Below are positions 1 to 64,000 of a stretch of 64,000 bases of DNA, piece by piece. The stretch spans positions 33,591 through 97,590 of the forward strand of contig JBAZUR010000001.1 of NCBI GenBank assembly GCA_041661305.1, in the 5' to 3' direction. The notes below the pieces were generated by a model. The model was not told the DNA's origin, made no database searches, and worked only from the letters and a program-made list of their open reading frames with translations. This DNA comes from Minisyncoccota bacterium. Its GTDB lineage: Bacteria > Patescibacteriota > Minisyncoccia > Phycocordibacterales > VMEP01. The first letter of the stretch is position 1. Each line of letters begins with the position of its first letter. Both the position numbers and the translations under genes were made by a program.

Positions 1-765
1 CGGACTAAATATTCTCCCCAATTTATTTCTGGGGCAATTTTGTTGAGTTGTGGCAAGGTTTTTTTATTGTAGATTTTTTCGACTTCGTGAATATCCTCTT
101 TTGTCATTGAGTGTTTTGCGAGACGGTGTTCAATTTTGTAAACTATCTCGGACATTTCGCCGTGAATTTGTTTTTTAGCGCCGGATAATTTAAAGATTGC
201 CGATATGTGGGGACGGTAAGCATCGCGGACACGCAACGACTCCTTGTCGTTTTTAAGATAGTAATCTCGATCCGGCATACCCAATCCTCCTTGATAAAAA
301 TAAAGAATGTTCTTATTACTATCCTTCATGTCTTGGTCTACGTCGCAACCCCACAGAACGTTGATGCCAATAACGTGAAATTCTGTGATACAAGAAAGGA
401 GATCGTCAGTATTTTTAATATCGTCAATCAGATTTAAGTAATTGGCGATTGGTTTAATGCCGAGGCGTGTACGCTCTTTTGTGTTTATCCCAGAACGATA
501 GAGGTCTCGAATCATTTGCTCAGGTGTATTTGCCGAAAAATGCTGTTTACTGTCTAGTTTTTTAAGAAGAAGTTTAAGCTTTTTTTCAGTTTCGTATCGT
601 AGGATAGTGAAAGAGCCCCAGCGTGATTCTGTTGCTGGGATTGGATTTTTCTTGAGCCAACCACCACCCGCGTAGTGATAGAAATCGTCTTGTGGGCGCA
701 CGTTTCTGTCCATGTCTCGCACATCAAATCCCCAGTTTTTATTGGTCATTTGCGAATAGTACATG
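1..765 (-). CDS. M13 family metallopeptidase (PepO/neprilysin-like), N-terminal part; CDS continues beyond window start
   Basis: Reverse-strand translation from ATG at 763-765 gives MYYSQMTNKNWGFDVRDMDRNVRPQDDFYHYAGGGWLKKNPIPATESRWGSF..., typical peptidase M13 N-terminal domain. No stop before position 1. Confidence 0.6.
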
Positions 766-817
766 AATTTTTTATCTCATGCTATATTTTCATTCTAGTT
801 TAATTGCTCAGAAATTC

Positions 818-1672
818 ATGAAAAAATCCCTAAAAAATTCAAAAAAAAATATTTTTCTGTTTTATCGAGAAGAGAACGAGAGGGCTGTTAATTGTGCAAA
901 AAAGATTAAAAAATGGCTTGATTCTAAAAATATTTCTACAACAGAGGAAATTCTTAACGCCGAGGCAATCATCGTTCTTGGTGGCGATGGGACAATCTTA
1001 GAGGCGGCGCGAATGGTAAAACGAAAAAATGCAATTATTATCGGTCTTAATCTTGGCAATGTTGGTTTCTTGGCCTCGGTTCGTGAAGAGAAATATTTTT
1101 TTACCGCACTGGAAAAGTTTTTCAATGGAGATTACAAGGCTGTTAAGAGAACAACGCTTTTAACGGAAGTCATAAGAAACGGGGAAAAGGTGTTTTCGGC
1201 GTCTGCTGTAAATGAAGTGTTGGTGCACAATTTGCTCGGGGTTGTAGAGCTCGAAGTCGGAATCGGTGGTTACGGAATACAGTCGGTTAGAGGAAGTGGT
1301 ATTTTGGTTTCGACGGCTACAGGTTCGACTGCCTACAACCTCTCTGCTCATGGCCCGATCATTTCTCCAGATATTCAATGTCTCGTTATTACTGAATTGT
1401 TGGATCATGGCTTACCAACGCCTAGTATTGTTATAAAGCCAGAACATAGTGTAGAGATTGTTGTAGGTGAGTTTAGAGAGCATCATCTTTTGGCGAGCCA
1501 GAACGGACGGGAGTCAATTGACGTTTTACTACAAGCCGATGGCGATACGACGTTCCCATTGAGGAAAAAAGATAAGATTATTATTTCTGGTTCACCACAG
1601 TTGGTAACTTTTGCGGAGCTAGAGGATAATTATTTTTTCAAAAGTCTTCGGGAGAAATTTTCATTTAGATAA
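818..1672 (+). CDS. nadK: NAD(+) kinase
   Basis: GGDGTILEAAR and NLGNVGFL motifs of the NAD kinase family. Start chosen at internal ATG 818 (MKKSLKN...); ORF opens at 779. Confidence 0.85.
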   Translation: MKKSLKNSKKNIFLFYREENERAVNCAKKIKKWLDSKNISTTEEILNAEAIIVLGGDGTILEAARMVKRKNAIIIGLNLGNVGFLASVREEKYFFTALEKFFNGDYKAVKRTTLLTEVIRNGEKVFSASAVNEVLVHNLLGVVELEVGIGGYGIQSVRGSGILVSTATGSTAYNLSAHGPIISPDIQCLVITELLDHGLPTPSIVIKPEHSVEIVVGEFREHHLLASQNGRESIDVLLQADGDTTFPLRKKDKIIISGSPQLVTFAELEDNYFFKSLREKFSFR

Positions 1673-1742
1673 TTTTAGCAAGATTTGTTCTGGGTAAATA
1701 GTTTTTTGGTGGTGATATAATGAGTTCATCTTAATTAATAAA

Positions 1743-2966
1743 ATGAAAGGAAAAATCACAAACACAATTATTAAGGGTACCCTCGTGGCTTTTGTTGTGC
1801 TTCTGCCCTTTATTGGTTATGGGGCAACAACCACGACAACTAAACCGAGTATAAAAATAGCACCACCACTTAAAAGTACACTTGAGGTTTCCGGTTGGAT
1901 TCCATACTGGAGAAAGGCGACTGGGACCGCGGATGCTTTGGTTCACCTCGATACTTTTACAGAGTTAAATCCATTTGGATATACAATCAAAAATGACGGC
2001 ACCTTAAACGATACAGCCAAGATGGACGAAGAGCCTTGGCTTACCTTAATAAAAGAAGCGAAGAAGAAAAAAGTTCGTATTATTCCAACTGTTATGACAA
2101 GCAACGGAGAGATGTTGCATCGTATTTTGTCTAATCAAAAAACTAGAATTGCCCTAGAGGATGAAATTGCCGCCCTAGTTAAAGAAAAAGGTTTTGATGG
2201 TATTGATATTGATTTTGAGGGTAAGAAAGCAGAAACAAAACCATATTTTTCTACTTTCTTAAAAGGGCTTTATCAGCGTATGGGAAACAAGTGGGTGATG
2301 TGTACTATTGAAGCACGTACACCGCTTGATTCTAGGTACGACAATATTCCGAAGGATATTAGATATGCGAATGATTTTGTGGCGATAAATAAATATTGTG
2401 ACCGCGTGCGCTTTATGACATATGACCAAGGGACAATAGATATTGTTTTAAATCGTGCCCGCACAGCACCATATATACCAGTGGCAGATCCTGCTTGGGT
2501 AGAAAAATCAATAAGGCTTGCGATGAAAGATATTTCTAAACGGAAAATATCAATAGGCATTGCTACTTATGGTTATGAATATAAGGTGACAAAGTTATCA
2601 GAATACGGATATCGTTATGATTTACAGTGGGCATTTAACCCCAGGTACGCAACCGACCTTGCTCTCTCTCTTAATATAACTCCCCAACGAAATTCTTCCG
2701 GCGAAATAGGTTTTATGTATACTCCGGTAGAAACAGTACCTCCTACACAACCAAGTAATAACCCAGATCAGAATATAAAAACCTCAACAGTCGCTGAAAA
2801 CTTATCAACAAGCAATGTTTCAAATTTTACAAATATTGTGTGGTGGAGCGATGCAAAAGCAATTAAAGATAAAGTCGATCTTGCGAAAAAACTTGGTGTG
2901 CGTGGAGTCTCGATATTTAAGATTGATGGTGGAGAAGACCCAGCTATGTGGGATGTGCTGAAATAA
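1743..2966 (+). CDS. Glycoside hydrolase family 18 (chitinase-like) protein with N-terminal TM/signal
   Basis: FDGIDIDFEG matches the GH18 catalytic DGxDxDxE motif. Hydrophobic N-terminus and Thr-rich linker. Confidence 0.7.
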   Translation: MKGKITNTIIKGTLVAFVVLLPFIGYGATTTTTKPSIKIAPPLKSTLEVSGWIPYWRKATGTADALVHLDTFTELNPFGYTIKNDGTLNDTAKMDEEPWLTLIKEAKKKKVRIIPTVMTSNGEMLHRILSNQKTRIALEDEIAALVKEKGFDGIDIDFEGKKAETKPYFSTFLKGLYQRMGNKWVMCTIEARTPLDSRYDNIPKDIRYANDFVAINKYCDRVRFMTYDQGTIDIVLNRARTAPYIPVADPAWVEKSIRLAMKDISKRKISIGIATYGYEYKVTKLSEYGYRYDLQWAFNPRYATDLALSLNITPQRNSSGEIGFMYTPVETVPPTQPSNNPDQNIKTSTVAENLSTSNVSNFTNIVWWSDAKAIKDKVDLAKKLGVRGVSIFKIDGGEDPAMWDVLK

Positions 2967-2990
2967 AGACTCCTATATAATAGGCAGAAT

Positions 2991-3773
2991 ATGACTTTAA
3001 AACCCAAAAAAACATCATGGGGCGAGGTTGCTGACTGGTATCGAGAGCATCTTTCCGATGAAAATACTTATCACGAGAAAGTTATTTCCCCAAATATACT
3101 CCGACTTCTTGCTTTAAACAGCGGTGAAAAAGTTCTTGATGTTGCCTGCGGTGAGGGATATTTTTCAAGATTGTTTTTGAAAAATGGGGCGAAGGTTGTT
3201 GGCGCCGATATCGCCCGTGAGCTTATAGAAAAAGCAAAAAAACAGTCACCAGAAATTTCTTTTTTTATAGCGCCTGCCGGGAAAATGGAGTTTGCTGTGG
3301 CTTCGTCGTTTGATAAAGCAGTTTGCGTTCTTGCTCTGCAGAACATTGAGCATTTGGATGAAGCTCTTAAAGAAGTGGCGCGCGTTCTTAAGTCAGGCGG
3401 TAAATTTGTATTTGTTTTGAATCATCCGTGTTTTCGTATACCAAAGCGCTCTGAGTGGGGTTATGACGGACAAAAGAAAATACAATTTCGTCGACTAGAC
3501 GGCTATCTTAAGGAAGCGCGCATTAAAATTGACATGCACCCAGGAGAAACTGCCGCCGGAAAAAAATCAGCGGTGACGTACTCGTTTCACCGCCCACTTC
3601 AAGTTTATATGAAGGCGCTTTCAAAAAATGGATTTGTTGTTACTCAGATGGAGGAATGGGTATCTCATAGAAAAAGTGAAAAAGGTCCTAAAAGTGAAGC
3701 AGAAGATGAAGCTAGAAAAGAGTTTCCTCTTTTTCTCGCGGTTTCCGCGCAGAAATTACGCCAATCTTTATAA
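2991..3773 (+). CDS. Class I SAM-dependent methyltransferase
   Basis: VLDVACGEGYFSR glycine-rich motif I and Rossmann-type MTase layout. Confidence 0.8.
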   Translation: MTLKPKKTSWGEVADWYREHLSDENTYHEKVISPNILRLLALNSGEKVLDVACGEGYFSRLFLKNGAKVVGADIARELIEKAKKQSPEISFFIAPAGKMEFAVASSFDKAVCVLALQNIEHLDEALKEVARVLKSGGKFVFVLNHPCFRIPKRSEWGYDGQKKIQFRRLDGYLKEARIKIDMHPGETAAGKKSAVTYSFHRPLQVYMKALSKNGFVVTQMEEWVSHRKSEKGPKSEAEDEARKEFPLFLAVSAQKLRQSL

Positions 3774-3920
3774 ATTGTTGTAACGCAAATAATTCGATGA
3801 TAGTTTTTATTGAATAATAATTTTTAAAAAGTGGAAAAGTGGTTCGCAAAAATATTCACGAGGGTATAGTATTTAAATATAAGACGGCTACAGTCGCGTG
3901 GCGTCTTCAATATTATATAT

Positions 3921-4427
3921 TTGCTTAAAATTATGGAACTAACAAACAAGAAGAATATTATCATCGGTGTAGTTATTGTCGTTGCAGTTGGTTATTATTT
4001 ATTTCAAAGTCAAAAGGTAGTGGCCCCTGTGCAGAACGAAATACAATCAGGTGTTTCAACCAGTACGAATGAAACTGCTGGTAAAACAGGAACAACTAAA
4101 TCGGCTGTGACAAGCACAACAAAAACAGGGACTACCTTACCAGCCATGACAAAAGAGGGATATTATTTGATTAGTTATACGGATAAGGGCTTTGTTCCAA
4201 AAACTCTTGAAATTAAAGCTGGTAAGTCAGTTCGCTTTGTTAATAATGCAAGCAAGGCAATGAGAATTTTTGCTGATGACAAGACAAGCTCTCTTTATGG
4301 TGAAATGAATCAAAGCAAGACCGTTGGTCGTGGAGGAATCTATGATTTTACTTTTGTTTCTGCTGGCACATGGGCTTATCACAATGAGAATAATCCAGTT
4401 GATAAAGGGGTAGTGATCGTAAAATAG
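3921..4427 (+). CDS. Hypothetical membrane-anchored protein (possible cupredoxin-like beta domain)
   Basis: N-terminal TM, Thr/Ser-rich linker and C-terminal beta-rich segment (LEIKAGKSVRFVNN...WAYHNENNP). No clear metal ligand set. Confidence 0.45.
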   Translation: MLKIMELTNKKNIIIGVVIVVAVGYYLFQSQKVVAPVQNEIQSGVSTSTNETAGKTGTTKSAVTSTTKTGTTLPAMTKEGYYLISYTDKGFVPKTLEIKAGKSVRFVNNASKAMRIFADDKTSSLYGEMNQSKTVGRGGIYDFTFVSAGTWAYHNENNPVDKGVVIVK

Positions 4428-4453
4428 TTTTAGAAATAATAAACTCTTAAAAT

Positions 4454-4951
4454 ATGACCAAAGAAAAGGCGTGGGAACATTTACCGAGAATATTGTCGCT
4501 TGTCTTATTGATAGGGACTTTATTCGCATGGGTTACCGTGTTTACTGATTTCCAGAAATTTTACGGATACGAAGGAACTATATTCAAACTAGATAATTGC
4601 GTAATACCAAACCCAGTAGCAACTCCTTGTTTTTACGGAGCATTTGCGTTTATAGGAGCTTTTATTTGGTCACTTCGTATGGCCAAGATGAGCGAAGAAG
4701 AGAAAAGAAAGCATGAGAAATTCATGTCTTGGTTTTTATCTCTAGCAACTATTTTTGCATGGAGTAACTTTCTTCCAGATGCATTTAATTTTTACGCTAG
4801 TTCTGGTGGGCCAGTTCGTGGGTGTTCAGGACAGTTGATTACTAACCCATTTATAACGCCTTGTTTTATTGGCTCGGCGATTTTTTTGGTTGCTCTAATG
4901 ATTGGTCTTTTAATTTATTTTAAAAACAAAGAATCTATTTCGTCTTTGTAG
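4454..4951 (+). CDS. Integral membrane protein with internal 2x2-TM duplication and conserved Pro-Cys motifs
   Basis: Four predicted TM helices. Repeated motif NPVATPCFYGAFAF / NPFITPCFIGSAIF. Confidence 0.5.
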   Translation: MTKEKAWEHLPRILSLVLLIGTLFAWVTVFTDFQKFYGYEGTIFKLDNCVIPNPVATPCFYGAFAFIGAFIWSLRMAKMSEEEKRKHEKFMSWFLSLATIFAWSNFLPDAFNFYASSGGPVRGCSGQLITNPFITPCFIGSAIFLVALMIGLLIYFKNKESISSL

Positions 4952-5128
4952 GAATTAAAAAAGTATTAATAGGGAAATAAGAGGCTATTTTGCGTGCTTT
5001 GATTTTATTCGTCTGTTACAATAGCGCGAATGAATCCCGTTCGAAATTACGATGTTATGTTTTATTAACGAGGATAATTATTGGGAAAATTATTAATATA
5101 GATATTATTACTAAACGGGTATACAGAA

Positions 5129-5947
5129 GTGCCAGCACTTCTTATTTCTAACGGGATGAACGGCGAGCTTATTTCTTTTCAGAATCACAAAAGAGAAACT
5201 TTGCGTGGAATTTTTGAGCGGGCACCATCGAGTACTGGTGTGATTTTTGCTCATGGATTTGGAAGAACCTCGATGGAGCCAAAGTTTAAGAATATAACCA
5301 ACAAACTAGAAGGTAAGGTAAATCTATTTCGTTTTGATTTTTCTGGTTGCGGTTTGTCAGACGGGTCGTTCGAAGATATTACGGCGGACAAACTTTCAAA
5401 AGAGCTAGGAGCTGCTGTTTTAGCCTTTCGTGAGCGAGTGCCTCGTCTTAAAAGTATTCGGATAGTTTCCCATAGCTTTGCTTGTACCGCGACTATTATT
5501 TTATGCGCGAGAGAAAAAGATGTTTTTGATAGGGTTGTTTTTCTTGGGCCGGCTCTTAATATGGGTGAAATTTTAAAATATTCTTTTGTGAAGAGGCGTT
5601 ATCCTGGAGGAAAAATTTCTTGGGCAAATTACAAAAAGTTTTTTGACCAACGCGCTTTTAGTCGGGAAATGAAAAAAGATAGAATGATGACCTATTCTCA
5701 CGTTATTTCCAATCTTCACTACCTTGAAAATAAAGATAGAGATTATCGCGAATTGATGGGGATAATTCCTAAAGAAAAATTACTTATTGTGCAAGGTGAT
5801 AGCGATAGATCAATTCCACTCGAAAGTCAGGGTAATTCCCTAAAAAATTTTAAGACAATTTTAGTTAAAGGGGGAGATCACGATTTGGAAAGACCAGACA
5901 TTGTCGCAAAATATTTACCACAAACAGTCTCGTTTCTTCTTTCTTAA
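5129..5947 (+). CDS. Alpha/beta hydrolase fold protein
   Basis: VSHSFACTA nucleophile-elbow-like motif and hydrolase-like layout with C-terminal GDSD / GGDHD acid/His region. Confidence 0.65.
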   Translation: MPALLISNGMNGELISFQNHKRETLRGIFERAPSSTGVIFAHGFGRTSMEPKFKNITNKLEGKVNLFRFDFSGCGLSDGSFEDITADKLSKELGAAVLAFRERVPRLKSIRIVSHSFACTATIILCAREKDVFDRVVFLGPALNMGEILKYSFVKRRYPGGKISWANYKKFFDQRAFSREMKKDRMMTYSHVISNLHYLENKDRDYRELMGIIPKEKLLIVQGDSDRSIPLESQGNSLKNFKTILVKGGDHDLERPDIVAKYLPQTVSFLLS

Positions 5948-6006
5948 TATTTAGTGTGAAAAAATTCCAGCTATTTAAATTTTAAAGATTTGTGTTATAG
6001 TATTTT

Positions 6007-6371
6007 GGCCTTGAACCGGACAGTCGCTCTAACTTTATTGTTGGGGAGGAAAGTCCGAACACTTACTGTCTAACCGTTCGGCGACAGTAGAAGGGTAGCG
6101 GGTAACGCCCGTCCGGAGCAATCCGAGAGGTGCGAGCAGTGACGTCGATGCCGAAAGGCTAGACCTCCCACGTGGAGGAATCCTATAGAAATATAGGGGT
6201 GAAACGGCTAAATCCTTACTTAAGTGCAAGGCCGTGCCATCTTTATGATGGAGTGCCGCTTGAGCCCGTAAGTAATTACGAGCCCAGATAAATGGCTGTC
6301 GCCCCGTGAGATAGGCGTCGAAAGACGCCGCCATCTCACGGGGTACAGAATTCGGCTTATAGGTTCAGGGT
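6007..6371 (+). ncRNA. rnpB: RNase P RNA (bacterial type)
   Basis: ACCGGACAGTCGC near the 5' end, GGGGAGGAAAGTCCGAACAC (P4 GGAAAGUCCG box) and 3' ACAGAATTCGGCTTATAGG (ACAGAAxCCGGCUUA box). P1 pairing ccttgaacc/ggttcaggg. Confidence 0.8.
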
Positions 6372-6376
6372 AAACA

Positions 6377-6406
6377 AAAAAGACCATATTTTATGGTCTT
6401 TTTTGT
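6377..6406 (+). terminator. Rho-independent terminator after rnpB
   Basis: Hairpin aagaccata-ttt-tatggtctt followed by TTTTTTGTT. Confidence 0.7.
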
Positions 6407-6504
6407 TGTCCACTTTTTAACACACAATTAAGATTGTGTGTTATTCCAAATTTCTTATATAATATTGAACACTTAATTAATAAATTTAAATAACTTTCAT
6501 TTTC

Positions 6505-8865
6505 ATGCAAGGAATAAAAAAATTGTTTTCATTGGAGGCATTACCGTTTGGATTATTGGTTGGTTTAGTTTTCTTATTACCAGTTTTTTTCTTGTCTGTA
6601 AGTGGGATTTCTCTTGATGTAAGTAAGAGTGTCCTCGCAGTTATCTTAATTGTTGCCGCGACAGCCTTGTGGCTAGTGGGGCGTATGGTGGATGGCAAGA
6701 TTGTTGTACCAAAAACACTTCTTGTTTTGTTCGCAGCATTACTTCCACTTGAATATTTAGTTTCAGCTGTTGCTTCAAAAGTTCCAGCGATGTCACTTTT
6801 TGGTCAAGGTTTTGAAGTCGGAACATTTGCATTCACTTTTGTGATGTTCCTTCTTTTGTTCTTGGCTTCTATTTTGGTTAATTCAAGAGACAAAGTGTTC
6901 ACAGTTTACGTGTCGGCAATGGCTTCTTTCTTGGTAGTAGCTATTTACCAAGGAATTCGTCTTTTTGCAGGAGCAGATGTCCTTACTTTAGGAGGAAACT
7001 TCTCTGGTGTAATCGCCAATACTGTTGGTAAATGGAACGATTTAGGGGCATTTTTTGGGATGATAGCTATTCTTTCCATGATAACCCTTGAAACATTACC
7101 TCTTAAGGGTTTTGTTAAGTACCTCACTTATTTGTCTCTTGCTGTCTCAGTATTTTTCTTGGCCGTTGTTAACTTCAGTTTTGCCTGGATTGCTCTCGCT
7201 GTAATCTCTCTTATGATTTTTGTTTTTGCGATTTACTTAAACAAAAGCGAAAACCCAACAAATGATCAAGAAGCTCCTTCTTTGATACCAAAGACAAAGG
7301 TTCCAGTAATTGCACTTGTTGTACTTCTAATTTCACTCTTTTATGTTTTTTCCGGAGATAAAATTGGTGGTTTCTTGCCAACACAGTTCAATGCTTCACA
7401 AGTAGAGGTTCGTCCATCCTGGAGTGCTACATATGACATCGTGAAGGGTTCTCTTTCTCAGAATCTTCTACTAGGAAGTGGTCCTAACCGTTTTTCATCA
7501 GAGTGGGCATTGCACCGACCAGCAGTTTTGAATGAAACAATTTTCTGGGCAACTGACTTTAACGCCGGGATTGGTTTGATTCCATCGTTCGCTGTCACAA
7601 CTGGACTTTTTGGTGTTTTGGCTTGGGTTTTATTCCTTGGATATTTCCTCTTCCGTGGGGTCAAGAGCATTCTCATGTTTGATATGGGACGTATGGCTCA
7701 GTATTCAATACTCTCGTCTTTCCTTTTGTCTGTGTATTTATGGCTCTTCGCAATGTTCTACGTTCCTAATGTTGTGATCTATGCCTTGGCATTCCTTATG
7801 ACAGGAGTTTTCATTGCCACCTTAATAAACGAGGGGATTGTTAAAACTTACCAAATCTCACTCCTTGGAAGTCCTAAAATTGGTTTTGTTTCTGTGCTTG
7901 CTTTAATTTCTCTAACGATTGCTTCGGCTGCACTTGGTTATGTTTTTGTTGAGAAAGCAATATCATCTATTAATTTCCAGAAGACTATTCAGGCTTTGAA
8001 TACTGATGGAGATTTTGACAAGGCTGAAGTTGGCTTGCTTAAAGCAGTTCAGTTTTCAGAGAACGATCTTTACTACAGATCACTTTCTCAGGTTTATTTG
8101 GTTAAGTTGAATAATTTATTCCAACAGCAAAACCTTACTGAAGCAGAGGCAAAATCACAATTTCAAGCTATTCTTGGAAATGCTATAGAAAATGCTCGTA
8201 AGGCTCGCGATTATGACGCAACAAACTACACGAACTGGATGAATCTAGCATCAGTTTACGAGTCTGTTGTTCAGCTCGGTGTTACTGGTGCTTACGACGA
8301 AGCAAAGAAAGCTTACGAGCAGGCTTCTGTTTTAAACCCACAAAGTCCGCTTGTATACCTCACACTTGCTCGTCTTGAGGTTGCAAACAAAGACAACAAG
8401 GCCGCTCGAGAAAACCTTAACAAAGCACTCGCTCTAAAGAGCAATTACACAGATGCGCTCTTCTTCCTTTCTCAGCTTGAAGCAGGAGAGGGAAATATAG
8501 CAGAAGCGATTTCAAGAGCAGATCAAGCTTCGTTATTGTCACCAAATGATGTCGGTTTGTTCTTCCAGTTGGGTTTGTTGAAATACACCAACAAAGACTA
8601 CAATGGTGCAATTCTTTCTTTGGAGCGCGCAGTACAGCTTAATGGGAATTATTCAAACGCAATGTACTTCCTTGGCTTAAGTTACGACAAGGTTGGAAGA
8701 AAGGCTGATGCTCTTGCTCAGTTTGAAAAAGTTGAAGCACTAAATCCAGACAACCAAGAGGTTAAGAACATTCTTGTTAACCTTAGAGATGGAAAGAGTG
8801 CGTTAACTGATGTTCCTCCACCATCCCCAGAAAAGAAGAGTAATCCTCCAGTAAAAGAAAATTAA
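6505..8865 (+). CDS. Polytopic membrane protein with C-terminal TPR repeats (O-antigen ligase/Wzy-like family)
   Basis: About 12 hydrophobic helices in the N-terminal ~470 aa. C-terminal ~300 aa has repeated TPR-like units (AYEQASVLNPQS, ALALKSNYTDALFFL, AVQLNGNYSNAMYFLG...). Confidence 0.6.
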   Translation: MQGIKKLFSLEALPFGLLVGLVFLLPVFFLSVSGISLDVSKSVLAVILIVAATALWLVGRMVDGKIVVPKTLLVLFAALLPLEYLVSAVASKVPAMSLFGQGFEVGTFAFTFVMFLLLFLASILVNSRDKVFTVYVSAMASFLVVAIYQGIRLFAGADVLTLGGNFSGVIANTVGKWNDLGAFFGMIAILSMITLETLPLKGFVKYLTYLSLAVSVFFLAVVNFSFAWIALAVISLMIFVFAIYLNKSENPTNDQEAPSLIPKTKVPVIALVVLLISLFYVFSGDKIGGFLPTQFNASQVEVRPSWSATYDIVKGSLSQNLLLGSGPNRFSSEWALHRPAVLNETIFWATDFNAGIGLIPSFAVTTGLFGVLAWVLFLGYFLFRGVKSILMFDMGRMAQYSILSSFLLSVYLWLFAMFYVPNVVIYALAFLMTGVFIATLINEGIVKTYQISLLGSPKIGFVSVLALISLTIASAALGYVFVEKAISSINFQKTIQALNTDGDFDKAEVGLLKAVQFSENDLYYRSLSQVYLVKLNNLFQQQNLTEAEAKSQFQAILGNAIENARKARDYDATNYTNWMNLASVYESVVQLGVTGAYDEAKKAYEQASVLNPQSPLVYLTLARLEVANKDNKAARENLNKALALKSNYTDALFFLSQLEAGEGNIAEAISRADQASLLSPNDVGLFFQLGLLKYTNKDYNGAILSLERAVQLNGNYSNAMYFLGLSYDKVGRKADALAQFEKVEALNPDNQEVKNILVNLRDGKSALTDVPPPSPEKKSNPPVKEN

Positions 8866-8889
8866 TATCAGGTAATGATTCTTGTTTAA

Positions 8890-10569
8890 ATGGTTAAAAG
8901 AATCATAGACGCATTAAGTAAAGAAGTAAGCGGTCTACACGAGGCCGCTTTTCTTCTTGGGTTCTTTGCTGTGGCGTCACAAATCCTGGCTCTTTTGAGA
9001 GACCGTTTGTTCGCGAATTATTTTGGAGCAGGACCAACACTAGATGTTTATTACGCGGCATTCCGCATTCCAGATGCGTTGTATGTAGTTATTGCTTCGT
9101 TCGTGTCTGTGTCGGTCATCATTCCATTTCTTTCTCGGATGGAAGGGGACGAAACAAAAGCAAAGAGATTTGTTTCAGAGATATTCACCATTTTTTCTCT
9201 AGTGATGGTGTTTTCTAGTGTTGTTGTTTTTTTCTTAATTCCATACCTAGCGCCACTTATCGCCCCTGGTTTTTCAGAAGAACAAATAAATACACTTATA
9301 GTACTTTCCCGAATCCTGCTTTTGTCACCGTTTATTCTAGGACTTTCAAATAATATTTTTGGAAGTATCACCCAGTTCTACAAGAGGTTTTTTGTTTATG
9401 CTCTTGCTCCGGTTTTGTATAACGCGGGAATAATTGTCGGTGTTTTTCTTTTCTATCCGACATTTGGGATGAAAGGCCTGGCTTTTGGTGTTGTTTTTGG
9501 GGCCCTGCTACATGTTTTGGTTCAATTGCCGGTTGCTATCGAGCGTGGTTTTATGCCTCGTTTTGTTAAAGAAATGAACTGGAAAGACATTTCCCAGGTT
9601 GTTGTTGTTTCTTTGCCACGAACAATAACCCTTTCTGCAAACCATTTTGTTTTGATTGCTTTAGGTGCTTTGGCGTCGACTATGTATGTTGGGTCTATTT
9701 CAATCTTCAATTTCTCGTTTAACTTGCAATCAGTTCCATTGGCAACAATTGGGGTCGCATATTCAATGGCCGCCTTCCCGATGCTTGCGTCGTTTTTTAC
9801 TCGAGGTGAAAAAGAAAGATTTGTAGAGCACATGATAACCGCCTTAAGACACATAATTTTTTGGTCTGTACCAATTACAGTACTTTTTATTGTTTTACGA
9901 GCACAGATAGTGCGTACAATATTAGGCTCCGGTGCTTTTAGTTGGAATGATACCCGCCTTACAGCAGCGGCACTCGCTTTATTTTCCTTTTCGGTGCTAA
10001 CTCAAAGTTTGACAGTTCTTTTTTCAAGAGGGTATCATGCGGCCGGGGATACGAGGAAACCACTTTTTATTAATTTATTTTCCTCGGTCGGTGCTATCGG
10101 TGGAGCATTTTGGTTGGTGGTACTTTTTGAAAAAAATACTTTCTTTCAGTATTTTATAGAATCTATCTTGCGTGTTGATTATATTCCCGGGACGATTGTT
10201 TTGATGCTACCACTCGCTTATTCTATTGCTTCGATAATTAACGCTACGATGCATTGGTTTATGTTCGAAAAAGATTTTAACATTGACCTTTATCACATAA
10301 TAAGAAAAACGTTTTTTGAAAGCTTTTCCGCCTCAGTCATTATGGGTTTTGTCGCCTATAATTGTTTGAATTTTTTTGCTCTAATTTTAAACACCCAAAC
10401 TGCTGTTGGAATTTTTCTCCAAGGATTTTTGTCGGGAGGAATAGGGATTATTTTCGGTATTATTGTTTTAAAAATTTTAAAAAATAGTGAAATTAGAGAT
10501 ATTTCATTTGCGTTACATAAAAAGTTTTGGAAAGCGGATGTTGTTGCCCCGGCACAAGAAGAGCTATAG
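8890..10569 (+). CDS. murJ: Lipid II flippase MurJ (MviN)
   Basis: N-terminus LLGFFAVASQILALLRDRLFANYFGAGPTLDVYYAAFRIPD is the MurJ signature. 14-TM layout. Confidence 0.8.
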   Translation: MVKRIIDALSKEVSGLHEAAFLLGFFAVASQILALLRDRLFANYFGAGPTLDVYYAAFRIPDALYVVIASFVSVSVIIPFLSRMEGDETKAKRFVSEIFTIFSLVMVFSSVVVFFLIPYLAPLIAPGFSEEQINTLIVLSRILLLSPFILGLSNNIFGSITQFYKRFFVYALAPVLYNAGIIVGVFLFYPTFGMKGLAFGVVFGALLHVLVQLPVAIERGFMPRFVKEMNWKDISQVVVVSLPRTITLSANHFVLIALGALASTMYVGSISIFNFSFNLQSVPLATIGVAYSMAAFPMLASFFTRGEKERFVEHMITALRHIIFWSVPITVLFIVLRAQIVRTILGSGAFSWNDTRLTAAALALFSFSVLTQSLTVLFSRGYHAAGDTRKPLFINLFSSVGAIGGAFWLVVLFEKNTFFQYFIESILRVDYIPGTIVLMLPLAYSIASIINATMHWFMFEKDFNIDLYHIIRKTFFESFSASVIMGFVAYNCLNFFALILNTQTAVGIFLQGFLSGGIGIIFGIIVLKILKNSEIRDISFALHKKFWKADVVAPAQEEL

Positions 10570-10678
10570 GTATAGAAAGTTAGCTTTTAGGTAGTTAGCC
10601 TCGTTAGGGGAGAAGAGAAAAACTGTTATTTATATAAGGGGCAGGGTTCAAAATTTATGCTAAAATACGGCTCAATTT

Positions 10679-12475
10679 ATGAGTTTAAAACACATTCGTA
10701 ATTTTAGTATTATCGCGCATATTGATCACGGCAAGTCGACCTTGGCCGATCGTTTGCTTGACGCAACCCACACAATCGAAAAGCGCAAAATGCGCGACCA
10801 AGTCTTGGATCGTATGGACTTAGAGCGCGAGCGTGGCATTACCATCAAAATGACACCTGTCCGTATGGATTATATGGTGGATGGGGAATCGTATGTATTA
10901 AATTTGATTGATACCCCAGGGCATATAGATTTTTCGTACGAAGTTTCCAGGGCACTACAGGCTGTTGAAGGATCGCTTTTACTTGTCGACTCAACGCAAG
11001 GTGTGCAGGCTCAAACTCTTACAACTCTTGCAATGGCCAAAGAGCTTGGGGTTAAGATTATCCCCGTTGTGACTAAAATAGATTCTCCAATATCCCGCGT
11101 TGAGGAAGTTAAGCATGAGGTTATGAATTTACTAGACTGTGAAGAAAGTGATATTTTGGCTGTTTCTGGAAAAACCGGTGAGGGGGTTGAGGAACTACTT
11201 CGGGCGGTAGTAAAACGTGTTCCTCCACCAAAAGAGGAGTATCATGAAAAAAATAATTTCAGAGCATTGGTTTTTGATTTTGAATATTCAAACCATCAAG
11301 GGGTTATCGTTTACGTGAGAGTTTTGGATGGTGAAATTAAAAAAGGGGATGATTTATCTTTTCGCGAAGCAAACGAGAGGTTTATTTCAGCCGATGTTGG
11401 AATTTTCACTCCCGAGAAAAAACCTGCGGATAAACTTTCTGCGGGAGAAATTGGTTATATTGTTACGGCAATCAAAAAACCCGGCATCGCTTCTGTTGGA
11501 GATACAATTACGCTAACAAAAAATCCATTACCCGCACTTCCGGGATATCAAAATCCAAGACCGGTTGTTTGGGCTTCGCTTTATCCAGAAAGTCAGGATG
11601 ACTTTGATCTCCTAAAAGAATCATTGGTTAGACTTAAATTATCTGACTCGTCTCTTTCTTTTGAGGAAGAAGTTTCAGGCTCTCTTGGTCGCGGTTTTCG
11701 TTGTGGTTTTCTCGGGATGCTTCACTTGGAAATTGTGACCGAGCGGTTAAGGAGAGAATTTAATCTTGAGCTTATTGTCACATCGCCATCTATTAATTAC
11801 GAAGTTGTTTATCAGGGAGGGAAGAGGGAAAAAATTTATTCCCCACATCTTTTTCCAAGAGATGGAACTTACGCGGAAGCCTTTGAGCCGTGGGCCTCGA
11901 TTACACTCATTACACCGCCAGATTATGTGGGTGGAATTATGCAACTTTTATATGAACACGAAGCAGAGGTTGGAGAATCAAGTATATTCGGAGACAACCG
12001 CGTTTCGATTGGTGCGAGGGTTCCACTTCGTGAATTGATGAGAAATTTTTTCGATGAACTGAAAAGCGTGTCGTCTGGTTTCGCCTCCCTTTCCTATGAT
12101 ATCAATGAGATGCGCAAGGCTGATGTTACTAGGCTTGATGTTGTTGTTGCGGACGAAGTTGTTCCGGCTTTTACCCGCGTTATCTCGCGTAGAAGGGCGC
12201 AGGAAGACGCGGAAAAAGCAGTTGAAAAATTGCACCAAGTTCTTCCAAGACAGCTTTTTGAGGTCAAAATTCAAGCTACAGCGCTCGGGAGAATCCTTTC
12301 GTCCCGTAGTTTAAAAGCACTAAGGAAGGACGTTACAGGGTATCTTTACGGAGGCGATATTACGCGAAAAATGAAGCTTAGAGAGAAGCAAAAGAAAGGA
12401 AAGAAGAGAATGAAAGCGGGAGGCAGAGTTAATATACCTAAAGAGGTATTTTTGACGATGATGAAAAATCAGTAG
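10679..12475 (+). CDS. lepA: Elongation factor 4 (LepA)
   Basis: IRNFSIIAHIDHGKSTLADRLL G1 motif, DTPGHIDF and the LepA-specific C-terminal domain. Confidence 0.9.
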   Translation: MSLKHIRNFSIIAHIDHGKSTLADRLLDATHTIEKRKMRDQVLDRMDLERERGITIKMTPVRMDYMVDGESYVLNLIDTPGHIDFSYEVSRALQAVEGSLLLVDSTQGVQAQTLTTLAMAKELGVKIIPVVTKIDSPISRVEEVKHEVMNLLDCEESDILAVSGKTGEGVEELLRAVVKRVPPPKEEYHEKNNFRALVFDFEYSNHQGVIVYVRVLDGEIKKGDDLSFREANERFISADVGIFTPEKKPADKLSAGEIGYIVTAIKKPGIASVGDTITLTKNPLPALPGYQNPRPVVWASLYPESQDDFDLLKESLVRLKLSDSSLSFEEEVSGSLGRGFRCGFLGMLHLEIVTERLRREFNLELIVTSPSINYEVVYQGGKREKIYSPHLFPRDGTYAEAFEPWASITLITPPDYVGGIMQLLYEHEAEVGESSIFGDNRVSIGARVPLRELMRNFFDELKSVSSGFASLSYDINEMRKADVTRLDVVVADEVVPAFTRVISRRRAQEDAEKAVEKLHQVLPRQLFEVKIQATALGRILSSRSLKALRKDVTGYLYGGDITRKMKLREKQKKGKKRMKAGGRVNIPKEVFLTMMKNQ

Positions 12476-12629
12476 AGTTTAGCTAAAAAGAGGAGCGAGG
12501 TATAACAAAATCATACTCACCACAACGAGCAAACTCACTATTATCCAAGTGATTCTGACGACTTTACGGTTTCCTTTGTTGAATATCATATAATATCTAA
12601 AGTTTAATTAAGGGTTATAATATCAGAAA

Positions 12630-12992
12630 ATGCTCGAATTTCAAGACAAAAAGAGGTTTCGCCGTATTTTGTACTCTAGGGTTACGTTTGGGATAGTTTT
12701 TTTCTTTTGTTTACTCATTGGGAACGCGACATTTGATATGTATCAAACCAATCGCTTAACCGCAGATAAAAGAAAAATTGCTGAAGATGAGTTGCTTGCA
12801 GTCCAAATAAGGGAAGAATCCCTTCGGGCACAAATCGGAACACTTAAAACCGAGAGAGGAATTGAAGAGGAACTCAGAACAAAATTTAGGGTTGTTAAAA
12901 ATGGGGAAGGAGTTATTATTGTCGTTGAAGAGGAAGAAAAAAAGGCAACAACATCGAAGTCGTGGCTCAGTAAGTTTTTTGAATTTTTTTGA
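12630..12992 (+). CDS. Septum formation initiator (FtsB/DivIC-like) protein
   Basis: Single N-terminal TM, coiled coil and C-terminal EEELRTKFRVVKNGEGVII, typical of the FtsB/DivIC family. Confidence 0.5.
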   Translation: MLEFQDKKRFRRILYSRVTFGIVFFFCLLIGNATFDMYQTNRLTADKRKIAEDELLAVQIREESLRAQIGTLKTERGIEEELRTKFRVVKNGEGVIIVVEEEEKKATTSKSWLSKFFEFF

Positions 12993-13007
12993 ATCAATTT
13001 TAATTTT

Positions 13008-13079
13008 GCGGGTATGGTTTAGTGGCAGAATGCGACCTTCCCAAGGTTGAGACCCGGGTTCAATTCCCGGTACCCGCAC
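13008..13079 (+). tRNA. tRNA-Gly (anticodon CCC)
   Basis: Cloverleaf GCGGGTA...TACCCGC A. Anticodon loop TTCCCAA. T-loop GGTTCAATTCC. Confidence 0.8.
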
Positions 13080-13213
13080 AGATTGAGTAAAGTGAAAAGC
13101 TGTGCGGGTAAGCGAGCAAACTGCTTTGCTCGCTTACCCGCACAAAATTTAATATTTATTACCATTTTAAGTTTGTGATATAATCAGCATTCATTAAAAA
13201 TAGTAAAAATTAT

Positions 13214-13447
13214 ATGAAAAAAGTCACTATTTATAGCACCCCAACTTGTGTTTACTGCAATATGGCCAAAAATTATTTCAAAGATAAGAATGTTTCCTTT
13301 GAAGAGTTTAATGTTGCACAAGATATGGAAAGACAAAAAGAAATGATTAACCTAACGGGACAACGTGGAGTTCCAGTTATCGTGATAGAAGGGGAAGCCA
13401 TTGTTGGATTTAATAAGCCAAGAGTAGAAGAATTGCTTGGTTTGTAG
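13214..13447 (+). CDS. Glutaredoxin-like protein (NrdH/YruB type)
   Basis: 77 aa, KVTIYSTPTCVYCNMAKNYF with CxxC active site and thioredoxin fold. Confidence 0.75.
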   Translation: MKKVTIYSTPTCVYCNMAKNYFKDKNVSFEEFNVAQDMERQKEMINLTGQRGVPVIVIEGEAIVGFNKPRVEELLGL

Positions 13448-13472
13448 AGCTAATTTAAAGGAATTAAGGCCA

Positions 13473-13500
13473 AAAAACACTAGGATTTCTAGTGTTTTTT
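13473..13500 (+). terminator. Rho-independent terminator
   Basis: aaaaaacactag-gatt-tctagtgtttttt hairpin plus T-run. Confidence 0.7.
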
Positions 13501-13544
13501 GTTGAATCTAAGGTAAGATATAACGGTAATTAAATAGACAGAAG

Positions 13545-13616
13545 GCCCTCGTAGTTAAATGGATATAACTACCCCGTCCTAAGGGGTAATTGTGGGTTCG
13601 ATTCCTGCCGAGGGCA
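13545..13616 (+). tRNA. tRNA-Arg (anticodon CCT)
   Basis: Acceptor GCCCTCG/CGAGGGC, anticodon stem ACCCC/GGGGT, loop GTCCTAA, T-loop TTCGATT. Confidence 0.75.
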
Positions 13617-13815
13617 TAAAATAAAGAAGACGGCTAGCGAGCCGTTCTTCTTTATTTTATGCCCGAGAGCGACTGAACTGCTTCAGTCGCGTGCAGGAAT
13701 CGAAAGGCGGAACTATGTTTTTGTAGCAACAAAAACAAGTGAGCCGGGGTCGAGGAAATTTTGAGTGGCGACGAAAAATTATCCGTGACCGAAAGCGTAC
13801 TCGCGATTCCTGCTG
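13617..13815 (+). repeat. tRNA-associated miniature element (plus orientation) downstream of tRNA-Arg
   Basis: Two hairpins, then the T-loop-complement box gcaggaatcgaaaggcggaac (13691-13711). Then the conserved M motif in reverse-complement form, gagccggggtcgagg...ccgtgacc (13741-13790). Then cgattcctgc, a direct copy of the tRNA-Arg T-loop/T-stem segment. Confidence 0.6.
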
Positions 13816-14035
13816 AATTGTTTTTCCGTGGTCAAGAAAATTTTGTCTTCAAAATTATTAGTGACCGATTCCTGCCAATGGTACAAATCAACACTATTGC
13901 TTTTTTTATCCGGTATTGTATAGTTTGGGCTGGTTTTACCCATTTAATCTTAACAAGAAAGGTGGACAAGTTCTTTAAGCCTAACAAGCTTTGGAGGTTT
14001 TTAATTGTTTAAAAACATACAATAAGGAAACAGTC

Positions 14036-14464
14036 ATGCAAGATTCGCAAACTGTATCAGGAACAAAACCTGCCACCGGAAAGAAGGCCAAGCCAGCTTT
14101 CGGCAGGAAGAAGGTTACCCGCGTCGATCTTTTTTTCGACAAGGAAACCCCGGCTCCGTACCAGCGTCCGGCCGTCGCGTATTCGCCGGGTTTTACGGCG
14201 CGTTACATGATTCCGTGTCGTGTCGGGGAAAATGGCAGAATCAACGCCAACCTTTCCGAGCTTTGTGGCTTTCTCCGCAACAGCAATGTTTCGGTCATCG
14301 GCAAAAAGAAGGTGGTCGAGATCGAAGCGAAAAGGGGTCGGCACATGCGCCGAATGAAGCGCGAGGTCATTGACCCGGGCCCTGATTGCGAGGTCGTCGT
14401 CTTCACGAATATGACGACACCGCACTGTTACGCCCTGAAGTCACAGGTCGTGAGCGGCCTGTAG
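14036..14464 (+). CDS. Hypothetical protein, GC-rich (compositionally foreign)
   Basis: 142-aa ORF (start at ATG 14036 within ORF 13991..14464). Locally far more GC-rich than its surroundings, with a GC hairpin at 14486-14509 downstream. No recognisable family. Confidence 0.45.
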   Translation: MQDSQTVSGTKPATGKKAKPAFGRKKVTRVDLFFDKETPAPYQRPAVAYSPGFTARYMIPCRVGENGRINANLSELCGFLRNSNVSVIGKKKVVEIEAKRGRHMRRMKREVIDPGPDCEVVVFTNMTTPHCYALKSQVVSGL

Positions 14465-14551
14465 AAATGGCCAATAAGTAGTAGGAGGCGCGCTTAAAAC
14501 AGCGCGCCTTTAACATTTATCACCGGTTATCTATGTGCTATAGTATTTGTT

Positions 14552-14854
14552 ATGGATCAGGAATTGCGTGAGTTGCTTGAAAAAACCCTTAAGATATCGG
14601 AGGAAAATAACGATTTGTTGAAGAAAATGCATCGCTCTCAGCGATGGTCTATGGTAATGAGTGCAATGTACTGGCTCTTCATTGTCGGTATTACTTTTGG
14701 GGTATATTACTATCTTCAGCCATACATTACGACACTTCTTGAAACATACACTAGTTTAATTGGTGGGATTGAGGATATTCAGCAAAAAACTCAATCATTT
14801 CCAGATGCGAATATTATCAGTGACTTTTTGAAAGGACTGAATGTTCAGAGATAA
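14552..14854 (+). CDS. Hypothetical small membrane protein
   Basis: 100 aa with one central TM helix (WSMVMSAMYWLFIVGITFGVYYYL). Confidence 0.4.
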   Translation: MDQELRELLEKTLKISEENNDLLKKMHRSQRWSMVMSAMYWLFIVGITFGVYYYLQPYITTLLETYTSLIGGIEDIQQKTQSFPDANIISDFLKGLNVQR

Positions 14855-14865
14855 AAAATAAATAT

Positions 14866-14941
14866 GCCGAGATAGCTCAGTTGGTAGAGCATTTCCCTGA
14901 AGAGGAAGGGGTCGCCGGTTCGAATCCGGCTCTCGGCACCA
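14866..14941 (+). tRNA. tRNA-Phe (anticodon GAA), CCA encoded
   Basis: GCCGAGATAGCTCAGTTGGTAGAGC...anticodon loop CTGAAGA...GGTTCGAATCC...TCTCGGCACCA. Confidence 0.9.
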
Positions 14942-14959
14942 CAACAACACCATACAATA

Positions 14960-14990
14960 AAAAATCCGCGTAAGCGGATTTTTTATTGTA
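14960..14990. terminator. Bidirectional terminator between tRNA-Phe and the hsp20 gene
   Basis: aaaaaatccgc-gtaa-gcggatttttt, flanked by A-run and T-run. Confidence 0.7.
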
Positions 14991-14991
14991 T

Positions 14992-15462
14992 TTAAATTGA
15001 CCTAACTTTTAGTTTCGTTTGCTTTTCGCGGTCAACTTTTGGAAGGCGAATAACGAGTAGCCCGTGCTTTTCAATGGCTTCTGTTTCCTCCGGCTCTATT
15101 TCTTGTGGAAGCATTATTGTTCGAGAGAATGAGCCCCAATACAGTTCGTGATAGAAATAATCGTCTTCTTCACCTTCTTTGTTTTCCTCTCTTTTACCCT
15201 TGATTGTTACCATGTCGCGAGTTATGGAGATTTGAAGATCGTCTGGCTTTACTCCAGCAACAATAGATTTGATTATTATTTCAGTTGGTGTTTGGTAAAC
15301 ATCAACAGTTAGTTGTGCGTCCTCAGCCTCTTCTTCCATCCAAGGAGCTGTGCCCTTATGGGTTCCTTTTTCGTCGTCTTGTTCAAGAGTTTCCTCGTTA
15401 TCGTCATTTAAAGAAACACTCCCAGTTAATTTTTCGAAAAATGATCGTTTGTCTTTAGACAT
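14992..15462 (-). CDS. Hsp20/alpha-crystallin family small heat-shock protein
   Basis: Alpha-crystallin domain (DVYQTPTEIIIKSIVAGVKPDDLQISITRDMVTIKG...HELYWGSFSRTIMLPQ). Confidence 0.85.
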   Translation of the reverse strand: MSKDKRSFFEKLTGSVSLNDDNEETLEQDDEKGTHKGTAPWMEEEAEDAQLTVDVYQTPTEIIIKSIVAGVKPDDLQISITRDMVTIKGKREENKEGEEDDYFYHELYWGSFSRTIMLPQEIEPEETEAIEKHGLLVIRLPKVDREKQTKLKVRSI

Positions 15463-15492
15463 AAAGGCTTTGGTTTATTATTTATTAAAAAT

Positions 15493-16191
15493 TTACTCTT
15501 TTATTTGTTTTATTTTTTCAAAGACAAGAAGGATTAAGACTGCGACAATCCAAAAAAATGCAAATACTCCAAGTACATTATTGTGTTCGTCATTCATTAT
15601 AAAAAAATTAAACAAAGTATGCAATGCAGTTGCAGCAAATAGACCTAAAATAAGCGCAATGGTGCGAATATAACTTCTTGCATAAAAAGCAAGCCCAAGC
15701 GCTATCCCAATAAGAGCACTACCTTCTGCGTGTAGTACAGCTGCCCCAAGGAACCTAAGATTTCCAGTTATGAATCCTTCCGCCAAGTTTCCATTTTCTA
15801 TCGGGTCAATTAAAAATAATGCATTTTCAGCAGCAGCGAAACCCAACGCAGCAGTAATGAGATACATCGCGCAGTCTATTGGCTCATCAAGAAAACGACT
15901 TGACCAAACAATTATGAAAAATGCTAAAAATTTTATTACCTCTTCTATGAATGCCCAAGCCGATAAGGTCTGCACACCTTCTTCGAGAAAAGATTGAACA
16001 TATTGTTGAAGGGGAATGACAAACGCAACACTCAGCATCCCAACTATAAAAACGAAAGCGAGAAGTCTTTTTGGTTCAGGATTTAATTTATCTTGTCTCA
16101 ACCAAAACCAAAGCCAAAATATTGCCGGCAAAACTCCACCTAATAAAGAATAAAAATAAGCATCTATGTTGGGGAGTATCATATTGGCCAT
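15493..16191 (-). CDS. PrsW-family intramembrane protease-like protein
   Basis: Polytopic membrane protein with EEVIKF (EExxK) and FxxxH motifs characteristic of the PrsW/M82 family. Confidence 0.55.
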   Translation of the reverse strand: MANMILPNIDAYFYSLLGGVLPAIFWLWFWLRQDKLNPEPKRLLAFVFIVGMLSVAFVIPLQQYVQSFLEEGVQTLSAWAFIEEVIKFLAFFIIVWSSRFLDEPIDCAMYLITAALGFAAAENALFLIDPIENGNLAEGFITGNLRFLGAAVLHAEGSALIGIALGLAFYARSYIRTIALILGLFAATALHTLFNFFIMNDEHNNVLGVFAFFWIVAVLILLVFEKIKQIKE

Positions 16192-18371
16192 TTCTCAATC
16201 ATTAATATTTTATGACCTTTTGATGGTGAGTTGGGAAGTAGTTGCCAAATTGACTCTGTTACGAAGGGCATAAACGGGTGAAGCGCTTTTAATAAGTTGT
16301 GAAGTATGTTTTTAAGCATAAATGCTGTAGCGTTTATGTCATCTTGATCAGAACCACCTAAATGAGTTTTGCTTTCCTCGATTATTTTATCGGCGAAAAC
16401 GTGCCAGGTATAATGATATAGTTTTTCGCCAGCTAAGTAGAAACGATAGTTTTCAATGTCCCCAGTAATTTCAGCTAAAATATTTTCAAAATCTTTCATT
16501 TGTTTAGACTGCCAGTTTCCTAGTTTTATATCTTCAGTTTTTATGTTTTCGGTATTCTCAAGAACAAAACGTGCGATGTTCCAAAGTTTGTTGCCGAAGT
16601 TTTTGTAGCCGCGTATTTTGTCCTCAGAAATTTTTGAGTCATTCCCAGGAGCAGTTCCGATGATAAGTGAGAGACGTACTGCGTCTGTGCTGAATTTATC
16701 CGACATGTTAACTGGATCAATAATATTTCCAAGAGATTTGGACATCTTGCGTCCTTGCCCATCACGAACCAATCCATGTAGATAAACTTTTTTGAATGGA
16801 ATTTGTCCCGTTAGATAAGTACTCATTAAGATCATTCTTGCTACCCAGAAAAATAAGATGTCATATCCAGTTTCAAGAACATCAGTTGGGTGATAGTTTT
16901 TTAAATCATTAGTTTTTTCTGGCCACCCCAAGGTTGAGAAAGTCCAAAGACCAGATGAAAACCAAGTATCAAGGGTGTCTGGGTCTTGTTCCCACCCATC
17001 TCCTTCTGGGGTTTCCACTCCTGTATAAGTTTCGTCACCACGGTACCAAACAGGGATACGGTGCCCATACCATATTTGCCTTGAGATACACCAGTCCCTT
17101 AGGTTATTTATCCAGTGGAAATAAATTTTTGAGAAATGCTCGGGAATAATTTCTACCTGACCATTTTCAACAACCTGAATCATTAACTTTTTTAGTGTTA
17201 CTGTGTCTCCTGATGAGATACCGTTTATTTCCGAGTATGGTAGTTTAAATTCCTTGTTAACATCCACAAACCACTGCATCATAATTTGAGGTTCTATGAT
17301 TCCACCACCGCGACTATCCGTTGCAATGTTGTGGATATAGTCTTCATCGGTCTTTACAAGCAATCCTTTACTTTTTAATTTTTCTACGATAAGTGGACGA
17401 GCTTTTTTTATATGTAACCCAGCAAATTCTCCAGCAATCGGAAGGAGCTTACCCTTGTAATCAATAACCTGTTCTTTATCAAGATTGTGCCTCTCTGCGA
17501 TTTCAAAGTCGACAGCATCGTGCCATGGAGTGATTGTCATAACACCAGTTCCAAATTCCATATCAACTGCCGCGTCTTTTATGATAGTTGCTTTAATTGG
17601 ACCATTTATCCACTCCAGCTCTATTTGTTGTCCCTCCGTATACTCCGCATAACGTTTGTCGTCTGGGTGCATCACGATATATTTATCCCCGAATTTTGTT
17701 TCTGGGCGTGCTGTACTAATAACGAACGGACCGTATTTAAAATAATAAAAAGATGTTTTTTCTTCCACGCGCTCAATCTCTTCGTCGGAAACTGTTGTTT
17801 GGAGTTTTGGATCCCAGTTAACAATGCGATGTCCACGGTAGATTAATTCGTCATCATACATTTTTTTGAAGGCCGTTTTGACCGCAAGATTTCTTTCTTT
17901 ATCAAGAGTGTATGCTTCACGGCTCCAGTCTATCGATGAACCCATTCGTTTGATTTGGTTAACAATTGTGTCGTGACTATCTTGAGCGAAATCTTCTACT
18001 CGTTTCAGAAAAATTTCACGCCCTAGGTCGTGGCGAGTTTTTTCTTCTTTTTTGTAAAGTTCCTTTTCAACTTTTTCCTGAGTGGCTATTGCGGCATGGT
18101 CTGTTCCTGGTAGCCAAAGTGTGCGTTTTCCACGCATGCGATTAAAACGCACCAGTATATCTTCTATGGCTAACATTGCAGCGTGCCCTATGTGTAATGT
18201 GCCGGTAACGTTTGGTGGAGGGAGAACGATTGAAAAAATTTCAGCATTGCTTTCGGTCACACCTTTTTCAACGCAAACATCTGGATTAAAAAATCCGCTA
18301 TTTTCCCAGAGTTTATAGATATTAGACTCAGTCTCTTTAGGGTCGTACGGCTTAAGGAATTTTCCGTCCAT
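16179..18371 (-). CDS. valS: Valine--tRNA ligase (short form lacking C-terminal coiled coil)
   Basis: PPPNVTGTLHIGHA (HIGH) and KMSKSLGN (KMSKS). The ValRS-type editing domain is present. Confidence 0.85.
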   Translation of the reverse strand: MDGKFLKPYDPKETESNIYKLWENSGFFNPDVCVEKGVTESNAEIFSIVLPPPNVTGTLHIGHAAMLAIEDILVRFNRMRGKRTLWLPGTDHAAIATQEKVEKELYKKEEKTRHDLGREIFLKRVEDFAQDSHDTIVNQIKRMGSSIDWSREAYTLDKERNLAVKTAFKKMYDDELIYRGHRIVNWDPKLQTTVSDEEIERVEEKTSFYYFKYGPFVISTARPETKFGDKYIVMHPDDKRYAEYTEGQQIELEWINGPIKATIIKDAAVDMEFGTGVMTITPWHDAVDFEIAERHNLDKEQVIDYKGKLLPIAGEFAGLHIKKARPLIVEKLKSKGLLVKTDEDYIHNIATDSRGGGIIEPQIMMQWFVDVNKEFKLPYSEINGISSGDTVTLKKLMIQVVENGQVEIIPEHFSKIYFHWINNLRDWCISRQIWYGHRIPVWYRGDETYTGVETPEGDGWEQDPDTLDTWFSSGLWTFSTLGWPEKTNDLKNYHPTDVLETGYDILFFWVARMILMSTYLTGQIPFKKVYLHGLVRDGQGRKMSKSLGNIIDPVNMSDKFSTDAVRLSLIIGTAPGNDSKISEDKIRGYKNFGNKLWNIARFVLENTENIKTEDIKLGNWQSKQMKDFENILAEITGDIENYRFYLAGEKLYHYTWHVFADKIIEESKTHLGGSDQDDINATAFMLKNILHNLLKALHPFMPFVTESIWQLLPNSPSKGHKILMIEKWPI

Positions 18372-18466
18372 AATGACAAAATCATATCATAAATAAGGGT
18401 TTTTTCTACCGTGCTTTACTTTCTGCATCTTTTGTTGTACAATAACCAGAGGTTTTGTTGTAAACG

Positions 18467-18886
18467 TTGAAAAGGAGCATGGCCATGAGTGAGAAACAAA
18501 AAACAGATGGGGCCTTCCTAGAGATTTTTGGAAATCCAGTGGACAATGGATATTCTCCAGACATCTCGTTCGTTGGGGAACTTCTTGTGGCCCTCGAAGA
18601 TTTCAGGTTCGGAAGCTCTTTTGGGAAAAAGAGTAAGTCTGAAATCGAGAGAGGTCGTCGCGCATGGGAAAGCCAAAAAAAATGTGCTTTTGCTGTGTTG
18701 CGAAAGAGTCCAAGAATTTGCCACGCGAACAGTGTCCTAAGGGAACACTTGGTTCATCGGCACTTCATCTCCGTTTTGATCACGGACAAAGAATGGTCGG
18801 AGGTGTGGAAGAAGTTTCGGGAAAACTGCAAAGCCAACCCGAAGCTCATTTCATACATCGACCGAACCTTGGTCCATGTCGCCTAA
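18467..18886 (+). CDS. Hypothetical protein
   Basis: 139-aa ORF filling the gap between valS and tsaD. No recognisable domain. Confidence 0.3.
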   Translation: MKRSMAMSEKQKTDGAFLEIFGNPVDNGYSPDISFVGELLVALEDFRFGSSFGKKSKSEIERGRRAWESQKKCAFAVLRKSPRICHANSVLREHLVHRHFISVLITDKEWSEVWKKFRENCKANPKLISYIDRTLVHVA

Positions 18887-20070
18887 AACGAGAGATTGCC
18901 ATCAGCGCGGATCCTAGAAAGGGGGACCCGCGCTTTTAATTTGTCTGATTTAAAATATCCAGCAAGTCCAATCATGATTGCATTGTCGGTTGTTAGTGTT
19001 TGAGAGGGAACAAAGAGTGCAGTTTTTGGAAAATCATTCTTAATTGTTTTTTCAAACGAAGAACGAATGTGTTTGTTGGCTGACACACCGCCCCCGAGTG
19101 TAAATGTTTTTACGCCAAATTTTTCTATAGCCTTAGAGCTTTTTGAAACAAGAACTTCTGTCGCTGAATTTTCAAATTCACACGCAATTGATTCTTTAAT
19201 AGATTCGCTCATCTTCGGGATTTTTTTAATAGTATACAAGACAGCGGTTTTCAACCCAGCAAAAGAGAAATCAAAATCTTTTGAATTGAGCATTGGACGA
19301 GGAAGGGGATATAAAGATTTTTCGTCTCCGTACTCTCCTCGATATTTTTCGGCAAGACGCGATATGTGAGGACCACCCGGATATGGGAGAGAAAGCATTC
19401 TGGCTACTTTGTCGAAAGCTTCGCCGACGGCATCATCTCTTGTTTGTCCAACTACTTTGTAAACACCCCATTTTTTAGCCAAAACAAGCTCTGTGTGGCC
19501 ACCGGAGATAAGAAGTGAGAGCATTGGGAATATAGGCTTTTTGAGCGAAAATTTCTCTCCTGTGGAGCCCTTAAGGAGTGAGGCGAGTAGATGCCCCTCC
19601 ATATGGTTTGCTGGAATAACAGGTATACCCCAGATGAAATTTAGCGCTTTAGCAAAATTGATACCAACCCAAAGCGCTGGCTCAAGACCTGGGCCACTTG
19701 TTACAACAATTAGGTCAATTTTCGGAATTTTTATTTGTGGTAAATCGGAGCACATCAATTCAAAAAGTTCGTGCTCGTGTGAGAGTAAAGTTTTTAGTTT
19801 ATTTATTGTCTTAGTGTCAAAAGATTTAGTTTTGTTGGTTTTTAGTAAACCACTCTTTTTGAGTGCAGTTTTTAAAATTGGAAGAAGATTTTTTGAGTGT
19901 TCGCGTTTTGCTAGTGCTGGGTATACACCACCATATTGTTCGTGGATTTCTATTTGAGAAATTAGGGCGTTACCCAAAACAGAAACTTTTGTTTCAGTTT
20001 TAGTTTCCTTAATGTCTAAAATCGCAATCGCGGTTTCATCGCACGATGTTTCTATGGCTAGTATTTTCAT
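18883..20070 (-). CDS. tsaD: tRNA N6-adenosine threonylcarbamoyltransferase TsaD (Kae1/Gcp family)
   Basis: MKILAIETSCDETAIAILD N-terminus, HMEGH metal-binding motif and GGVSAN. Confidence 0.85.
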   Translation of the reverse strand: MKILAIETSCDETAIAILDIKETKTETKVSVLGNALISQIEIHEQYGGVYPALAKREHSKNLLPILKTALKKSGLLKTNKTKSFDTKTINKLKTLLSHEHELFELMCSDLPQIKIPKIDLIVVTSGPGLEPALWVGINFAKALNFIWGIPVIPANHMEGHLLASLLKGSTGEKFSLKKPIFPMLSLLISGGHTELVLAKKWGVYKVVGQTRDDAVGEAFDKVARMLSLPYPGGPHISRLAEKYRGEYGDEKSLYPLPRPMLNSKDFDFSFAGLKTAVLYTIKKIPKMSESIKESIACEFENSATEVLVSKSSKAIEKFGVKTFTLGGGVSANKHIRSSFEKTIKNDFPKTALFVPSQTLTTDNAIMIGLAGYFKSDKLKARVPLSRIRADGNLSF

Positions 20071-20108
20071 GGGATGGTTAAAGTTTTTGAAAAATTAAAA
20101 GTAAATGT

Positions 20109-20260
20109 GATAGAGGGGTCGGTCACGGATATTTTTCTGCTGAAAAATTCCGCGACCCCGTCTCGTCTGTCCTCACAGACTGCGACTTTCGACTTCTCGC
20201 GCAAGTGAATTTGTTACTTGCTTATCGCGCACATAAAAATGCGCTTCTCTTATTTTTAGG
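20109..20260 (-). repeat. tRNA-associated miniature element downstream of tRNA-Val
   Basis: Copy of the tRNA-Val 3' segment gatagaggggtcg (20109-20121) fused to M motif ggtcacggatatttttctgctgaaaaattccgcgaccccgtctcg (20121-20166). Box gcgactttcgacttc with inverted match to the tRNA T-region. Hairpin gcaagtgaatttgttacttgc. Confidence 0.6.
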
Positions 20261-20333
20261 TGCGCGATAGAGGAGTCGAACCTCTGACCTACCCCACGTC
20301 AAGGGGTCGCTCTACCAACTGAGCTAACCGCGC
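20261..20333 (-). tRNA. tRNA-Val (anticodon GAC)
   Basis: Reverse complement GCGCGGTTAGCTCAGTTGGTAGAGCGACCCCTTGACGTGGGGTAGGTCAGAGGTTCGACTCCTCTATCGCGCA. Confidence 0.85.
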
Positions 20334-20421
20334 GTATAAATACAAAATAACTAACAATTAAGCATAATAATGGTTTTTTAACGATTTGAATAGGGTTAAA
20401 TTTTGACGTCTAAAGATTAGG

Positions 20422-21576
20422 TTATATGCCACGCTCTGACTCTAATATTTTGTGAGGCATTTTAATCTGATGGATACGGTTCTGTATCTTTACTAGAAGC
20501 CAAGCTAAAAATAGAATAAGGATAAGGTGTAAGACCATAGCTAACCAGCCGGGAAAAAATTTAAAAAAGAAATCGTAGCGCGATACCAGAGGCCAGTGAA
20601 GCAGGTAAACTTCATAAGCATAAAGGCCAAAAAGCGAGAAAGCTTTAATCTCGAATTTTTTCAGAGAAAAAAGAAATATTACAGCGCTCATTGTGACAAG
20701 ACTAATTAACTGTTCTTTCCATAAGCTTTCTCCTACACCAGAATAGTATGCAGTATAACCAACTAAGATTAACAGGGCTGTTAAAACTCCATAATATATA
20801 ACATGCTTCATAATTCTTAGATTATTCCAAAATATATTTAATTTTTTTATTTTGTTAAGAATTATCGGTAGCCAAACTGACGATTTAGAAAACAGCGAAG
20901 CAACAGCTACACCAAGAGGGAAGGCCAACATATGTAACTGATATAAATGGAAAACACTTTCAGTGACCGGAAGATTCAACTGAAGTATGAAATATGAAGA
21001 AATATAAACAAGAATTGCTGTGAACCAAGAGTGTTTTCTGAGAAAAAGTAACGGAAAAACTAGATAATAAAAGAGGATTTGGGTAAAAAACCAAAGAGGT
21101 GAATCAATATCAGTAAATAGATCAGCGCTTCCGAAAAATCCAAATAGAGTTTTGAGAATGTATGTTGAGCTATATGAAATGTGTAGAAGGAAAAAGTCTA
21201 GTAGGAAAAAGATGATAAGAATTATCCAAAAAGGAACGAACAATCTTAATAAACGTTTTTCGTAAAACTCGCTGATTTGCAACTTCTCTTTTAACGAGCT
21301 AATGGTCAGCCCGTATCCAGATAAAAATAAAAATAAGTTTACCCCCACGCCCGCCATAATAGATAGGGGAAATAAAAAATTATGATTATCTGAAAGGAAA
21401 TAACCAACGTGGGAAAAGATTATGGCTAAAATCGCCAATCCCTTAAGTTCACGTGTTAGCTCCAAAGAAAATAGCTCATGTTTTTCTTTTCGCCTGATTG
21501 ATATAAGTAGAACAAAAACAAAAATTACTATAAATATACTGGTTGAGAGAATCGGATTATTTATATAAATCGGCAT
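20422..21576 (-). CDS. Acyltransferase family 3 (OatA-like) membrane protein
   Basis: 384 aa, 10-11 TM helices, N-terminal RRKEKHELFSLELTRELKGLAILAIIFSHVG typical of acyltransferase_3. Confidence 0.7.
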   Translation of the reverse strand: MPIYINNPILSTSIFIVIFVFVLLISIRRKEKHELFSLELTRELKGLAILAIIFSHVGYFLSDNHNFLFPLSIMAGVGVNLFLFLSGYGLTISSLKEKLQISEFYEKRLLRLFVPFWIILIIFFLLDFFLLHISYSSTYILKTLFGFFGSADLFTDIDSPLWFFTQILFYYLVFPLLFLRKHSWFTAILVYISSYFILQLNLPVTESVFHLYQLHMLAFPLGVAVASLFSKSSVWLPIILNKIKKLNIFWNNLRIMKHVIYYGVLTALLILVGYTAYYSGVGESLWKEQLISLVTMSAVIFLFSLKKFEIKAFSLFGLYAYEVYLLHWPLVSRYDFFFKFFPGWLAMVLHLILILFLAWLLVKIQNRIHQIKMPHKILESERGI

Positions 21577-21609
21577 AAATTATTTTAGAGGAGCCGAAGA
21601 AGTTTCAGT

Positions 21610-21779
21610 TTGTGATGTAATTCTATCCTTTGCACGAACCTTTTTCGAGCGGAGCTCGTAACGCCTCGCTTCACTCGGCGCCCACCGCGCGATTACGCGC
21701 GGTCGCCCTTCGCCCCATCGCTCTCCATTCTTTATCAGTCCGGCGGGAAATTCTTTGATTTAGGTATGGGCGATGGGGC
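21610..21779. repeat. IR-A left copy (170 bp perfect inverted repeat)
   Basis: Exact reverse complement of 27906-28075. GC-rich. Confidence 0.9.
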
Positions 21780-22310
21780 TTCGGGCGAAATGCAAATTCA
21801 GAATACATCAATCGTGTCTCGGTCATTACTCTATCATTTTGCTTTCCTGACTTAAAGGGGTCCATCCTCGGCATTCGCCTCGGGCATTTCCGCTATGGCT
21901 ACGAGCGCCTAGATGTCTAGGAGCGGGCATTCTCTCGCCAACGGCTCAAATACCAGGAGATGAGCCGTTCGGCTCGCTTGCCCGCGACCATTTGGGGAGA
22001 GGAAGTTATCCTCTCCCCAGCGTCGGGCTCCTCCTCGCAGTGGTTAGCGGGAGTATTCAGTGCCGTATTTCCTTAGTGGTTTGCCTGTGTTTTCCTCTCG
22101 CTTTTATGTGCCTACGGAGTCCGCCCTCGCACAACCCCTCTCCTCGTTTTCAATATTTCCTTAGTAGTGTCGCTTCCGCTACTTAGCTTCGCGTTTCAAG
22201 ATAGAGTCGGCGCTCGTCCTTTAGTCATGGACGCCATAGCGGAAATGCCCGAGGCGCAAATGCATGTGCTTGCCCCTCCCTCCCGTGCGCGCACGCACCC
22301 GCTCCCTTGT

Positions 22311-22880
22311 TTAGATTTTAGAATACGATACGCTTTTTCCTGTTTTGCCTGTTTGTTTGATTTTCCCTTCTTTCGCCAGTGTTGATAGATACCTTGTCGC
22401 TGTGGCATCAGACACATGCAGGAGTTTCTCCACCTCGTCGTTAGTTATGCTTGCCCGCTTCTCAAGCAATACCAAAATCTTTTCCAGTTTCTTTCGTTTC
22501 CGGAACTGCATTGCGTTTCGCGCAATCGCTAGCAATTCACGGGCTCGGCTTCTTGGTTCTACTGCCGGAGTCGGAACTTGAGCCATTGGTTCGGGCTTCA
22601 ACGGCTCATTTGCCGGTATTTGAGCCGTTTGGGTTTGGGCTGGTTCGGCAACCGGTTCAAGAGCTAAATCAGGCTCATTTTGGGCTTCCGGTTGAGCCGT
22701 TTTCTCGGGTTCGGGGGCTTGGGCTGTAGGCTCGTTTGGTGGCTCAGAAACGGCAGGCGTATCAATGACCGGAGACGATATAACTTCGCTTGCGGGGGCT
22801 TCCACGGCCTCAGGGGGCACAGGGGAGGGTTCGGAAACGGTTGTATCTTTGGGAGGGAGTGTTAGGGGGTCTGGGGGCAT
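22311..22880 (-). CDS. Pro/Glu-rich protein with C-terminal winged-helix DNA-binding domain
   Basis: Low-complexity PEPxA N-terminus. C-terminal LLEKRASITNDEVEKLLHVSDATATRYLSTLAKEGKIKQTGKTGKSVSY wHTH. Confidence 0.5.
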   Translation of the reverse strand: MPPDPLTLPPKDTTVSEPSPVPPEAVEAPASEVISSPVIDTPAVSEPPNEPTAQAPEPEKTAQPEAQNEPDLALEPVAEPAQTQTAQIPANEPLKPEPMAQVPTPAVEPRSRARELLAIARNAMQFRKRKKLEKILVLLEKRASITNDEVEKLLHVSDATATRYLSTLAKEGKIKQTGKTGKSVSYSKI

Positions 22881-22908
22881 ATTTATATTTTAGCAAAATA
22901 AAAAACAT

Positions 22909-24402
22909 CTATCCTAAAGCAACCAGTCCATCCTTTAGTACCATCGTGGCTTTACAGTCATCTTCGTTATATTCAAGTATCCTATTTATAACTTTTTCGT
23001 CTTTTGTATTGATATAATCATTAAACCACTGAATAGACAGTGCCCCGGATGGTGTTTCGTCGCGCCAATGAAATCCTAGATATGTAGCGAGCGCTTTGAG
23101 AGAATAGCTACCTACCGGCCAGTCTGTCATCTTAAGTACAACTTGGTATAAATCAATAACATTTGGATTATCAAAAAATTCTTCAACCTCTTTCGCTGAA
23201 ATTACCTCAGGATATTTTTTCTGCATCTTGCTATATGTAGTTTTTTCATGATGAGAATAGTAATACACGGAAAAATCTCCTTTAGGTAATGATTTTACAT
23301 AAGTCCAAAAATCTCCCCACGCTTTTTTCTCCGCGTCCGCTGTTATTTCGTGTGCAGTAAAATGCAAATAGCGTTCTCTTTCCTTTGTTCTCTCGTAAAC
23401 TCCGTGCATATAAACAAACTCTTGAGTGGGGTCATCTTCAATATCAAAAAATAACTCATGAGATACTTCAGGGAAATCTAATTCCCCATAAATAAGAGGT
23501 TTTTTAGATACCTTAAGAATTTGTGCCCTCCTAACAGCTTTCTCAAGAGTGGATTTACCTACCCCTTTAAGAAAGGTTTTGTCTTTCTCTTTCTGTTCCA
23601 GAAGTCCGTCAGTATCAATTTTTAAAAGACTATCAATAGTATTTACACCTGCATCCTCGGCAAGAACATCTCTTACTGAACGACCGACATAAAAGATGTT
23701 AGTTGGGTCATCATTATCTTTTGCCCACTTACTACAACTTAGATACCATGGGCACAACTTACAAATTCCAGACATTGCTGGCTTATTCGTTGCTTTATTT
23801 TCCATCAAAATACCAACATTGTTTTTTATTGATTCATAAAATTCCCACCATGTACGCTTATCTCTTTGCCCCATAGCGTCATTGAGATTGTAGGTGACTT
23901 CCTTTCCCTCAATATCAAGAACCACAGCACAATCATTGTTTTTAAAACCATTCTTTTTTAATACATCAACATATAAAGCTAGCTGTACTGCATAATGTTT
24001 TTTAGGTTTTCCTTCCTCGTCCTCGTCACTATTAGCCCCCTCAAAAGCAAGTCCGGACTTAATGTCTATAGGAACATAAGAACCATCAGGTTCTAAACGA
24101 AGTAGGTCTGGAATACCCAAAAGGTTGTCATAGCACAACACCCCCTGATAAATAAGAGGGATTTTGTCGGAAAGGGCTTTAATGGTTTTTTGAAATCGTT
24201 CATCAAGAGAGCCTTCTGTTAAGTCAAGGTATTCCTCAAGCAAACTAACTCGCTTTTTTTCATAAGCAATTCCTTTAGACCAAAGAAGTTCTACGAAAGG
24301 GTTAGTTTCCTTTATTTTCTCATCTTGTGGGCCGTATTCATCTCGCCAAATACGATGCGGACATTGAATATAGTCGTAAAGTTTGGATGCGGTTATATAC
24401 AT
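22909..24402 (-). CDS. Cas4/RecB-like PD-(D/E)XK Fe-S nuclease with a C-terminal domain of unknown function
   Basis: N-terminal YIQCPHRIW Cys, GIPDLL, IDIKSG (ExK-type), QLALYVDVL (QxxxY) and C-terminal CKLCPWYLSC (Cx2Cx5C), the Cas4/AddB-type 4-Cys cluster. About 270 aa extra C-terminal domain (possibly DUF2779-like; uncertain). Confidence 0.7.
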   Translation of the reverse strand: MYITASKLYDYIQCPHRIWRDEYGPQDEKIKETNPFVELLWSKGIAYEKKRVSLLEEYLDLTEGSLDERFQKTIKALSDKIPLIYQGVLCYDNLLGIPDLLRLEPDGSYVPIDIKSGLAFEGANSDEDEEGKPKKHYAVQLALYVDVLKKNGFKNNDCAVVLDIEGKEVTYNLNDAMGQRDKRTWWEFYESIKNNVGILMENKATNKPAMSGICKLCPWYLSCSKWAKDNDDPTNIFYVGRSVRDVLAEDAGVNTIDSLLKIDTDGLLEQKEKDKTFLKGVGKSTLEKAVRRAQILKVSKKPLIYGELDFPEVSHELFFDIEDDPTQEFVYMHGVYERTKERERYLHFTAHEITADAEKKAWGDFWTYVKSLPKGDFSVYYYSHHEKTTYSKMQKKYPEVISAKEVEEFFDNPNVIDLYQVVLKMTDWPVGSYSLKALATYLGFHWRDETPSGALSIQWFNDYINTKDEKVINRILEYNEDDCKATMVLKDGLVALG

Positions 24403-24463
24403 ACAAGTATCAGAAAACTATACCACTTGCTTTGTTTTATTTATATACCACCTAAAATCACAA

Positions 24464-25306
24464 TTATTGATTGGTTGGTTTAGCTATACCGGAAACAACA
24501 GAATTAACTTTTGAAAATAAATCTGGACTGTTTTCCTTCTCCTTTACATGATTGTCCTTGATATTTTTCATGGGCGAGGAATAAAGATCAGTGACGGCTC
24601 CAAGAATGAAGTCAAGTTTTTGCTGATAAGTAGTGGATTGGTAGTCAGAAAAAATTTCTTCAATTATATTTTTGTATGCTTCAAATGAGCGTGCGATAGC
24701 AGCTTTAAAAGTATATTCTTCAATGAGATTTCGTATCCGACCATATTCTCTACTGGTAAAAACGACAAAATAGACAATAGGGGAAGTCAGGGCAACTTTT
24801 ATTAGAAAGCTAACTTCAAATATAGTTTCTTTTTCTAGAATCTGCCAGACAACTATACCAACGGTGGCAATAATAAGAACGACCACTGCTCCAACTAGCC
24901 ACCAAAACCATTTTATTTTCTCTTTTCCCAACTCGTCCTTAACTCCTTCAAATGTACTCGCAAGCTTCGCATTTGCAGCCACCCCAAGTTGCGCCTGAGT
25001 CTCTTTAATAAACTCTTCTACTTTCTGTTGTAACTCTTTTGTTTTTTCAACTAAGTCGGACACTTCTCCTTCTCGTGTAATAACTTGTTCGTTTAGACTT
25101 TTTACCTCTGTGGTTATGCGGTTTAGTTCTTCGCTCCGTGTTGGCAAATCGTTTAGAAAAGAATCAATGTTAGTTTTTTTAGTTTGAGCGTCATTAATAA
25201 GATTTGGTAAACCCTGTCCTTGTTGAACAAGACTGTTTAAATCACCTAATGCCGTAAGTCGCTGATTTATCTCTGTAAGGACTTGTTGTAATTCTTTTTT
25301 ATTCAC
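24464..25306 (-). CDS. Coiled-coil membrane protein (hypothetical)
   Basis: N-terminal ~130 aa heptad-rich, two TM helices (FWWLVGAVVVLIIATVGIVVW; IKVALTSPIVYFVVF), C-terminal soluble tail. Confidence 0.5.
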   Translation of the reverse strand: MNKKELQQVLTEINQRLTALGDLNSLVQQGQGLPNLINDAQTKKTNIDSFLNDLPTRSEELNRITTEVKSLNEQVITREGEVSDLVEKTKELQQKVEEFIKETQAQLGVAANAKLASTFEGVKDELGKEKIKWFWWLVGAVVVLIIATVGIVVWQILEKETIFEVSFLIKVALTSPIVYFVVFTSREYGRIRNLIEEYTFKAAIARSFEAYKNIIEEIFSDYQSTTYQQKLDFILGAVTDLYSSPMKNIKDNHVKEKENSPDLFSKVNSVVSGIAKPTNQ

Positions 25307-25402
25307 AAATTTTTTTATCTAACTAATAATGTGGATAACTAGTTTTGGACTTTCTAGTTTTGTTCTAGTATAATTGATGGGTAAGAAACAAGTCAAGCCT
25401 AT

Positions 25403-26926
25403 ATGCTCACAAAACGCCAAAAAGAAGTTCTAGACTTCGTAGGAAGTTATTCCCAAAAGAAAGGTTATTCTCCATCGTTTGAAGAAATCAAAAAGCGACT
25501 TAAGCTCGCCTCTGTCTCAACTGTTCATTTCCATATATCAAAACTCAAAGAAGGTGGTTATTTAGGAAAAACAGAAAATAAGGCTCGTGCCATTAGTGTT
25601 GCGTCTAAAGAACCGATGATCAAAATCCCTCTTTTGGGAACTATCGCAGCCGGAGAGCCTATAGAGGCAATTCGTCAAAATGAGTTTATTGCTGTTCCTA
25701 AGAATGTATTACCTAGTACCGGTAATCTTTATGCTTTGAGAGTGATAGGAAATAGTATGATAGATGAAAATATTAAAAACGGAGATATTGTCTTAGTAAA
25801 ACAGCAAGATGTCGCGGAAAATGGAGAAAGGGTTGTTGCTTTAATTGATAATCATGAGGCAACGCTTAAGAAATTTTATAAAGAACGAGGATATATACGA
25901 CTTCAACCGGCAAATAAAACCTTTGAACCGATTATTATAAGAAAAGATCGTGACATTAAAATTCAAGGAGTTGTTATAGATGTTATTAAAAACGAGGAGG
26001 AATTACAGGCGGAGGAAATTACAATAATCAAAGAGACAAAAAAGGAAAGAAAGTTACCCCTTAATAAAATAATTTTAGGAGACGCTATCCAAGAACTAAG
26101 AAAACTCCCTAATGAAAGTTGTGATGTTGTTATAATTGATCCACCCTATAATATCGGTAAAGATTTTGGAAATAATATAGATAAAAGAGAACTTGGAGAA
26201 TATGTGGAGTGGTGTAAAAGTTGGATAGACGAAAGCATAAGAATCATGAAGCCAAATGGGACAATGTTTATTTATGGTTTTAGTGAAATTTTGGCTTACC
26301 TTTCTATTGAAATCCCGATACAAAAACGGTGGTTAATTTGGCATTATACAAATAAAAATGTTGCCTCACTCAATTTTTGGCAACGAAGCCATGAAGCAAT
26401 AATTTGCGCATGGAAAGATAAACCTGTTTTCAATAGGGATGAAGTTAGAGAACCATACACAGACGGCTTCCTAAATGGAGCTGCCGGCAAGGTAAGAAAA
26501 GGAACTCTCGGGAGATTTAGTAGCAGTGGTCTAGAAACTGTCTATAAAGCTCACGCGGGCGGGGCTCTGCCAAGAGATGTAATCAAAATTCCGGCTCTTG
26601 CTGGAGGAGCGGGAATGAACGAAAGATGGTTTTTGTGTAAAACCTGTGACGATGTTTGTGAACCACGACAACTGAAAAATCATGAGGGGCATGAAGTAAT
26701 GAAGCACCCGACACAAAAACCATTTGAGCTATCTAAGAAATTAATAAAATCTGCTATGCCTAAAAAGGACGGAATTGTGTTGGTTCCCTTCGTTGGTACT
26801 GGTTCAGAATGCGCGGCGGCAAAAGAATTAGGTCAATCGTATATTGGCTTTGAAATTAACCCTGACTATGTGAGGTTAGCTGAAAAAATGGTAGGCGATA
26901 AAAAATCGGTTGCCAAATTATTTTAA
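25403..26926 (+). CDS. Full-length LexA repressor fused in-frame to a DNA methyltransferase (beta-class N6A/N4C)
   Basis: Residues 1-200 align over their whole length with LexA: LTKRQKEVLDFV HTH, IAAGEP cleavage site, GNSM Ser and LKKFYK Lys. Residues ~230-507 carry VVIIDPPYN (motif IV), then C-terminal VLVPFVGTGSE (motif I) and a CxxC..H..H insert. Confidence 0.8.
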   Translation: MLTKRQKEVLDFVGSYSQKKGYSPSFEEIKKRLKLASVSTVHFHISKLKEGGYLGKTENKARAISVASKEPMIKIPLLGTIAAGEPIEAIRQNEFIAVPKNVLPSTGNLYALRVIGNSMIDENIKNGDIVLVKQQDVAENGERVVALIDNHEATLKKFYKERGYIRLQPANKTFEPIIIRKDRDIKIQGVVIDVIKNEEELQAEEITIIKETKKERKLPLNKIILGDAIQELRKLPNESCDVVIIDPPYNIGKDFGNNIDKRELGEYVEWCKSWIDESIRIMKPNGTMFIYGFSEILAYLSIEIPIQKRWLIWHYTNKNVASLNFWQRSHEAIICAWKDKPVFNRDEVREPYTDGFLNGAAGKVRKGTLGRFSSSGLETVYKAHAGGALPRDVIKIPALAGGAGMNERWFLCKTCDDVCEPRQLKNHEGHEVMKHPTQKPFELSKKLIKSAMPKKDGIVLVPFVGTGSECAAAKELGQSYIGFEINPDYVRLAEKMVGDKKSVAKLF

Positions 26927-27613
26927 AGCCTCATCCATTTCCTTTTTCTTCTGCTCAAAGGCGTAAGGAGTAAAAACAACGAAACCATTAGGGAATCGTT
27001 TTAATTCTTTGTTATCTTGGAACCTTTTATATGGGAGTTTATATTCGCCGTCCTTTTTCTTTGGGTTTTCAAAATACTCACTACTTGGAACTTCATAATT
27101 AATATCAATGAACTCGCCTTCTATTTTGTTTTTGACTCCTCCCTTACCACGCCTAACCTCGCCACTGAATGATTTCTTTTTAACTTGGTAGTTCAAGATT
27201 TTGCCTCTATATGTAATTTGAAAATCTGCTCCCTGATGGTCAAGCTCGCCTGACATAGAAACTGTGCCTTCGCCAAAAACTGATTCTGCAACATAACCGG
27301 CGTGGATTTGAGTGATTATACTCGCCCATGTTCTATAAATTCTAGCGGGCAATCCTTTATGAAAACATTCTTTACACATCCCAATTTTTTCTTGAAACTT
27401 TTTAATCTCTGCCCCATATTCACTCATATACTCTTTGTAAAATTCATCAAAACTTAGAAATTCTTTCTTCCCCCAGTATATTTTGTAGAGTAGGTTAATA
27501 GCTTGGATTTCTTTTGGTAAATCCATTTCCACGATCTTAACAGGTCTATATTTTTCACGATAGGACTTAAGGTCAACTGATTGTAAAAATTTGTCGAATT
27601 TTTGGACTAGCAT
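26918..27613 (-). CDS. Candidate type II restriction endonuclease (no recognisable family)
   Basis: 231 aa. Convergent with the MTase with a 9-nt 3' overlap. Immediately downstream of and co-oriented with the XRE controller gene. Possible D..(ADFQI)..K core. Confidence 0.4.
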   Translation of the reverse strand: MLVQKFDKFLQSVDLKSYREKYRPVKIVEMDLPKEIQAINLLYKIYWGKKEFLSFDEFYKEYMSEYGAEIKKFQEKIGMCKECFHKGLPARIYRTWASIITQIHAGYVAESVFGEGTVSMSGELDHQGADFQITYRGKILNYQVKKKSFSGEVRRGKGGVKNKIEGEFIDINYEVPSSEYFENPKKKDGEYKLPYKRFQDNKELKRFPNGFVVFTPYAFEQKKKEMDEALK

Positions 27614-27616
27614 AAA

Positions 27617-27835
27617 TTATAGAAAATATGATGACGGTTTTTGGTATATCTCTGCAAATTTTTTCATTTCTGCCACATCAAGCCTTCTTTCACCAGATTC
27701 AATCTTTGAGATAAAAGATTGTGGTTTCCCGAGCTTATCAGCAACATCTTGCTGTGCTAATCCGGCTTCAACACGCGCCTTTTTCAAGCGTCTTATAATC
27801 TCTTTGTAGTCCTTTGAATAAACAGATTTACTCAT
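27617..27835 (-). CDS. XRE-family HTH regulator (C-protein-like controller)
   Basis: MSKSVYSKDYKEIIRRLKKARVEAGLAQQDVADKLGKPQSFISKIESGERRLDV is a canonical HTH_XRE. Start taken at the internal ATG; the longer ORF extends into IR-A. Confidence 0.7.
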   Translation of the reverse strand: MSKSVYSKDYKEIIRRLKKARVEAGLAQQDVADKLGKPQSFISKIESGERRLDVAEMKKFAEIYQKPSSYFL

Positions 27836-27870
27836 GTATTTAGTATGATATATCCTTTTATGGTATAATC

Positions 27871-27897
27871 CCAAAATAGGATTATATAGAGTAGTTT
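27871..27897 (-). promoter_or_regulatory. Candidate C-box/operator palindrome upstream of the controller gene
   Basis: TATAATCC-tattttg-GGATTATA inverted repeat about 35-60 bp upstream of the XRE start. Confidence 0.35.
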
Positions 27898-27905
27898 TAC
27901 CCCTC

Positions 27906-28075
27906 GCCCCATCGCCCATACCTAAATCAAAGAATTTCCCGCCGGACTGATAAAGAATGGAGAGCGATGGGGCGAAGGGCGACCGCGCGTAATCGCGCGG
28001 TGGGCGCCGAGTGAAGCGAGGCGTTACGAGCTCCGCTCGAAAAAGGTTCGTGCAAAGGATAGAATTACATCACAA
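27906..28075. repeat. IR-A right copy (170 bp)
   Basis: Exact reverse complement of 21610-21779. Its outer 6 bp overlap IR-B left. Confidence 0.9.
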
Positions 28076-28206
28076 TTTGATACATCGGCTGGATTAAGAA
28101 AAAAATCGGCGTCCGCCTTCGGCGGAGTAAGTGGAGATAAAACGAAATCTGCCTTGCGGGTGCGGGCGAAATCGGAGGGCGGGCAAAATGAGATTGAGAT
28201 AGTTTT
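28070..28206. repeat. IR-B left copy (137 bp perfect inverted repeat)
   Basis: Exact reverse complement of 29624-29760. Confidence 0.9.
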
Positions 28207-28231
28207 TAAAGATTTTGAATCCAAAAGCGAT

Positions 28232-29818
28232 ATGTCTAAACCAAAATATTTTCTCTATGCTCGCAAGAGTACTGAAGATGACGATAAGCAAGTCATGAGT
28301 ATTGAAGCTCAATTGTTTGAACTTCGTGAGTTTGCGAGCAGAGAAAATCTTGAAATTATTGAGGAATTTCAAGAGTCAAAAAGCGCAAAGAGTCCGGGAC
28401 GAGAAGTGTTCGGCGTAATGATGATGCGTATAGAGAAAATGGGTAATGTTGGTATTCTCGCGTGGCATCCTGACCGCTTGGCGAGAAACAGTATTGATGG
28501 CGGACGCATCATTTACGCCGTAGACACTTCAAAAATCGTCTCTTTGCGTTTTCCGACATTTTGGTTTGAACCCACTCCGCAGGGGCTATTTATGCTTCAA
28601 GTGGCGTTCGGACAGTCCAAATATTATTCCGACAATTTGAAGCAGAATGTTGAACGAGGTATGCGCCAAAAACTGCGACGGGGCGAATGGCTGACACGCG
28701 CTCCCTTCGGGTATGTGAACAATCCTAAAACGCGCAATATTGAGCCGGATGTAGTGAAATCTAAAATTATTGTCCGCGCGTTTGGAGAATATGTAAAAGG
28801 AACACATACTCTAGAGTCGCTGTCGCAGTTTTTGGCTCTGCACGGTGTAGCGCAAAAGTCCGGAACGCCACTTGGCAAAGCTTCCGTGAAAAGAATTTTG
28901 ACTAATCGCGCTTATCTTGGATTCACTTTGCATCGCGGAGAATATTTTCCCGGAAGCTTTGCGCCAATTCTTTCTCCGACATTGTTTGAAGCTGTACAAA
29001 AAAGATTGGAAGAGCGAGCGCGTCCAAGACACAGCAAAATATCCCATAATTTTCCTTTCGTTGGTCTTTTTCGTTGTGGCGAGTGTGGCTCAATGATTAC
29101 CGCCCAATGGGCGACAAACCGGTGGGGTTCAAAGTATAGATATTATCGCTGTACGAAAAAGAAAGGAAAATGTTATCAGGGATATTTGAAAGAAGACGCT
29201 CTCGCTCTCCAAGTTAAGGAACAGCTTCAATCAGTGTCTATACCCCTAGCGTGGGCGGATTATATGCTCAAAAAAGTGGAAGAATTTGAGCATAACGAAA
29301 AACACGCTTCGGGAAATCGTCTCGGGCAGATGAAGGACAATCTGAAAACGCTTGAAGCGAAGTTAGACGCTCTTGTTGATTTGTATCTAAACCAAGACAT
29401 TGAGCGCGAGATATATCTGACGAAAAAGGACGCGCTCATGCGTCAAAAACTTTCGCTTCAAGCCAAATCTTCATCCGCCCGAGCCGTGAGAAAGAATTGG
29501 GTCGAACCCCTGCGGAAATGGATTTTGGATTCAAAACGCTCGGGGTTTCTCGCCACGAGCGAAAATCTCTATGAGATGAGAGATTTTCTTCGTTCCTTCG
29601 GAACGAACCCCTCGCTTAAAGACAAAACTATCTCAATCTCATTTTGCCCGCCCTCCGATTTCGCCCGCACCCGCAAGGCAGATTTCGTTTTATCTCCACT
29701 TACTCCGCCGAAGGCGGACGCCGATTTTTTTCTTAATCCAGCCGATGTATCAAATTGTGACCCTACAGGGAATCGAACCCTGGTTCCAAGCTTGAAAAGC
29801 TTGTGTCCTAACCGTTAG
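28232..29818 (+). CDS. Large serine recombinase (resolvase/invertase catalytic domain, recombinase domain and zinc ribbon)
   Basis: YARKSTEDDDKQVMSIEAQ (catalytic Ser), GILAWHPDRLAR, recombinase-domain segment and CGECGSMI...YRCTKKKGKC zinc ribbon. Start at MSKPKYF. The open frame runs through IR-B right into tRNA-Glu, so the true C-terminus is uncertain. Confidence 0.8.
   Translation: MSKPKYFLYARKSTEDDDKQVMSIEAQLFELREFASRENLEIIEEFQESKSAKSPGREVFGVMMMRIEKMGNVGILAWHPDRLARNSIDGGRIIYAVDTSKIVSLRFPTFWFEPTPQGLFMLQVAFGQSKYYSDNLKQNVERGMRQKLRRGEWLTRAPFGYVNNPKTRNIEPDVVKSKIIVRAFGEYVKGTHTLESLSQFLALHGVAQKSGTPLGKASVKRILTNRAYLGFTLHRGEYFPGSFAPILSPTLFEAVQKRLEERARPRHSKISHNFPFVGLFRCGECGSMITAQWATNRWGSKYRYYRCTKKKGKCYQGYLKEDALALQVKEQLQSVSIPLAWADYMLKKVEEFEHNEKHASGNRLGQMKDNLKTLEAKLDALVDLYLNQDIEREIYLTKKDALMRQKLSLQAKSSSARAVRKNWVEPLRKWILDSKRSGFLATSENLYEMRDFLRSFGTNPSLKDKTISISFCPPSDFARTRKADFVLSPLTPPKADADFFLNPADVSNCDPTGNRTLVPSLKSLCPNR
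29624..29760. repeat. IR-B right copy (137 bp)
   Basis: Reverse complement of 28070-28206. Ends exactly at the 3' end of tRNA-Glu. Confidence 0.9.
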
Positions 29819-29829
29819 ACGATAGGGCC
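29758..29829 (-). tRNA. tRNA-Glu (anticodon TTC)
   Basis: Reverse complement GGCCCTATCGTCTAACGGTTAGGACACAAGCTTTTCAAGCTTGGAACCAGGGTTCGATTCCCTGTAGGGTCA. Confidence 0.8.
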
Positions 29830-29901
29830 AAAATTACCGAGAAAGCATACCATTTTTTGCTAAAAATGCAAAAAACCGCTATGATTTAGAACGTTCAAAA
29901 C

Positions 29902-29991
29902 GGAGATGTGGCTGAGCGGTTGAAGGCACCACACTCGAAATGTGGCATGGGGGTAACCTCATCGGAGGTTCGAATCCTCCCATCTCCGCCA
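29902..29991 (+). tRNA. tRNA-Ser (anticodon CGA), CCA encoded
   Basis: GGAGATGTGGCTGAGCGGTTGAAGGCACCACACTCGAAATGTGG plus long variable arm, GGAGGTTCGAATCCTCC and CATCTCCGCCA. Confidence 0.85.
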
Positions 29992-29994
29992 ATA

Positions 29995-30246
29995 ATGAAA
30001 TCATTCACCCAGAAAGTTTTAGAAGTGGTTTCAAAAATACCAAAGGGTAAAACCTTAACGTATAAAGAAGTGGCGCAAAGAGTGGGGAATCCAAAGGCTT
30101 ATCGTGCTGTTGGGAATATTCTAAATAAAAATTATAACCCTAAAATTCCGTGTCATAGAGTAGTGCGAAGTGACGGAAAAATTGGTGGGTATAATCGAGG
30201 GGAGAAAAAGAAACGAGCGCTTCTTAAAAAAGAAAAACCAATCTAA
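29995..30246 (+). CDS. Methylated-DNA--protein-cysteine methyltransferase (Ogt/MGMT) DNA-binding/active-site domain protein
   Basis: 83 aa. VLEVVSKIPKGKTLTYKEVAQRVGNPKAYRAVGNILNKNYNPKIPCHRVV with the PCHRV active-site motif. The ORF-track N-extension overlaps tRNA-Ser. Confidence 0.7.
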   Translation: MKSFTQKVLEVVSKIPKGKTLTYKEVAQRVGNPKAYRAVGNILNKNYNPKIPCHRVVRSDGKIGGYNRGEKKKRALLKKEKPI

Positions 30247-31184
30247 TTTTTTCCGTGAAGATAGATGTAGATGTCTTCCAGTGCTTTAACGGCATCGCCT
30301 GCGGCGATATTGTTTTGATGATACAAACCATCTGTGACATCTCCGGCTGCCCAAATACCTAGAGTTGATGTACGTTGGTTTCTTGGATCAACGACAATGT
30401 TTTTGCGCTCGTTTAAAGTAATAGTTCCTTCCACTAATCCTGTATTTGGAACTTGTCCGATTTCAATAAAAATACCATCAGTTTTTATTGTGTGTGTTTC
30501 TTCAGTTTTTACATCACGATAGGTGAGCGACTCTACGAAATCACCTCCATCAACTTGAATAGTTTCAGCGTTTGAAATTACTTTTGTTTTTTCGTTTTTT
30601 AAAACAGCCTCTACTGTGCCAGGATCTGCTTTGCTGAAATCAGAACCACGGTTTAGCAAAGTGACACTTTTACAATAGGCGAGAAGTTGGGCAGCTGATT
30701 CAAAGCCAGCATTTCCGGCGCCAATAACAATAACATCCTTATCTGAATAGAGAGGGCCGTCGCAAGAAGCACAATAAGTAATACCTTTGTGTTCGAACTT
30801 ATCGGCATTTATGGCGTTTAGTTTTTTTCGCGCACTACCTGTTGCAACAAGGATTGAACGTCCAATGAATGTTTTACCAGAAGCGCTTTCAATAGAAAAA
30901 TTTTCACTGTCTTTTTTAATAGAAGTGATACTTTCACCCTCCTTTATTTCAAGAACATCCTCTGCGTAAGCTTGAAGATGTTTTTTGAAACTTTCAGCAA
31001 GGTCGATTCCAGAAATTGAAGGTGTTCCTATCCAGTTATGAATATCTGGTGAGACGACAGATTGTCCGCCGAAATCGTTAGTCAAAAGAAGCGTTTTCAA
31101 GCGTTTTCTTGCGGCGTAAACTCCGGCGGCAGAGCCGGCCGGACCACCGCCTATTATGATTAGGTCGTAGACAGAAGTGGTCAT
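30243..31184 (-). CDS. trxB: Thioredoxin-disulfide reductase
   Basis: DLIIIGGGPAGSAAGVYAARK FAD motif, CASC redox-active disulfide and GAGNAG NADPH motif. Confidence 0.8.
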   Translation of the reverse strand: MTTSVYDLIIIGGGPAGSAAGVYAARKRLKTLLLTNDFGGQSVVSPDIHNWIGTPSISGIDLAESFKKHLQAYAEDVLEIKEGESITSIKKDSENFSIESASGKTFIGRSILVATGSARKKLNAINADKFEHKGITYCASCDGPLYSDKDVIVIGAGNAGFESAAQLLAYCKSVTLLNRGSDFSKADPGTVEAVLKNEKTKVISNAETIQVDGGDFVESLTYRDVKTEETHTIKTDGIFIEIGQVPNTGLVEGTITLNERKNIVVDPRNQRTSTLGIWAAGDVTDGLYHQNNIAAGDAVKALEDIYIYLHGKN

Positions 31185-31187
31185 TAA

Positions 31188-32360
31188 TTATTTTTGTTTT
31201 GAACGGCGTAAAAATGCTGGTACGGCACCCCAGTCGTCATCGTCAGTTTTTTCTTCTTTCTTAACTTCCTTTGGTTGATCTTTTGTTTCCTTTGTTATTT
31301 CAATTTTTGTTGGCTCGGTTGAAACAATTGCCACAGCACCTATTGTTGCGTCCTTTTTCTCATCTTTTTGTGAAAACTGGAATAGAGATGGTTTTCTCGG
31401 AATAGATGTTGGGAAGCCAGTTGCGATAACAGTGATTCTTATCTCGTCTTTCTTTAGTCTTTCGTCACGGATTGCTCCGAATATAACTTTTGCGTCTTTG
31501 TCGATTGATTCGGTAATTATTTTTGCTGCCTCTTGAACTTCGTGCATTGTGAGGTCATCTCCTCCGGCAATTGCAAACAAGACACCTTTTGCGCCTTCTA
31601 TAGAAATCTCAAGAAGAGGGGAGTTAATGGCTGCTATTGCGGCTTTTTCGGCCCGCTTTTCGCCAGTTGCACGGCCGATACCCATGAGAGCAGAACCTGC
31701 GTCTGCCATAACGGCACGAATGTCTGCGAAGTCTACGTTAACTATTCCAGGGATAGTGATAAGTTCAGAAATTCCCTCAACAGCTTGGCGTAATATCTCG
31801 TCGCACATTGCGAATGAATCCTTAAGGCTTGTGTCTTTACCAACAGCCGCTAGTAGGCGGTCGTTTGGAACAACAATAAGAGCATCCACTTCTTTTTCTA
31901 GGTCCTCGAGGCCTTTTTCAGCCAATCTCATTCTTTGGTTTCCTTCAAAAAAGAATGGCTTTGTGACAACACCGACAGTAAGGACTCCTTGCTCTTTTGC
32001 AATTTTAGCGACAACTGGAGCGGCGCCTGTTCCTGTTCCACCACCCATTCCGCAAGCGATAAAAACCATATCAGCACCCTTAAGTGCATCAACGATTTCA
32101 TCTTTTGTTTCTTCTGCTGCGCGCTTACCAACCTCTGGATTCATTCCAGCACCGAGTCCTTTTGTTAAATTTTTCCCAATATGGATTTTTTTTGTAGCGA
32201 GAGAGTAGTGAAGATCTTGAGTATCAGTGTTCATCGCAAGAAAATCAACGCCTTTAACCTTAGAATTAATCATGTGGTTCAAAGCATTGTTTCCAGAACC
32301 ACCCACACCCAAAACTTTAATTCTTGCAAATGCTTCTATTACTGGATTGATTTTTGGCAT
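31188..32360 (-). CDS. ftsZ: Cell division protein FtsZ
   Basis: GVGGSGNNALNHM and GGGTGTGAAPVVAKIAKE tubulin signature. Confidence 0.9.
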   Translation of the reverse strand: MPKINPVIEAFARIKVLGVGGSGNNALNHMINSKVKGVDFLAMNTDTQDLHYSLATKKIHIGKNLTKGLGAGMNPEVGKRAAEETKDEIVDALKGADMVFIACGMGGGTGTGAAPVVAKIAKEQGVLTVGVVTKPFFFEGNQRMRLAEKGLEDLEKEVDALIVVPNDRLLAAVGKDTSLKDSFAMCDEILRQAVEGISELITIPGIVNVDFADIRAVMADAGSALMGIGRATGEKRAEKAAIAAINSPLLEISIEGAKGVLFAIAGGDDLTMHEVQEAAKIITESIDKDAKVIFGAIRDERLKKDEIRITVIATGFPTSIPRKPSLFQFSQKDEKKDATIGAVAIVSTEPTKIEITKETKDQPKEVKKEEKTDDDDWGAVPAFLRRSKQK

Positions 32361-32487
32361 AATGTTTCTTGTTGGTCTAACGTTGACCTCTCCTTAATGC
32401 TTATTAAAAGTTTTCATATCATAACAGAAAAAGGCTAAAAAAAGAAAGACTCCATTTTCGCTTTTAAGTACCCGGTTTTACGTAGTT

Positions 32488-33648
32488 TTAAGGCAAAAGA
32501 CTCTTCACAAAGTCTTTAATTCCAGAGGAAATATCGCCCCATAAGCCGACTTCTTTACTTTCGTCATTTTTACCAGCAATACATAGTCCATACGGGACAA
32601 ACCACGTAGAGTCTAGCATTTTTGGTTTACCAGAACTTGTGTCGACTATCTCTTTTCCGAGCACCTTAACAGGAAGAGAAAGCGATGCACGAGCCAAGTC
32701 TTCTACTGTAGAAATACCAGAACCACCACCTGTGATAAATATACCAGCCGGGAGTAATCCACTTCTGCCAATTTTTTTTAAATGATTATCAATAAGTTCA
32801 AATATGTCTGTTAAACGTGCCTCGATTATTTCTTCAAGACGTTTACGGGGATATTGGTCACGTTTTTCTCCACGTTTTATCACCTCCGCTTCTTCAAGAG
32901 AAACACGCAAGCCGAGTGCAATATCGCTTGTAATATCTGTTGATCCTATTTGGAAAACATGAAGTGAGATTGGAACATCGTTTTCAAAAACTACAAGCGA
33001 GACCGTTTCTGCGCCAATATTTACAATTGCGCAACCAACGGTTTTTTGTCTTTTATTAACAGCAACGTAGCTTGCTGCAAGTGGAGAAGCAACAACCTCA
33101 GCAACTTGCACACCCGCTTCTTCGACAACAAGAGCCATGTCTTCTAAATGTTGTTTTAGACATGTAATAAAAAGCGTTTTTACTTCAAGCTTGAGACCTT
33201 TCATTCCCACAGCTCTACCGTGAACCTCTTTTCCGTCTATTTTAAAGCCGACAGGAATTATTTTTATTATCTTTCGGTTATTTAAGGCTCCGATATTTTT
33301 TTTACACTCCTCGACTGCTTTTGCAATATCACCTTCAGAGACCTCACTGTCACCACGTGAGATGACCGCAGTTCCTGAGGTCAAAACTGAATCAAGGCTA
33401 ATCCCACCCAAAGATAAGAATGCTTTTTTGATTGTAAAACGGGAGTTTTTTTCGGCGTCTCGAATTGCTCTCTCGACGCACTTAACAGCTTCTTCTGATT
33501 GGATGACGTATCCGTGCCTTAATCCACGAGATTCCGCGATACCGGTGCCGATAATTCTTGGTAATTCGGTGTTAGGAAAATACTCCGCGACTACAACGCG
33601 GACAAGAGAAGTTCCTACATCTATGCCAACAACTATTTTTCTCGCCAT
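32488..33648 (-). CDS. ftsA: Cell division protein FtsA
   Basis: MARKIVVGIDVGTSLVRVVVAE actin-like ATPase N-terminus. Sits upstream of ftsZ. Confidence 0.85.
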   Translation of the reverse strand: MARKIVVGIDVGTSLVRVVVAEYFPNTELPRIIGTGIAESRGLRHGYVIQSEEAVKCVERAIRDAEKNSRFTIKKAFLSLGGISLDSVLTSGTAVISRGDSEVSEGDIAKAVEECKKNIGALNNRKIIKIIPVGFKIDGKEVHGRAVGMKGLKLEVKTLFITCLKQHLEDMALVVEEAGVQVAEVVASPLAASYVAVNKRQKTVGCAIVNIGAETVSLVVFENDVPISLHVFQIGSTDITSDIALGLRVSLEEAEVIKRGEKRDQYPRKRLEEIIEARLTDIFELIDNHLKKIGRSGLLPAGIFITGGGSGISTVEDLARASLSLPVKVLGKEIVDTSSGKPKMLDSTWFVPYGLCIAGKNDESKEVGLWGDISSGIKDFVKSLLP

Positions 33649-33704
33649 GAGCTTAAAAATTAAGCAGTGAGAGAGTAAAAATGTTAGCTTCTTTTACTTG
33701 TTAA

Positions 33705-34097
33705 TTAAAGCAAACCGAATTTGTCCATCACCACCTTTTCTTTGCTCTCCATTGTACTACCATGTTGCATTCCTTTCAAATGAAGCATCGCGTGGATAAC
33801 CAGATGGCCAACAAAATTTTTGTAAGTCGTATTAAAAAGGGGAGCATCATGTCTCGCTGTTTTTAAAGAAATGATTATTTCACCATTTCCTTTTTCATAC
33901 GCAAAGGAAAGAACGTTTGTTGGTTTGTTTTTACCGCGATATTTTTTATTTAATTCCTGAGATTTTTTAAGACCAACAAAAGCAATTGAGAGGTTATAGT
34001 TTTTACCTAAAACTGTGTTTTTTATTGCCACAAAAGGCAAGCTTGGAAGCTTGCCTTTTGTTTCTCTTATTACCGAAAGATTATCTTTCTCTATCAT
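33705..34097 (-). CDS. ybeY: rRNA maturation RNase YbeY
   Basis: HLVIHAMLHLKGMQH (HxxxHxxxxxH zinc motif). Confidence 0.8.
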   Translation of the reverse strand: MIEKDNLSVIRETKGKLPSLPFVAIKNTVLGKNYNLSIAFVGLKKSQELNKKYRGKNKPTNVLSFAYEKGNGEIIISLKTARHDAPLFNTTYKNFVGHLVIHAMLHLKGMQHGSTMESKEKVVMDKFGLL

Positions 34098-34099
34098 TT

Positions 34100-34348
34100 T
34101 TATCGGAACGATCTCCTTTTCTTTTCTGGTAGTTTACCAAGTTTCTTTAGTTTTTCGTATTCAACTCTGCGTCCAATAACTACCAATGCACTTCTTTTTT
34201 TAGCTAGTTTTGATTTTCCGCGTTGATTGTATCTAATACTTCGAACCTTTCTTAAAACGCCAGATTCCTGGACGCGCTTAGTAAAGCGACGCAAAAGATT
34301 TGTGCCGTTTTCGTTATTATTCTTAGTGACTTCAACGTTTATTCCCAT
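34100..34348 (-). CDS. rpsU: 30S ribosomal protein S21
   Basis: NENGTNLLRRFTKRVQESGVLRKVRSIRYNQRGKSKLAKKRSAL matches the S21 pattern (LRRF.KR...GVL). Start taken at the internal ATG. Confidence 0.55.
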   Translation of the reverse strand: MGINVEVTKNNNENGTNLLRRFTKRVQESGVLRKVRSIRYNQRGKSKLAKKRSALVVIGRRVEYEKLKKLGKLPEKKRRSFR

Positions 34349-34394
34349 GAAGGCAAATCCTATCACAGAGTGCCTGTGTGGGCAACCCCTTAGA

Positions 34395-35765
34395 TTATCG
34401 TTCCTTTATCTTTTTTATGTAGTCGGCGAGTTCCTCTATTTTTACGGTATCTTGGGAGCGGGTGGCCATATCGCGGACGATAACTGTGCCCTCTAGTGCT
34501 TCTTTTTGTCCAAAGATAATCGTATACGGGACTTCAAGACGCTCTGCTGTTGAAAGCTGGGCAGAAAGGTTGTCTTTTGCAAGGGTTTGGGCCATAGGAA
34601 TGCGCGCCTTACGGAGAATCTCCACAATGGCAAGACTCTTTAGTTTTGCCTCAAAACCAAGCTGGATAAAGCAAACTTTTGGCTTTTTGATAATTCTAGG
34701 AGAAAGTGGTTTGTGGTTTTTCGACATGATAATTCGGTCGACACCAATACTTGCTCCAACCGACGGCACGTCTTTTTTTGAACCCAGAAGTTTCCCGAGG
34801 TAGTCATATCTTCCTCCTCCAGCAAGGGAGAGAGGCTGGCGCTCTATTACTTCTGTTTTTACTTCTCCATTTTCTGTTGCAACTTCAGTAACTTCATCAA
34901 GCACTTCAACGAACTCAAAAACAGTTTTCGTGTAATAGCTTAGTCCGCGAACGAGGTTGTGGTTAATGCGATAAGGAATACCCATTTCTTCTAGATACTC
35001 AAGGACCTCTTTGAAGTGAGCTTTACATGAACTACAAAGATAAGTTATCGAGTTCGGAGCACCCTCCTTGATAGGAATACATTTTTCGTTTTTACAATCG
35101 AGCAAGCGGAGTGGATTTGTTTTCAATCTATCTCGGCAATTTCCACAAATGTTGTCTAAGTGTTTTTTGTAATAGTTCGTTAGTTCTCGGATATATGTTC
35201 CACGACACTCTTTGTCACCAATGCTGTTTATATCAAGAGAAATTTTTTCAATACCAGCTTCGTTTAAAATAGTAGCAAACGTGCGGATTATAATTGCATC
35301 AGCGATACTTTTTTGGGTCCCGAGTATTTCTAGGCTAAATTGTCGCAACTCACGCAAGCGTCCACGTTGTGGGTTGTCGTGTCTGAAATAAGGACCATAG
35401 GAATAAAGCATCACTGGTTGGGGTAATGCCTGCATTCCATTTTCGATATATGCTCGCATAACGCCAGCAGTTCCTTCTGGGCGCATTGCTAAATGGTCAC
35501 CTCCTTTTGTTTTTAGGGTGTACATTTCTTTGTCGATAATATCTGTTCCCTCACCAATCCCAGAAGTGAAAACTTCTTCCTTTTCTAATATTGGGGTTTC
35601 AATTGGTTTGAACCCATAGTAGATAGCAACTTCCTGTGCTTTTTCGAAAAAACCTTGGTACTGATAATACTCATCATCCAAAATATCGCGCATTCCTTTT
35701 GGGGCGTTTAAGGTCTCTTTGTTTGGTTTTTTTTCTTGATTCATCCCGTTAGAAATAGGAAGCAC
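34395..35765 (-). CDS. hisS: Histidine--tRNA ligase
   Basis: Class II motifs: APKGMRDIL, FRHDNPQRGRLRELRQF and AGGGRYDYL. Confidence 0.85.
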   Translation of the reverse strand: MLPISNGMNQEKKPNKETLNAPKGMRDILDDEYYQYQGFFEKAQEVAIYYGFKPIETPILEKEEVFTSGIGEGTDIIDKEMYTLKTKGGDHLAMRPEGTAGVMRAYIENGMQALPQPVMLYSYGPYFRHDNPQRGRLRELRQFSLEILGTQKSIADAIIIRTFATILNEAGIEKISLDINSIGDKECRGTYIRELTNYYKKHLDNICGNCRDRLKTNPLRLLDCKNEKCIPIKEGAPNSITYLCSSCKAHFKEVLEYLEEMGIPYRINHNLVRGLSYYTKTVFEFVEVLDEVTEVATENGEVKTEVIERQPLSLAGGGRYDYLGKLLGSKKDVPSVGASIGVDRIIMSKNHKPLSPRIIKKPKVCFIQLGFEAKLKSLAIVEILRKARIPMAQTLAKDNLSAQLSTAERLEVPYTIIFGQKEALEGTVIVRDMATRSQDTVKIEELADYIKKIKER

Positions 35766-35873
35766 TAGTGCTTCCGTTATTTAATTTAATAACTATTGCT
35801 TGGCTGACTGATTGTATGGTAAATGTCTTCATCGGTAAAATATAACTTGGTGATTTCTAACGGGATCATATTT

Positions 35874-36506
35874 TTAATTAATTCCACCTGGGTAATAAGA
35901 GATACGGTTTAGCGGGAAAAGGCGAAAGAGGGCCTGGCCGACGATGGCGTCGCGCCTCACCGGACCAACCATTCGTGAATCAAGAGAGAGTGGTCGGTTA
36001 TCTCCCATAACAAAATATTGATCGTCTCCAAGTGTTGCTTCAAAATTACCCGTTTTGATATCTTTTAAATATGGCTCGGTGACAACAAATCCAGTTTTAT
36101 TTTCGGCATTTATTACTGTGAGAACGTTGTTTCTGTAGCGGAGAGTTTCACCAGGTAGACCCATTATGCGTTTAATCAAATTCTCAGACGCATTTCCAGG
36201 TTTTTTGACTATAACAACATCACCCCTTTTTGGCTCGTTAAAGCGATAGGAAATTTCGTCTACGATGAGGTATTCACCAGTTTCAAATGTTGGAGACATT
36301 GAAACGCCAGAAACTATAAATGGCTGAGCAATAAAATATCTGAAGGGAAGAACGATAAGTGCGGCGATAATCGCAAAACGGAAAATTTCTCCCCAGAATG
36401 ACTCTAGAGGTTTTTCTTTTTCGCTATTACTCATAGGTGGTGGCGTAATTTTTTCTCGCTCATCCATATTGTTTGCGAATGATACTACTTTTTTGTGTAT
36501 TGACAC
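35874..36506 (-). CDS. lepB: Signal peptidase I
   Basis: GVSMSPTF (catalytic Ser box), RGDVVIVKKPG and VMGDNRPLSLDSR boxes. Confidence 0.8.
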   Translation of the reverse strand: MSIHKKVVSFANNMDEREKITPPPMSNSEKEKPLESFWGEIFRFAIIAALIVLPFRYFIAQPFIVSGVSMSPTFETGEYLIVDEISYRFNEPKRGDVVIVKKPGNASENLIKRIMGLPGETLRYRNNVLTVINAENKTGFVVTEPYLKDIKTGNFEATLGDDQYFVMGDNRPLSLDSRMVGPVRRDAIVGQALFRLFPLNRISYYPGGIN

Positions 36507-36551
36507 AAGATTTTTTTACGTGCTCTGGTGTTTTTCAAATTAAAAAATCCG

Positions 36552-36580
36552 ACACAGTGCTTGTGTCGGATTGTTTTCCT
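36552..36580 (-). terminator. Rho-independent terminator (minus strand)
   Basis: aatccgacaca-gtgc-ttgtgtcggatt with an A-run on the plus strand (T-run on the minus strand). Confidence 0.6.
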
Positions 36581-36599
36581 GTTGCTATTGGTGAAAGAG

Positions 36600-36860
36600 T
36601 TAGCCGTGCTTCTCATTACGACCACGCTGGTGCCCGCGAACTTGGTTGAAGGGGGTCCTTCTTCCTCGTGATTTTTTGCCAATGATTTTTGGGTCAAAAT
36701 CTTTTTGCGGTACCACCGGCGTGGCGATAGCTTCTTTCAATAGCGGAGTTTTTGGGGTTACAGCTACTTCGGCTGAGATTACCCCCACTCTTGCCAGGAA
36801 CTTTGCCAGGAAAGATGATGATAATCTGCGCTTAAAGTAGCCGTTCACGGCAACCTCCAT
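36600..36860 (-). CDS. Hypothetical small basic protein
   Basis: 86-aa ORF with its own downstream terminator. C-terminal KKSRGRRTPFNQVRGHQRGRN is basic. No confident family assignment. Confidence 0.35.
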   Translation of the reverse strand: MEVAVNGYFKRRLSSSFLAKFLARVGVISAEVAVTPKTPLLKEAIATPVVPQKDFDPKIIGKKSRGRRTPFNQVRGHQRGRNEKHG

Positions 36861-36963
36861 ATTTAACGAACAGACTCATATTATGACATAAATTTTGTAA
36901 AAGAAAAGAGCTATCTTTCCTCCTGATTTTTTAGATATGGGAATATACTGTAATATTGAAAAT

Positions 36964-37554
36964 ATGAATTACATCGTTGTTGGACTAGGAAATCCAGGAG
37001 AGGAATATGAAATGACGCGTCATAACACTGGGCGCATTGTTCTCGCGCCATTTCACAAGAAAGAAGATTTTTCCGACTGGAAAATCGACAAGAAGTTAAA
37101 GGCATTAGTTTCAGTTGGTAAAATCGGAAAAGATAAAGTAGAAATTATTTTTCCAGAAACTTTTATGAACAAATCTGGAGCAAGTATTGCGCCGGTGGTC
37201 AAAAATAAAAAACAGGCAGAAAGATTGATTGTTGTTCAAGATGATTTAGATTTACCGCTTGGCACAATAAAAATTTCTTTCAATCGCGGTTCCGGTGGTC
37301 ATAAGGGGATTGAGTCAATAATAAGAGCGATAAAAACAGAAGCATTTGTTCGCGTTCGTGTTGGTGTTTCACCAAAGACGACAAAAGGAAAAGCAAAAAA
37401 ACCAAAAGGCGAAGATAAGATTGTTGATTTTATTATTGGCAAATTTTCTAAATTAGAACAAGAAGCAATAAAAAAAGTTGGCAAGCAAGTTACTGAAGCG
37501 ATTACGGTCCTTGTAAAAGAAGGTCGCGAAAAAGCGATGGGGGAGTTTAATTAG
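36964..37554 (+). CDS. pth: Peptidyl-tRNA hydrolase
   Basis: YIVVGLGNPGEEYEMTRHNTGRIVL is the Pth signature with the catalytic His. Confidence 0.85.
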   Translation: MNYIVVGLGNPGEEYEMTRHNTGRIVLAPFHKKEDFSDWKIDKKLKALVSVGKIGKDKVEIIFPETFMNKSGASIAPVVKNKKQAERLIVVQDDLDLPLGTIKISFNRGSGGHKGIESIIRAIKTEAFVRVRVGVSPKTTKGKAKKPKGEDKIVDFIIGKFSKLEQEAIKKVGKQVTEAITVLVKEGREKAMGEFN

Positions 37555-37626
37555 TTTCTAAACTTTCACTTAAATACTATTCGTGTTAGTTTTTGGTAAG
37601 CATTTTCTTTTGGAGGATGATTTATC

Positions 37627-37950
37627 ATGGCGAGACGCAAAAAACTGGTTCATAAGAGTATTTGGTTTGAGAGGACAAAGGCGAAAGATGGCACTGGGCC
37701 AAGGGAGAAGGCCTTTGCTCATACTTGGGAAAAGGAGAACGTTCCTCGGCGACATTTCCCGTTTTCCAATTCTTGTTCGCGCCTTGAAATGCTCATGCGC
37801 GATGAAGAAAAGTTGATTCCCGTGTCTCAGGAGTCAGCGACGGCAGTTGCGACGATTGTCCAGTGGCTTGGGTCAAATTGCGGGTGGGTCTTTCTCGAGG
37901 CGGCATTGCATAATGCCGGATACCGCATTGTTCCATTGAAAGAGAAGTGA
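37627..37950 (+). CDS. Hypothetical protein
   Basis: 107 aa. Followed by the terminator hairpin aatcgcccca-tgt-ggggcgatttttt at 37971-37996. Confidence 0.45.
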   Translation: MARRKKLVHKSIWFERTKAKDGTGPREKAFAHTWEKENVPRRHFPFSNSCSRLEMLMRDEEKLIPVSQESATAVATIVQWLGSNCGWVFLEAALHNAGYRIVPLKEK

Positions 37951-38038
37951 ATGGAACAACCGGAAAACAAAATCGCCCCATGTGGGGCGATTTTTTCTTG
38001 CATTTTGTGTTTAACTTTAGAGTGAGATATGTCTTTTT

Positions 38039-38116
38039 GAAAACATTGCGCAGGCCGACGAGGCCGAGCATAGCGATTCGCTAGCAAGCGAATACGCGTG
38101 TTTTCAAAAAGAGCAT
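38039..38116 (+). repeat. Intergenic structured motif R, copy 1
   Basis: gaaaacattgcgcag, GC hairpin ggccgacgaggcc, agcatagc, hairpin gattcgctagcaagcgaatac, gcgtgttttc. Shares boxes with copies at 41823 and 45464. Confidence 0.6.
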
Positions 38117-38128
38117 AGCGAGCGGTTT

Positions 38129-39274
38129 TTATTTCTTTTTCGATTCGTCTAAGTAGGTGAGCGTCATTCTTTGTTCCTTTGGTTCAAAGAAAGTGATTTG
38201 GAAGTTGTAAGTCTTTCCAAGCTCTAATGCTTCACGAATTTTTTCTTCAGAACCAAATTCGGAAACATGAGCCAATCCCGCGACACCTTCTTCGATTGAG
38301 ACAAGCGCACCGTGTTTGTTGAACTTAATAACAACACCATTCACGATATCGCCTTTTTTGTATCTCTTCTCGATACCTTTCCATGGGTTTTCCTTGAGAG
38401 CCTTGATGGATAAGGAAATCTTTCCTTCTTTGATTTCGATAACCTTGACCTTTATCTTGTCTCCAACTCTAAACATTGAGCGTGGATCTTCTACGAGACC
38501 CCAATCAATTTCCGAGATATGAACAAGACCTTCGAGACCATCTTCAATTTTAATGAAGACGCCGAAGTCGACAATGCCTGTCACTTCGCCAAGAAGTTCG
38601 TCGCCAACCTCAAACTTGGAAAGGACGGCATCTCGTTCCTTGTGATCTTCTCCTTTTTCAGAAAAGATAAGTTTTCCTTCTTTAGGACTTGCCGAGATGA
38701 TGTAAACACCAAGTTTTGTTCCAACGAGTTTCTTTAACTCACGCAAGATTTTGTCTTTGTCGCCATCTTCAACGCGTGGATAGTGTTCAGGTTTTAGTTG
38801 AGAAGCAGGGAGGAATCCAACGATACCTTGCCATTCAATAATAAGACCGCCCTTGTTTGCCTCTTTGATTGGAAGCTCAAGAGTTGTCTTTGCTTTGATT
38901 GCGGCCTCAGCGTCGCTCCAAATAAGAGCTTGGCGAGCCTCCTTGAGAGACAACTCAATATATCCATCTTCGTTTACAGTTGAAACAACCTTCGCTTTAA
39001 CAGAATCACCGATATTTATTTTTTTGATAATTTCTCGGGCATTTATAAATTCACGTCCGAAAATAATACCTGTTCCAAACGGCTTCAAATCAACAAACAC
39101 CGCTGCACGCTCAATTCCAATGACTGGTCCTTCAATCAAGTCCTCGTCTTTTAACATCGCGCCACTGTGCTCAACAACCATCTTAAGCGCATTCGCTTTT
39201 TTTAACGCCTCCTCGTATTCGGCTAATTCCGAAAAATCAGCTAAATCAAATTTCTCTTTCTTTTTTGCAGTCAT
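38129..39274 (-). CDS. rpsA: 30S ribosomal protein S1 (short four-S1-domain form)
   Basis: Repeated S1 OB-fold units (GxV.G.V..I..FGVF..I..G..GL.HISE). Confidence 0.8.
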   Translation of the reverse strand: MTAKKKEKFDLADFSELAEYEEALKKANALKMVVEHSGAMLKDEDLIEGPVIGIERAAVFVDLKPFGTGIIFGREFINAREIIKKINIGDSVKAKVVSTVNEDGYIELSLKEARQALIWSDAEAAIKAKTTLELPIKEANKGGLIIEWQGIVGFLPASQLKPEHYPRVEDGDKDKILRELKKLVGTKLGVYIISASPKEGKLIFSEKGEDHKERDAVLSKFEVGDELLGEVTGIVDFGVFIKIEDGLEGLVHISEIDWGLVEDPRSMFRVGDKIKVKVIEIKEGKISLSIKALKENPWKGIEKRYKKGDIVNGVVIKFNKHGALVSIEEGVAGLAHVSEFGSEEKIREALELGKTYNFQITFFEPKEQRMTLTYLDESKKK

Positions 39275-39455
39275 AATAATTAATTAAAAAAATCCGCCAC
39301 CTTATGCAGGTGAAGCGGAATATCTCCCAGATTCGCTTGTGTACTACTAAAACTGGAGCCAAGCGAGGTTAACTGGGAAATCCGCTGTTAATGACGAAAA
39401 GGTAACACAAAGCGGATAAAAGTTCAATGTTTTGTGGTGCTAAAAATAAAAAAGT

Positions 39456-39477
39456 AAAAGCCCGCATTATGCGGGCT
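39456..39477 (-). terminator. Rho-independent terminator (minus strand) closing the GC-rich non-coding region
   Basis: aagcccgc-atta-tgcgggctt preceded by an A-run on the plus strand (U-run in the minus-strand transcript). Confidence 0.6.
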
Positions 39478-39990
39478 TCCCCCAATCCGGGTTTCGGTTT
39501 AGGGTCGTCTCGGTGGACGTCTGTACGGCGCGTGGCGCAGTTTCTGGCACATGGCTGTCTCCAATTTGTTTTGGATGTTGCTTAGGGTTTTATTCGAACC
39601 CCGAGTTTTAAAACTCCTTTCTCTTGTTGAAGATTTAATTGAGGATTTGGCCGGGGCAACACTTTCGTGTGGTCGCCCCGGCCTCCCCAAACGCGGGAGG
39701 TTTTCCCGCGAACCAGATTGTCCGCCGGTGGAGTTTAGCCCAATGTGGGAATTCTCTCCGAGCGAGGCGCGACATCTGGCACTACCCCAACTTTCGTTGG
39801 GTACTTCTGGCTTGCCGTTGCCCTGGTTTCAGGTCGTGCCGGCGGCCGCGCAGTTGTCGCTGATCGTCTTGCCCTGGTTGATTTCGTTGAATTTTAAACA
39901 ACACTCCTCACTTGCCGTTGCCGGCGGTCCGTGCATATACATGGCGATCTCCTCTAGAACTTCAGCCTTTGGTTTTTTAGGTTAGAAACC
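39478..39990 (-). ncRNA. GC-rich structured non-coding RNA candidate of unknown class
   Basis: About 500 nt with no credible ORF. GC far above flanks. Minus-sense hairpins with GNRA loops (cccaacGAAAgttggg at 39785-39800; ggccggggc...acacGAAAgtgt...gccccggcc at 39651-39685) and cctccc/gggagg stems. Ends at a terminator. Confidence 0.4.
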
Positions 39991-40108
39991 AAGGGTACCA
40001 AAACCGCCCCTTTTTGGAACGTGCTACTAGGGAAAAGGTTAGCACGGAACTGTATTATTGTCAACCATTAAAAACTGGCTCAAATAAAGGAGTTTTTAGG
40101 TAATTAGT

Positions 40109-40200
40109 GTTTAAATTTCGTGGAAAAGTGCTTTTTTTCTTTCTTCAAAAAAGAGAACAAATGTTAACCACGCAAGAATGCTCATAGATCCGGCAATTCC
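40109..40200 (-). pseudogene. Duplicated 3' fragment of the MFS transporter gene (C-terminal ~30 codons)
   Basis: 40109-40187 is near-identical to 40528-40605, the 3' end of CDS 40529..41776. It encodes ...IAGSMSILAWLTFVLFFEERKKALFHEI*. Confidence 0.6.
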
Positions 40201-40257
40201 ACTAGAAAAATTTACCTAAAAAACAGAACAGAAATAGAAGTAGTATGAAAACGGAAA

Positions 40258-40296
40258 GGGCAGGGTATCTTGTTTTTGATACTCCTGCCCTTTTGG
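40258..40296 (+). terminator. Rho-independent terminator-like hairpin
   Basis: gggcagggtatc-ttgtttttga-tactcctgccc followed by TTTTGG. Confidence 0.45.
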
Positions 40297-40528
40297 TGTG
40301 TAGGTCACCACCCTTAAAACATAGTCGGGTGGGATACGAACATCCTACCTTTGGCCTTAATCGCTGGGAGACCACCAGATTGCGAGCACTACCCGCGGCG
40401 TAAAGTGCGACTTTTGTATAATCCCGGGCGCCTTCCCGTGTTGCATCTTTAGCTATTCTAGCTTAATTCGTTATTTTTGTCAATAGCTAAAATACCCTTT
40501 AAACAAAAGGTATTTTGGTGGTTAGTAT

Positions 40529-41776
40529 TTAAACCTCGTGGAAAAGTGCTTTTTTTCTTTCTTCAAAAAAGAGAACAAATGTTAACCACGCAAGAATGCT
40601 CATGGCGCCAGCTATTAAAATCGGAAGATTAATTGATATTGTCGCGGCAAACCCGGCGAGTATTGGAGGGAGGGCTTGGGCAAGGGATTGAATTGATTGA
40701 TTTATTCCCAAAATTTCACCTTGTGACTCTTTGTCGGCCAAATTGGAAACAATAGCGTTATAGTTTGGCATTGTGAGTCCATTCCAAATTGAAATAAATG
40801 GAATGATTAGATAAATATAAATTGCTTGGTCCGGTAAAAGTAAAAAAGGGAAAGTTAAACCAAGGAGAAGGGTTGAAAAACGGAGAATTTTTACTGGCGC
40901 AAATTTAAAGGAAAGTGGGCGCACGATAAGCCCTTGAGTTAGTGCTATGCATAGTCCCATGTACGCAAAAAGATTTCCGAGGTTGCTTTGAGTAAATTCA
41001 AATTTGTTTATAAGAAACACTTGGAAAAATTGAGTGAAAAATGCAAATCCAAACGATAAAAGAAAAATGACAATAAAAATAACGCGGAGGTTTTCCATAT
41101 GAAAAGCTTTTTCTATGTTTTTGAATCCGGTCAGAATAGATATTTTTCTGTGGATCCTTGTTTTTAGTGTTTCTTCAAATTGGAAATAAATTAGTATGAT
41201 GTTTAAGAACGTAAGTATTGAGGAGAATAAAAATGGCGTTGCGTAATTAAAAGAGCTGTAGACTAATGGGTCAGATAGCTTCCCGCCTAAAAACGGACCG
41301 ATAATAAATCCTAAACCGAGCATCATTCCTACAAGTCCGAAATTACGTACTTTGGTGCGCTCATCGCTTATGTCGGCAATGGCACTATAAGCAACAGATA
41401 AACTTCCTCCAGAAAACCCAGAAAGAATACGCCCGAGGAATATAACAGGAAGGCTGGCCGTTATTATTCCAATAGCTGTGAGTAAGTACCCTGCGAGCAT
41501 TCCACCAAGGGAAGCTAGAAAAATTGGCTTTCGGCCGATTCTATCTGATAGTCCACCCAAAATAGGAGAACCAAAAAATTGGGCAATTGGATAGCACGCA
41601 AGAAGAAAACCCAAAATTATGTTACGAAAGGCGACGCCGTATGAAGGGGGGAGAATCCCCGTTTGGTGCATATCAAGAAGTAATGGGGCGAAAATTGGGA
41701 TGACAATACCAAAGCCGACCAAGTCGATAAAGACAATAGTGATTATGGGTAGTAGGGGGTTTTTTCTAGCGAGCAT
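40529..41776 (-). CDS. MFS transporter
   Basis: 12 TM helices and the GGLSDRIGRKP MFS motif A. Confidence 0.8.
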   Translation of the reverse strand: MLARKNPLLPIITIVFIDLVGFGIVIPIFAPLLLDMHQTGILPPSYGVAFRNIILGFLLACYPIAQFFGSPILGGLSDRIGRKPIFLASLGGMLAGYLLTAIGIITASLPVIFLGRILSGFSGGSLSVAYSAIADISDERTKVRNFGLVGMMLGLGFIIGPFLGGKLSDPLVYSSFNYATPFLFSSILTFLNIILIYFQFEETLKTRIHRKISILTGFKNIEKAFHMENLRVIFIVIFLLSFGFAFFTQFFQVFLINKFEFTQSNLGNLFAYMGLCIALTQGLIVRPLSFKFAPVKILRFSTLLLGLTFPFLLLPDQAIYIYLIIPFISIWNGLTMPNYNAIVSNLADKESQGEILGINQSIQSLAQALPPILAGFAATISINLPILIAGAMSILAWLTFVLFFEERKKALFHEV

Positions 41777-41822
41777 AAAAATTGGAAAGACTCTTTGTGT
41801 TTAATTATCCCAAAATACTCTT

Positions 41823-41890
41823 GAAAAACATTGCGCAGCGTGACGACGCGAGCATAGTTGATTCAGCTGGAATCATATCGCGCAATCGTC
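41823..41890 (+). repeat. Intergenic structured motif R, copy 2
   Basis: gaaaaacattgcgcag, hairpin cgtgacgacgcg, agcatagt, hairpin tgattcagctggaatcat. Confidence 0.55.
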
Positions 41891-41992
41891 CATTTAAGCG
41901 CGATTTTCTTCAGCAGAAAATTATACGTGTTTTGAAAGAGTATTTTAAAAAGACTTCAAACCAACCAAAATATTTGGTATAGTCATTGGAAT

Positions 41993-42625
41993 ATGATTAT
42001 TACACACTACGGCAAACAATTTTTCAAGGTTCAGCTCGGAGATACGACGCTTGCTTTCAATCCAATTTCAAAAGATTCAAAAGTAAGGGCTGCGCGTTTT
42101 GGCGCTGATGTTGCACTTTCTTCTATTAATCACCCCGACTATAACGGGGTTGATACTGTTGTGTATGGAGAAAAAGAGCCACTCGCAATTACAGGACCAG
42201 GAGAATACGAAACGCGCGGAGTTTTTATAAAGGGAATTCCCACAGAAGTAACTATTGGAGGAAAAAAATACATTAATACAATTTATCTTTTTGAACTCGA
42301 CAATATAAAAATTTGTTTTCTTGGCGCATATGCAGGGAAACAATTACCAGCGGTGACGAACGAAGCAATCGAAGAGATTGATATACTTTTTGTTGCGATT
42401 GATGGAAATGAGCGAGTAACACCAGCAGATGCATATGCTTTGGCTATTTCTCTTGAACCAAAAATTATTATTCCGATGGATTACGATGAAAATACAAAAG
42501 CCCTCAAAACATTTTTAAAAGAAGGGGACGCAGAAGAGGTGAAAGGTCTCGATAAGTACACAGTTAAGAGGAAAGATTTAGAGGGGTGCGCAGGGGATAT
42601 TGTTGTTTTAGATTCACAATCATAA
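41993..42625 (+). CDS. Metallo-beta-lactamase-fold hydrolase-like protein (motifs degenerate)
   Basis: MIITHYGKQFFKV...GADVALSSINHPDYNG resembles the UPF0173/MBL-fold family, but the HxHxDH motif is incomplete. Confidence 0.45.
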   Translation: MIITHYGKQFFKVQLGDTTLAFNPISKDSKVRAARFGADVALSSINHPDYNGVDTVVYGEKEPLAITGPGEYETRGVFIKGIPTEVTIGGKKYINTIYLFELDNIKICFLGAYAGKQLPAVTNEAIEEIDILFVAIDGNERVTPADAYALAISLEPKIIIPMDYDENTKALKTFLKEGDAEEVKGLDKYTVKRKDLEGCAGDIVVLDSQS

Positions 42626-42627
42626 AC

Positions 42628-42900
42628 ATGCAAGAATTAGAAAAATTTTTAGCAGATCTCCGAACAAAACCACTACACGTTAGAAAGACGATTTTAGTTG
42701 TTACCACATCGGTAATTACACTTTTTGTTGCGATTACTTGGGGGTATTCATTTCAAGGGAAGTTGGCACAGCTAAATGGAGAGAGGGTAATTGCAGCGAC
42801 AGCCGCTGCGCCAACTGTACTTATTGGAAAAGAAGCCTCTAGTTTTTGGGGTGGAGTTTCTGGTTTAGTTTCAGAATTAAAACATCAATTATCGTTTTAA
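42628..42900 (+). CDS. Hypothetical small membrane protein
   Basis: 90 aa with one TM helix (ILVVTTSVITLFVAITWGY). Confidence 0.35.
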   Translation: MQELEKFLADLRTKPLHVRKTILVVTTSVITLFVAITWGYSFQGKLAQLNGERVIAATAAAPTVLIGKEASSFWGGVSGLVSELKHQLSF

Positions 42901-42947
42901 AACTGCTTTCAAAATCAGCTCATTTGTGCTAGAATATCCGAAATAAT

Positions 42948-45407
42948 ATGGCTAAAGAGAAGGATTTGGAAATAAAAGAGGAACGAAAAGACGGGGTAGT
43001 GCCCGTCAATATTAGTTCTGAAATGAAGGAGTCATACCTCGACTATGCGATGTCGGTTATTACCCAGCGCGCTCTTCCTGATGTCCGCGACGGATTGAAG
43101 CCGGTGCATCGCCGTATCCTTTATGCGATGAACGAGATGGGACTTAATTCGTCTGCAAAATTTAGAAAATCAGCTGCAGTTGTTGGAGATGTTTTGGGAA
43201 AGTATCACCCGCACGGAGACGTGGCTGTTTATGACACCATGGTCAAAATGGCTCAAACTTTCTCCTATCGCTACCCACTTATTTTAGGTCAAGGAAACTT
43301 TGGTTCAATCGATGGTGACTCTGCTGCAGCAATGCGTTATACCGAAGCAAAAATGTCTCGTCTTTCCGGCGATCTTCTAAATGACATTGATAAAAATACT
43401 GTTGATTTTCGTCCAAACTATGATGGTTCAAGAAAAGAACCGATTGTATTACCAGCAGCAATGCCAAATCTTGTTTTAAACGGAACGCTTGGAATTGCTG
43501 TCGGTATGGCCACGAACATTCCCCCACACAATATTAGTGAGGTTATTGATGCCTGCGTCACTCTTATAGATAAAGATGATGTGACAAACGAGGATATTTT
43601 AATGCACATCAAAGGTCCAGATTTTCCTACTGGAGGAATGATTTTTGCTGACAAAGAAATGCGTCACGCATATGCGTCTGGTCGTGGTGGTGTCGTTTGT
43701 CGCGGTGAGGCAGAAATTTTGGAAACAAAACAGGACCAGTTTCAAATTATAATCACCTCCATTCCTTACCGCGTGAACAAAAGCGAGCTTATTGTTCATA
43801 TTGCAGATCTTGTTCGCGACAAAAAACTAGAGGGTATTAAAGACATTAGAGACGAATCAACAAGAGATATTCGTGTTGTTATCGATTTGAAAAACGGCAT
43901 TCATCCTCAGAAGGTTTTGAACTATATCTATAAGCATTCAGAGCTTGAGACAACTTTCCACTTCAATACCCTTGCTCTCCTCGACGGTGTTCCACAAACA
44001 CTTTCATTTAAGTCTATGCTCGAAGCATTTTTGGCTCATAGGCAAGTTGTTATAAGGCGCCGAACACAATTTGATTTGGACAAAGCCCTTGAACGTGAGC
44101 ATATTTTGATTGGTTTGAAGAAAGCACTCGATCATATTGAGGCGATTATTAAGACGATCAAAAAATCAAAAGATACTCCGACTGCTCAACTCAATTTGAT
44201 GAAGGAGTTTAAATTCTCTGATAGGCAAGCGAATGCAATTCTTGAGATGCGTTTGCAAAAACTCGCCGGGCTTGAGCGCAAAAATATTGAACTTGAATTA
44301 GAAGAAAAGCAAAAGCTAATCAAAGAGTTGAAAACACTTTTGGCTAGTGAGAAAAAAATACTTGATTTGATTAAGACAGAAATGCTTGAAATTAAAGCAA
44401 AGTATGGAGATGCTCGTCGCACAAAAGTTGTCCGTGGTGGAGTAAAGGAAATTTCTGACGAAGATTTGGTTGAAGACAAAGAGTCTGCGCTTGTGTTTAC
44501 GCAAGGCGGATATGTTAAGCGTACCGACCCAGCAGAGTATCGTGTTCAAAAACGTGGAGGAGTTGGTGTTGTTGATTTAAATACAAAAGAAGAAGACATT
44601 GTTTCGCTGTTGATTACAACATCAACGCATAGCGACCTTTTGTTCTTTACAGACAAAGGGAAGGCATACCAAATGAAAATGTATGATATTCCAGAGGGAA
44701 GACGCGCAACTCGCGGAAAATCAATTATGAATTTCCTATCGCTTTCTGCGGAAGAAAATGTCACCTCGATTTTGCCGATGCCAAAATCACTTAAGGATGA
44801 AAAAATGTCACTCGCAATGCTTACCAAGAACGGAACTATCAAAAAGGTTTCCGCGGATAGTTTCAAAGATGTTCGAAGAAGTGGGCTTATTGCTATCAAA
44901 CTTGAACAAGGAGACGAGCTTCTCTCAGCTTTCTTTGCGCGTAAAGGAGATAGTATTATTCTTGCAACCAAAAAAGGACAATCAATTCGCTTTGAGGAGT
45001 CTGATGTGCGTGAGATGGGACGAGCTGCAGGTGGGGTGCGCGGAGTGAAGCTTGGAAAAGGGGACGCTGTTGTTGGTGCAGATGTTGTGCGCCCTGATTT
45101 TAAGAACCCAAACATGCTCGTGATGATGGAAAATGGTTATGGAAAGCGTACTCCAATGAAAGAATATAAAATACAAAAACGTGGTGGTTCAGGAATGAAG
45201 ACAGCAAAAACTACCCCAAAAACAGGTAACGTCATCGCGGCCAAAATAGTGACCGACGAGCTTACACAAGTTATCGCGATGTCTAAGAAGAGTCAGGTTG
45301 TGAAAGTTGACCTCTCAACCATTCCTGTTTTGGGACGCGCTACTCAAGGTGTGCGCATTATGAAGCCAAGAGAGGGGGATAGTTTAGCTTCACTTACTTG
45401 TCTTTAA
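42948..45407 (+). CDS. gyrA: DNA gyrase subunit A
   Basis: [28 protein letters not shown], active-site Tyr region and GyrA-box beta-pinwheel repeats. Confidence 0.9.
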
Positions 45408-45463
45408 TCTAATTCTGTTTTTTTGTTGGTATTTTTTTTCTTTATCATTCCGTTTTTATTTTT

Positions 45464-45532
45464 AAAAACATTACGGAGCGCGACGGCGCGAGTATAGCAA
45501 TCCGCCAGCAGGCGGATATGCGTGTTTTTGGA
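45464..45532 (+). repeat. Intergenic structured motif R, copy 3
   Basis: aaaaacattacggag, hairpin cgcgacggcgcg, agtatagc, hairpin aatccgccagcaggcggata, tgcgtgtttttgg. Confidence 0.55.
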
Positions 45533-45617
45533 AATAAAAGCAAAATTTATATAAGCAAGGTATACACAAAAGCTTGCTCTATGGTCTAATAACTTTTATA
45601 ATTTAAGCAAGTAATTT

Positions 45618-46151
45618 ATGGCTTTTTTAGTTCCTAATGAAATTGTAAAAAATCTTTCTATTGAAGAGGGGATGGTTATTGCCGACATCGGCGCAGGCTC
45701 TGGTTCGTTTGTAATTCCACTCGCATATTTTGTAGGGAATACTGGGCACGTCTATGCAATTGATATAAATAAAGAAGTTTTGGTTAAGGTAAAAAAGGAC
45801 GCGGCTTCTGCTCAGCTTTCTAATATAGAGATTATTTGGGGCGATGCGGAGAAGTCTGGTGGAACAAAATTGGCCGATAGCTCTGTTGATTTTGTTATTA
45901 TTTCAAACATTCTTTTTCAGACTGAAAATAAGAAAGGTTTGGTTGAAGAAGTTAGACGTATTTTAAAGATGAAGGGGAAGGTTGCTGTTATAGATTGGAC
46001 CGGTTCTTTTGGTGGGCTTGGACCAAAAGAGAACACTGTCTTTTCGCTTGCTAATGCACAGAAACTTTTTACTGATTTTTCATTTGCAGAGTATAATAAA
46101 TTCGATGCCGGTGATTACCACTACGGTATTACTTTTGTAAAAAATAAATGA
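45618..46151 (+). CDS. Class I SAM-dependent methyltransferase
   Basis: VIADIGAGSGSFVIPLA motif I. Confidence 0.75.
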   Translation: MAFLVPNEIVKNLSIEEGMVIADIGAGSGSFVIPLAYFVGNTGHVYAIDINKEVLVKVKKDAASAQLSNIEIIWGDAEKSGGTKLADSSVDFVIISNILFQTENKKGLVEEVRRILKMKGKVAVIDWTGSFGGLGPKENTVFSLANAQKLFTDFSFAEYNKFDAGDYHYGITFVKNK

Positions 46152-47452
46152 AACCATTTCAGATTATTGTTCTTGCGATATTTTCCGTTTTTTTAATAAT
46201 TGGGGTTCTTATTTTTTCTGGGATTATAAAACTTCCAGGAAGTGGAGAGAATAATGGTGTTTCAGGGGAAGTTGTTATTTGGGGGACTTTACCAACTTCG
46301 TATTTTGATAAAATATTTAGTGATTTTAATCAAAGTCACCAAAAAGAATCATTTTCTGTTCGCTATATTGAAAAAGATCAGAGTACTTTTGATAGTAACT
46401 TAGTTGAGTCAATTGCCGCTGGTGTTGGCCCAGACCTTGTTTTTTTACCGCAGGATCTTTTTTTGCGCCACTCAAGCAAGATCTACCCTCTTTCCTTACA
46501 GACAGTCTCAGAGAGAGATTTTAAAAATACTTTCATTGAGGAAGGGGAACTATTTTTCTTTAATGGAAACGCTCTCGCAATACCATTCACTATTGACCCG
46601 ATGATGTTGTATTGGAATCGCGACTATTTTTCTGCGGCAGGTTTTTCAAAGCCACCACAATATTGGGAAGAATTTTTTTCAATGATTCCACAGCTCACCT
46701 CTAAAGATGGCGCTACAAATATAATAAAAAGTGGAGTTGCTTTTGGCGAATCAAAAAATATTTCAAACGCTAAGGATATTCTTGCGATGCTCATAATGCA
46801 GGCTGGAAGCAATATTGTTTCCTACTCTCCTTCAAAAGGAGTGGAAGTGTCTTTGAGTCAGAACAATACGAGCGGTATTCAGGCTGGTGAGGCAGCCCTA
46901 CAGTTTTATTCAGAGTTCTCTGATCCAGTTAAGGAGCATTACTCTTGGAATAAATCCCTACCTTCTTCTAGGAGTATGTTTTTGGCGGGCGATTTGGCAA
47001 TGTATTTTGGATACGCAAGCGAGATTTCAGATTTACGAGCACGAAATCCACATTTAAATTTTGATATCGCAATGGTTCCACAAACAAAAGGGGCTAGTAA
47101 AAAAACAACGTTTGGAAAAATGCACGGCCTCGCAACACTCAAAAGCTCAAAGAATTTGGCGACAGCTCTTTACATCGAAGTTCTGTTGTCCCAACCTGAT
47201 TTTATGAAAAACATCCCAACATATTCATATCTACCGCCAACACGTCGTGACTTGCTACAAGTTCGCCCTTCTGATCCATACCTTTCAATTTTTTATGACG
47301 CAGCCATTATTTCCAGAGCTTGGCTTGACCCGGCTCCTAAAGAAACCAGTATTATTTTTGCTAACATGATTGATAATGTTGTTTCTGGAAGATTTAGACC
47401 ACAAGAAGCTGTGGCAGACACCGCGTCACAATTAGAAAGATTGATTAAATAA
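46148..47452 (+). CDS. Extracellular solute-binding protein-like (family 1 SBP fold), membrane anchored
   Basis: N-terminal TM anchor and periplasmic-binding-protein-like layout. No adjacent permease genes. Confidence 0.5.
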   Translation: MKPFQIIVLAIFSVFLIIGVLIFSGIIKLPGSGENNGVSGEVVIWGTLPTSYFDKIFSDFNQSHQKESFSVRYIEKDQSTFDSNLVESIAAGVGPDLVFLPQDLFLRHSSKIYPLSLQTVSERDFKNTFIEEGELFFFNGNALAIPFTIDPMMLYWNRDYFSAAGFSKPPQYWEEFFSMIPQLTSKDGATNIIKSGVAFGESKNISNAKDILAMLIMQAGSNIVSYSPSKGVEVSLSQNNTSGIQAGEAALQFYSEFSDPVKEHYSWNKSLPSSRSMFLAGDLAMYFGYASEISDLRARNPHLNFDIAMVPQTKGASKKTTFGKMHGLATLKSSKNLATALYIEVLLSQPDFMKNIPTYSYLPPTRRDLLQVRPSDPYLSIFYDAAIISRAWLDPAPKETSIIFANMIDNVVSGRFRPQEAVADTASQLERLIK

Positions 47453-47455
47453 AAT

Positions 47456-47857
47456 ATGAATTTTAATAAAAAATTTTTAGTAGCGAGAAAGGTTGGAATT
47501 TTTGTTTTAACAGCAATTATAATTTTGTCGCCAGTTGTTGTTTCTTCAGCGGGACTAGTTCCTTGTGGGGGAAACGGTGAGGCGCAGTGTGGCTACAAGG
47601 ACCTTATTATAATGGGGGGTAAAATTATTAATTTTCTAATTGAGACCTCAGTAGTTATTGCTTTACTTCTGTTCACTTACGCTGGTTTTCTCCTCGCCTT
47701 TAGTGGTGGGGATACTGGGGCAATGTCAAAAGCTAGAGCAATATTTTGGAATGTAGTGAAGGGTTTAGTTATCGCTCTTGCGGCTTGGTTAATTATAGAC
47801 ACGATTTTGAGCGTGTTGCTTAAAGGGGATGGTTTTAGGCAATATGTTCCACTTTAG
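47456..47857 (+). CDS. Pilin-like small membrane protein (TrbC/VirB2-like), paralog 1 of 5
   Basis: Signal/TM, then two hydrophobic helices separated by the charged loop GGDTGAMSKARA. Confidence 0.45.
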   Translation: MNFNKKFLVARKVGIFVLTAIIILSPVVVSSAGLVPCGGNGEAQCGYKDLIIMGGKIINFLIETSVVIALLLFTYAGFLLAFSGGDTGAMSKARAIFWNVVKGLVIALAAWLIIDTILSVLLKGDGFRQYVPL

Positions 47858-47917
47858 ATTTTTGCTGTATAATTATTTTATAATTATTTTATAATTAATT
47901 TACTAAAGAAAGTTTCA

Positions 47918-48316
47918 ATGAAAAAAAATAAAGTAAAAAGAATTTCTGCTTTGGTCGCGACAAATCTAACTATCTTTTTATTTTTATTACTTCCATTTTT
48001 CACAATTGTTTCGGCGCAACAGATTCCACTACAGGGAACTACTCCAAAACTTCAAAACCCACTCGGGAGTAGCAATAATAGCCTTACTGCTTTTGCCAAC
48101 TCTATCGTAGACGCAGTGGTGACGGTCGGTCTCCCGATTGCCGCCTTGATGATTGTCTACTCCGGTTTTCTTTTTGTTAAAGCTCGCGGAAACCCCTCTG
48201 AGCTTGAAGTTGCAAAAAGAGCGTTTTTTTACGCGCTTGTAGGTATCGCTATAATTTTGGGGGCAAAAGTTTTGTCGGAAGTCATAAAAGGGACGATTGA
48301 TGTTTTAAGGAGCTAA
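47918..48316 (+). CDS. Pilin-like small membrane protein, paralog 2
   Basis: Same architecture. Loop ARGNPSELEVAKRA. Confidence 0.45.
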   Translation: MKKNKVKRISALVATNLTIFLFLLLPFFTIVSAQQIPLQGTTPKLQNPLGSSNNSLTAFANSIVDAVVTVGLPIAALMIVYSGFLFVKARGNPSELEVAKRAFFYALVGIAIILGAKVLSEVIKGTIDVLRS

Positions 48317-48329
48317 TTAATAAATAATT

Positions 48330-48719
48330 ATGAAAAAAATGAAAAAAGGAAAGTTTGCGGTTTTAGGATTAGCTAGTTTAATGGTGTTCCCAGTGGTTGC
48401 GCATGGCATCTCAGATTTCGCGGGTCTTGTAAATTTTATTACTGACACAATAATCATGTCGCTTATTAAACTGATTGGTGCACTTGCGACACTATTTTTC
48501 TTGTGGGGTGTAATGAAATTCATAAAGGATGCAGATAATCCAGCAAAGAGAGCCGAAGGACAACAATTCATTCTTTATGGTCTTATAGGACTTTTTGTTA
48601 TGGTCTCTTTTTACGGAATTGTTCGAATTCTTGAGAATACATTTCAACTACCAACAAACAACACTTCTGTAGGAAGTTCCTATCCAGCAGGTAAAACTGG
48701 GTCAAGCTACTCGCTATAG
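48330..48719 (+). CDS. Pilin-like small membrane protein, paralog 3
   Basis: Same architecture. Loop KDADNPAKRAEGQQ. Confidence 0.45.
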   Translation: MKKMKKGKFAVLGLASLMVFPVVAHGISDFAGLVNFITDTIIMSLIKLIGALATLFFLWGVMKFIKDADNPAKRAEGQQFILYGLIGLFVMVSFYGIVRILENTFQLPTNNTSVGSSYPAGKTGSSYSL

Positions 48720-48884
48720 TCGTTGAGTGTTTTAGGACTAAGGAAACTTTTGTTGATAGCGTTTAATCCCTCCTAAAAAACAACATTATCCCCAGACTTG
48801 TCGAAAAACCCTTTGTCTTGTGTTAAAATACATTGAGCTTAATAAAGTCGTTTAGTTTAGCATTAATTTAAAAATATATTACGT

Positions 48885-49319
48885 ATGAAAAAAGTAGTCA
48901 CAGCCATAGCAGCCGCAGGTTTGCCTGTAATCGCTCTCGCTCAAACAGTTGATGCGATTTTTGTGAAAATCATGACCCTCATCAATTATCTAACGATCAT
49001 TGTTGTGGCATTGTCTGTTTTGGCATTTTTCTGGGGTTTGTTTAAGTTCATTACTAACGCAGGGGAAGAGAAAGATGAAGGACGTCACATAATGATCTGG
49101 GGTATCCTCGCTCTCTTTGTGATGCTTTCAGTTTGGGGTCTTGTTGGCGTTGTTGGTAATACTTTCGGTATTCAACAAGGAGGTGCAGTGAATATTCCTG
49201 GAATTTCTGGCACATATGGTGGAATTAACACGGGTGGAGTCAATACTGGAGGAGTTAACACTGGCGGTGTTTCAGGTGGAATTAATGTTTCAGGTGGAAT
49301 TAATATTCCAATTCGTTAA
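48885..49319 (+). CDS. Pilin-like small membrane protein, paralog 4, with Gly-rich repetitive C-terminal tail
   Basis: Loop NAGEEKDEGRH. C-terminal tail GGINTGGVNTGGVNTGGVSGGINVSGGINIP. Confidence 0.45.
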   Translation: MKKVVTAIAAAGLPVIALAQTVDAIFVKIMTLINYLTIIVVALSVLAFFWGLFKFITNAGEEKDEGRHIMIWGILALFVMLSVWGLVGVVGNTFGIQQGGAVNIPGISGTYGGINTGGVNTGGVNTGGVSGGINVSGGINIPIR

Positions 49320-49373
49320 TAAATCTTAAGATATAAAACGCGCCACTTTTAGGCGCGTTTTTGTCACTCTAAT

Positions 49374-49652
49374 ATGATTGCTGAAGCTGCAACACAATTA
49401 CAAAACGGAGCAGATAGCCTTGTTCAAAAACTAGTGGTTAATATCATTAACCCAATTACTGGGCTTCTTGGTGCTCTTGCAATAGCTTTTTTCCTTTTTG
49501 GTGTTCTTCAATTCATAATCAATTCTGATAACGAAGATGGTATAGAACGAGCTAAGAAATATATGATGTGGGGATTAATCGGTTTGTTTATCATGGTGAG
49601 CGCCTGGGGCGTTATAGGCCTAATTCAGGGTACTATTAGTTCTGCTAGATAA
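49374..49652 (+). CDS. Pilin-like small membrane protein, paralog 5
   Basis: Loop SDNEDGIERAKKY. Shared WG(L/V)IGLF(I/V)MVS..G motif with paralogs 3 and 4. Confidence 0.45.
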   Translation: MIAEAATQLQNGADSLVQKLVVNIINPITGLLGALAIAFFLFGVLQFIINSDNEDGIERAKKYMMWGLIGLFIMVSAWGVIGLIQGTISSAR

Positions 49653-49679
49653 AAGTTTTGTGCTCATAAAAACAACTCC

Positions 49680-49715
49680 GATTTTCATCGGAGTTGTTTT
49701 GTTTTGTATAAAAAG
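49680..49715 (+). terminator. Rho-independent terminator after the pilin array
   Basis: aacaactccgat-tttc-atcggagttgtt followed by TTGTTTTG. Confidence 0.65.
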
Positions 49716-49764
49716 AAAGGGCGGACGCATTGCTGCGTCCGCCCGTATTGCCACAAGAAACTCT

Positions 49765-50223
49765 TCAGCTCCTGAGGCGCATTTTCACCGGCTGCTTCTC
49801 GCCGTCGTCGAGGAGGAGACAGATTCTCGATCCCGCTTCAAAGCTACGCACAGGGGCCCGTTGATTTGGACCAATGCGCATCACCTCTCCGTCGGGATAG
49901 AAAACCTTTATGTTGCCACCCTTTCCGACAGCCGCCAGTATTGAATCACCGGCAGGAATCGTCACGCACGCTGGCGAGTTGGCGGTGACCAAGAAAAACA
50001 TCTCTGTTCCACCACCGGTCCGTCCCTGCGCTTTCCCCGCCACCGTAACACTCTCAGTTTCAGTTCGATACTTCTCGATGTAGCCGTTTGTGACGGAGTA
50101 GAAGGCGTAGAGGAATATCGGGATGGATACCCACCAGAACGCCTTCGGGATCAGAGATATTGGTTTTTGGCTTAACCCCACTATCTCCGGCTCTTTCATA
50201 CGACCAATGTGCTCTTCGCTCAT
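49765..50223 (-). CDS. NfeD-like membrane protein (short form; OB-fold C-terminus), partner of the SPFH protein
   Basis: N-terminal TM (AFWWVSIPIFLYAFY) and beta-rich C-terminus. 4-nt overlap with the upstream SPFH gene; GC-rich like it. Confidence 0.45.
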   Translation of the reverse strand: MSEEHIGRMKEPEIVGLSQKPISLIPKAFWWVSIPIFLYAFYSVTNGYIEKYRTETESVTVAGKAQGRTGGGTEMFFLVTANSPACVTIPAGDSILAAVGKGGNIKVFYPDGEVMRIGPNQRAPVRSFEAGSRICLLLDDGEKQPVKMRLRS

Positions 50224-51401
50224 GGCTTACCCTTTCCCTCAGGTTTCCCGGAGTTGGGAGTTTTGGCAAAAAGACCGGAAACGAAGTTTATTACTGCCTC
50301 CATTCCCTCACCCTTTATTTCCTGAACGTTGTGGTGGACGGTTTTGGTAACTGCTTTTCCAAGCACCATCGCCGCCTCCATCGCCTCTTTGTCGGAGATT
50401 GCTTCACCTCCGCCTGAGCTCTTCTTTTGAAGCACTTCCGCCGTTTCCTTCACCTTCTTGGCGATTTCCCTTGTTGCCAGAGCTTCCTGGAACTTCGGAT
50501 CGTAGTCGATGTCGGATATTGCGACGAGAATCAAGTCGATGCCGTACGCCTCTTCGTATGATGCTGGCGCCGTCGAACGACCTTCTTCTCTGAGAGCCTC
50601 TTTCTTTTCGTTGAGTTCCTTGATTTTGTCGAGGTACTCGTCGATGGCTTTGATTACCAGGCTCTCTCGCTTCTTCCAGATCTCCTTGTCAGAAACATTG
50701 GCAAGGGGGGCGACGCCGTTCGTATTACTTTCGGTCGGCTCTTGTAGCTCGAGTTGAATTTCGTACTCGTAGTGCCCTTTCACACAGTTTTCGATGCGCT
50801 TGATGTTCTTTCTGGCCGTCTCGGCGGTGAGGTTGGCAAAAATCTGCGCGAGAAAACTCGAGCCGATATCGTGCAAACCACCGTCAATCACAGTTTTGTC
50901 GACCGCGATGTACTTGCCGATGTTGCCACGCATCCCACGGTATTGGAATCCCCACACCACATGAAGCATTACGCCGTCGAGCGCTGGGTAAGTTTCACCC
51001 TTCTCGAAATCCTTGGCGAATATCCTCAAGTTGATGTAGTTTCCCGGCTTGACCTGTTCCCAGGGAAACCGTAAATGGATTCCCGTTTGGTATTCCTTGA
51101 GCTCTCCGCCGAAGAGGTTGACCGTGATAAGCGATGTCACCTCCGGAACGGAAACAAGGAAGTAGGGAAGAGAACGACCCAGAAGCAAAAGCCAAATGGC
51201 CATTGCAAAGAGAGCGACCTCTTTCTGGAACATTCCCATGCCGAACGTTGCAAACGCGAAGGAAAGCAAAAACTTGGTGACCAAAAACAAGGCCACACAG
51301 AAAGAGAGAAGGAGAGCTATCTCCCACCCCTTGTCTGTTCGGAACATAGGAACCGGCTTTCCTGCTGGAGCAATGTTGGTGTTCATAACTTCTCCTTTCA
51401 A
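50220..51401 (-). CDS. SPFH/band-7 (stomatin/prohibitin-like) domain membrane protein
   Basis: N-terminal TMs, then VSVPEVTSLITVNLFGGELKEYQTGIHLRFPWEQVK...DGVMLHVVWGFQY SPFH core. Long C-terminal coiled coil. Confidence 0.7.
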   Translation of the reverse strand: MKGEVMNTNIAPAGKPVPMFRTDKGWEIALLLSFCVALFLVTKFLLSFAFATFGMGMFQKEVALFAMAIWLLLLGRSLPYFLVSVPEVTSLITVNLFGGELKEYQTGIHLRFPWEQVKPGNYINLRIFAKDFEKGETYPALDGVMLHVVWGFQYRGMRGNIGKYIAVDKTVIDGGLHDIGSSFLAQIFANLTAETARKNIKRIENCVKGHYEYEIQLELQEPTESNTNGVAPLANVSDKEIWKKRESLVIKAIDEYLDKIKELNEKKEALREEGRSTAPASYEEAYGIDLILVAISDIDYDPKFQEALATREIAKKVKETAEVLQKKSSGGGEAISDKEAMEAAMVLGKAVTKTVHHNVQEIKGEGMEAVINFVSGLFAKTPNSGKPEGKGKP

Positions 51402-51563
51402 TGTGCGGTATTTAGCTGAGCGAAAATGCCAAGCTATTACTGCTTCAAATTATACATAAAATGAGCCAAAAGTCAAGGTGGGGAGGGGTGTTAAAAAGGT
51501 CTCGATTACGAGTTATGGAATAAAGAAAGGAGACTCGGCTAAGAACATTTTTACTCGTCGGCA

Positions 51564-51749
51564 CTCGTAGAAACTGGAGGGGGAAACTCGGTCACGAATA
51601 ATTTTGAGGACAAAATTTTCGCGACCCCGGCTCGCTGTCGCAGAGCGACATGCTCCGTCTTTCGAGTCTCCACACAAGCCAAGCAGTTGGCTTGTTCCTC
51701 CAGCACATAATTAAAAAACACACCCTAAAGGGTGTGTTTTTTAATTATG
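51564..51749 (-). repeat. tRNA-associated miniature element downstream of tRNA-Leu(TAG)
   Basis: Copy ctggagggggaaactcg of the tRNA-Leu 3' segment fused to M motif ggtcacgaataattttgaggacaaaattttcgcgaccccggctcg (51579-51623). Box ccgtctttcgagtctcc. Hairpin caagccaagcagttggcttg. 48-bp perfect palindrome terminator (51706-51753). Confidence 0.65.
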
Positions 51750-51831
51750 TGCTGGAGGGGAGACTCGAACTCCCAAGCCTTGCGGCATTAGTTCCTAAGA
51801 CTAACGCGTATACCAATTCCGCCACTCCAGC
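51750..51831 (-). tRNA. tRNA-Leu (anticodon TAG)
   Basis: Reverse complement GCTGGAGTGGCGGAATTGGTATACGCGTTAGTCTTAGGAACTAAT...GGGAGTTCGAGTCTCCCCTCCAGCA (long variable arm). Confidence 0.8.
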
Positions 51832-51870
51832 AAGTTGTTTGTCGCCAATATAAAAATACTACACGTATCG

Positions 51871-52021
51871 CAAGAGTCGGTCACGAATAATTTTGAAGAC
51901 AAAATTTTCGCGACCCCGGCTCACCTCGTTTTGTAAGAACAAAACATGGTTCCGCCTTTCGACTCCTGCCCGCAAGTGAAGCAGTTCACTTGCTTGAGCG
52001 GATATCTCGCTGCGCTCAATG
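51871..52021 (-). repeat. tRNA-associated miniature element downstream of tRNA-Lys
   Basis: M motif 51879-51923 (loop gaagac), preceded by a partial tRNA-like copy caagagtcg. Box ccgcctttcgactcctgc is an inverted copy of the tRNA-Lys T-region. Hairpin caagtgaagcagttcacttg. Confidence 0.6.
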
Positions 52022-52094
52022 TCCGCCCAGCAGGAGTCGAACCTGCGACCATTTGCTTAAGAGGCAACTGCTCTACCAACTGAGCTATGGGCGG
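52022..52094 (-). tRNA. tRNA-Lys (anticodon CTT), unusual C1:G72 first pair
   Basis: Reverse complement CCGCCCATAGCTCAGTTGGTAGAGCAGTTGCCTCTTAAGCAAATGGTCGCAGGTTCGACTCCTGCTGGGCGGA. Confidence 0.7.
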
Positions 52095-52136
52095 ATATAT
52101 ATAATTTTATACTAACTTTGTTAGCATCTACCAACT

Positions 52137-52264
52137 GGTCACTCATAATTTCTTGCTAGAAATTTGCTCGACCCCGACTCGCCTCGTCAGGCTCCGTCTC
52201 TCAATTGCTTCACATGTCGCAATTGAGCCCCGCCCGTACTGAACGTACGTTCGGGCTGGTATGG
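52137..52264 (-). repeat. Degenerate tRNA-associated element (variant M') flanked by fragments of tRNA-Lys
   Basis: Variant motif ggtcactcataatttcttgctagaaatttgctcgaccccgactcg. Preceded by tctaccaactg (a copy of the tRNA-Lys D-region) and followed at 52250-52262 by ggtatgggcggat (a copy of the tRNA-Lys 5' end). No intact tRNA attached. Confidence 0.5.
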
Positions 52265-52367
52265 GCGGATATTTCTAACGAGTTGAATCATAGCAATTTA
52301 TTGCATATTTTTCAATGAAAATAGGGAAAAGGACTCGGGGTAGAAAAGGGACAGTATTTTTTTCTTG

Positions 52368-52474
52368 TGGTCACGTATAATTTCTTGCTAGAAATTTACG
52401 CGACCCCGCCTCGCGCCGTCGCGCTCCGGCCGGGACCAAATAAAAATACTCACTTAGGTGAGTATTTTTATTTG
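52368..52474 (-). repeat. tRNA-associated element (variant M') downstream of tRNA-Leu(TAA)
   Basis: ggtcacgtataatttcttgctagaaatttacgcgaccccgcctcg. Then a 40-bp perfect palindrome terminator ccaaataaaaatactcac-ttag-gtgagtatttttatttgg abutting the tRNA 3' end. Confidence 0.55.
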
Positions 52475-52557
52475 GTGCCCGGAGTGGGACTCGAACCCAC
52501 ACGACCTATTGGCCAACAGATTTTAAGTCTGTAGCGTCTACCATTCCGCCATCCGGG
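52475..52557 (-). tRNA. tRNA-Leu (anticodon TAA)
   Basis: Reverse complement GCCCGGATGGCGGAATGGTAGACGCTACAGACTTAAAATCTGT...GTGGGTTCGAGTCCCACTCCGGGCA. Confidence 0.8.
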
Positions 52558-52599
52558 CAAATTTAAAATATTTTATTCTACTTAAATAAACTAAGCAAA

Positions 52600-52772
52600 A
52601 ATTGCTTGAGGCCTAGGGCGGAATCGGTCACGAATAATTTTTACTACCTGCAAAAATTTTCTCGACCCCGGCTCGCGATTTTGTCTGCTGACAAAATATC
52701 GCTCCGCCTTTCGCTTCCGTCACATCCCGCAAGCAGTTGCGGGATTCTATGCCGTCGGAACTTCCTCTAGGA
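52600..52772 (-). repeat. tRNA-associated miniature element downstream of tRNA-Cys
   Basis: 21-nt exact direct copy ttgaggcctagggcggaatcg (52600-52620) of the tRNA-Cys 3' trailer, acceptor and T-loop (52780-52800). It is fused to M motif 52620-52669. Box ccgcctttcgcttcc. Hairpins catcccgcaagcagttgcgggat and acttcctctaggaagt. Confidence 0.7.
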
Positions 52773-52844
52773 AGTATCCTTGAGGCCTAGGGCGGAATCG
52801 AACCGCCGTATAAGAGTTTTGCAGACTCTCGCCTTACCACTTGG
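52773..52844 (-). tRNA. tRNA-Cys (anticodon GCA), U73 discriminator
   Basis: Reverse complement GGCCTAGTAGCCAAGTGGTAAGGCGAGAGTCTGCAAAACTCTTATACGGCGGTTCGATTCCGCCCTAGGCCT. Confidence 0.85.
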
Positions 52845-52904
52845 CTACTAGGCCTTAATTATCACATGGCCAATTAGCCAGTGTGTTATAGCACATAGGG
52901 CATT

Positions 52905-53234
52905 CTACAGATTTCGCGATAAATCGTCTATTCTTTGGCGTGCTTTCTCTCCAGCATCAATAGCAAAAAGAATTGAAGGGAGTCTAGAAATTCTTGAGTT
53001 TGATTTTATAAAATCATAAAATTCTCTTTTTTTACGGTTTGCAAAATCAATCACGGCGTTCTCTTGGTTTGTGTCTGGAAAAACAGTAACAAAAATAGTC
53101 ACTTTTTTCTTATCATTTGAAAGTTGGGCGTTGGTGACAGTAATTAGCGAGGTGCGATTAGACTCGCGCTCCAAAAACCTCGCGGCAAGCTCTTTTATGA
53201 CATCTAGCATTTTTTCTTCTCGTCCTTGAGGCAT
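52905..53234 (-). CDS. rbfA: Ribosome-binding factor A
   Basis: 109 aa RbfA-like (KH-like fold), immediately downstream of infB as in the conserved operon. Confidence 0.75.
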   Translation of the reverse strand: MPQGREEKMLDVIKELAARFLERESNRTSLITVTNAQLSNDKKKVTIFVTVFPDTNQENAVIDFANRKKREFYDFIKSNSRISRLPSILFAIDAGEKARQRIDDLSRNL

Positions 53235-53235
53235 A

Positions 53236-54786
53236 TTATTTTTGAACTATCATGAACGATTCTATCGTGTCTCCTGGAGCCACATCTATCTTTGACTCAA
53301 GAAGCATTCCAAACTCAATACCTTCTTCAACTTCTTTTGTTTTCAATTTTTGTTGTTGAAGTTCAACAATTTTTCCTCGACCAATCTCAATCTCTCGACG
53401 TTTGATTATTATGTTTGAACCAGAAATCAAAGTACCTGTTAATACACGCCCTCCAGCAACCTGCTTATTTTTTGTTGAACTAAATACTTTTAGAATTTTA
53501 GCAACACCCATTATTTCCTCGGACTCAATGCGTGGCTTGCGTTCCTTCAGCTCGTCGTTAACCCATTCAGTTAGTTTGTAGATGATATTAAAAATTTTGA
53601 CTGGAATATTATTTCGCATTGAGATTTCACCACCAGTGTTGTCGGTTTTTACGTTGAACCCAATAACTACTCCACCAGACGTTGAGCCGGCCATCTTAAC
53701 ATCAGACTCATTGATACTCCCAACGCCTTTTTGGATAACCTTCACTTCTATTAAATCTTGGCTTAGTAGGGTAAGTTCTCGTTCAATTGCCTCCAGTGTT
53801 CCGAGAGTGTCGCTTTTTAGAACTATTGGGAAAATAGCTTTTTTTACTTCAACCTCTTCTCCTTCTTGTGTTGGCGAGGATCGTTTACTTGCTCCGTTTG
53901 TTTGCTTTTGTGTGTTTTTATTCTCGACAAAAAGACGCACGGCTTCCTCCGCCTCTTTTTTAGTTTTGTATGAAGTAAAAGGAGCTCCGGGAGAAGGTAT
54001 TTTATTAAAACCAACAATACTTACGGGAGATGAGAAAGAAACAGAATCAGTTTGTTTTCCAAGAAAATCCAGAATTGAACGTACGGGGGAGATTGCTTCC
54101 TCTGAAACAACAAACATACCCTTGCTCAAAGTTCCATCTTTAACAATAAGGGTTGTTGTTATTCCACATTTTTGATCAAGGCGTGATTCAAGAACCATTC
54201 CGGAGGCCGGGATGGTAGGGTTCCCTTTAAGCTCGGCCATATCTGCGACAAGTAAAATTATGTCGAGAAGTTCTGGAATACCCTCACCGGTTTTTGCTGA
54301 GATTAGAACGTATGGAACATCACCGCCGTAACCTTCGATATAAACTTCATGTTCAACTAACTCATTTTTTGTCTTTTCTACATTAGCGCCTGGTTTGTCT
54401 ACTTTGTTGATGGCGACAATAAAAGGAATACCGCTTGCCTTGATTGTTTTAAGGGATTCTATTGTTTGTGCTTTGACACTATCTTCGGCTGAGACAATCA
54501 AAATAGCGATGTCTGCTGTTTCGACACCACGTTCACGCATACCAGCAAAAGCTTGATGCCCAGGAGTATCAAGAAAAGTTATTTTTTGTTCTCTGCCGTC
54601 TTCTCTTTTATGTGCAACTTCGTATGCGGAGATGTGTTGAGTGATTCCACCCGCTTCGCCTTCAACAATATTTGTTTTTCTTATGAAATCAAGAAGTGTC
54701 GACTTGCCGTGGTCAATATGCCCAGTTACAACAATAACAGGAGGTCTTGCGATAGATGTTTCATTTTTGTTTTGTTCTTTAGGCAT
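53236..54786 (-). CDS. infB: Translation initiation factor IF-2 (short form)
   Basis: VIVVTGHIDHGKSTLLD G1, DTPGHQAF and NKVDK motifs. Confidence 0.9.
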   Translation of the reverse strand: MPKEQNKNETSIARPPVIVVTGHIDHGKSTLLDFIRKTNIVEGEAGGITQHISAYEVAHKREDGREQKITFLDTPGHQAFAGMRERGVETADIAILIVSAEDSVKAQTIESLKTIKASGIPFIVAINKVDKPGANVEKTKNELVEHEVYIEGYGGDVPYVLISAKTGEGIPELLDIILLVADMAELKGNPTIPASGMVLESRLDQKCGITTTLIVKDGTLSKGMFVVSEEAISPVRSILDFLGKQTDSVSFSSPVSIVGFNKIPSPGAPFTSYKTKKEAEEAVRLFVENKNTQKQTNGASKRSSPTQEGEEVEVKKAIFPIVLKSDTLGTLEAIERELTLLSQDLIEVKVIQKGVGSINESDVKMAGSTSGGVVIGFNVKTDNTGGEISMRNNIPVKIFNIIYKLTEWVNDELKERKPRIESEEIMGVAKILKVFSSTKNKQVAGGRVLTGTLISGSNIIIKRREIEIGRGKIVELQQQKLKTKEVEEGIEFGMLLESKIDVAPGDTIESFMIVQK

Positions 54787-54798
54787 TTCATTTTGTCG

Positions 54799-55272
54799 CT
54801 AATTTTCTTTGGCATTAGCACGCGCTTTCTCCATTGCCGTTTTTTCTTCCTCCGTAAGTTCGTTTTCAGATTTTCCCCCGACGATTGGTTTTGCAAAAAC
54901 ACTAACACGGTCTCTAGAGTAGAGGCTTGAAAAAACTACACCATCATTATTTTCGTTTAGTAGAGCAACAGCAAAGCTTTGATTACCACTACCGCCAGCA
55001 TCTTTGAAAGGATTAAAGCGAACGACGCCAATACTTCTACCGCCGTGTTTTAAGCGTTTTTCTGCTTGTACTAAGTAATTCTCAACGTCCTTTTGTGAAT
55101 TACTTAGGTTTTTGATGTACTTTTCTATTTCGTGAATAGTCTCCTCTAGGTCACCACCAGATTTTCCCTTCATAAGTCGGCGTAAACGCCATTCAATGCG
55201 CGCGAGCCAAAGAATTAAAAACACAACGAGACCTATAAGTATTGGGAAGACGATATTTGGGTTGGTAAACAT
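54799..55272 (-). CDS. Hypothetical membrane-anchored protein
   Basis: 157 aa with N-terminal TM (IVFPILIGLVVFLILWLA) and a coiled/soluble C-terminus. Confidence 0.4.
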   Translation of the reverse strand: MFTNPNIVFPILIGLVVFLILWLARIEWRLRRLMKGKSGGDLEETIHEIEKYIKNLSNSQKDVENYLVQAEKRLKHGGRSIGVVRFNPFKDAGGSGNQSFAVALLNENNDGVVFSSLYSRDRVSVFAKPIVGGKSENELTEEEKTAMEKARANAKEN

Positions 55273-55459
55273 AAGGATAACACCCGTTTGGGGCGCTTTT
55301 TCTTCTTAGACTGCTAACGGTTTATGATTATACAATTATTTTGAATAATTACCAATTTTATTGTGCGCTTGCGCCCTTCCTGCGGGGCGCTCACTAATCC
55401 TCAAAAAATTGGTAATTACGGGAAAAGCAAAAATAAATAACCCGTGTTAATATCGAAAC

Positions 55460-56668
55460 ATGAAGAAAAGGAGAAAGATATACTTAGATCACGCGGCGAC
55501 AACACCCATAGACCCAAAGGTTGTGACACTTGTTTCAAAATCTATGACGGGGATTTTTGGTAACCCTGGCGCTTTATATGATGACGGGATTTTGGCAAAA
55601 AGATCCTTGGAAAAAGCACGAGGCGATGTGGCTAAAATTTTATCTGTCCTTCCTGATGAAATAATTTTCACGAGTGGTGGTACGGAGAGTGATAATCTGG
55701 CTTTGTTTGGGGTAGTGAGAGCGGCTCAAGAAAAATTCCCAAAAAAGAAACTACACATTATTGTGTCCTCGATTGAACACTCTGCCGTCCTTGAGGTTGC
55801 TCTCGAACTTGAGAAGGATGGTGTTTCTGTTAGTTATATTGCGCCAGATAAAGATGGCATTGTTTCTCCAAAAGCTATTAATGGAGCTTTACAAGAAAAC
55901 ACGGTGTTTGTTTCGGTGATGTACGCAAATAATGAAATTGGAACAATAGAGCCAATTCGCGAGATAGCAAAAACTATTAGGCACTATAAAAAAAATAACA
56001 AGACGATTCTTGGTCAGTATCCTGTTTTTCATACTGACGCATCACAGGCCACTTCGTATCTTCCACTTCGTGTACCACCACTTGGCGTTGATATGATGAC
56101 GTTGTCGAGTCAGAAGATTTACGGTCCGCGTGGTATAGGTGCTTTGTATATAAATAGGGGGGTTTTGGTTAAGCCGATTCTTTTTGGTGGCGAGCAAGAG
56201 CGTGGAATTCGTCCAGGAACAGAAAATGTGGCTCTTATTTTAGGGTTTGCAGAAGCACTTCGTATTACAGAACAAAAGAAGGACAGCGAGGTAAAGAGAC
56301 TCATAGTCCTGAGGGATTATTTTATTAAGCGATTATTAAAGGATGTGCCAGGGGCTGTTTTAAATGGACACGCAAAAGAGCGATTGCCAAATAACGTTAA
56401 TATTTCGATTAGTGGTGTGGATAACGATTTTTTGGTGATTAGTTTAGCAGAGCAGGGCATACTGTGCTCTACTAGAAGTGCCTGTAAGACAAATGATGAG
56501 AAAGGCTCACATGTTATACTTGCATTAGGAGGCGATAAAAACTTAGCAAGAGAAAGTTTACGTTTTTCACTAGGGCGCGATACCACAAAAGACAAATTAG
56601 ACACAACTGTCTTGGAGCTTGTGCGCATTGTTAAAGAAATTAAAAAATTTGGAAAAAATATTAATTAA
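55460..56668 (+). CDS. Cysteine desulfurase (NifS/IscS family, class V aminotransferase)
   Basis: LDHAATTP, SSIEHSAV and SSQKIYGPRGIGALY (PLP-Lys). Confidence 0.85.
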   Translation: MKKRRKIYLDHAATTPIDPKVVTLVSKSMTGIFGNPGALYDDGILAKRSLEKARGDVAKILSVLPDEIIFTSGGTESDNLALFGVVRAAQEKFPKKKLHIIVSSIEHSAVLEVALELEKDGVSVSYIAPDKDGIVSPKAINGALQENTVFVSVMYANNEIGTIEPIREIAKTIRHYKKNNKTILGQYPVFHTDASQATSYLPLRVPPLGVDMMTLSSQKIYGPRGIGALYINRGVLVKPILFGGEQERGIRPGTENVALILGFAEALRITEQKKDSEVKRLIVLRDYFIKRLLKDVPGAVLNGHAKERLPNNVNISISGVDNDFLVISLAEQGILCSTRSACKTNDEKGSHVILALGGDKNLARESLRFSLGRDTTKDKLDTTVLELVRIVKEIKKFGKNIN

Positions 56669-56677
56669 AAAAATCAT

Positions 56678-57247
56678 ATGAATTACGAAGCAAAAAATTT
56701 TGATCACCTGTTAGGACTTTCTGGTTTTAGTGACACTCTTTTAAAAAATCATTTCACCCTTTATCAGGGTTATGTGAACAATACGAATAAGGTTGTAGAA
56801 ACCTTAAAAACCGTAGAAGCGGGAACTCCGCAATGGAACGAACTTAAGCGCCGCTTTGGTTGGGAGTGGAACGGAATGCGTTTACACGAACTTTATTTTG
56901 GAAACATGAAGCTAGACGGCTCTGCTTTAAAAGACGACGGTGAATTAAAGAAGGTAATGAATTATGTTTGGGGTTCATTTGAGGACTGGAAAAAGGACTT
57001 TGTTTCTTGTGGGACAATGCGCGGTATTGGTTGGGTTGTTTTGGCGTATGACCCTGAAAAAAAGATGGTCTTTAATACTTGGATAAACGAACATGACGCA
57101 GGACATCTCGCAGGAGCAACACCTATTTTGGTTATGGACGTTTTTGAGCATGCATATATTTCTGACTATGGACTAAAAAGAGCTGATTATATCGAGGCAT
57201 TTATGAACGCAATTGATTGGGAGGTAGTAGAAAAACGTTTTTCTTAG
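56678..57247 (+). CDS. Fe/Mn-family superoxide dismutase-like protein (atypical N-terminal ligand motif)
   Basis: DVFEHAYISDY (DxWEHAYY box) and WNGMRLHELYF are conserved. The canonical N-terminal HHxKHH is replaced by NHFTLYQGYVNN. Confidence 0.65.
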   Translation: MNYEAKNFDHLLGLSGFSDTLLKNHFTLYQGYVNNTNKVVETLKTVEAGTPQWNELKRRFGWEWNGMRLHELYFGNMKLDGSALKDDGELKKVMNYVWGSFEDWKKDFVSCGTMRGIGWVVLAYDPEKKMVFNTWINEHDAGHLAGATPILVMDVFEHAYISDYGLKRADYIEAFMNAIDWEVVEKRFS

Positions 57248-57266
57248 GTTTTTTATAGGGAAAGAC

Positions 57267-58145
57267 TTGCTCTACGGTTTAATACCATTTATATTTAGAG
57301 GAATGGATTATCTAAACAAAACACAACTCGTTCTTCTTGCAATTCTTGTTAGTTTTGTTTCCTCAATTGCGACGGGTATTGTGATGATTAAGCTCACAGA
57401 GAATTCCCCACAACCTATCACTCAAACTATAAATAGGGTTATCGAAAAAACAATTGAAAGAGTTGCCCCAGAGCGCAGTACGAGCATTGTTACGAAGATA
57501 ATTAAAGAAGAGGAGTTGGTGGTTTCTGCTATTGAGAAAAATAACGGAAACGTAGTAAAGATCAAAACCGACGTTGATTTAGAAAAAAACAACCCAGGAA
57601 CATTGCTTGGTTATGGTTTTGTTTTTTCAGGAAGTGAAAAATTGGTTGTAACAGATTTGAGTATTGTTAGTGATTCTGATATCCCATATGTTGCTGAATT
57701 TGCAAACGGAAGCATGGTTCGCATTGAGCGCGTGTACGCTAGTGGAAGTGGGGTAGCTATTATGAAACTTGTTTTAGGTGCTACTGATACTGCTCCAACA
57801 CTCTTAGAGTTGACTACAGCAAGTGAGACAACAGTGAAAGTTGGACAAACCGTTATTGGACTGACTGAACTAGTCTCAACAGGTCTTATCTCCGGCATAA
57901 TTTTTGAGAAAAATGTTTCTTCTGCCACAACGACCACAACTGGCGAAATCGATAAAACACACATAAGTGCAATTAAGACAAACATCACTACAACAAGAGA
58001 AACTGGTTGGCCATTGATAAATCTAAATGGAGATATCGTTGGGGTAGCGATATCAAAAGATATGGCACAGTTTGTTGTCCCCGGGAGTTATATTGAGGCA
58101 GCTATTTCTGAGGCAAAAAATAAGGGAAGTGAGAGCGTTCAGTAG
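57267..58145 (+). CDS. Membrane-anchored trypsin-like (S1C/HtrA-like) fold protein, probably catalytically inactive
   Basis: TGWPLINLNGDIVGVA aligns with HtrA GNSGGPLVNLNGEVIGI, but the catalytic Ser is absent. SGVAIMKLV sits in place of the Asp box. Confidence 0.4.
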   Translation: MLYGLIPFIFRGMDYLNKTQLVLLAILVSFVSSIATGIVMIKLTENSPQPITQTINRVIEKTIERVAPERSTSIVTKIIKEEELVVSAIEKNNGNVVKIKTDVDLEKNNPGTLLGYGFVFSGSEKLVVTDLSIVSDSDIPYVAEFANGSMVRIERVYASGSGVAIMKLVLGATDTAPTLLELTTASETTVKVGQTVIGLTELVSTGLISGIIFEKNVSSATTTTTGEIDKTHISAIKTNITTTRETGWPLINLNGDIVGVAISKDMAQFVVPGSYIEAAISEAKNKGSESVQ

Positions 58146-58222
58146 TTTTGACAAATCAAAATTAAATGTTATAGTTTCCTCGTATTTGTGCTTTGTTTTA
58201 ACTAATAAACTAGTAAATAAAA

Positions 58223-60919
58223 ATGCCACCACTTGATAGATTTACAACAAAAGCCCAGCAAGCAATAAGTAGAGCTCACGAGCTTGCTGTTGAGCGTGGC
58301 CAAAATCACGTTACTCCTGTGCACCTCCTAACATCTTTGGTGCTTCAAGATGAAAGCACGGTTATTTCTGTTCTCGAAAAATTAGAAGTTGATATCTCTC
58401 TTTTGACAGACTCTCTTCTTGAAGCAATTGAATCTCCAGAGTCAGCTACAACAATGGCTCCGTCATATCATTTGTTTTTAACGCCAGATCTTGCCCGAAT
58501 TCTTGAGGGTTCTGTAAAAATTGCTCAGTACATGAAAGACGACTTAGCGTCGACCGAGCACCTATTTTTGGCTCTTTGTGAAGTGCCAGGACAAGCGAGA
58601 GAAATTTTAAATCGTTTTCGTGTTAACAAAGAAGTGACGATGACTATTTTAGAGGAGCTTCGAAACAAGAATGTTGTTGATGTTGATTCTCCTAAAAAGT
58701 TTCGCGTGCTTTCAAAATATACTCGAAACCTAACAGACCTTGCCCGTGAAGATAAGCTTGACCCTGTAATTGGTCGCGACAGTGAAATAATGCGCATCAT
58801 GCAAATTCTTTCTCGTCGTACAAAAAATAATCCAATTTTGATTGGAGATGCAGGTACAGGTAAGACTGCAGTGGTTGAAGGTCTTGCCATTCGTATTTCA
58901 AGAGGAGACGTTCCGGAATCGCTTCGAGATAAAGAATTAGTTTCGCTTGATTTAGGTTCTCTTATTGCTGGCACGAAATATCGAGGTGAGTTTGAGGAGC
59001 GTATGCGTGCGATGATGAAGGAGATAGAAAAAAGCGAAGGACGCGTTATTTTGTTTATCGATGAACTACACACTATTGTCGGAGCGGGAAGTGCTGAGGG
59101 GGCACTCGATCTCGCAAACATTCTAAAACCAGCCTTGGCTCGTGGTGAATTGCGTGCTGTCGGCGCGACAACCCTTAAGGAATACCAAAAGCATATTGAA
59201 AAAGACCCAGCCTTGGCTCGACGCTTTCAGCCTGTTTTTGTTGACGAGCCATCTCCTGAAGATACCATCGCAATTTTGCGTGGACTTAAAGAAAAATATG
59301 AGCTTTACCACGGCGTGCGTATTACTGATGATGCAATCGTTGCGGCTGTGAATTTGAGTATTCGTTATATAACAAACAGATTTTTGCCAGACAAAGCCGT
59401 TGACCTTATTGATGAGGCAGCTTCTTCGATGCGCATAGCGCTTGAAAATAAGCCACCAGCACTTGAAGAAACACATCGCAAGGTGATGCGTCTTGAAATA
59501 GAGAAAGAAGCCTTGAAGAAAGAATTGGAGGTTGGTACAGACACCGTAGGAAGCAAGAAGACAAAAGCACGAGTTAAAATTATTGACAATGAAATTGCTG
59601 ACCTAAGAGAGAAAACTAAAGCTCTTGAGATTAAATGGAAGAACGAGAAAACAATTCTTGATGATATTCGCGTTGTTAAGAAAAGTTTAGACACTTTGCG
59701 TGTTGAAGCCGAAAATGCTGAGATTCGCGCCGATTTAACTCGCGCTGCAGAAATAAGATACAGCAAGATACCAGCGTTAGAAAAGGACTTACACCTTAAA
59801 ATGACGCGTTTAAAGAAGCTTCAGAAAACCAAACGTATTTTGCGTGAAGAAATTAGCGAGGAAGATATTGCTGATGTGGTGTCTCGTTGGACAAATATTC
59901 CCGTTTCAAAAATGCTTGAGGAAGAAATTGAAAAACTCTCTCGCATGGAAGACGAACTTCGAAAACGCGTAATAGGGCAAGATGAGGCTATTAAAAAAGT
60001 TTCTGATGCTGTACGACGCTCAAGAGCTGGTGTTTCTGATCCAAACCGACCTATTGGCTCGTTCATATTCTTGGGACCTACTGGTGTTGGAAAAACTGAG
60101 TTAACAAAAGCTTTAGCCCAATTTATGTTTAATGACGAGCGTGCTTTGATACGCGTGGATATGTCCGAATATATGGAAAGTCATTCAGTTTCTAAGTTGA
60201 TTGGTTCTCCTCCTGGTTACGTTGGTCACGATGATTCAGGACAACTGACAGAATCTGTTCGTCACCGCCCATACTCTGTGATTTTGTTCGACGAAATTGA
60301 GAAGGCTCACCCAGAAGTATTTAATTTGTTGCTTCAGGTTCTTGATGACGGTCGACTCACAGACGCAAAGGGTCGTGTGGTCAACTTCAGAAACTCTGTG
60401 ATTATTTTGACCTCAAACATCGGCTCACAGTTTATTTCAAAAATGGAATCCATGGGCTTTAGTTCGAAAACAACAGCTCAAGATTATTCTGGGACAAAAG
60501 AAAAAGTCTTGGGGACATTGAAAGATTACTTCCGCCCAGAATTCCTAAATCGTCTGGATGATATTATTGTGTTTGATATTCTTTCGGAGGCTGCTATCCG
60601 TGACATTGTTACTATTCAGACAGAGATTGTTCGCAAGCGTCTTGAGACAAAAGATATGAGTTTGGAAATAAGTGAAGAGGCGCTTAAGTATTTGGCTCGT
60701 GAAGGTTATAGCCCTCATTATGGTGCACGCCCACTAAAGAGACTTATTCAGGAAAGGATTTTGAATAAAGTGGCAATGCTTATCATTTCAAAATCTATAT
60801 CGGCAGGGGACAAGGTTCTGGTTACCGAAAAGAATAATGATCTAGCAATTGAAATTAATCGAGGCAAAACAATCAGCCCGATTAAAAGGAAAAGTCTAAG
60901 AAAAAAGTCTACGGCATAG
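58223..60919 (+). CDS. clpB: ATP-dependent chaperone ClpB
   Basis: Two Clp_N repeats, two AAA+ modules ([13 protein letters not shown]; [15 protein letters not shown]) and a long coiled-coil M-domain. Confidence 0.9.
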
Positions 60920-60974
60920 AAAACAAAAAATAACGGCCAAGTGCCGTTATTTTTTGTTTGAGGTTCTTATTAAA

Positions 60975-61823
60975 TTATCCAAACTTAATAAGGAGAACGA
61001 TAAGGAATGAAAGGAAAATAAAAAACAATCCTTTTGCGGTGATTTTCTCCTTGAAAAATAACGAGGCGAGTAAACTGGTGAAAAAAGTATAGAGTCCAAT
61101 AATTACGTGAACTAGTGATATTGGCCCAAGTGAAAGTGCTTTTATAATTGTGTAAGTCACCCCAAATTGAAGAACTCCGCTCGCAGCAGACCATTTGAGC
61201 ATTTCGCCGTGAGTTAAGTCTTTTATAGAGATATGTTTTCGTTTGTAAAACAAGATTATAAAGGATGCGATAAGCGCGAATGTTAATTGCCAAAAAATAA
61301 AATTATATATATTTACATGGTCTGCTCCAGCTTTTTGAATAAACTTGTTGAAAGTTGAGAGCAGTGAAATAAACATGAAAGACGGCAATATTTCAACAAT
61401 AAAATGTATTTTGTTGTTCCAGTATTGCGATATAAAAAGTAGAACCGAAAGGGAAACAGCAACCCACTGAATAAAAGTGATTGTTTCGTTGAGAAAAAGA
61501 ACCCCACCGATAATGACCAAAATATTAGAAACTAGACTTGTGAATGGAAATACACTACTTGTGTCTTGTTTGTGCAAAACATGCATTTGGGTAAGTGAAA
61601 GTATTGAATAGCCCGTTCCCCACAAAAGAGCGAATATAACTGTTTTGACGTCAAAAGAAATGTAATTATATAAAAAAATTCCAGCTAAAATTGAGGCAAA
61701 AAAATAAGACCACACCGAAAGTGTGTATTTGTTAATTTGTTTAGCTGCTGGGACTTTATACAGAGTCATTAACAAGCTTACCTGTACTAAGCCCATAGCA
61801 GCATAGATTGCCCAGCTGTTCAT
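60975..61823 (-). CDS. EamA/DMT-family transporter
   Basis: 282 aa, 10 TM helices in a 5+5 EamA arrangement. Confidence 0.65.
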   Translation of the reverse strand: MNSWAIYAAMGLVQVSLLMTLYKVPAAKQINKYTLSVWSYFFASILAGIFLYNYISFDVKTVIFALLWGTGYSILSLTQMHVLHKQDTSSVFPFTSLVSNILVIIGGVLFLNETITFIQWVAVSLSVLLFISQYWNNKIHFIVEILPSFMFISLLSTFNKFIQKAGADHVNIYNFIFWQLTFALIASFIILFYKRKHISIKDLTHGEMLKWSAASGVLQFGVTYTIIKALSLGPISLVHVIIGLYTFFTSLLASLFFKEKITAKGLFFIFLSFLIVLLIKFG

Positions 61824-61867
61824 TAGATTATATTATCACGCTCCGGCTTTCGAATCCTTCTAAACAC

Positions 61868-61892
61868 AAAAAATCCCTTTCGGGATTTTTTA
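61868..61892 (-). terminator. Terminator downstream of tRNA-Tyr
   Basis: aaaaaatccc-tttc-gggatttttt. Confidence 0.6.
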
Positions 61893-61895
61893 GCT

Positions 61896-61981
61896 GGTGC
61901 GTCGGGAAGGATTCGAACCTTCGAAGGACTAAGTCCGACAGATTTACAGTCTGTTGCGATTGACCACTCCGCCACCGACGC
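61896..61981 (-). tRNA. tRNA-Tyr (anticodon GTA), CCA encoded
   Basis: Reverse complement GCGTCGGTGGCGGAGTGGTCAATCGCAACAGACTGTAAATCTGT...GAAGGTTCGAATCCTTCCCGACGCACCA. Confidence 0.85.
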
Positions 61982-62083
61982 ATATGGTGCTTGCGTATAA
62001 TAACTTCATAAGCGTTGTTTGTAAACTACTGGAAATTAAAAAAGGCCGTCTTGGTGACGGCCTTTTGGTTGTGATGGAATGGC

Positions 62084-62220
62084 TTCAAGGGAACCAATTG
62101 CGGTCGCTTGGCTTGCCACGCATCGCGAGCCACAGCAATAGCCCTGCAATTCCGCCTATTCCGAGTATCGCCAAAAGAAGGGCGAAAGCCGGTTTTATTA
62201 CTAGACTTAGTGCTTCCATT
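62084..62220 (-). CDS. Small hydrophobic peptide (44 aa)
   Basis: MEALSLVIKPAFALLLAILGIGGIAGLLLWLAMRGKPSDRNWFP. AGGAG RBS 7 nt upstream. Hairpin terminator 62040-62068 downstream. Not in the ORF track (<60 aa). Confidence 0.35.
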
Positions 62221-62265
62221 CTCTTCTCCTAAGGTGCGTGTCTGTTTGAGACAATAAAGTACACA

Positions 62266-62823
62266 CTAAAAGTTGTCAACGATATGCCCGAGCTCCCTAA
62301 AAGACGCCTCAAATTGTTTCATTACTTTTGTGCCACGTAAGGCAGCCGCTGGATGGAACATTGGGAATATTTTTCTTCCACTCACTTCAGATATTTTTCC
62401 TTGAGCGAGAGAAATTTTAGCATCCGATAAAAAATAATTCGTCGCAAATCGTCCAAGTGGAACGATGATTCTGGGGTCAATTATTTCTATTTGTTTTGTA
62501 AGATATGGCTCGAAGCTTTTTATTTCTTTTTCACTCGGGTCGCGGTTTAATGGTGGGCGTTTTTTAACAATATTGGTGATATAGACATCTTCGCGTTTCC
62601 AGCCAATTTTTTCGAGATTCTTATTGATTAGTTGCCCGCTACGTCCGACGAAAGGTCGTTTTTCTAAATCTTCGTTTTTACCAGGTGCTTCGCCAATAAA
62701 CATAACCATACAATCAGGGCTACCCTCACCAAAGACTAAGTTACTTTTCTTTAGTGGAAGGGAAGTATTTGCTTCAATTTCGGCCTTAAGTATTGTTAGA
62801 GCCAGCTTTTTATTCATAAGCAT
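62266..62823 (-). CDS. Uracil-DNA glycosylase, family 4
   Basis: GEAPGKNEDLEKRPFVGRSGQLIN (family-4 motif A) and HPAAAL. Confidence 0.8.
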   Translation of the reverse strand: MLMNKKLALTILKAEIEANTSLPLKKSNLVFGEGSPDCMVMFIGEAPGKNEDLEKRPFVGRSGQLINKNLEKIGWKREDVYITNIVKKRPPLNRDPSEKEIKSFEPYLTKQIEIIDPRIIVPLGRFATNYFLSDAKISLAQGKISEVSGRKIFPMFHPAAALRGTKVMKQFEASFRELGHIVDNF

Positions 62824-62885
62824 ATATTATAGCGTTATGTTGCAAAAAATGGTGAATTATAGTATGCTCACGAGGATTAAATCAT

Positions 62886-63044
62886 ATGTCACAGGATCAA
62901 CTCATAAAATTGTCGTGCGCAACATGCAAGCACACCAACTATTGGAGTCGCAAAAACCGCAAGAAAGTCGAGCGAAAAATCGAGCTTAAAAAGTATTGCA
63001 AGTGGTGTAAAAAAGCCACCAAACATAAGGAGTCGAAGAAATAA
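62886..63044 (+). CDS. rpmG: 50S ribosomal protein L33 (zinc-ribbon type)
   Basis: 52 aa MSQDQLIKLSCATCKHTNYWSRKNRKKVERKIELKKYCKWCKKATKHKESKK (C4 ribbon). Not in the ORF track. Followed by terminator 63045-63078. Confidence 0.7.
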   Translation: MSQDQLIKLSCATCKHTNYWSRKNRKKVERKIELKKYCKWCKKATKHKESKK

Positions 63045-63078
63045 AAAACAAACCCCAGAAAGGGGTTTGTTTTTTATT
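63045..63078 (+). terminator. Rho-independent terminator
   Basis: aacaaacccc-agaaa-ggggtttgtt followed by TTTTTATTT. Confidence 0.7.
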
Positions 63079-63079
63079 T

Positions 63080-63224
63080 GGCGGGCCCACGGGAATCGGT
63101 CACAAGTATTTTTCTGCTGAAAAATCTCGCGACCCCAGCTCGGCACGTCTGCCTCCGCCTTTCGAATCCTCACGCAAGCAAAATGATTTGCTTGCTGTGA
63201 TCCCTACGTTCACTTTGTTCACAG
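63080..63224 (-). repeat. tRNA-associated miniature element downstream of tRNA-Trp
   Basis: Copy ggcgggcccacgggaatcg of the tRNA-Trp 3' end fused to M motif ggtcacaagtatttttctgctgaaaaatctcgcgaccccagctcg (63098-63142). Box ccgcctttcgaatcctc is an inverted copy of the tRNA T-region. Hairpin gcaagcaaaatgatttgcttgc. Confidence 0.65.
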
Positions 63225-63295
63225 CGGGCCCACGAGGATTCGAACCTCGGTCAACGGTTTTGGAGACCGTTATTCTACCACTGAACTATAGGCCC
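63225..63295 (-). tRNA. tRNA-Trp (anticodon CCA)
   Basis: Reverse complement GGGCCTATAGTTCAGTGGTAGAATAACGGTCTCCAAAACCGTTGACCGAGGTTCGAATCCTCGTGGGCCCG. Confidence 0.85.
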
Positions 63296-63555
63296 AAACG
63301 AGGAGCGGGGCGAAATGTGTCTGCGAGCGAGAAAATTTCTGAAAGCTTACTTGCAAGAATTTTTTCGAAAGCGGATAGAAATGGTCTACATTTCATTTCG
63401 TCCGAGCGCCAGGCCTACATCTGATTTTGATATAGGCCCAATGCGTAACAGCGAGTATATCAAGTTACAAAAAATGACGCTACTTAAGTTTTAAAAATAG
63501 TGATACAAAATTAAACAAAGCCACCTTCTCGGTGGCTTTGTGCGCTTGGGGTGAA

Positions 63556-63840
63556 TTAGTCTTCAACCCCGAAGATCTTGTACGTTGATTCGCGCTGGCT
63601 ATAGACCAGAGAACCAGGATTCTCGAGCGGGTCTTGAAAAAAGCGAACCCACCCATCAACCTCATCGAGGAAACGGAAAATCACCTCTTCTCCGTCCAGT
63701 GCGTCAGACTTGATGGCGATTTGGTTGAAGGCGTCTGGTCCGCTCTCCACTTGCTTGATATCAAGGATTCGCCCTGAATCGAAGAATGTTTCGTCGGGTG
63801 TATGGACAAAGACTTTTTGTCCAATTTCAAGACTACTCAT
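63556..63840 (-). CDS. Hypothetical protein
   Basis: 94 aa. GGAGAG RBS upstream. Terminator hairpin aaagccacc-ttct-cggtggcttt downstream (63518-63541). Confidence 0.5.
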   Translation of the reverse strand: MSSLEIGQKVFVHTPDETFFDSGRILDIKQVESGPDAFNQIAIKSDALDGEEVIFRFLDEVDGWVRFFQDPLENPGSLVYSQRESTYKIFGVED

Positions 63841-64000
63841 TTGAACTCTCCTTAAGTTCTGTGACTATTTCAAGACTACTTTTTCTTGCGAAGTAAGTCA
63901 ATTTTCAAAAATTTTTCTGCTTCTTTTATAATTTTTGCCTTTTCCATTGGTTTAAACCACTTTATTTCTTTGTCTTTTTTAAACCATGTTGCTTGGCGTT

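Follow-up and report, generated by a model that had tools for sequence, protein, structure and literature searches.

The 64-kb stretch of DNA analysed here (the window) carries three copies, c1 to c3, of a folded intergenic repeat that we favour, on balance, as belonging to a family of small, non-autonomous, structure-dependent, dispersed mobile repeats of Paceibacteria (Patescibacteria/CPR). A metagenome scan recovered at least 114 distinct copies, and others are present in named Patescibacteria and Nomurabacteria MAGs, the hosts being Paceibacteria/Patescibacteria. One lineage carries the same closing stem at at least 12 different loci, together with decayed half-copies. The element matched nothing in Rfam 15 and nothing among phage and plasmid sequences. 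This repeat family, uncatalogued until now, is widespread in candidate phyla radiation (CPR) bacteria. A first-pass annotation of this DNA had suggested a covariance-model search and a comparison with Rfam; metagenomes contain over 100 copies besides those of the window, named Patescibacteria MAGs contain others, and the comparison with Rfam identified no known family.

The three window copies share the boxes AAAACATT(G/A)CG(C/G)AG, GAG(C/T)ATAG and CGTGTTTT, separated by hairpins whose letters vary while self-complementarity is kept, and each forms a closed three-way junction of a long closing stem (P1), P2 carrying a short hairpin, and P3, a hairpin with a bulge (Table 1). The first-pass annotation had described such same-strand copies with three boxes and variable self-complementary hairpins, and both the sequence and the + strand model scores bear it out; the pairing it saw between the outer boxes is real and far longer than noted (13–19 bp, G·U pairs included). 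Its extents (38039–38116, 41823–41890 and 45464–45532) located the right sites with the wrong limits. Copy 2 extends beyond 41890, its 3' box CGTGTTTT lying at 41926–41933, and what had been taken for its second hairpin (tgattc..gaatca) belongs to a 45-nt insertion, the hairpin homologous to hairpin 2 of the other copies being ttttcttcagcagaaaatt (41904–41922). This insertion is missing in the related copies L288, L317 and L378 and is found in L316 and L334 with compensatory changes. The further AGCATAG at 38111 is nothing more than the long closing stem's 3' strand. Upstream, the 11-nt TTTGTGTTTAA of the copy 1 leader recurs ahead of copy 2, and leaders like that of copy 2 (TTTG.ATTTAAT.ATCCC) precede the same subfamily at L265, L317, L334, L369 and L377 copy A. 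At its end, copy 1 is separated by 3 nt from the stop (38129–38131) of a convergent S1-domain gene, and copy 3 lies 44 nt past the gyrA stop codon, in the gyrA-methyltransferase spacer.

Table 1. Positions of the repeat copies, their parts and the tRNA-linked cores in the window.
Feature	Position	Strand	Remarks
Copy 1 leader	37997..38021	+	A/T-rich cttgcattttgtgtttaactttaga; contains TTTGTGTTTAA and -10-like TTTAAC ~6 nt 5' of the fold
Copy 1 folded element	38022..38126	+	MFE -45.7 kcal/mol, z -6.1; R1 score 104.9 bits
Copy 1 P1	~38022-38046 with 38098-38124	+	includes GTGAG/CGAGC tandem G·A extension
Copy 1 P2	38047-38049 with 38068-38070	+	
Copy 1 hairpin hp1	38053-38065	+	loop GACGA
Copy 1 P3	38073-38097	+	loop AGCA, bulged A at 38094
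Copy 2 leader	41794..41811	+	tttgtgtttaattatccc; -10-like TTTAAT 6 nt 5' of P1
Copy 2 folded element	41812..41946	+	z -4.3; R1 score 60.8 bits with a 55-nt insertion in P3; P1 3' strand runs to 41946
Copy 2 5' box	41825-41838	+	
Copy 2 hairpin hp1	41839-41849	+	
Copy 2 GAGCATAG	41850-41857	+	
Copy 2 insertion module, 45 nt	41859..41903	+	two extra hairpins: tgattcagctggaatca and tcgcgc...gcgcga
Copy 2 P3-equivalent hairpin	41904-41925	+	followed by the 3' box
Copy 3 leader	45424..45451	+	T-rich, ends ...ctttatcattcc; basis includes comparison with L377
Copy 3 folded element	45452..45541	+	MFE -41.1 kcal/mol, z -6.3; R1 score 109.8 bits; middle P2 pair is the A-U variant (TTACGGAG...GAGTATAG)
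tRNA-linked core, downstream of tRNA-Arg	13705..13790	+	
Partial second core after tRNA-Arg	13828-13866	+	
tRNA-linked core, downstream of tRNA-Val	20121..20187	-	
Five tRNA-linked cores, block 51590..52709	51590-51660, 51879-51957, 52137-52199, 52369-52431, 52626-52709	-	
tRNA-linked core, downstream of tRNA-Trp	63098..63163	-	

Across the family, a short A/T-rich leader precedes a folded repeat of ~105–135 bases that comprises P1 (typically 18–22 bp), a P2 of 3 bp that has a GSA/GA internal loop and is topped by a hairpin of 4 bp with a GACG-like loop, and a P3 containing a bulge and an upper stem of 7 bp. Only the inner 5–6 bp of P1 are conserved and its outer part co-varies between copies. 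Such compensated variation is unlike the terminal inverted repeats bound by transposases and speaks against the mobile-repeat reading.

Comparison of 78 non-redundant copies revealed double compensatory changes in 27 of the 36 pairs of the consensus fold, with 93.5% of cells paired versus 70% in shuffles and 37–54% in slid controls, and a covariation score of 0.611 versus 0.177. The middle P2 pair was G-C in 68 copies, A-U in 8, G-U in 2 and A·C in none, and all four Watson-Crick types were present at P3 pair 65:88. On the element strand G·U outnumbered A·C (59:18), indicating that selection acts on the fold of one strand. Likewise, the + strand folds of all three window copies beat their reverse complements by 4.5–12 kcal/mol each, and the covariance model R1, trained on unrelated metagenome copies plus c1 and c3, scored c1, c2 and c3 at 105, 61 and 110 bits on the + strand versus ~16–22 bits, or no hit at all, on the - strand. 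In alignment A2, part of the invariance of AAAACATT, CG.AG and GAG.ATAG was imposed by the search pattern; copies outside that pattern compensate even in the pattern-forced boxes (AAGAAC/GTTCTT; P2 C-G for U-A in L377). The boxes alone, with 3 mismatches allowed, gave 13 matches where 10.4 were expected, which is not above chance, and a search with R1 found no further full copy in the window; significance rests on the whole architecture, not on the short boxes. In sum, this is a selected secondary structure with true covariation on one strand, a specificity that fits RNA or another single-stranded form. The earlier proposal of a conserved RNA structure is thereby strengthened, and its looser wording, a selected palindromic element, was close to the mark.

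Alignment with related loci showed that each of the three window sites is empty in at least one relative. Copy 1 is missing from L371, L373, L374, L375 and L376, and alignment with the first four of these empty sites places its leader, too, within the missing block. Copy 2 is missing from L377 and present in L378, two genomes whose S1 proteins are identical, and copy 3 is missing from L377, where a canonical intrinsic terminator hairpin stands that the window lacks. L377 in turn has two copies at places where the window has none, so that presence and absence turn over rapidly at five loci among relatives. No unambiguous target-site duplication was found at the element junctions, any possible duplication being unreadable because the junctions lie within T/A runs. 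Close relatives thus differ by gain and loss of these units, which are not a fixed regulatory site. The first-pass annotation had missed this dispersed, gained-and-lost nature, as well as nine tRNA-linked cores in the window.

The elements lie between genes and can face either way (<E< 28, >E> 19, <E> 17 and >E< 12, where E is the element), independently of the neighbouring genes, and GC skew was positive for 33 of 74 copies, so that orientation is also unrelated to GC skew and shows no replication-strand bias. A three-way junction with conserved junction nucleotides, with copy 2 upstream of a gene, might suggest a riboswitch or attenuator for the downstream gene, but the downstream gene and orientation are inconsistent, P1 is too long and stable for switching, the gene's promoter-like site (41955–41983) comes after copy 2 rather than containing it, and close relatives have empty sites. 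We consider such a role extremely improbable, and the attenuator or fixed cis-regulatory site entertained earlier finds no support, given the same mixed orientation, promoter position and empty sites.

A SPRITE- or REP-like element acting in cis at RNA ends, selected because it terminates transcripts of adjacent genes or blocks 3' exonucleases on them, would account for other aspects of this placement. The folds have high stability, GUGUUUU follows P3, the c3 spacer lacks the intrinsic terminator that L377 has there, and in ~24 of the 36 copies of one large subgroup a convergent gene's stop codon lies 0–6 nt away. In that subgroup, however, the element is antisense to the abutted gene, yet the G·U bias remains on the element strand (21:10). 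Orientation is mixed overall, and a terminator scan called none inside the copies. Moreover, c1 adjoins an intact bidirectional terminator, so no terminator is needed there, and a plain barrier needs no conserved junction sequences. Selection for this purpose is therefore unlikely.

A homologous family follows tRNA genes and accounts for nine cores in the window, one of them partial (Table 1). R1 detected this sister family at 52340–52463 (41.6 bits, E 1.7e-7), and its P2 and P3 are 98.5% paired, with G·U wobbles conserved. A same-strand tRNA lies upstream of 77 of 124 sister copies, in ~70 of these within 50–150 nt. Both tRNA-Arg cores are followed, directly or past a short extra hairpin, by ATTCCTGC, a repeat of the T-arm 3' strand of the tRNA, and the five-core block is interleaved with tRNA-Leu(TAG), Lys, Leu(TAA) and Cys, with the remnant of an older copy nearby (~51530–51565). 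The right end is fixed at T-loop C56/G57 across at least 15 tRNA species, beyond which up to 34 nt of the tRNA 3' part are repeated; the unit also contains an internal antisense copy of the flanking tRNA target, the repeated or complemented segment running from near T-loop position 56–58 to the tRNA 3' end. In arrays, newer copies adjoin the tRNA and decayed copies lie farther out. The sister family is thus joined site-specifically to the tRNA T-loop and accumulates in arrays there.

This behaviour raises the possibility of a folded single-stranded DNA recombination site, similar to integron attC, at which a structure-specific recombinase encoded elsewhere inserts units into tRNA T-loops (sister family) or A/T runs (the main repeat family), new units displacing older ones outward. 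Conservation of structure over sequence, the bulged base and the strand bias would fit, as would the fixed right junction, the internal segment complementary to the flanking target, the newest array unit lying nearest the tRNA, and the clean coming and going of units. The attC consensus (RYYYAAC...GTTRRRY), in contrast, is absent from the outer ends, no integrase is linked, and the sole recombinase of the window, a large serine recombinase, lies on a separate island. In the main repeat family both P1 strands are inside the inserted block, so the target supplies neither strand, and a replication-strand bias is missing. Such a site is distinctly unlikely.

Retroelements use about the same 3' portion of tRNAs, from T-loop position 56–58 to the 3' end. 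A new ribozyme that cleaves or ligates itself, or a retro-mobile RNA, could pair through P1 with a flanking substrate, the tRNA-linked version using the tRNA 3' portion like a primer-binding site. Small ribozymes typically show just such a signature: many copies in differing contexts, each with a three-way junction in which the junction nucleotides are conserved and the helices vary. Nevertheless, no Rfam 15 ribozyme family matched even at E up to 10, and a P1 of 18–22 bp far exceeds ribozyme substrate helices. Reverse transcriptases are absent from the 64-kb window, as are transposases, and none recurs among 240 loci. The element has no poly-A or similar retro-insertion signature of its own, the A run 3' of c2 being present in the empty site as well. 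Either form is very improbable. More broadly, no mobilising enzyme or parent insertion sequence was found, and no protein family recurs among the neighbours beyond housekeeping genes, with no partner gene nearby.

Some copies appear to have persisted. Copy 2 is 82% identical between the window and L378, equally diverged as its flanks (76–83%), and the unit at tRNA-Lys remains ~90% conserved between genomes that share only 66% identity in their SPFH protein, indicating that some copies are old and retained; they could have a cellular function. Accordingly, the elements might be multi-copy small-RNA genes (a protein-binding or sponge RNA, or an RNP RNA) with a promoter in each leader, the tRNA-linked relatives acting on or with their tRNA. 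Besides the conserved tRNA-Lys unit, such genes would be consistent with the strand-specific covariation, with a -10-like leader (TTTAAT/TTTAAC 6–7 nt ahead of P1) that travels with the element, with an orientation independent of neighbours, as suits self-contained genes, and with a possible binding surface suggested by the tandem G·A motifs and the conserved nucleotides of the junction. The quick turnover at five loci and the decayed and half copies argue against them, however, as does the lack of a general promoter enrichment upstream (3.70 versus 3.62 on the opposite side) and of any terminator called within the elements; dozens of divergent paralogues per genome would also be unusual for a trans-acting sRNA. 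We regard this explanation as doubtful.

For the mobile repeat that we favour, conservation of structure and junction nucleotides, with stems drifting under compensation, would be explained by recognition of a folded strand. We propose that this folded single strand may be the substrate of a trans-acting host or element enzyme, whose recognition of the fold would lead to the unit being copied or inserted. RNA is the most likely form of this strand, produced by transcription from the element or by read-through, with folded single-stranded DNA as the alternative. After insertion, so stable a fold probably has a passive influence on neighbouring transcripts, either by serving as a 3'-end barrier or terminator surrogate, as might occur at gyrA, or possibly through outward promoter activity. 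Several observations weigh against the favoured reading: no enzyme, parent insertion sequence or unambiguous target-site duplication was found, some copies are old and retained, promoter signals are not generally enriched upstream of the copies, terminators are not generally close by (14 of 98 copies versus 6–14 in controls), and part of the box invariance was imposed by the search pattern. Taken together, the substance of the first-pass observation is confirmed with parts corrected, and its interpretation is partly supported.

Several known systems share parts of this picture. REP/REPIN sequences with RAYT are likewise high-copy extragenic palindromes whose functional unit is a hairpin, often after stops between convergent genes, but REPs are 20–40 nt long, carry a GTAG or CGTC tag, are arranged as inverted pairs and adjoin a RAYT gene. 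The Paceibacteria repeat shows none of these traits, and a replication-strand bias is absent here. Integron attC sites also conserve structure over sequence, have a bulged base and are strand-specific, and in integron arrays, as in the sister family, whose flank supplies part of the closing stem, new units enter beside a fixed point. Here, however, the R''/R' consensus, a linked IntI and gene cassettes are absent, the entry point is the tRNA T-loop, and the main repeat family carries both stem strands itself. With islands of tRNA-targeting tyrosine integrases the sister family shares the T-loop junction, the tRNA 3' end repeated at the far side and tandem accretion; it differs in having units of only ~100–200 bp without an integrase, the same core at at least 15 tRNA species, and an internal antisense target copy.

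In its behaviour the family appears, by analogy, to resemble bcr1, ERIC, Correia and SPRITE-type bacterial repeats. ERIC/IRU, Correia (CREE/NEMIS), RUP, BOX and SPRITE-type MITE-like repeats are small, intergenic, present in either orientation and strain-variable, fold as long RNA hairpins and can carry promoter-like or terminator-like signals (PMC3184786, PMC10969869). The ERIC/Correia type has conserved terminal inverted repeats and defined duplications (TA), and several are tied to a parent insertion sequence, whereas in the Paceibacteria repeat conservation falls on the internal three-way junction, with no sign of a parent element. The bcr1 repeat of the Bacillus cereus group, one of the group A bcr elements and ~155 bp long, is transcribed, non-conserved in position between strains and maintained in its fold by compensatory changes (PMC3184786). 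It belongs to another phylum, with no known sequence relation to the Paceibacteria repeat, has clear 5-bp direct repeats where the Paceibacteria junctions in T/A runs leave duplications unreadable, lacks a tRNA-targeted sister family, and has demonstrated transcription. Both, nevertheless, are non-autonomous, multi-copy elements of ~100–155 bp with a closing stem and two independent stem-loops, unconserved in position between related strains and held to their fold by compensatory changes.

Folding of the three plus-strand copies of the repeat (c1, c2 and c3) revealed a common three-way junction, consisting of a closing stem (P1), a P2 arm with a capping hairpin, a two-base linker and a P3 arm. 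P2 contains 3 bp (U-A, R-Y, C-G), an internal loop (GSA/GA) and, as its cap, a 4-bp hairpin with a GACG(A) loop. In P3, a lower stem of 3 bp and an upper stem of 7 bp are separated on the 3' side by a single bulged A, and the loop is of the AGCA or CAGCAG type. The plus-strand folds had z-scores of -6.1 (c1), -4.3 (c2) and -6.3 (c3), and each reverse complement was less stable by 4.5-12 kcal/mol. The boxes reported in the first-pass annotation are shared by all three copies on the plus strand (AAAACATT(G/A)CG(C/G)AG, GAG(C/T)ATAG and CGTGTTTT), as are the short G+C-rich hairpin between the first two and the second hairpin before the third, and the proposed pairing of the outer boxes is real, forming part of the long P1 (13-19 bp in these copies, G·U included). 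The extents of the three sites are revised here (Table); c2 had been cut short, and what was taken for its second hairpin is a piece of a 45-nt insertion (41859-41903) rather than the homologous hairpin. The insertion is missing from the related loci L288, L317 and L378 and present with compensatory changes in L316 and L334. A second AGCATAG near c1 is the 3' strand of P1 and not a separate box, and the P3 of c2 is of the type found in the homologous tRNA-linked sister family described below.

Table. Folded elements of the repeat family and cores of the tRNA-linked sister family
Feature	Coordinates	Strand	Source and remarks
c1, folded element	38022-38126	+	folding
c2, folded element	41812-41946	+	folding; 3' box 41926-41933
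c3, folded element	45452-45541	+	folding
sister-family core	13705-13790	+	window
sister-family core (partial)	13828-13866	+	window
sister-family core	20121-20187	-	window
sister-family core	51590-51660	-	window
sister-family core	51879-51957	-	window
sister-family core	52137-52199	-	window
sister-family core	52369-52431	-	window
sister-family core	52626-52709	-	window
sister-family core	about 63098-63163	-	window

A metagenome scan with the pattern AAAACATTRCGSAGN{10,16}GAGYATAG gave at least 114 distinct sequences among the matches listed, nearly all of which contained the complete architecture, including parts on which the pattern places no demand (P1, P3 and the 3' box). In an alignment of 78 non-redundant copies, RNAalifold called 36 pairs, and at 27 of these both sides changed in a compensatory manner, supporting the covariation claimed from the three copies. 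Paired cells made up 93.5%, compared with 70% for shuffled and 37-54% for slid partners, and the covariation score was 0.611 versus 0.177. For example, the middle P2 pair was G-C in 68 copies, A-U in 8, G-U in 2 and never A·C, and one P3 pair occurred in each of the four Watson-Crick forms. In this alignment, the lack of variation in the 5' box and in GAG.ATAG is partly imposed by the search pattern; copies at the syntenic locus L377, found by covariance model, carry AAGAAC/GTTCTT in P1, C-G replacing U-A in P2 and, at the base of P3, A-U replacing G-C, all of them compensated changes inside the pattern-forced region.

Selection acts on the fold of one strand, whether this is RNA or some other single-stranded form, because G·U exceeds A·C by 59:18 in well-aligned helices and because the covariance model scores are strand-biased. 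This model, built from unrelated metagenome copies plus c1 and c3, gave 105-110 bits for c1 and c3 and 61 bits for the interrupted c2 on the plus strand, compared with about 16-22 bits or nothing at the same places on the minus strand. We consider a family of cellular small RNAs unlikely; a dedicated promoter upstream of P1 showed no enrichment over the opposite side. Orientation relative to the neighbouring genes was mixed (<E< 28, >E> 19, <E> 17 and >E< 12, with E the element). Promoter-like sequence was observed on the opposite strand, where TATAAT is the complement of an AUUAUA conserved in the P3 3' strand (41925-41920, minus strand, and the same place in many copies); in c2 it was called, with TTTAAA 18 nt upstream, as a promoter-like site directed out of the element toward the MFS gene.

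The repeat is widely dispersed in Paceibacteria, and further copies identified by the covariance model occur in metagenomes and in named Patescibacteria and Nomurabacteria MAGs. Public records label the window proteins Candidatus Paceibacterota, and the window gyrA is present in groundwater and freshwater metagenome contigs. In viral contigs (IMG/VR), the patterns of both families gave only chance matches in coding DNA, as checked by eye, and the phage and plasmid collections gave no match. Comparison with Rfam 15, suggested in the first-pass annotation, matched no known family, among them the hammerhead, twister, pistol, hatchet, HDV-like and hairpin ribozymes, riboswitches, T-box, Y RNA-like and Drum: the whole window at gathering thresholds returned RNase P and tRNAs only, and a search at E up to 10 around c1 and the tRNA-linked cluster returned sub-threshold, terminator-like or miRNA chance hits only. 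The class A RNase P RNA (6008-6375, plus strand) scored 104 bits, barely above the threshold of 100, and may therefore be divergent in this lineage. Searchable literature on structured RNAs, MITEs and tRNA-linked repeats of CPR/Patescibacteria contained no description of the element. The earlier observation was real but under-described: the element represents a structured repeat family that is both new and well supported, from an under-studied phylum whose genomes are tiny and streamlined and whose non-coding and mobile DNA is almost undescribed. The data set of more than 100 sequences with 27 covarying pairs is ready for an Rfam-type model, and 12 units of the two families in one 64-kb window suggest a high density.

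Comparison with relatives revealed that the repeat is gained and lost rather than occupying a fixed site. Syntenic loci were reached via the protein of the convergent S1-domain gene next to c1, which is 96% identical in L371-L373, L377 and L378 and 75-78% identical in L374-L376. c1 was missing from every syntenic relative examined (L371-L378); at the empty site, the distance between the T run of a bidirectional terminator and the S1 stop codon is only 6 nt, or 3-6 nt in L374 and L375. c3 was missing from L377, where gyrA is followed by a canonical intrinsic terminator; the window has lost that hairpin, and c3 sits about 25 nt past the leftover T run. c2 was missing from L377 and present, with the A-U form of P2, in L378, and these two loci encode an identical S1 protein. 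L377 also has two copies upstream of the S1 gene, where the window has none. Such units are usable as a tracker of recent genome change between strains.

The gained or lost block includes an A/T-rich leader of 14-25 nt outside P1 on the left. The leaders of c1 and c2 have TTTGTGTTTAA in common and a -10-like TTTAAC or TTTAAT 6-7 nt before P1, and leaders of this type also occur before members of the same subfamily elsewhere. Since the junctions fall in T or A runs (GATTTTTT/.../TTTTTA and CATAA(A)TT/.../AAAAAG, slashes marking the block), short target duplications are neither readable nor excludable. One metagenomic lineage shares one P1 among at least 12 loci and has many half copies. Some copies are old: the divergence of c2 between the window and L378 equals that of its flanks (82% versus 76-83%), with all stem changes compensated, and these values led us to reject faster evolution of c2 than of its flanks. 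In a digester lineage, degenerate 3'-half copies flank full elements (L354 4320-4400 and 4540-4610; L320 5641-5766), as does another short repeat, GTGGAACTATTCTTTGCGTGGCC.

Analysis of genomic context gave no sign of a linked partner or a preferred replication strand. No protein family recurred near the elements in about 240 loci, the commonest neighbours being housekeeping genes (BipA, UvrA, CCA-adding enzyme, MiaA, SmpB, FtsA and FtsH). The replication-strand bias expected of single-stranded-DNA transposons was not found, nor was a link to GC skew (33/74 positive). The 64-kb window contains no transposase and no reverse transcriptase, and its sole recombinase, a large serine recombinase (28154-29818), was dropped as a mobiliser, lying on what looks like a separate restriction-modification island. 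Large serine recombinase chemistry is not known to create long repeats. The region around it (25403-29818) encodes a LexA-DNA methyltransferase fusion, a TaqI-like restriction endonuclease and the 554-aa recombinase, whose ORF as listed overlaps tRNA-Glu, beside tRNA-Glu and tRNA-Ser; it is probably an integrated island, since none of its genes was called at the corresponding place in the syntenic L377. Some elements have as neighbours small, G+C-rich ORFs that gave no Pfam or NCBIfam hit (13991-14464 and 39551-39985 in the window; 9484-9639 in L377, one ORF lying between two copies at L377). A 121-nt direct repeat (40092-40212 and 40510-40630; 85% identity, 418 nt apart) has its second copy overlapping the 3' end of the MFS transporter gene.

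Another reading is that of a terminator or transcript stabiliser. c1, c3 and the second copy at L377 (copy B) sit about 20-30 nt after a terminator T run, and one large subgroup, including c1, has P1 extended by a tandem G·A motif (GCGAGG/CCGAGC) and lies 0-6 nt from the stop codon of a convergent gene, the genes varying from copy to copy; another subgroup has the motif with its strands swapped. General insertion beside terminators is unsupported (14/98 versus 6-14 in controls), a consensus scan called no intrinsic terminator inside c1-c3, orientation relative to the upstream gene is mixed, and the GUGUUUU after P3 bears only a weak resemblance to a terminator. We consider such a function improbable. 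The attenuator role proposed earlier, like a riboswitch, is contradicted by the mixed contexts, the lack of a recurrent neighbour family and the sites that are empty in relatives.

The sister family, detected by the same covariance model (best score 41.6 bits, E 1.7e-7), is associated with tRNA genes. The window contains nine cores, one partial, downstream of 7 of the 12 tRNA genes. The order is AGSCGGAG, variable hairpin, GAGSC, GG and GGTCGCG...CGTGACC, with the same three-way architecture and the same bulged P3. Across 45 sister-family copies taken from named MAGs, pairing in P2 and P3 was 98.5%, and both covariation and conserved G·U wobbles were seen. A genome scan gave at least 120 loci, nearly all Patescibacteria MAGs among the matches listed, and 77 of the 124 listed copies had a same-strand tRNA upstream, about 70 of these within 50-150 nt. 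Here the two strands of P1 are an internal segment antisense to the T-arm/acceptor 3' strand of the tRNA and, downstream of the core, a directly repeated 3' part of the tRNA; the right end of the unit (GTGAC/C) is joined to T-loop sequence. The repeat starts mostly at the last C of GTGACC (T-loop C56/G57), with a minority starting at the acceptor end, and is at least 9 nt in 51 of 80 copies, reaching 34 nt and sometimes extending past the tRNA end. The family of c1-c3 lacks the additional upstream copy of this P1 strand (3') that would give an X-X'-X switch like that of the tRNA family.

The T-loop junction is fixed across at least 15 tRNA species, making the sister family a tractable case of target specificity that combines this junction with an internal antisense target copy and a tRNA 3' repeat. 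A partial second unit follows the first at tRNA-Arg (window) and tRNA-Cys (L138), and three cores follow tRNA-Lys in L379. At tRNA-Leu(TAG), a decayed fragment (tacgagtgccgacgagtaaaaatgttcttagccgagtctcc; ~51530-51565, minus strand) lies distal to the current unit and matches an intact unit at the same tRNA in L379 (3660-3800), a pattern which suggests that new units enter beside the tRNA and older ones decay further out. The tRNA-Lys unit has been conserved even where the SPFH proteins of the two genomes share only 66% identity. Another conserved hairpin, separate from these units and with loop AACUGCUU, is found at 13103-13142 (plus strand) and inside units at about 13665-13684, 51690-51712, 51980-52000 and 52735-52757; after tRNA-Gly, it stands alone, closed by antisense and sense copies of the acceptor 3' end (TGCGGGTA...TACCCGCA), with the same flank logic as the larger units.

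We class the family of c1-c3 with the structured MITE-like repeats, a known general kind in which it is new. Its fold is probably the structure on which a trans-acting machinery for copying or insertion works; this would account for stems that drift in sequence although the pairing and the junction nucleotides persist. Inserted copies probably affect neighbouring transcripts passively. The broader proposal that both families together form a new structure-guided insertion system has a modest chance of being right. Here the core, a three-way junction of roughly 70-90 nt, would bring along an antisense 'guide' to the flank, and either an unlinked enzyme or catalysis by the core itself would insert it site-specifically, with the sister-family junction at C56/G57 of the T-loop in many tRNA genes and a cassette-like array growth. 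If true, the mechanism would be distinct from transposase-, integrase- and bridge-RNA-based systems, in a phylum of almost unexplored mobile elements; were the machinery new, it might offer a compact means of programmable insertion. An RNA with a cellular role at tRNA genes would bear on the tRNA biology of these bacteria.

A ribozyme or retro-element, whose RNA would itself be catalytic or reverse-transcribed, is very improbable. The hammerhead (CUGANGA/GAAA), group II domain V/GUGYG ends, classical kink-turn, retron a1/a2, bridge RNA and TnpB/IscB guide scaffold were all dropped by inspection, each lacking either its defining features or a partner gene. With respect to a kink-turn or box C/D-like motif (canonical stem, 3-nt bulge, then tandem G·A/A·G), inspection showed the following: the P2 loop places GSA opposite GA, with C as the middle base in half of the copies, and the P1 base in one subgroup is a symmetric tandem G·A (GCGAGG/CCGAGC), but neither has the 3-nt bulge geometry.

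The repeat shares with MITEs a small, non-coding and dispersed unit (about 105-135 bp, at least 114 distinct copies, at least 12 loci with one P1) and presence/absence polymorphism, c1, c2 and c3 each being empty in at least one relative and L377 having two extra copies. P1 is an inverted repeat in which only the inner AAAAC/GTTTT is conserved and the outer part co-varies; no transposase of an autonomous insertion sequence with the same ends was found in the window or among recurrent proteins of about 240 loci, nor was a RAYT/Y1 transposase. REP/REPIN-RAYT elements were rejected, the unit here being a single 90-135-nt three-way junction and a REP a 20-40-nt palindrome with a GTAG/CGTC tag in inverted pairs. 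A folded DNA site like integron attC (RYYYAAC...GTTRRRY), recognized as single-stranded DNA, is likewise improbable: only AAC...GTT is shared, at the inner and not the outer end of P1, no integron integrase lies near the elements, and array behaviour is limited to the tRNA-linked sister family. Closest in behaviour are repeats of the bcr1, ERIC, Correia and SPRITE type; bcr1, for example, is about 155 bp long, transcribed and variable between strains, and its fold combines a closing stem and two stem-loops with compensatory changes (PMC3184786). In contrast to these, the element described here has terminal repeats conserved in their inner part only, a conserved internal junction and no parent element seen, and it has a tRNA-targeted sister family that carries an internal antisense copy of its target.

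What the first reader, a model, noticed from the sequence alone, without database searches (positions are those of the whole stretch)
39456..39990. About 500-nt GC-rich ORF-less region with GNRA-tetraloop hairpins: candidate large structured RNA on the minus strand
GC content jumps far above the surrounding DNA. Every ORF in the region is compositionally implausible. In minus sense the region contains cccaacGAAAgttggg, a 9-bp GC stem enclosing acacGAAAgtgt and a cctccc...gggagg helix. It ends in a hairpin-plus-U-run terminator (39456-39477) just upstream of rpsA. It is not tmRNA: there is no tRNA-like CCA 3' end and no tag ORF. It is not RNase P, which lies at 6007-6371. It may be a large ornate ncRNA (ROOL/GOLLD/OLE-like), an intron-like RNA, or a pseudogenised foreign gene.
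Basis: partly seen in the sequence, partly recalled or inferred. Interest (0 to 1): 0.7.

Follow-up and report, generated by a model that had tools for sequence, protein, structure and literature searches.

The report
GC-rich structured transcript with two mini-genes
A roughly 580-base GC-rich transcription unit upstream of the ribosomal protein S1 gene in a Paceibacteria (candidate phyla radiation) genome folds into very stable hairpins but also encodes two tiny conserved peptides, and because it occurs only in a handful of near-identical genomes it is a lineage-specific oddity, not a new widespread RNA class.

Summary
Window 39446-40064 (minus strand) is a GC-rich island (0.53-0.57 against about 0.38-0.40) with a conserved promoter, a GAAA-capped hairpin, a 12-bp GC hairpin and an intrinsic terminator. 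It folds far better than shuffles (z -6.6 overall, -6.9 for the 284-nt core; a GC-rich coding control gives -1.2).

It matches no Rfam family and no tmRNA. It is not ORF-less. Relatives show two small ORFs with Shine-Dalgarno sites:
- ORF1 (37-46 aa) keeps its start, stop and frame through four in-frame indels. It has a conserved MxxH(G/S)PPAT N-terminus.
- ORF2 (14-17 aa, ...PYRRPPRRP*) varies in 7 of 9 codons, always synonymously.

The 275-nt spacer between them has non-triplet indels. Its pairs are 98.7% compatible across seven sequences, with three compensatory pairs, so it is structured RNA.

Sequence-level homologues were found in only seven other assemblies, all closely related to the window (about 70-90% nucleotide identity). 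One of them lies in a different genomic context.

Best reading: a lineage-restricted accessory transcript made of a leader-like sORF, a folded spacer and a constrained Arg/Pro micropeptide. Function is unknown. The large ornate ncRNA reading is only partly supported.

The parts
40036..40064 (-). Sigma-70-type promoter: -35 TTGACA (40064-40059), 17-nt spacer, extended -10 TGcTAACCT (40044-40036). The inferred transcription start is near 40029.
   Evidence: Read directly from the sequence. Both hexamers are invariant in all 5 sequences that cover them, while the spacer between them varies. The simple scan did not list it because the -10 is TAACCT.
39943..40029 (-). 5' UTR of about 85 nt with two small hairpins. 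It is the most conserved part of the unit. The Shine-Dalgarno GAGGAGA lies at 39954-39948.
   Evidence: Alignments A1 and A3; fold.
39829..39942 (-). sORF1, 37 aa: MYMHGPPATASEECCLKFNEINQGKTISDNCAAAGTT*. The N-terminus (MxxH[G/S]PPAT) is conserved, the middle is hypervariable, and the C-terminus (GK.II.KKLG..AGAT) is conserved in the relatives and divergent in the window. The stop codon sits inside the small hairpin CCUG-AAAC-CAGG (39833-39822).
   Evidence: Start, Shine-Dalgarno site and stop are conserved. Five distinct variants of 37, 37, 41, 42 and 46 aa differ by indels of 27, 15, 12 and 3 nt, all in frame. Gene callers predicted it in three other assemblies (P0122, P0124, P0128).
39553..39828 (-). 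GC-rich structured intercistronic spacer. H1 is CCCAAC-GAAA-GUUGGG (39801-39786). H2 is a long helix with inner hairpins (39779-39713). H3 is CGCGGGA/UCCCGCG (39710-39692). H4 is a composite hairpin, UGGGGA...UCCUCA enclosing GGCCGGGGCGAC/GUUGCCCCGGCC (39689-39640). H5 and H6 are small hairpins, with H6 at about 39603-39583.
   Evidence: z -6.9. RNAalifold consensus. On 7 sequences, 98.7% of cells are paired and 3 pairs show compensatory change, matched by 1 of 500 shuffles. Indels of 1, 2, 6, 8 and 14 nt fall in loops and are not triplets. In L121 the big hairpin gains a compensated A:U pair.
39499..39562 (-). Shine-Dalgarno GGAGA (39562-39558) plus sORF2 (39552-39499), 17 aa: MCQKLRHAPYRRPPRRP*. 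In relatives it reads MRRNEPYRRPPRRP*.
   Evidence: Seven of the 9 codons of PYRRPPRRP vary among 5 sequences and every variant is synonymous, including AGA/CGT for Arg. The only indel is 9 nt.
39446..39480 (-). Intrinsic terminator: stem GAAGCCCGCA/UGCGGGCUUU followed by a U run.
   Evidence: The stem is invariant and the loop varies in 6 sequences.

Best explanation
The region is an independently transcribed accessory transcript of about 583 nt (about 40029 to 39447, minus strand) in a Candidatus Paceibacterota genome. It is restricted to one narrow lineage. It is a hybrid, neither a pure non-coding RNA nor an ordinary gene.

Shown by comparison with relatives:
- There is a conserved promoter and a conserved terminator.
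- sORF1 keeps its frame, start, stop and N-terminal H(G/S)PP motif, while the rest of its peptide drifts freely.
- The 275-nt spacer evolves as a folded RNA. Its indels sit in loops, its pairs are kept, and a few changes are compensatory.
- sORF2 encodes a 14-17-aa Arg/Pro-rich peptide under strict purifying selection.

Inferred mechanism:
- sORF1 behaves like a leader or upstream ORF, where the act of translation matters more than the product. H-G-P-P and R-x-P-P belong to the class of translation-impeding motifs.
- The hairpin-rich spacer insulates or stabilises the RNA and sets access to the partly masked Shine-Dalgarno site of sORF2.
- sORF2's ...PYRRPPRRP peptide is the constrained product.
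- That peptide could act on the ribosome or on nucleic acid (it resembles proline-rich antimicrobial peptides), or it could act in cis during its own termination.

The unit is cargo of a hypervariable slot between a Lactamase_B_3 gene and rpsA. In other Paceibacteria this slot holds other GC-rich small-ORF cassettes.
For: - Organism: the S1 protein is 100% identical to a Candidatus Paceibacterota MAG protein.
- Transcription unit: promoter and terminator are conserved.
- sORF2: 7 of 9 codons vary and all variants are synonymous.
- sORF1: all four indels are in frame, the Shine-Dalgarno site, ATG and TGA are conserved, and the N-terminal H(G/S)PPAT is conserved. The same HGPP/CGPP N-terminus recurs in otherwise unrelated cassettes at the same locus in L064 and L002.
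- Spacer: z -6.9 against -1.2 for a coding control. Its indels are not triplets, 98.7% of cells are paired, there are 3 compensatory pairs, and every slid register falls to 37-48% paired.
- No Rfam, ARAGORN, Pfam or PHROG match.
- Narrow distribution: only L001, L065, L118, L121, L136, L137 and L138 carry it.
- Hypervariable slot with other cassettes.
- [RH]xPP occurs 3 times in 16,204 residues of the window's long ORFs, yet twice in the 54 residues of these sORFs.
- RxPP, HGPP and RSPP are reported as arrest-prone and depleted from bacterial proteomes (PMC12992588).
Against: - There is no expression or ribosome-profiling data, so the transcript ends are inferred from consensus elements.
- All homologues are close: 42 of 51 pairs never vary, so covariation support is thin.
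- The sORF1 peptide shows no purifying selection outside its N-terminus, and an open frame of about 40 codons in 60% GC DNA is not rare (my estimate is a probability of about 0.27).
- Its translation therefore rests on the Shine-Dalgarno and start conservation and on four in-frame indels.
- Constraining a ribosome footprint over the HGPP codons did not change the predicted accessibility of the sORF2 ribosome-binding site in three sequences.
- RRPP has x = Arg, which lies outside the residues reported as permissive (G, A, S, P, D) for RAPP-like arrest.
- No function can be read from context. Downstream lies rpsA in most copies, but a convergent bL28-like gene in L121.
Confidence: 0.62

Rival explanations
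1. It is a pure large structured non-coding RNA of a new ornate class, and the small ORFs are incidental.
For: Thermodynamic structure is extreme. The GAAA tetraloop hairpin is invariant, hairpin loops vary in length, and some pairs are compensatory. The region is a GC-rich island in an AT-rich genome. The 5' UTR and the sORF1 Pro codons are conserved at the nucleotide level even at third positions.
Against: The all-synonymous variation in sORF2 cannot be explained by RNA structure. Both ORFs have well-spaced Shine-Dalgarno sites. The sORF1 indels are all triplets, while the spacer indels are not. There is no Rfam hit. The element is absent from 78 other Paceibacteria rpsA loci even with a covariance model, so it lacks the breadth typical of functional ornate RNAs.
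Confidence: 0.1
2. It is a dual-function riboregulator of the RNAIII type. The folded 3' domain base-pairs with target mRNAs, and the 5' sORF encodes a peptide.
For: It has the same overall anatomy as known dual-function RNAs. It is an autonomous, highly structured transcript of about 0.5 kb with a small ORF near the 5' end. Invariant unpaired stretches lie between hairpins, for example AUCUUCAACAA and CCUCGCUCGG.
Against: No target complementarity was identified. Self-searches of the window gave only chance matches of 13-17 nt. There are two sORFs, not one. Nothing here tests base-pairing regulation.
Confidence: 0.12
3. It is a leader-peptide attenuator for rpsA. A ribosome pausing or terminating slowly on the Pro-rich sORF2 (...RRP-stop) modulates the terminator just downstream and hence read-through into the S1 gene.
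For: sORF2 ends 8-20 nt before the terminator stem, and rpsA follows on the same strand in the window, L001 and L065. The peptide sequence is under selection, as it is for arrest peptides. It ends in Pro-stop and contains PP.
Against: In L121 the downstream neighbour is a convergent bL28-like gene, not rpsA. In L118 another complete cassette lies in between. rpsA has its own conserved leader with its own terminator-like hairpin. In several copies a ribosome at the stop codon would not reach the core of the terminator stem; this is my estimate from spacing. The window's closest relatives outside the clade lack the element altogether.
Confidence: 0.08
4. It is a decaying foreign protein-coding gene. 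GC-rich horizontally acquired DNA has accumulated stops and frameshifts.
For: The window holds other GC-rich accessory coding genes, such as 14037-14464. In the window sORF1, the spacer and sORF2 happen to lie in one frame interrupted by a single TGA. A 144-aa antisense ORF exists.
Against: The single-frame arrangement is not kept in L001 or L065. Substitutions in the spacer show no third-position bias (direct reading). The antisense ORF has only itself as a hit among 5.8 billion proteins and no Pfam or PHROG family. Decay would not preserve helices, a promoter, two Shine-Dalgarno sites and a terminator.
Confidence: 0.05

Closest known systems
Dual-function (coding) small RNAs such as Staphylococcus RNAIII/delta-hemolysin, SgrS/SgrT and SR1/SR1P (named from my own knowledge)
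   Same: An autonomous transcript with its own promoter and terminator. It is about 0.5 kb long, has many stable hairpins, and has a small ORF with a Shine-Dalgarno site near the 5' end.
   Different: No sequence or Rfam similarity. It has two sORFs. No base-pairing targets are known. It is found only in one Paceibacteria lineage.
Large ornate bacterial ncRNAs (OLE, GOLLD, ROOL, raiA, HEARO)
   Same: A size of several hundred nucleotides, GC enrichment in an intergenic region of an AT-rich genome, GNRA-capped hairpins, and a strong folding signal.
   Different: No covariance-model match even at E <= 10. There are no multi-way junctions or pseudoknots with covariation. The distribution is very narrow. 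It contains sORFs with coding signatures.
RAPP-like and Pro-rich translation arrest peptides (SecM, ApdA/ApdP/ApcA; the RxPP, HGPP and RSPP motifs; PMC12992588, PMC10951233)
   Same: Small ORFs carrying H-G-P-P (sORF1) and R-R-P-P (sORF2). The motif is conserved while the rest of sORF1 drifts. Such motifs are otherwise nearly absent from this window's proteins.
   Different: The motif in sORF1 is at residues 4-7, not near the C-terminus. In sORF2 x = Arg, which is not a reported permissive residue. No regulated gene lies immediately downstream. Stalling has not been tested.
Proline-rich antimicrobial peptides of animals (oncocin, Bac7, apidaecin; PMC4797290, PMC7544508)
   Same: sORF2's ...PYRRPPRRP is short, cationic and Pro/Arg-rich, with a Tyr and an RPP(R/H) core. 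This resembles the ribosome-tunnel-binding cores of these peptides, whose sequences I recalled from memory.
   Different: It is encoded by a bacterium, with no signal or pro-region. There is no evidence of export or of ribosome binding. The resemblance is compositional and does not indicate homology.
tmRNA
   Same: A structured, GC-rich RNA of several hundred nucleotides carrying a short ORF.
   Different: It has no tRNA-like domain and no ARAGORN or Rfam hit. The ORFs have Shine-Dalgarno sites and ATG starts. The peptide ends do not resemble degradation tags.

Membership tests
Rfam large structured RNAs (OLE, GOLLD, ROOL, raiA, HEARO, group I/II introns, 6S, T-box) | A match to the family covariance model at or near its gathering score. 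| tested here: not met
   cmscan of the whole window at gathering thresholds finds nothing in 39200-40600. A permissive scan at E <= 10 lists only chance-level hits of 14-22 bits to unrelated small families.
tmRNA | A tRNA-like acceptor/T-arm domain with a CCA end, plus a tag reading frame without a Shine-Dalgarno site or start codon. | tested here: not met
   ARAGORN finds no tmRNA in the window. No Rfam tmRNA clan hit. The ORFs have Shine-Dalgarno sites and ATG starts.
Structured non-coding RNA (generic) | Base pairs maintained by compensatory substitutions across diverged homologues. | tested here: inconclusive
   Of 51 pairs, 98.7% of cells are paired and 3 pairs are compensatory, matched by 1 of 500 shuffles. 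Slid registers give 37-48% paired. However, 42 pairs never vary because all 7 sequences are close relatives.
Protein-coding small ORF | [quoted passage not shown] | tested here: met
   sORF2: 7 variable codons, all synonymous, and a 9-nt indel. sORF1: conserved Shine-Dalgarno site, ATG and TGA, with indels of 27, 15, 12 and 3 nt. Outside the N-terminus, sORF1 shows many non-synonymous changes.
RAPP-like arrest peptides | A core of R-(A/G/S/P/D)-P-P, RAPG or RAGP near the C-terminus of a small ORF. | tested here: not met
   sORF1 has H-G-P-P or H-S-P-P at residues 4-7. sORF2 has R-R-P-P four residues from its end. Neither fits the reported permissive core. HGPP is reported separately as arrest-prone (PMC12992588).
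RAPP-like arrest peptides | Located directly upstream of, and co-directional with, a gene whose ribosome-binding site or terminator the stalled ribosome controls. | tested here: inconclusive
   sORF1 lies about 275 nt upstream of sORF2, and an in-silico footprint constraint did not open the sORF2 ribosome-binding site. sORF2 is followed by a terminator and by variable neighbours.
RAPP-like arrest peptides | Demonstrated ribosome stalling (toeprint, or accumulation of peptidyl-tRNA). | not testable with these tools
   This needs in vitro translation or ribosome profiling.
Dual-function sRNA | A trans-acting base-pairing activity in addition to a translated sORF. | not testable with these tools
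   No convincing complementarity was found within the 64-kb window. The genome-wide target space was not available.
Mobile or phage-derived element | Presence in viral contigs or plasmids, flanking repeats, or multiple copies. | tested here: not met
   Four scans of viral contigs gave no true match. The window holds a single copy. One homologue (L121) does sit in a different genomic context.

The most novel reading that the evidence does not exclude
The unit is a new kind of translation-sensing riboregulatory module in an episymbiotic CPR bacterium. In this reading a proline-stall leader ORF (H-G/S-P-P) and a large folded RNA domain together gate production of a 14-17-aa Arg/Pro peptide. That peptide would bind the ribosomal exit tunnel like an animal proline-rich antimicrobial peptide, acting either on the cell's own ribosomes or on those of its host. 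It would be the first bacterially encoded, unmodified peptide of this kind.
Probability: 0.08. Interest if true: 0.8.

Novelty: new variant of a known kind. Interest (0 to 1): 0.4.

Why it matters
It is a worked example of why long GC-rich intergenic regions in AT-rich genomes cannot be sorted simply into structured RNA or coding sequence. Here the two signals sit side by side in one transcript. If the inferred parts are real, the unit adds to the very small set of small-ORF/RNA hybrids known outside model bacteria. It also places a strictly conserved Pro/Arg micropeptide, and motifs that most proteomes avoid, in a candidate phyla radiation genome. In such genomes almost nothing is known about post-transcriptional control or about small effectors used in symbiosis. 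The element's restriction to one species-level clade limits its general importance.

Tried and rejected
1. Known RNA families: Rfam at gathering and at permissive thresholds, and ARAGORN, gave nothing.

2. Synteny search: 80 Paceibacteria loci around rpsA were searched with nhmmer and with a 151-position covariance model. Only the relatives with 96-97% identical S1 carry the element. The GC-rich patches upstream of rpsA in other genomes are unrelated cassettes.

3. Metagenome scan with back-translated PYRRPPRRP*: 52 hits, of which 50 are chance matches in high-GC contigs and 2 are true homologues.

4. Viral contigs: two nucleotide motifs and both back-translated peptide motifs gave no true hit.

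5. Long ORFs: the 144-aa antisense ORF and the 109-codon open frame after the sORF1 stop codon have no Pfam or PHROG hit. The antisense ORF has no homologue.

6. sORF1 family searches by profile against 5.8 and 1.8 billion proteins found only 5-6 tiny relatives.

7. The idea that a ribosome stalled on HGPP opens the sORF2 ribosome-binding site is not supported by constrained folding.

8. The idea that Pro-rich micro-ORFs are a general feature upstream of rpsA was rejected. Only this element and one other locus (L082, MPRPHPP*) have them.

9. Selenocysteine or read-through at the sORF1 TGA was rejected. A 1-nt indel directly after the stop in L001 and L137 breaks the frame relation.

10. A diversity-generating retroelement target was rejected from direct reading. 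The variation includes indels, and no repeat copy or reverse transcriptase lies nearby.

Full report

Yes, in most respects.
- Read on the minus strand, the stretch 39446-40064 is a GC island. GC in 200-nt windows is 0.53-0.565, against 0.36-0.40 on both sides. The window mean is 0.404.
  - CCCAAC-GAAA-GUUGGG at 39801-39786.
  - The 12-pair stem GGCCGGGGCGAC/GUUGCCCCGGCC at 39683-39649.
  - The CCUCCC/GGGAGG complementarity.
  - A terminator at 39480-39456 followed by a T run.
- The downstream ORF is an S1-domain protein. It is 100% identical to a protein of a Candidatus Paceibacterota metagenome-assembled genome.
- RNase P lies at 6008-6375.

The folding signal is far beyond chance.
- The whole unit folds at -221.5 kcal/mol, against -179.4 +/- 6.4 for dinucleotide shuffles (z -6.6).
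- The 284-nt core gives z -6.9.
- Its antisense gives -4.8.
- A GC-rich protein-coding stretch of the same length from the same window gives -1.2.
- GC content alone therefore does not explain the signal.

**2. Known families**

- Rfam 15 gives no hit at gathering thresholds, and only chance-level hits at E <= 10.
- ARAGORN finds no tmRNA.
- The longest ORF, 144 aa on the plus strand, has no Pfam or PHROG family. Its only match among 5.8 billion proteins is itself. It is not kept in frame in relatives.
- I found no evidence for a frameshifted protein gene.

**3. Relatives**

- I fetched 80 Paceibacteria loci around S1 homologues. Sequence search found the element only in L001 and L065, whose S1 is 96-97% identical.
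- A metagenome scan for DNA able to encode PYRRPPRRP-stop gave 52 hits. Fifty are chance matches in high-GC contigs. L118 and L121 are true partial copies.
- Protein searches with the first small ORF led to three further short contigs: L136, L137 and L138.
- A covariance model of the core (151 positions) finds these seven and nothing else in 700 kb of related loci.
- Scans of viral contigs gave no true match.
- The element is single-copy in the window.
- It is therefore confined to a narrow clade. The nucleotide identities measured are 81% mean column identity among the window, L001 and L065, and 71-91% for L121 against the window and the two relatives.
- In most copies it lies between an MFS transporter gene and rpsA.
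- In L118 a second, unrelated small-ORF cassette lies between it and rpsA.
- In L121 it is followed by a convergent bL28-like gene and an M50-peptidase-like gene. Neither has a counterpart in the window.

**4. Anatomy from the alignments**

(a) Promoter.
- The -35 TTGACA (40064-40059) and the extended -10 TGcTAACCT (40044-40036) are invariant.
- The 17-nt spacer between them varies.

(b) 5' UTR.
- It is about 85 nt long and is the most conserved segment.

(c) sORF1 (39942-39829).
- A Shine-Dalgarno GGAG lies 6 nt before the ATG.
- Five distinct versions are 37, 37, 41, 42 and 46 aa long.
- They share MxxH(G/S)PPAT at the N-terminus. The four relatives also share GK.II.KKLG..AGAT* at the C-terminus, where the window's copy is divergent.
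- The middle is hypervariable. Its indels are 27, 15, 12 and 3 nt, all in frame.
- Outside the N-terminus, non-synonymous changes are frequent.

(d) The 275-nt spacer.
- Its indels are 1, 2, 3, 6, 8 and 14 nt, and they fall in hairpin loops.
- Substitutions show no third-position bias.
- RNAalifold and the covariance model agree on these helices:
  - H1, the GAAA hairpin.
  - H2, a long helix with nested hairpins.
  - H3, CGCGGGA/UCCCGCG.
  - H4, the composite hairpin that encloses the big stem.
  - Two small 3' hairpins.
- On seven sequences, 98.7% of pair cells are standard pairs and three pairs show compensatory change. One of 500 shuffles reaches this.
- Every slid register drops to 37-48% paired. 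However, 42 of 51 pairs never vary.
- In L121 the big hairpin gained one extra compensated pair.

(e) sORF2 (39552-39499).
- It has the same GGAG-6 nt-ATG arrangement.
- It encodes MCQKLRHAPYRRPPRRP* in the window and MRRNEPYRRPPRRP* elsewhere.
- Within PYRRPPRRP, seven of nine codons vary among five sequences.
- Every variant is synonymous, including AGA against CGT for arginine.
- This is the signature of a translated peptide whose sequence matters.

(f) Terminator.
- The stem is invariant and the loop varies.

**5. What it most likely is**

Shown:
- It is an autonomous unit.
- It combines two small ORFs carrying coding signatures with a folded RNA domain between them.

Inferred:
- sORF1 behaves like a leader ORF. 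The frame and a short motif are kept while the rest drifts.
- sORF2 is the constrained product.
- The spacer stabilises or insulates the RNA and may gate sORF2 translation.

Both sORFs carry motifs of the [R/H]-x-P-P type.
- Such motifs occur only three times in the 16,204 residues of the window's long ORFs, and never with a small x.
- The literature reports RxPP (x = G, A, S, P, D), HGPP and RSPP as translation-impeding, and as strongly depleted from bacterial proteomes (PMC12992588).
- HGPP or CGPP also begins unrelated small ORFs at the same locus in L064 and L002.

These points fit the idea that sORF1 acts through a translation pause. It remains inference, for three reasons.
- The motif is N-terminal.
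- sORF2's RRPP lies outside the reported permissive set.
- A constrained-folding test of coupling between a stalled ribosome on sORF1 and the sORF2 ribosome-binding site was negative.

The sORF2 peptide resembles animal proline-rich antimicrobial peptides only in composition.

**6. Rivals**

- A pure ornate ncRNA is contradicted by the sORF2 substitution pattern and by the narrow distribution.
- An rpsA attenuator is contradicted by the L121 and L118 contexts, and by rpsA having its own conserved leader.
- A decaying foreign gene finds no homologue, and would not preserve helices, Shine-Dalgarno sites, a promoter and a terminator.
- A dual-function riboregulator of the RNAIII type remains possible and cannot be tested here.

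**7. Context**

- The slot between the Lactamase_B_3 gene and rpsA is hypervariable across Paceibacteria.
- Many genomes carry different GC-rich cassettes there, each with its own promoter, Shine-Dalgarno site, small ORF and terminator. Some are tandemly duplicated.
- The element is one such cargo. It is unusual for its long structured spacer and its second, strictly conserved micro-ORF.

**8. Verdict**

- The interpretation as a large ornate ncRNA is only partly right.
- The element belongs to no known family. It is best described as a new, lineage-restricted variant of the class of structured transcripts that carry small ORFs.
- Interest is moderate. The coding and structural signals are clean and the Pro-rich motifs are intriguing. 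The distribution is tiny and the function is unknown.

Noticed in passing
window 40213-40509 (minus strand), with repeats at 40092-40212 and 40510-40630: There is a second candidate small transcription unit directly upstream of the element. It has a near-consensus promoter (TTGACA-17-TAGAAT, 40483-40455), a GC-rich body of about 190 nt (z -2.8) and a terminator-like hairpin (40299-40251). It may encode MQHGKAPGIIQKSHFTPRVVLAIWWSPSD with almost no leader. It is flanked by 121-nt direct repeats (85% identical) that duplicate the 3' end of the MFS transporter gene. It is absent from L136, where the MFS stop is followed directly by the element's promoter, so it looks like a recent insertion. There is no Rfam hit, and no homologue in the 80 loci.
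   Followed up: partly
window about 39290-39405 (minus strand); the corresponding 100-120 nt before rpsA in L037, L053, L055, L068, L077, L082 and L083: There is a conserved structured leader immediately upstream of the S1 gene. An outer helix (CCCAG/CUGGG in the window, UCUGG/CCAGA and variants elsewhere) encloses a GUAAYCC-like motif and a variable hairpin. A terminator-like hairpin with a U run follows, just before the start codon. In the window, the 3' strand of the long helix overlaps the terminator stem, which suggests an antiterminator/terminator switch. Five of 7 outer-helix pairs show compensatory changes in 8 genomes. There is no Rfam match. It is a candidate S1 autoregulatory attenuator.
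   Followed up: partly
L001-L083, the 0.3-1.5 kb upstream of rpsA: The slot between a Lactamase_B_3 gene and rpsA is a hypervariable site in Paceibacteria. It carries unrelated inserts that are 0.1-0.25 higher in GC than the genome. These include small-ORF cassettes with their own promoter and terminator, two of them tandem with a duplicated promoter in L083. There is also a membrane protein (L068), an exonuclease-like gene (L055), and in L011 a 36-aa ORF followed by about 380 nt of GC-rich hairpins. Contigs often break here (L002, L081, L082).
   Followed up: partly
L082 180-215: There is a 7-codon micro-ORF, MPRPHPP*. Its ribosome-binding region, GGAGGTCGCCATG, is almost identical to that of the window's sORF1 (GGAGATCGCCATG) and similar to that of sORF2. 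It lies upstream of rpsA in the nearest relative outside the clade (S1 77% identical). It may be a diverged remnant of the same element. The contig begins with long poly-G and poly-C runs that look like an assembly artefact.
   Followed up: no
window 37627-37950 (+): A GC-enriched 107-aa ORF sits between the convergent rpsA and peptidyl-tRNA hydrolase genes. It has no Pfam or PHROG family. A similar coding sequence follows rpsA in L118. The more distant relative L083 has pth directly after rpsA.
   Followed up: no
window 14037-14464 (+): Another GC-rich island (0.54) lies between tRNA-Arg and tRNA-Phe. It is an ordinary-looking gene of about 142 aa with a Shine-Dalgarno site and a terminator. 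Its function is unknown and it shows no excess RNA structure (z -1.2). This shows that GC-rich islands in this genome are often accessory coding DNA.
   Followed up: partly
window 6008-6375 (+): The RNase P RNA scores only 104.3 bits against a gathering score of 100, so it is a divergent class A RNase P, as is common in candidate phyla radiation genomes.
   Followed up: no

Follow-up and report, generated by a model that had tools for sequence, protein, structure and literature searches.

A tandem array of five divergent pilin-like paralogs in a conserved gyrA-adjacent gene block of Paceibacteria

We describe five consecutive small membrane protein genes in the genome of a groundwater Paceibacteria (CPR/Patescibacteria), an ultra-small bacterium. 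The Paceibacteria are the largest class of their phylum and have almost no cultured members. The reading that we favour, with some reserve, is that the five genes are anciently diverged pilin paralogs of the PF18895 family, belong to an operon next to gyrA and encode subunits which a distantly encoded type IV secretion system (T4SS) would assemble into a heteromer, with a fixed role for each subunit. The genes, here named P1 to P5, are consecutive open reading frames on the + strand of the analysed window, a 64 kb stretch of one contig. They span positions 47456-49652; their coordinates were checked against the window and lie exactly where an earlier note on this DNA had placed five consecutive genes of 92-144 aa.

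P1 (47456..47857, +, 133 aa) is a divergent pilin paralog with a signal-like N-terminus, two cysteines (C37 and C45) and a helix-loop-helix hairpin. P2 (47918..48316, +, 132 aa) is a TrbC/VirB2-like paralog, in which a putative signal peptide and a low-confidence linker of about 25 residues precede the hairpin. P3 (48330..48719, +, 129 aa) has a Ser/Thr/Asn-rich C-terminal tail of variable sequence, and P4 (48885..49319, +, 144 aa), the most conserved of the paralogs, ends in a Gly-rich (GGxNT)n tail. P5 (49374..49652, +, 92 aa) is a short paralog without a signal peptide that gives the best Pfam match among the five. As had been proposed, all five contain two hydrophobic helices with a short charged loop between them. 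This PF18895-type helix-loop-helix TM hairpin of about 70 residues was found by hydropathy and, for P5 and P2, also with AlphaFold2, which places the P5 hairpin at residues 2-49 and 54-90 (pLDDT 87.9) and models P2 as a helix (3-28), an unstructured stretch (29-53) and a hairpin (54-88 and 93-131; core pLDDT >88).

Two features that had been ascribed to the whole array turned out to be restricted to some of its members. The signal-like N-terminus is there in P1 to P4, where a basic n-region leads into a hydrophobic h-region and small residues occupy the candidate cleavage sites read by eye from the sequence (SSA↓G, VSA↓Q, AHG↓I and ALA↓Q), but is missing from P5, which has only two hydrophobic segments. 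The P5 frame cannot be extended further upstream, and P5 orthologs share the same start. The motif WG(L/V)IGLF(I/V)MVS is represented in P3 (YGLIGLFVMVS), P4 (WGILALFVMLS) and P5 (WGLIGLFIMVS) but absent from P1 and P2. The Gly-rich repeat described for P4, GGINTGGVNTGGVNTGGVSGGINV, is located near its C-terminus, and the DNA encoding the tail consists of tandem repeats (TRF: 3.2 copies of 15 nt at 49217-49264 and 2.1 copies of 18 nt at 49268-49304). Pairwise identity within the array is 16-40% (24-40% among detectable pairs), P3 and P5 being the closest pair with 40%, and BLASTP detected no match of P1 to P3, P4 or P5.

The resemblance to TrbC/VirB2 pilins on which the first interpretation was based is supported by the profile searches that had been suggested to verify it. 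The gathering cut-offs are 26.6 bits for PF18895 (T4SS_pilin), 27.9 bits for PF04956 (TrbC/VirB2) and 40 bits for NF045849. PF18895 is matched above its cut-off by P2 (41.2 bits), P3 (31.1 bits), P4 (33.2 bits) and P5 (43.9 bits), PF04956 by P2 only (29.8 bits), with no PF04956 match for P1, P3, P4 and P5. P1 stays below the PF18895 cut-off with 18.3 bits; its orthologs are weak-to-full PF18895 matches, and it is joined to the family through hhalign, which aligned the P1 profile to the P2 type with a probability of 99.0% (E 8e-18) and to the P3-5 type with 97.0% (E 8e-11). The three paralog types match each other with hhalign probabilities of 97.0-99.0%. Among second-position (P2-type) genes, 26/26 match PF18895 and 23/26 match PF04956 at E <= 0.01. 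In addition, P5 scored 39.6 bits over the full NF045849 model (Mycoplasma ICE pilin-like), just under the cut-off, and P2 to P4 gave weak matches to it. The five adjacent genes all match one Pfam family (E 2.6e-11 to 2.4e-3), and the family HMMs made here matched 390 of 5,472 ORFs in 80 related loci, all of them within arrays and none elsewhere; together these observations show that the array is more than a chance arrangement. At E <= 1e-3, the pilin family as a whole is represented by 66,042 clusters, and NCBI names some of its members 'pilin'.

For P1 to P5, 'pilin' is a label based on homology, and we know of no PF18895 protein that has been shown experimentally to polymerise into a filament. 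Searches by sequence with the P3-5 profile and the P2 profile found no solved pilin, and Foldseek returned generic helical hairpins only (best E 0.16). Single polypeptides in which 3-15 pilin units are fused behind one signal peptide also exist, and such fusions of up to 15 units poorly fit a classical pilus built by polymerisation of monomers. Type IV pilus pilins were rejected as an identification: none of the five proteins shows, within its first 40 residues, the class III signal G↓F/M-x-x-x-E on which prepilin peptidases act, and none has a T4P Pfam match. The earlier note had also named holin or bacteriocin systems as a setting in which homologues might be found instead. Holins, bacteriocin or immunity peptides and other small membrane proteins of phage or defence systems resemble P1 to P5 in being small and having two TM helices, but this likeness is generic. 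None of the five proteins has a PHROG match, and a search of 2.9 million viral contigs found no relatives. The families matched by profile are those of pilins, and the housekeeping chromosomal context, which is no bacteriocin or holin locus, is kept across about 90 loci, so that we find such an identity barely credible.

That context is a conserved Paceibacteria block, new here, in which gyrA is followed by a SAM methyltransferase, an orphan MBP-like solute-binding protein (SBP) and the pilins. The small SAM-dependent methyltransferase (45618..46151, +, 177 aa; Pfam Methyltransf_31/11/25, UbiE) probably opens the operon and overlaps the start of the SBP gene by 4 nt; it was found upstream of the SBP in 65/80 related loci and in most Pfam-annotated relatives. 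The SBP-like protein (46148..47452, +, 434 aa) has an N-terminal membrane anchor and matches SBP_bac_8 with 74 bits and SBP_bac_1 with 50 bits. Among solved structures, 4r9f 'MBP1' is the closest to it (a full-length match with E 3e-16) and sugar-binding SBPs come next. The stop codon of the SBP gene is located 3 nt ahead of the P1 start. The SBP is an orphan in that no ABC permease or ATPase is encoded within +-10 kb of it in annotated relatives. All nine pilin-seeded context look-ups showed this block, and in 78 of the 79 evaluable SBP-seeded species-level loci the pilin array follows the SBP, usually at a distance of a few nucleotides. Independent assemblies reproduce the array together with its flanks. 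Across the SBP-seeded loci the array mostly has 5 or 6 genes, with a range of 4-7 between species.

Within this block, orthology between relatives is one-to-one for every paralog, and the order of the genes is the same. Identity to the orthologs is 85-88% for P4, 79-83% for P5 and 61-67% for P1 to P3, with IF2 at 87-88% for comparison; in conservation, P4 and P5 are roughly on a par with IF2 and RbfA. The types also keep their positions: the P1-type profile is the best match for the first gene in 61/78 arrays, and a P2-led family profile is the best match for the second gene in 68/74. The P1 cysteines are invariant among orthologs, and a two-cysteine motif is present in the first gene of 57/78 arrays. 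In 59/65 arrays the product of the last gene (median length 92 aa) has two hydrophobic segments and no signal peptide. Since every position of the array is taken by an ortholog type of its own that is conserved individually, it is most likely that the paralogs play fixed and distinct roles in one heteromeric structure.

It might also be possible that the paralogs are interchangeable forms of a single major pilin, diversifying so as to suit different hosts. Antigenic or host-range variation of this kind was proposed for the VirB2 paralogs of Bartonella and Anaplasma and suggested for Patescibacteria arrays (PMC12102498). The low identity within the array, which is near the published mean of 25%, and the range of array sizes between species would fit such a variation cassette, as would the exposed C-terminal tails, since the P3 tail differs strongly between orthologs and the number of P4 repeats varies between relatives. 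However, one-to-one orthology in a constant order, the conservation of P4 and P5 at the level of IF2 and RbfA, and the retention of type-specific features (the P1 cysteines, the TrbC-likeness of P2, the signal-less P5) across dozens of species argue against it. In addition, no signature of recent duplication or gene conversion was seen, and even the closest pair shares only 40% identity. Orthology and conservation argue against a hypervariable cassette, which we rejected, and for fixed, distinct roles, and a role of P1 to P5 as interchangeable antigenic variants appears very unlikely.

The operon, of which the pilin genes are the distal part, runs from the methyltransferase through the membrane-anchored SBP, P1, P2 and P3 to a promoter-like gap, after which come P4, the hairpin that separates it from P5, P5 itself and a terminator. 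The promoter scan located the promoter-like element at 48801..48829 (+) in the 165-nt gap between P3 and P4, where TCGAAA is separated by 17 nt from a TG-extended TAAAAT; TTGTCG was rejected as the -35 element of this promoter due to wrong spacing. Across five relatives, the ~110 nt at the 3' end of the gap hardly differ, and in 55/65 arrays the largest intergenic gap (median 104 nt) is found directly 5' of the penultimate gene. Any version of the strict -35/extended -10 pattern is present in the P4 gap of only 22/65 distant arrays, and a promoter at this position is supported in close relatives only. A structured RNA in the conserved P4 leader was also considered and rejected, as there was no Rfam match and the fold was not significant (z = 0.2). 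We attribute the conservation of the leader to promoter or UTR function.

Between P4 and P5 we found a GC-rich hairpin followed by a U-run (49330..49365, +; -18.7 kcal/mol, z = -5.8). Relatives have a hairpin at the same position with a different stem sequence, and it is missing from most of the distant arrays. Candidate roles for this element are those of a terminator or attenuator or of a stabiliser of the mRNA 3' end. The array is closed by an intrinsic terminator (49669..49700, +) with a 14-bp stem and a T-run (-25.6 kcal/mol, z = -8.3).

In the mechanism that we propose, P1 to P4 would be Sec substrates processed by signal peptidase I, and P5 would insert into the membrane via its first helix. 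A type I signal peptidase (S26) gene that looks like a housekeeping enzyme is located in the window at 35874-36506. Each subunit would form a helix-loop-helix hairpin in the membrane, its N- and C-terminus facing outwards and its short charged loop facing inwards. The subunits might then be pulled out of the membrane by a VirB4-type T4SS, whose genes would lie elsewhere in the genome, and be built into a surface filament or a conduit for contact with the host cell. P4 is likely to be the major subunit, given that it has its own promoter-like element, the highest conservation and a hairpin after the gene, and the other paralogs would likely be minor, initiating or tip subunits.

In Paceibacteria, such a T4SS is reported to be encoded near dnaA (PMC12102498). 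Next to the array there is none: the initial observation that the window encodes no T4SS ATPase or channel protein was confirmed for all 64 kb, and these genes are also absent from about 8 kb upstream and about 3 kb downstream of the window. Likewise, a search of the window, its extensions and about 90 related loci revealed no VirB4, VirB6 or VirD4 less than 10 kb from an array. For the VirB4 neighbourhood this search covered 13 Pfam-annotated relatives and 80 loci, in which 36 flanking ORFs of >=450 aa lack a match in the window; the ten largest of these were checked and encode SMC, FtsK, PrkA, PurL, P-type ATPases and similar proteins. Counted in genes, no virB4 is located within ~55 CDS upstream or ~15 CDS downstream of the array in the window, and the same is true for all related loci. 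LiPW_30, a genome of the same genus with an identical array, is VirB4-positive in Table S1 of PMC12102498. Seven array-bearing MAGs could be matched by name to that table, and four of them are VirB4-positive and three negative. This is statistically compatible with the base rate of 80% positive, with the caveats that seven genomes are too few and that MAGs can be incomplete. We infer that a distant T4SS would assemble the products of the array.

The same observations can be read differently. P1 to P5 might form a hetero-oligomeric ring or channel that is independent of a T4SS, having lost the pilus role, and that works together with the co-transcribed MBP-like SBP to capture or import a host-derived sugar or glycan. 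The near-constant coupling of SBP and array in both kinds of look-up, the orphan state of the SBP, the fact that the array never adjoins virB4 and the three VirB4-negative MAGs are all in line with such a complex. Moreover, the 3-15-unit fusions with a single signal peptide suggest that different units pack side by side. On the other hand, the synteny also includes gyrA and the methyltransferase, so that the genes may have stayed together for historical and not for functional reasons. The pilin-like proteins are homologs of TrbC/VirB2, the homologous array of Saccharibacteria is part of a T4SS cluster and essential, and four VirB4-positive MAGs of seven fit the base rate. We regard a T4SS-independent complex as rather unlikely. 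To our knowledge, there is no precedent for an SBP that works with two-TM hairpin proteins.

It is a still less likely proposal that across Paceibacteria the fixed-order pilin paralogs, the SBP and the methyltransferase form one apparatus, a heteromeric pilin structure with the SBP as its module for host recognition or substrate capture. This apparatus could be a T4SS pilus that is tipped or fed by the SBP or a T4SS-independent conduit, and the fused polypeptides would then be covalent heteromers. For a monoderm, a T4SS pilus of either kind would be unprecedented, and the alternative, a membrane conduit derived from pilins, would scavenge host material.

Arrays of pilin genes are common in CPR bacteria, as the earlier note had stated and the literature agrees (PMC12102498, PMC10633639, PMC12857230). 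VirB2-like pilin arrays in Patescibacteria have already been published (Wang 2023; Quinonero-Coronel 2025), and an array as such is not new. The T4SS cluster of Southlakia epibionticum ML1 holds a VirB2-like pilin array (SEML1_0006-0019; Wang et al. 2023, PMC10633639) that is essential in this species (PMC10633639; PMC12857230), the only one for which essentiality is known. A survey of VirB2 arrays, mapped within +-20 CDS of virB4, reported 2-11 pilins with a mean identity of 25% and a maximum of 54%, and the arrays were most abundant in Microgenomatia and Saccharimonadia (PMC12102498). The arrays of S. epibionticum and of the survey are from the same phylum as ours and have the same defining Pfam families (PF18895 and PF04956). 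With six pilins in S. epibionticum, 2-11 in the survey and five here, all of these arrays are divergent in sequence and structurally alike. The published arrays are located within or near the virB4 cluster ('VirB2 array near virB4', Fig. S9 legend), whereas the array described here is more than 10 kb away from T4SS genes in the loci examined. It belongs to the gyrA locus of Paceibacteria, where it shares an operon with a methyltransferase and an orphan SBP, two genes that are mentioned neither in PMC10633639 nor in PMC12102498.

Similarities and differences are also found in comparison with more distant systems. TrbC of RP4 and VirB2 of the Agrobacterium Ti plasmid share with our proteins the small size, a long signal peptide (putative in ours) and two hydrophobic helices with a short charged loop. 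These classical pilins are, however, encoded by one gene with a signal peptide, whereas here five paralogs are present, P5 is signal-less, virB3 and virB4 are not adjacent, and only P2 exceeds the cut-off of their family PF04956. In addition, a dedicated maturation peptidase like TraF is not evident here, and the bacterium that carries the array is presumably a monoderm. The Mbov_0395/MMCAP2_0565 family (NF045849) consists of two-helix proteins of about 80 aa from the T4SS of wall-less monoderms and is similar to P5, but it is part of a mobile conjugative element, whereas the array described here is chromosomal, syntenic across species and not located on an ICE. Tandem amplification of virB2-like genes is also seen in the host-associated Bartonella and Anaplasma (cited in PMC12102498). 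There the arrays are inside the virB locus and are read as antigenic or host-range variants, whereas the paralogs found here are old, ordered and individually conserved.

The role of the T4SS in Patescibacteria has been called "completely unknown" (PMC11665869), though the system is essential in the only species tested. One rigid operon of methyltransferase, SBP and pilins that recurs across dozens of candidate lineages provides testable hypotheses. These concern the identity of the major subunit, the possible function of the signal-less last and the two-cysteine first paralogs as base or tip, and a potential part of the SBP in host recognition. Surveys that are anchored on virB4 neighbourhoods miss this main pilin locus of Paceibacteria.

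Downstream of the array the earlier note had described a GC-rich SPFH-NfeD operon. For the 152-aa partner, neither NfeD nor any other Pfam family was matched at E <= 1, and PHROG gave no match either, so that the NfeD assignment lacks Pfam support, but the GC richness and the SPFH assignment hold. The two genes form a convergent pair with a GC content of 0.51-0.54 and a GC3 of 0.63, compared to a GC3 of about 0.30 in the neighbouring genes, and the larger of the two proteins matches Band_7/SPFH with 32.4 bits (cut-off 23.6).

The earlier note had described a tandem array of five genes for pilin-like proteins reminiscent of TrbC/VirB2, and five open reading frames were found exactly at the coordinates claimed, all on the forward strand: P1 (47456-47857, 133 aa), P2 (47918-48316, 132 aa), P3 (48330-48719, 129 aa), P4 (48885-49319, 144 aa) and P5 (49374-49652, 92 aa). 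The P5 sequence has an exact deposit under 'Candidatus Paceibacterota bacterium' (locus tag WC724_00495), and independent groundwater assemblies reproduce the array. Hydropathy revealed three hydrophobic segments in P1 to P4, a signal-like N-terminus followed by two helices, as had been proposed for every gene. P5 has only two such segments and thus lacks the signal-like N-terminus; its frame allows no upstream extension and its orthologs share the same MIAEAAT... start. AlphaFold2 predicted a confident helix-loop-helix hairpin for P5 (pLDDT 87.9) and for P2 a signal helix, then a disordered linker and then the hairpin. The WG(L/V)IGLF(I/V)MVS motif, thought to be common to all five proteins, is present in P3, P4 and P5 but not in P1 and P2. 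BLASTP identities are 33-40% among P3, P4 and P5 and 25% between P1 and P2, and BLASTP detected no match of P1 to P3-P5. The glycine-rich string reported for P4 is present, with tandem repeats at the DNA level (15 nt in 3.2 copies and 18 nt in 2.1 copies).

Profile searches support the reading of these proteins as pilins. The gathering cut-off of PF18895 (T4SS_pilin; 26.6 bits) is passed by four of the five paralogs, P2 (41.2 bits), P3 (31.1 bits), P4 (33.2 bits) and P5 (43.9 bits), and P1 lies below it with 18.3 bits. P2 also exceeds the cut-off of PF04956 (TrbC/VirB2; 29.8 versus 27.9 bits), and P5 reaches 39.6 against a cut-off of 40 for NF045849, the NCBIfam profile for Mycoplasma ICE pilin-like proteins. 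Ortholog alignments were built for three paralog types and compared pairwise by hhalign; all matched each other (P1 type and P2 type 99.0%, E 8e-18; P2 type and P3-5 type 98.1%, E 1e-13; P1 type and P3-5 type 97.0%, E 8e-11), so all five proteins belong to one superfamily. Second-position genes from diverse loci (n=26) matched PF18895 in 26 and PF04956 in 23 cases, and P2 is the bridge to the classical VirB2/TrbC pilins. The pilin family is very large: among 1.84 billion cluster representatives searched with its profile, 66,042 are members at E <= 1e-3. A phage or holin reading was rejected since P1-P5 have no PHROG matches and no relatives on viral contigs, and a type IV pilus pilin reading since none of the five carries a class III signal.

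Look-ups seeded with nine pilins (P5 and the database relatives P0040, P0037, P0024, P0105, P0074, P0120, P0071 and P0079) revealed the same block in all nine cases: Lactamase_B_3, a 90-aa gene, GyrA, usually a SAM methyltransferase, an SBP_bac_8/SBP_bac_1 protein, five to six PF18895 genes and then variable genes. In the window, the methyltransferase gene (45618-46151, forward strand) overlaps the start of the solute-binding protein gene (SBP; 46148-47452, forward strand) by 4 nt, and P1 starts 3 nt from the SBP stop. With the SBP as an independent anchor in GTDB species representatives at least 483 confirmed matches were obtained, and the best 80 (37-83% identity) were analysed; they come from Kaiser-, Zambryski-, Wolfe-, Campbell-, Nomura-, Vogel- and Terrybacteria, among others. 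In 78 of these 80 loci our own HMMs identified a pilin array on the same strand, starting a few nucleotides past the SBP stop, and they found no pilin matches elsewhere in the +-10 kb flanks. One of the two loci without an array (L075) has only 292 nt of sequence 3' of the SBP. The sole genuine exception is L073 (6940-7896), in which the SBP ortholog is not followed by pilins and the ~950 nt 3' of it contain no forward-strand ORF longer than 35 aa; here the array may have decayed, the assembly may be at fault, or non-coding sequence may have been inserted.

The most intriguing feature of the locus is that the array is invariably coupled to an orphan MBP-like binding protein. Among solved structures this protein matches 4r9f best, and sugar-binding SBPs come next. 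The flanks of the 80 SBP loci contain GyrA in 74 and the methyltransferase in 65 cases, and since gyrA is likewise part of the conserved block, synteny alone is no proof of a functional link between SBP and pilins. We regard it as rather improbable that the SBP is a working part of the pilin apparatus.

Array size and gene order were determined in the same loci. Where sequence continues past the array (63 loci), it comprises two genes in 1, four in 9, five in 26, six in 23 and seven in 4 loci; the five genes of the window are thus the modal size. The P1-type profile was the best match for the first gene in 61 of 78 arrays (two-cysteine motif in 57 of 78), and a P2-led family profile for the second gene in 68 of 74. 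Of 65 arrays, 55 have their largest gap (median 104 nt) ahead of the penultimate gene, and in 59 of 65 the last gene, with a median of 92 aa, is without a signal peptide.

In a comparison with three relatives (GyrA identity 97%), P4 (85-88% identity) is conserved in the range of IF2 (87-88%) and RbfA (85-89%), followed by SBP (80-83%), P5 (79-83%), the methyltransferase (70-72%), P2 (64-67%), P3 (62-65%) and P1 (61-64%). The pilins diverge mainly in their signal peptides and exposed tails (in P3 the S/T/N-rich tail, in P4 the repeat number) and the hairpin cores are nearly invariant, from which it follows that the paralogs are old, have a set order and are individually constrained. Such a pattern fits fixed, non-redundant roles; a cassette for antigenic variation is a poorer fit to paralogs of this kind.

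The last ~110 nt of the 165-nt gap between P3 and P4 are almost invariant in five relatives, and this conserved stretch contains a promoter-like element (48801-48829, forward strand) with a -35-like TCGAAA, a 17-nt spacer and a TG-extended TAAAAT; no RNA structure was found in the P4 leader. A stable hairpin with a U-run is located between P4 and P5 (49330-49365, forward strand; -18.7 kcal/mol, z = -5.8). Its position is kept in relatives and its stem sequence differs; the hairpin is lineage-specific. A strong terminator follows P5 (49669-49700, forward strand; z = -8.3). These signals lead us to infer that the methyltransferase, SBP, P1, P2 and P3 genes form one expression unit and P4 a second one, from which read-through into P5 is reduced. 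Because of these putative units and the conservation of P4, this protein may be the best candidate for the major subunit. The P1-P2 spacer (47868-47902) contains 3.2 copies of the 11-nt unit TATAATTATTT, giving three phased TATAAT-like boxes directly 5' of P2.

Pilin arrays of this kind have already been published. Wang et al. 2023 (PMC10633639) described a VirB2-like pilin array in the T4SS cluster of the Saccharibacterium Southlakia epibionticum, where it is essential. A survey of 3,035 Patescibacteria genomes with PF04956 and PF18895 (Quinonero-Coronel et al. 2025, PMC12102498) counted 441 VirB2 arrays, each of 2-11 genes, spread over 383 assemblies. Identity within an array averaged 25%; the arrays were most common in Microgenomatia and Saccharimonadia, and the authors mapped them as lying 'near virB4'. 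The survey does not mention SBP or gyrA, and it places virB4 of Paceibacteria near dnaA and dnaN, a different locus from the array. New are the class-wide, virB4-unlinked methyltransferase-SBP-pilin operon, the fixed paralog order and the signal-less terminal paralog, none of which was found in the literature searched. The systems have been described as unique among monoderms in their potential for conjugative pili (PMC12857230, a 2025 review), and the role of the T4SS as completely unknown (PMC11665869, a 2024 perspective).

In the best-supported model, Sec would export P1-P4 and signal peptidase I would cleave them, the pilins would reside in the membrane as hairpins with both termini outside, and a VirB4-type T4SS encoded elsewhere would assemble them into a heteromeric structure on the cell surface for contact with the host. 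A type I signal peptidase gene (Peptidase_S26; 35874-36506, reverse strand) is located 11 kb upstream of the array, and a homolog lies less than 10 kb from the SBP in 38 of the 80 related loci; the gene probably encodes the housekeeping enzyme. TraF, which matures TrbC pilins, belongs to the S26 family as well. The proposed T4SS link rests on homology, the S. epibionticum precedent and LiPW_30, a member of the same genus that has an identical array and was VirB4-positive in the 2025 survey (PMC12102498). Against it stands that the array was never linked to T4SS genes in the loci examined: VirB4, VirD4 and VirB6 were not found in the flanks of the 80 SBP loci, and the ten largest ORFs left without a label there encode, among others, SMC, FtsK, PrkA, PurL, P-type ATPases and a histidine kinase. 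In addition, three of seven array-bearing MAGs matched by name to that survey are VirB4-negative, which, given a base rate of 80% positives, is not significant.

A further point against the T4SS link comes from the top-scoring family members outside the window (P0121, P0122, P0129, P0206 and P0232), in which one polypeptide strings together 2-15 helix-loop-helix pilin units behind one N-terminal signal peptide, with linkers of 25-35 aa (for example 7 units in 606 aa and 15 units in 1,775 aa). One bears the NCBI name 'pilin [Candidatus Paceibacterota bacterium]', and they appear to be real fusions, not stop-codon read-through. Fusions of 3-15 units that share a single signal peptide suggest side-by-side packing of different units, in support of a heteromer; a covalent 15-unit chain is less easily squared with a classical pilus fed by monomers.

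The window has 40% GC and is gene-dense with housekeeping genes (GyrA, IF2, ClpB, MurJ, FtsZ/FtsA-like genes, 12 tRNAs and RNase P RNA). Downstream of the array and convergent to it, a pair of genes overlapping by 4 nt (49765-51401, reverse strand) encodes an SPFH/Band_7 protein (393 or 388 aa) and a 152-aa membrane protein. The GC-rich SPFH gene was described correctly; its partner has no Pfam match, NfeD included, and no PHROG match. The pair is compositionally foreign (GC3 0.63 versus about 0.30 in neighbouring genes), GC-rich in close relatives too, and fast-evolving, with 24-66% (SPFH) and 34-42% (152-aa protein) identity to orthologs versus 97% for GyrA. Between the pair and rbfA-infB lie four tRNA genes (Leu-TAG, Lys-CTT, Leu-TAA and Cys-GCA; 51749-52854, reverse strand); relatives have FolD, rhodanese and a methyltransferase there instead, so this is a variable spot beside the conserved block.

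Short islands at 13991-14464, 37627-37950 and 39551-39985 have a GC content of 0.50-0.53 in a 0.40 genome, contain only questionable ORFs and gave no Rfam match at the gathering threshold. A bacterial class A RNase P RNA (6008-6375, forward strand; 104 bits versus a gathering score of 100) explains the GC-rich spurious ORF at 6035-6334. At 25403-27613, an unusual 507-aa fusion of a LexA DNA-binding domain with an S24 peptidase and an N6/N4 DNA methyltransferase adjoins a TaqI-family restriction endonuclease encoded on the opposite strand; the two resemble a restriction-modification system in which a self-cleaving repressor module of the LexA type is attached to the methylase. The surrounding region (22311-29829) is possibly an integrated element: it contains, besides this pair, a GC-rich (0.52) proline-rich HTH protein, a 497-aa PD-(D/E)XK and RNase H-like protein and a large serine recombinase (28154-29818), the 3' end of which overlaps tRNA-Glu (29757-29829), with tRNA-Ser just past it.
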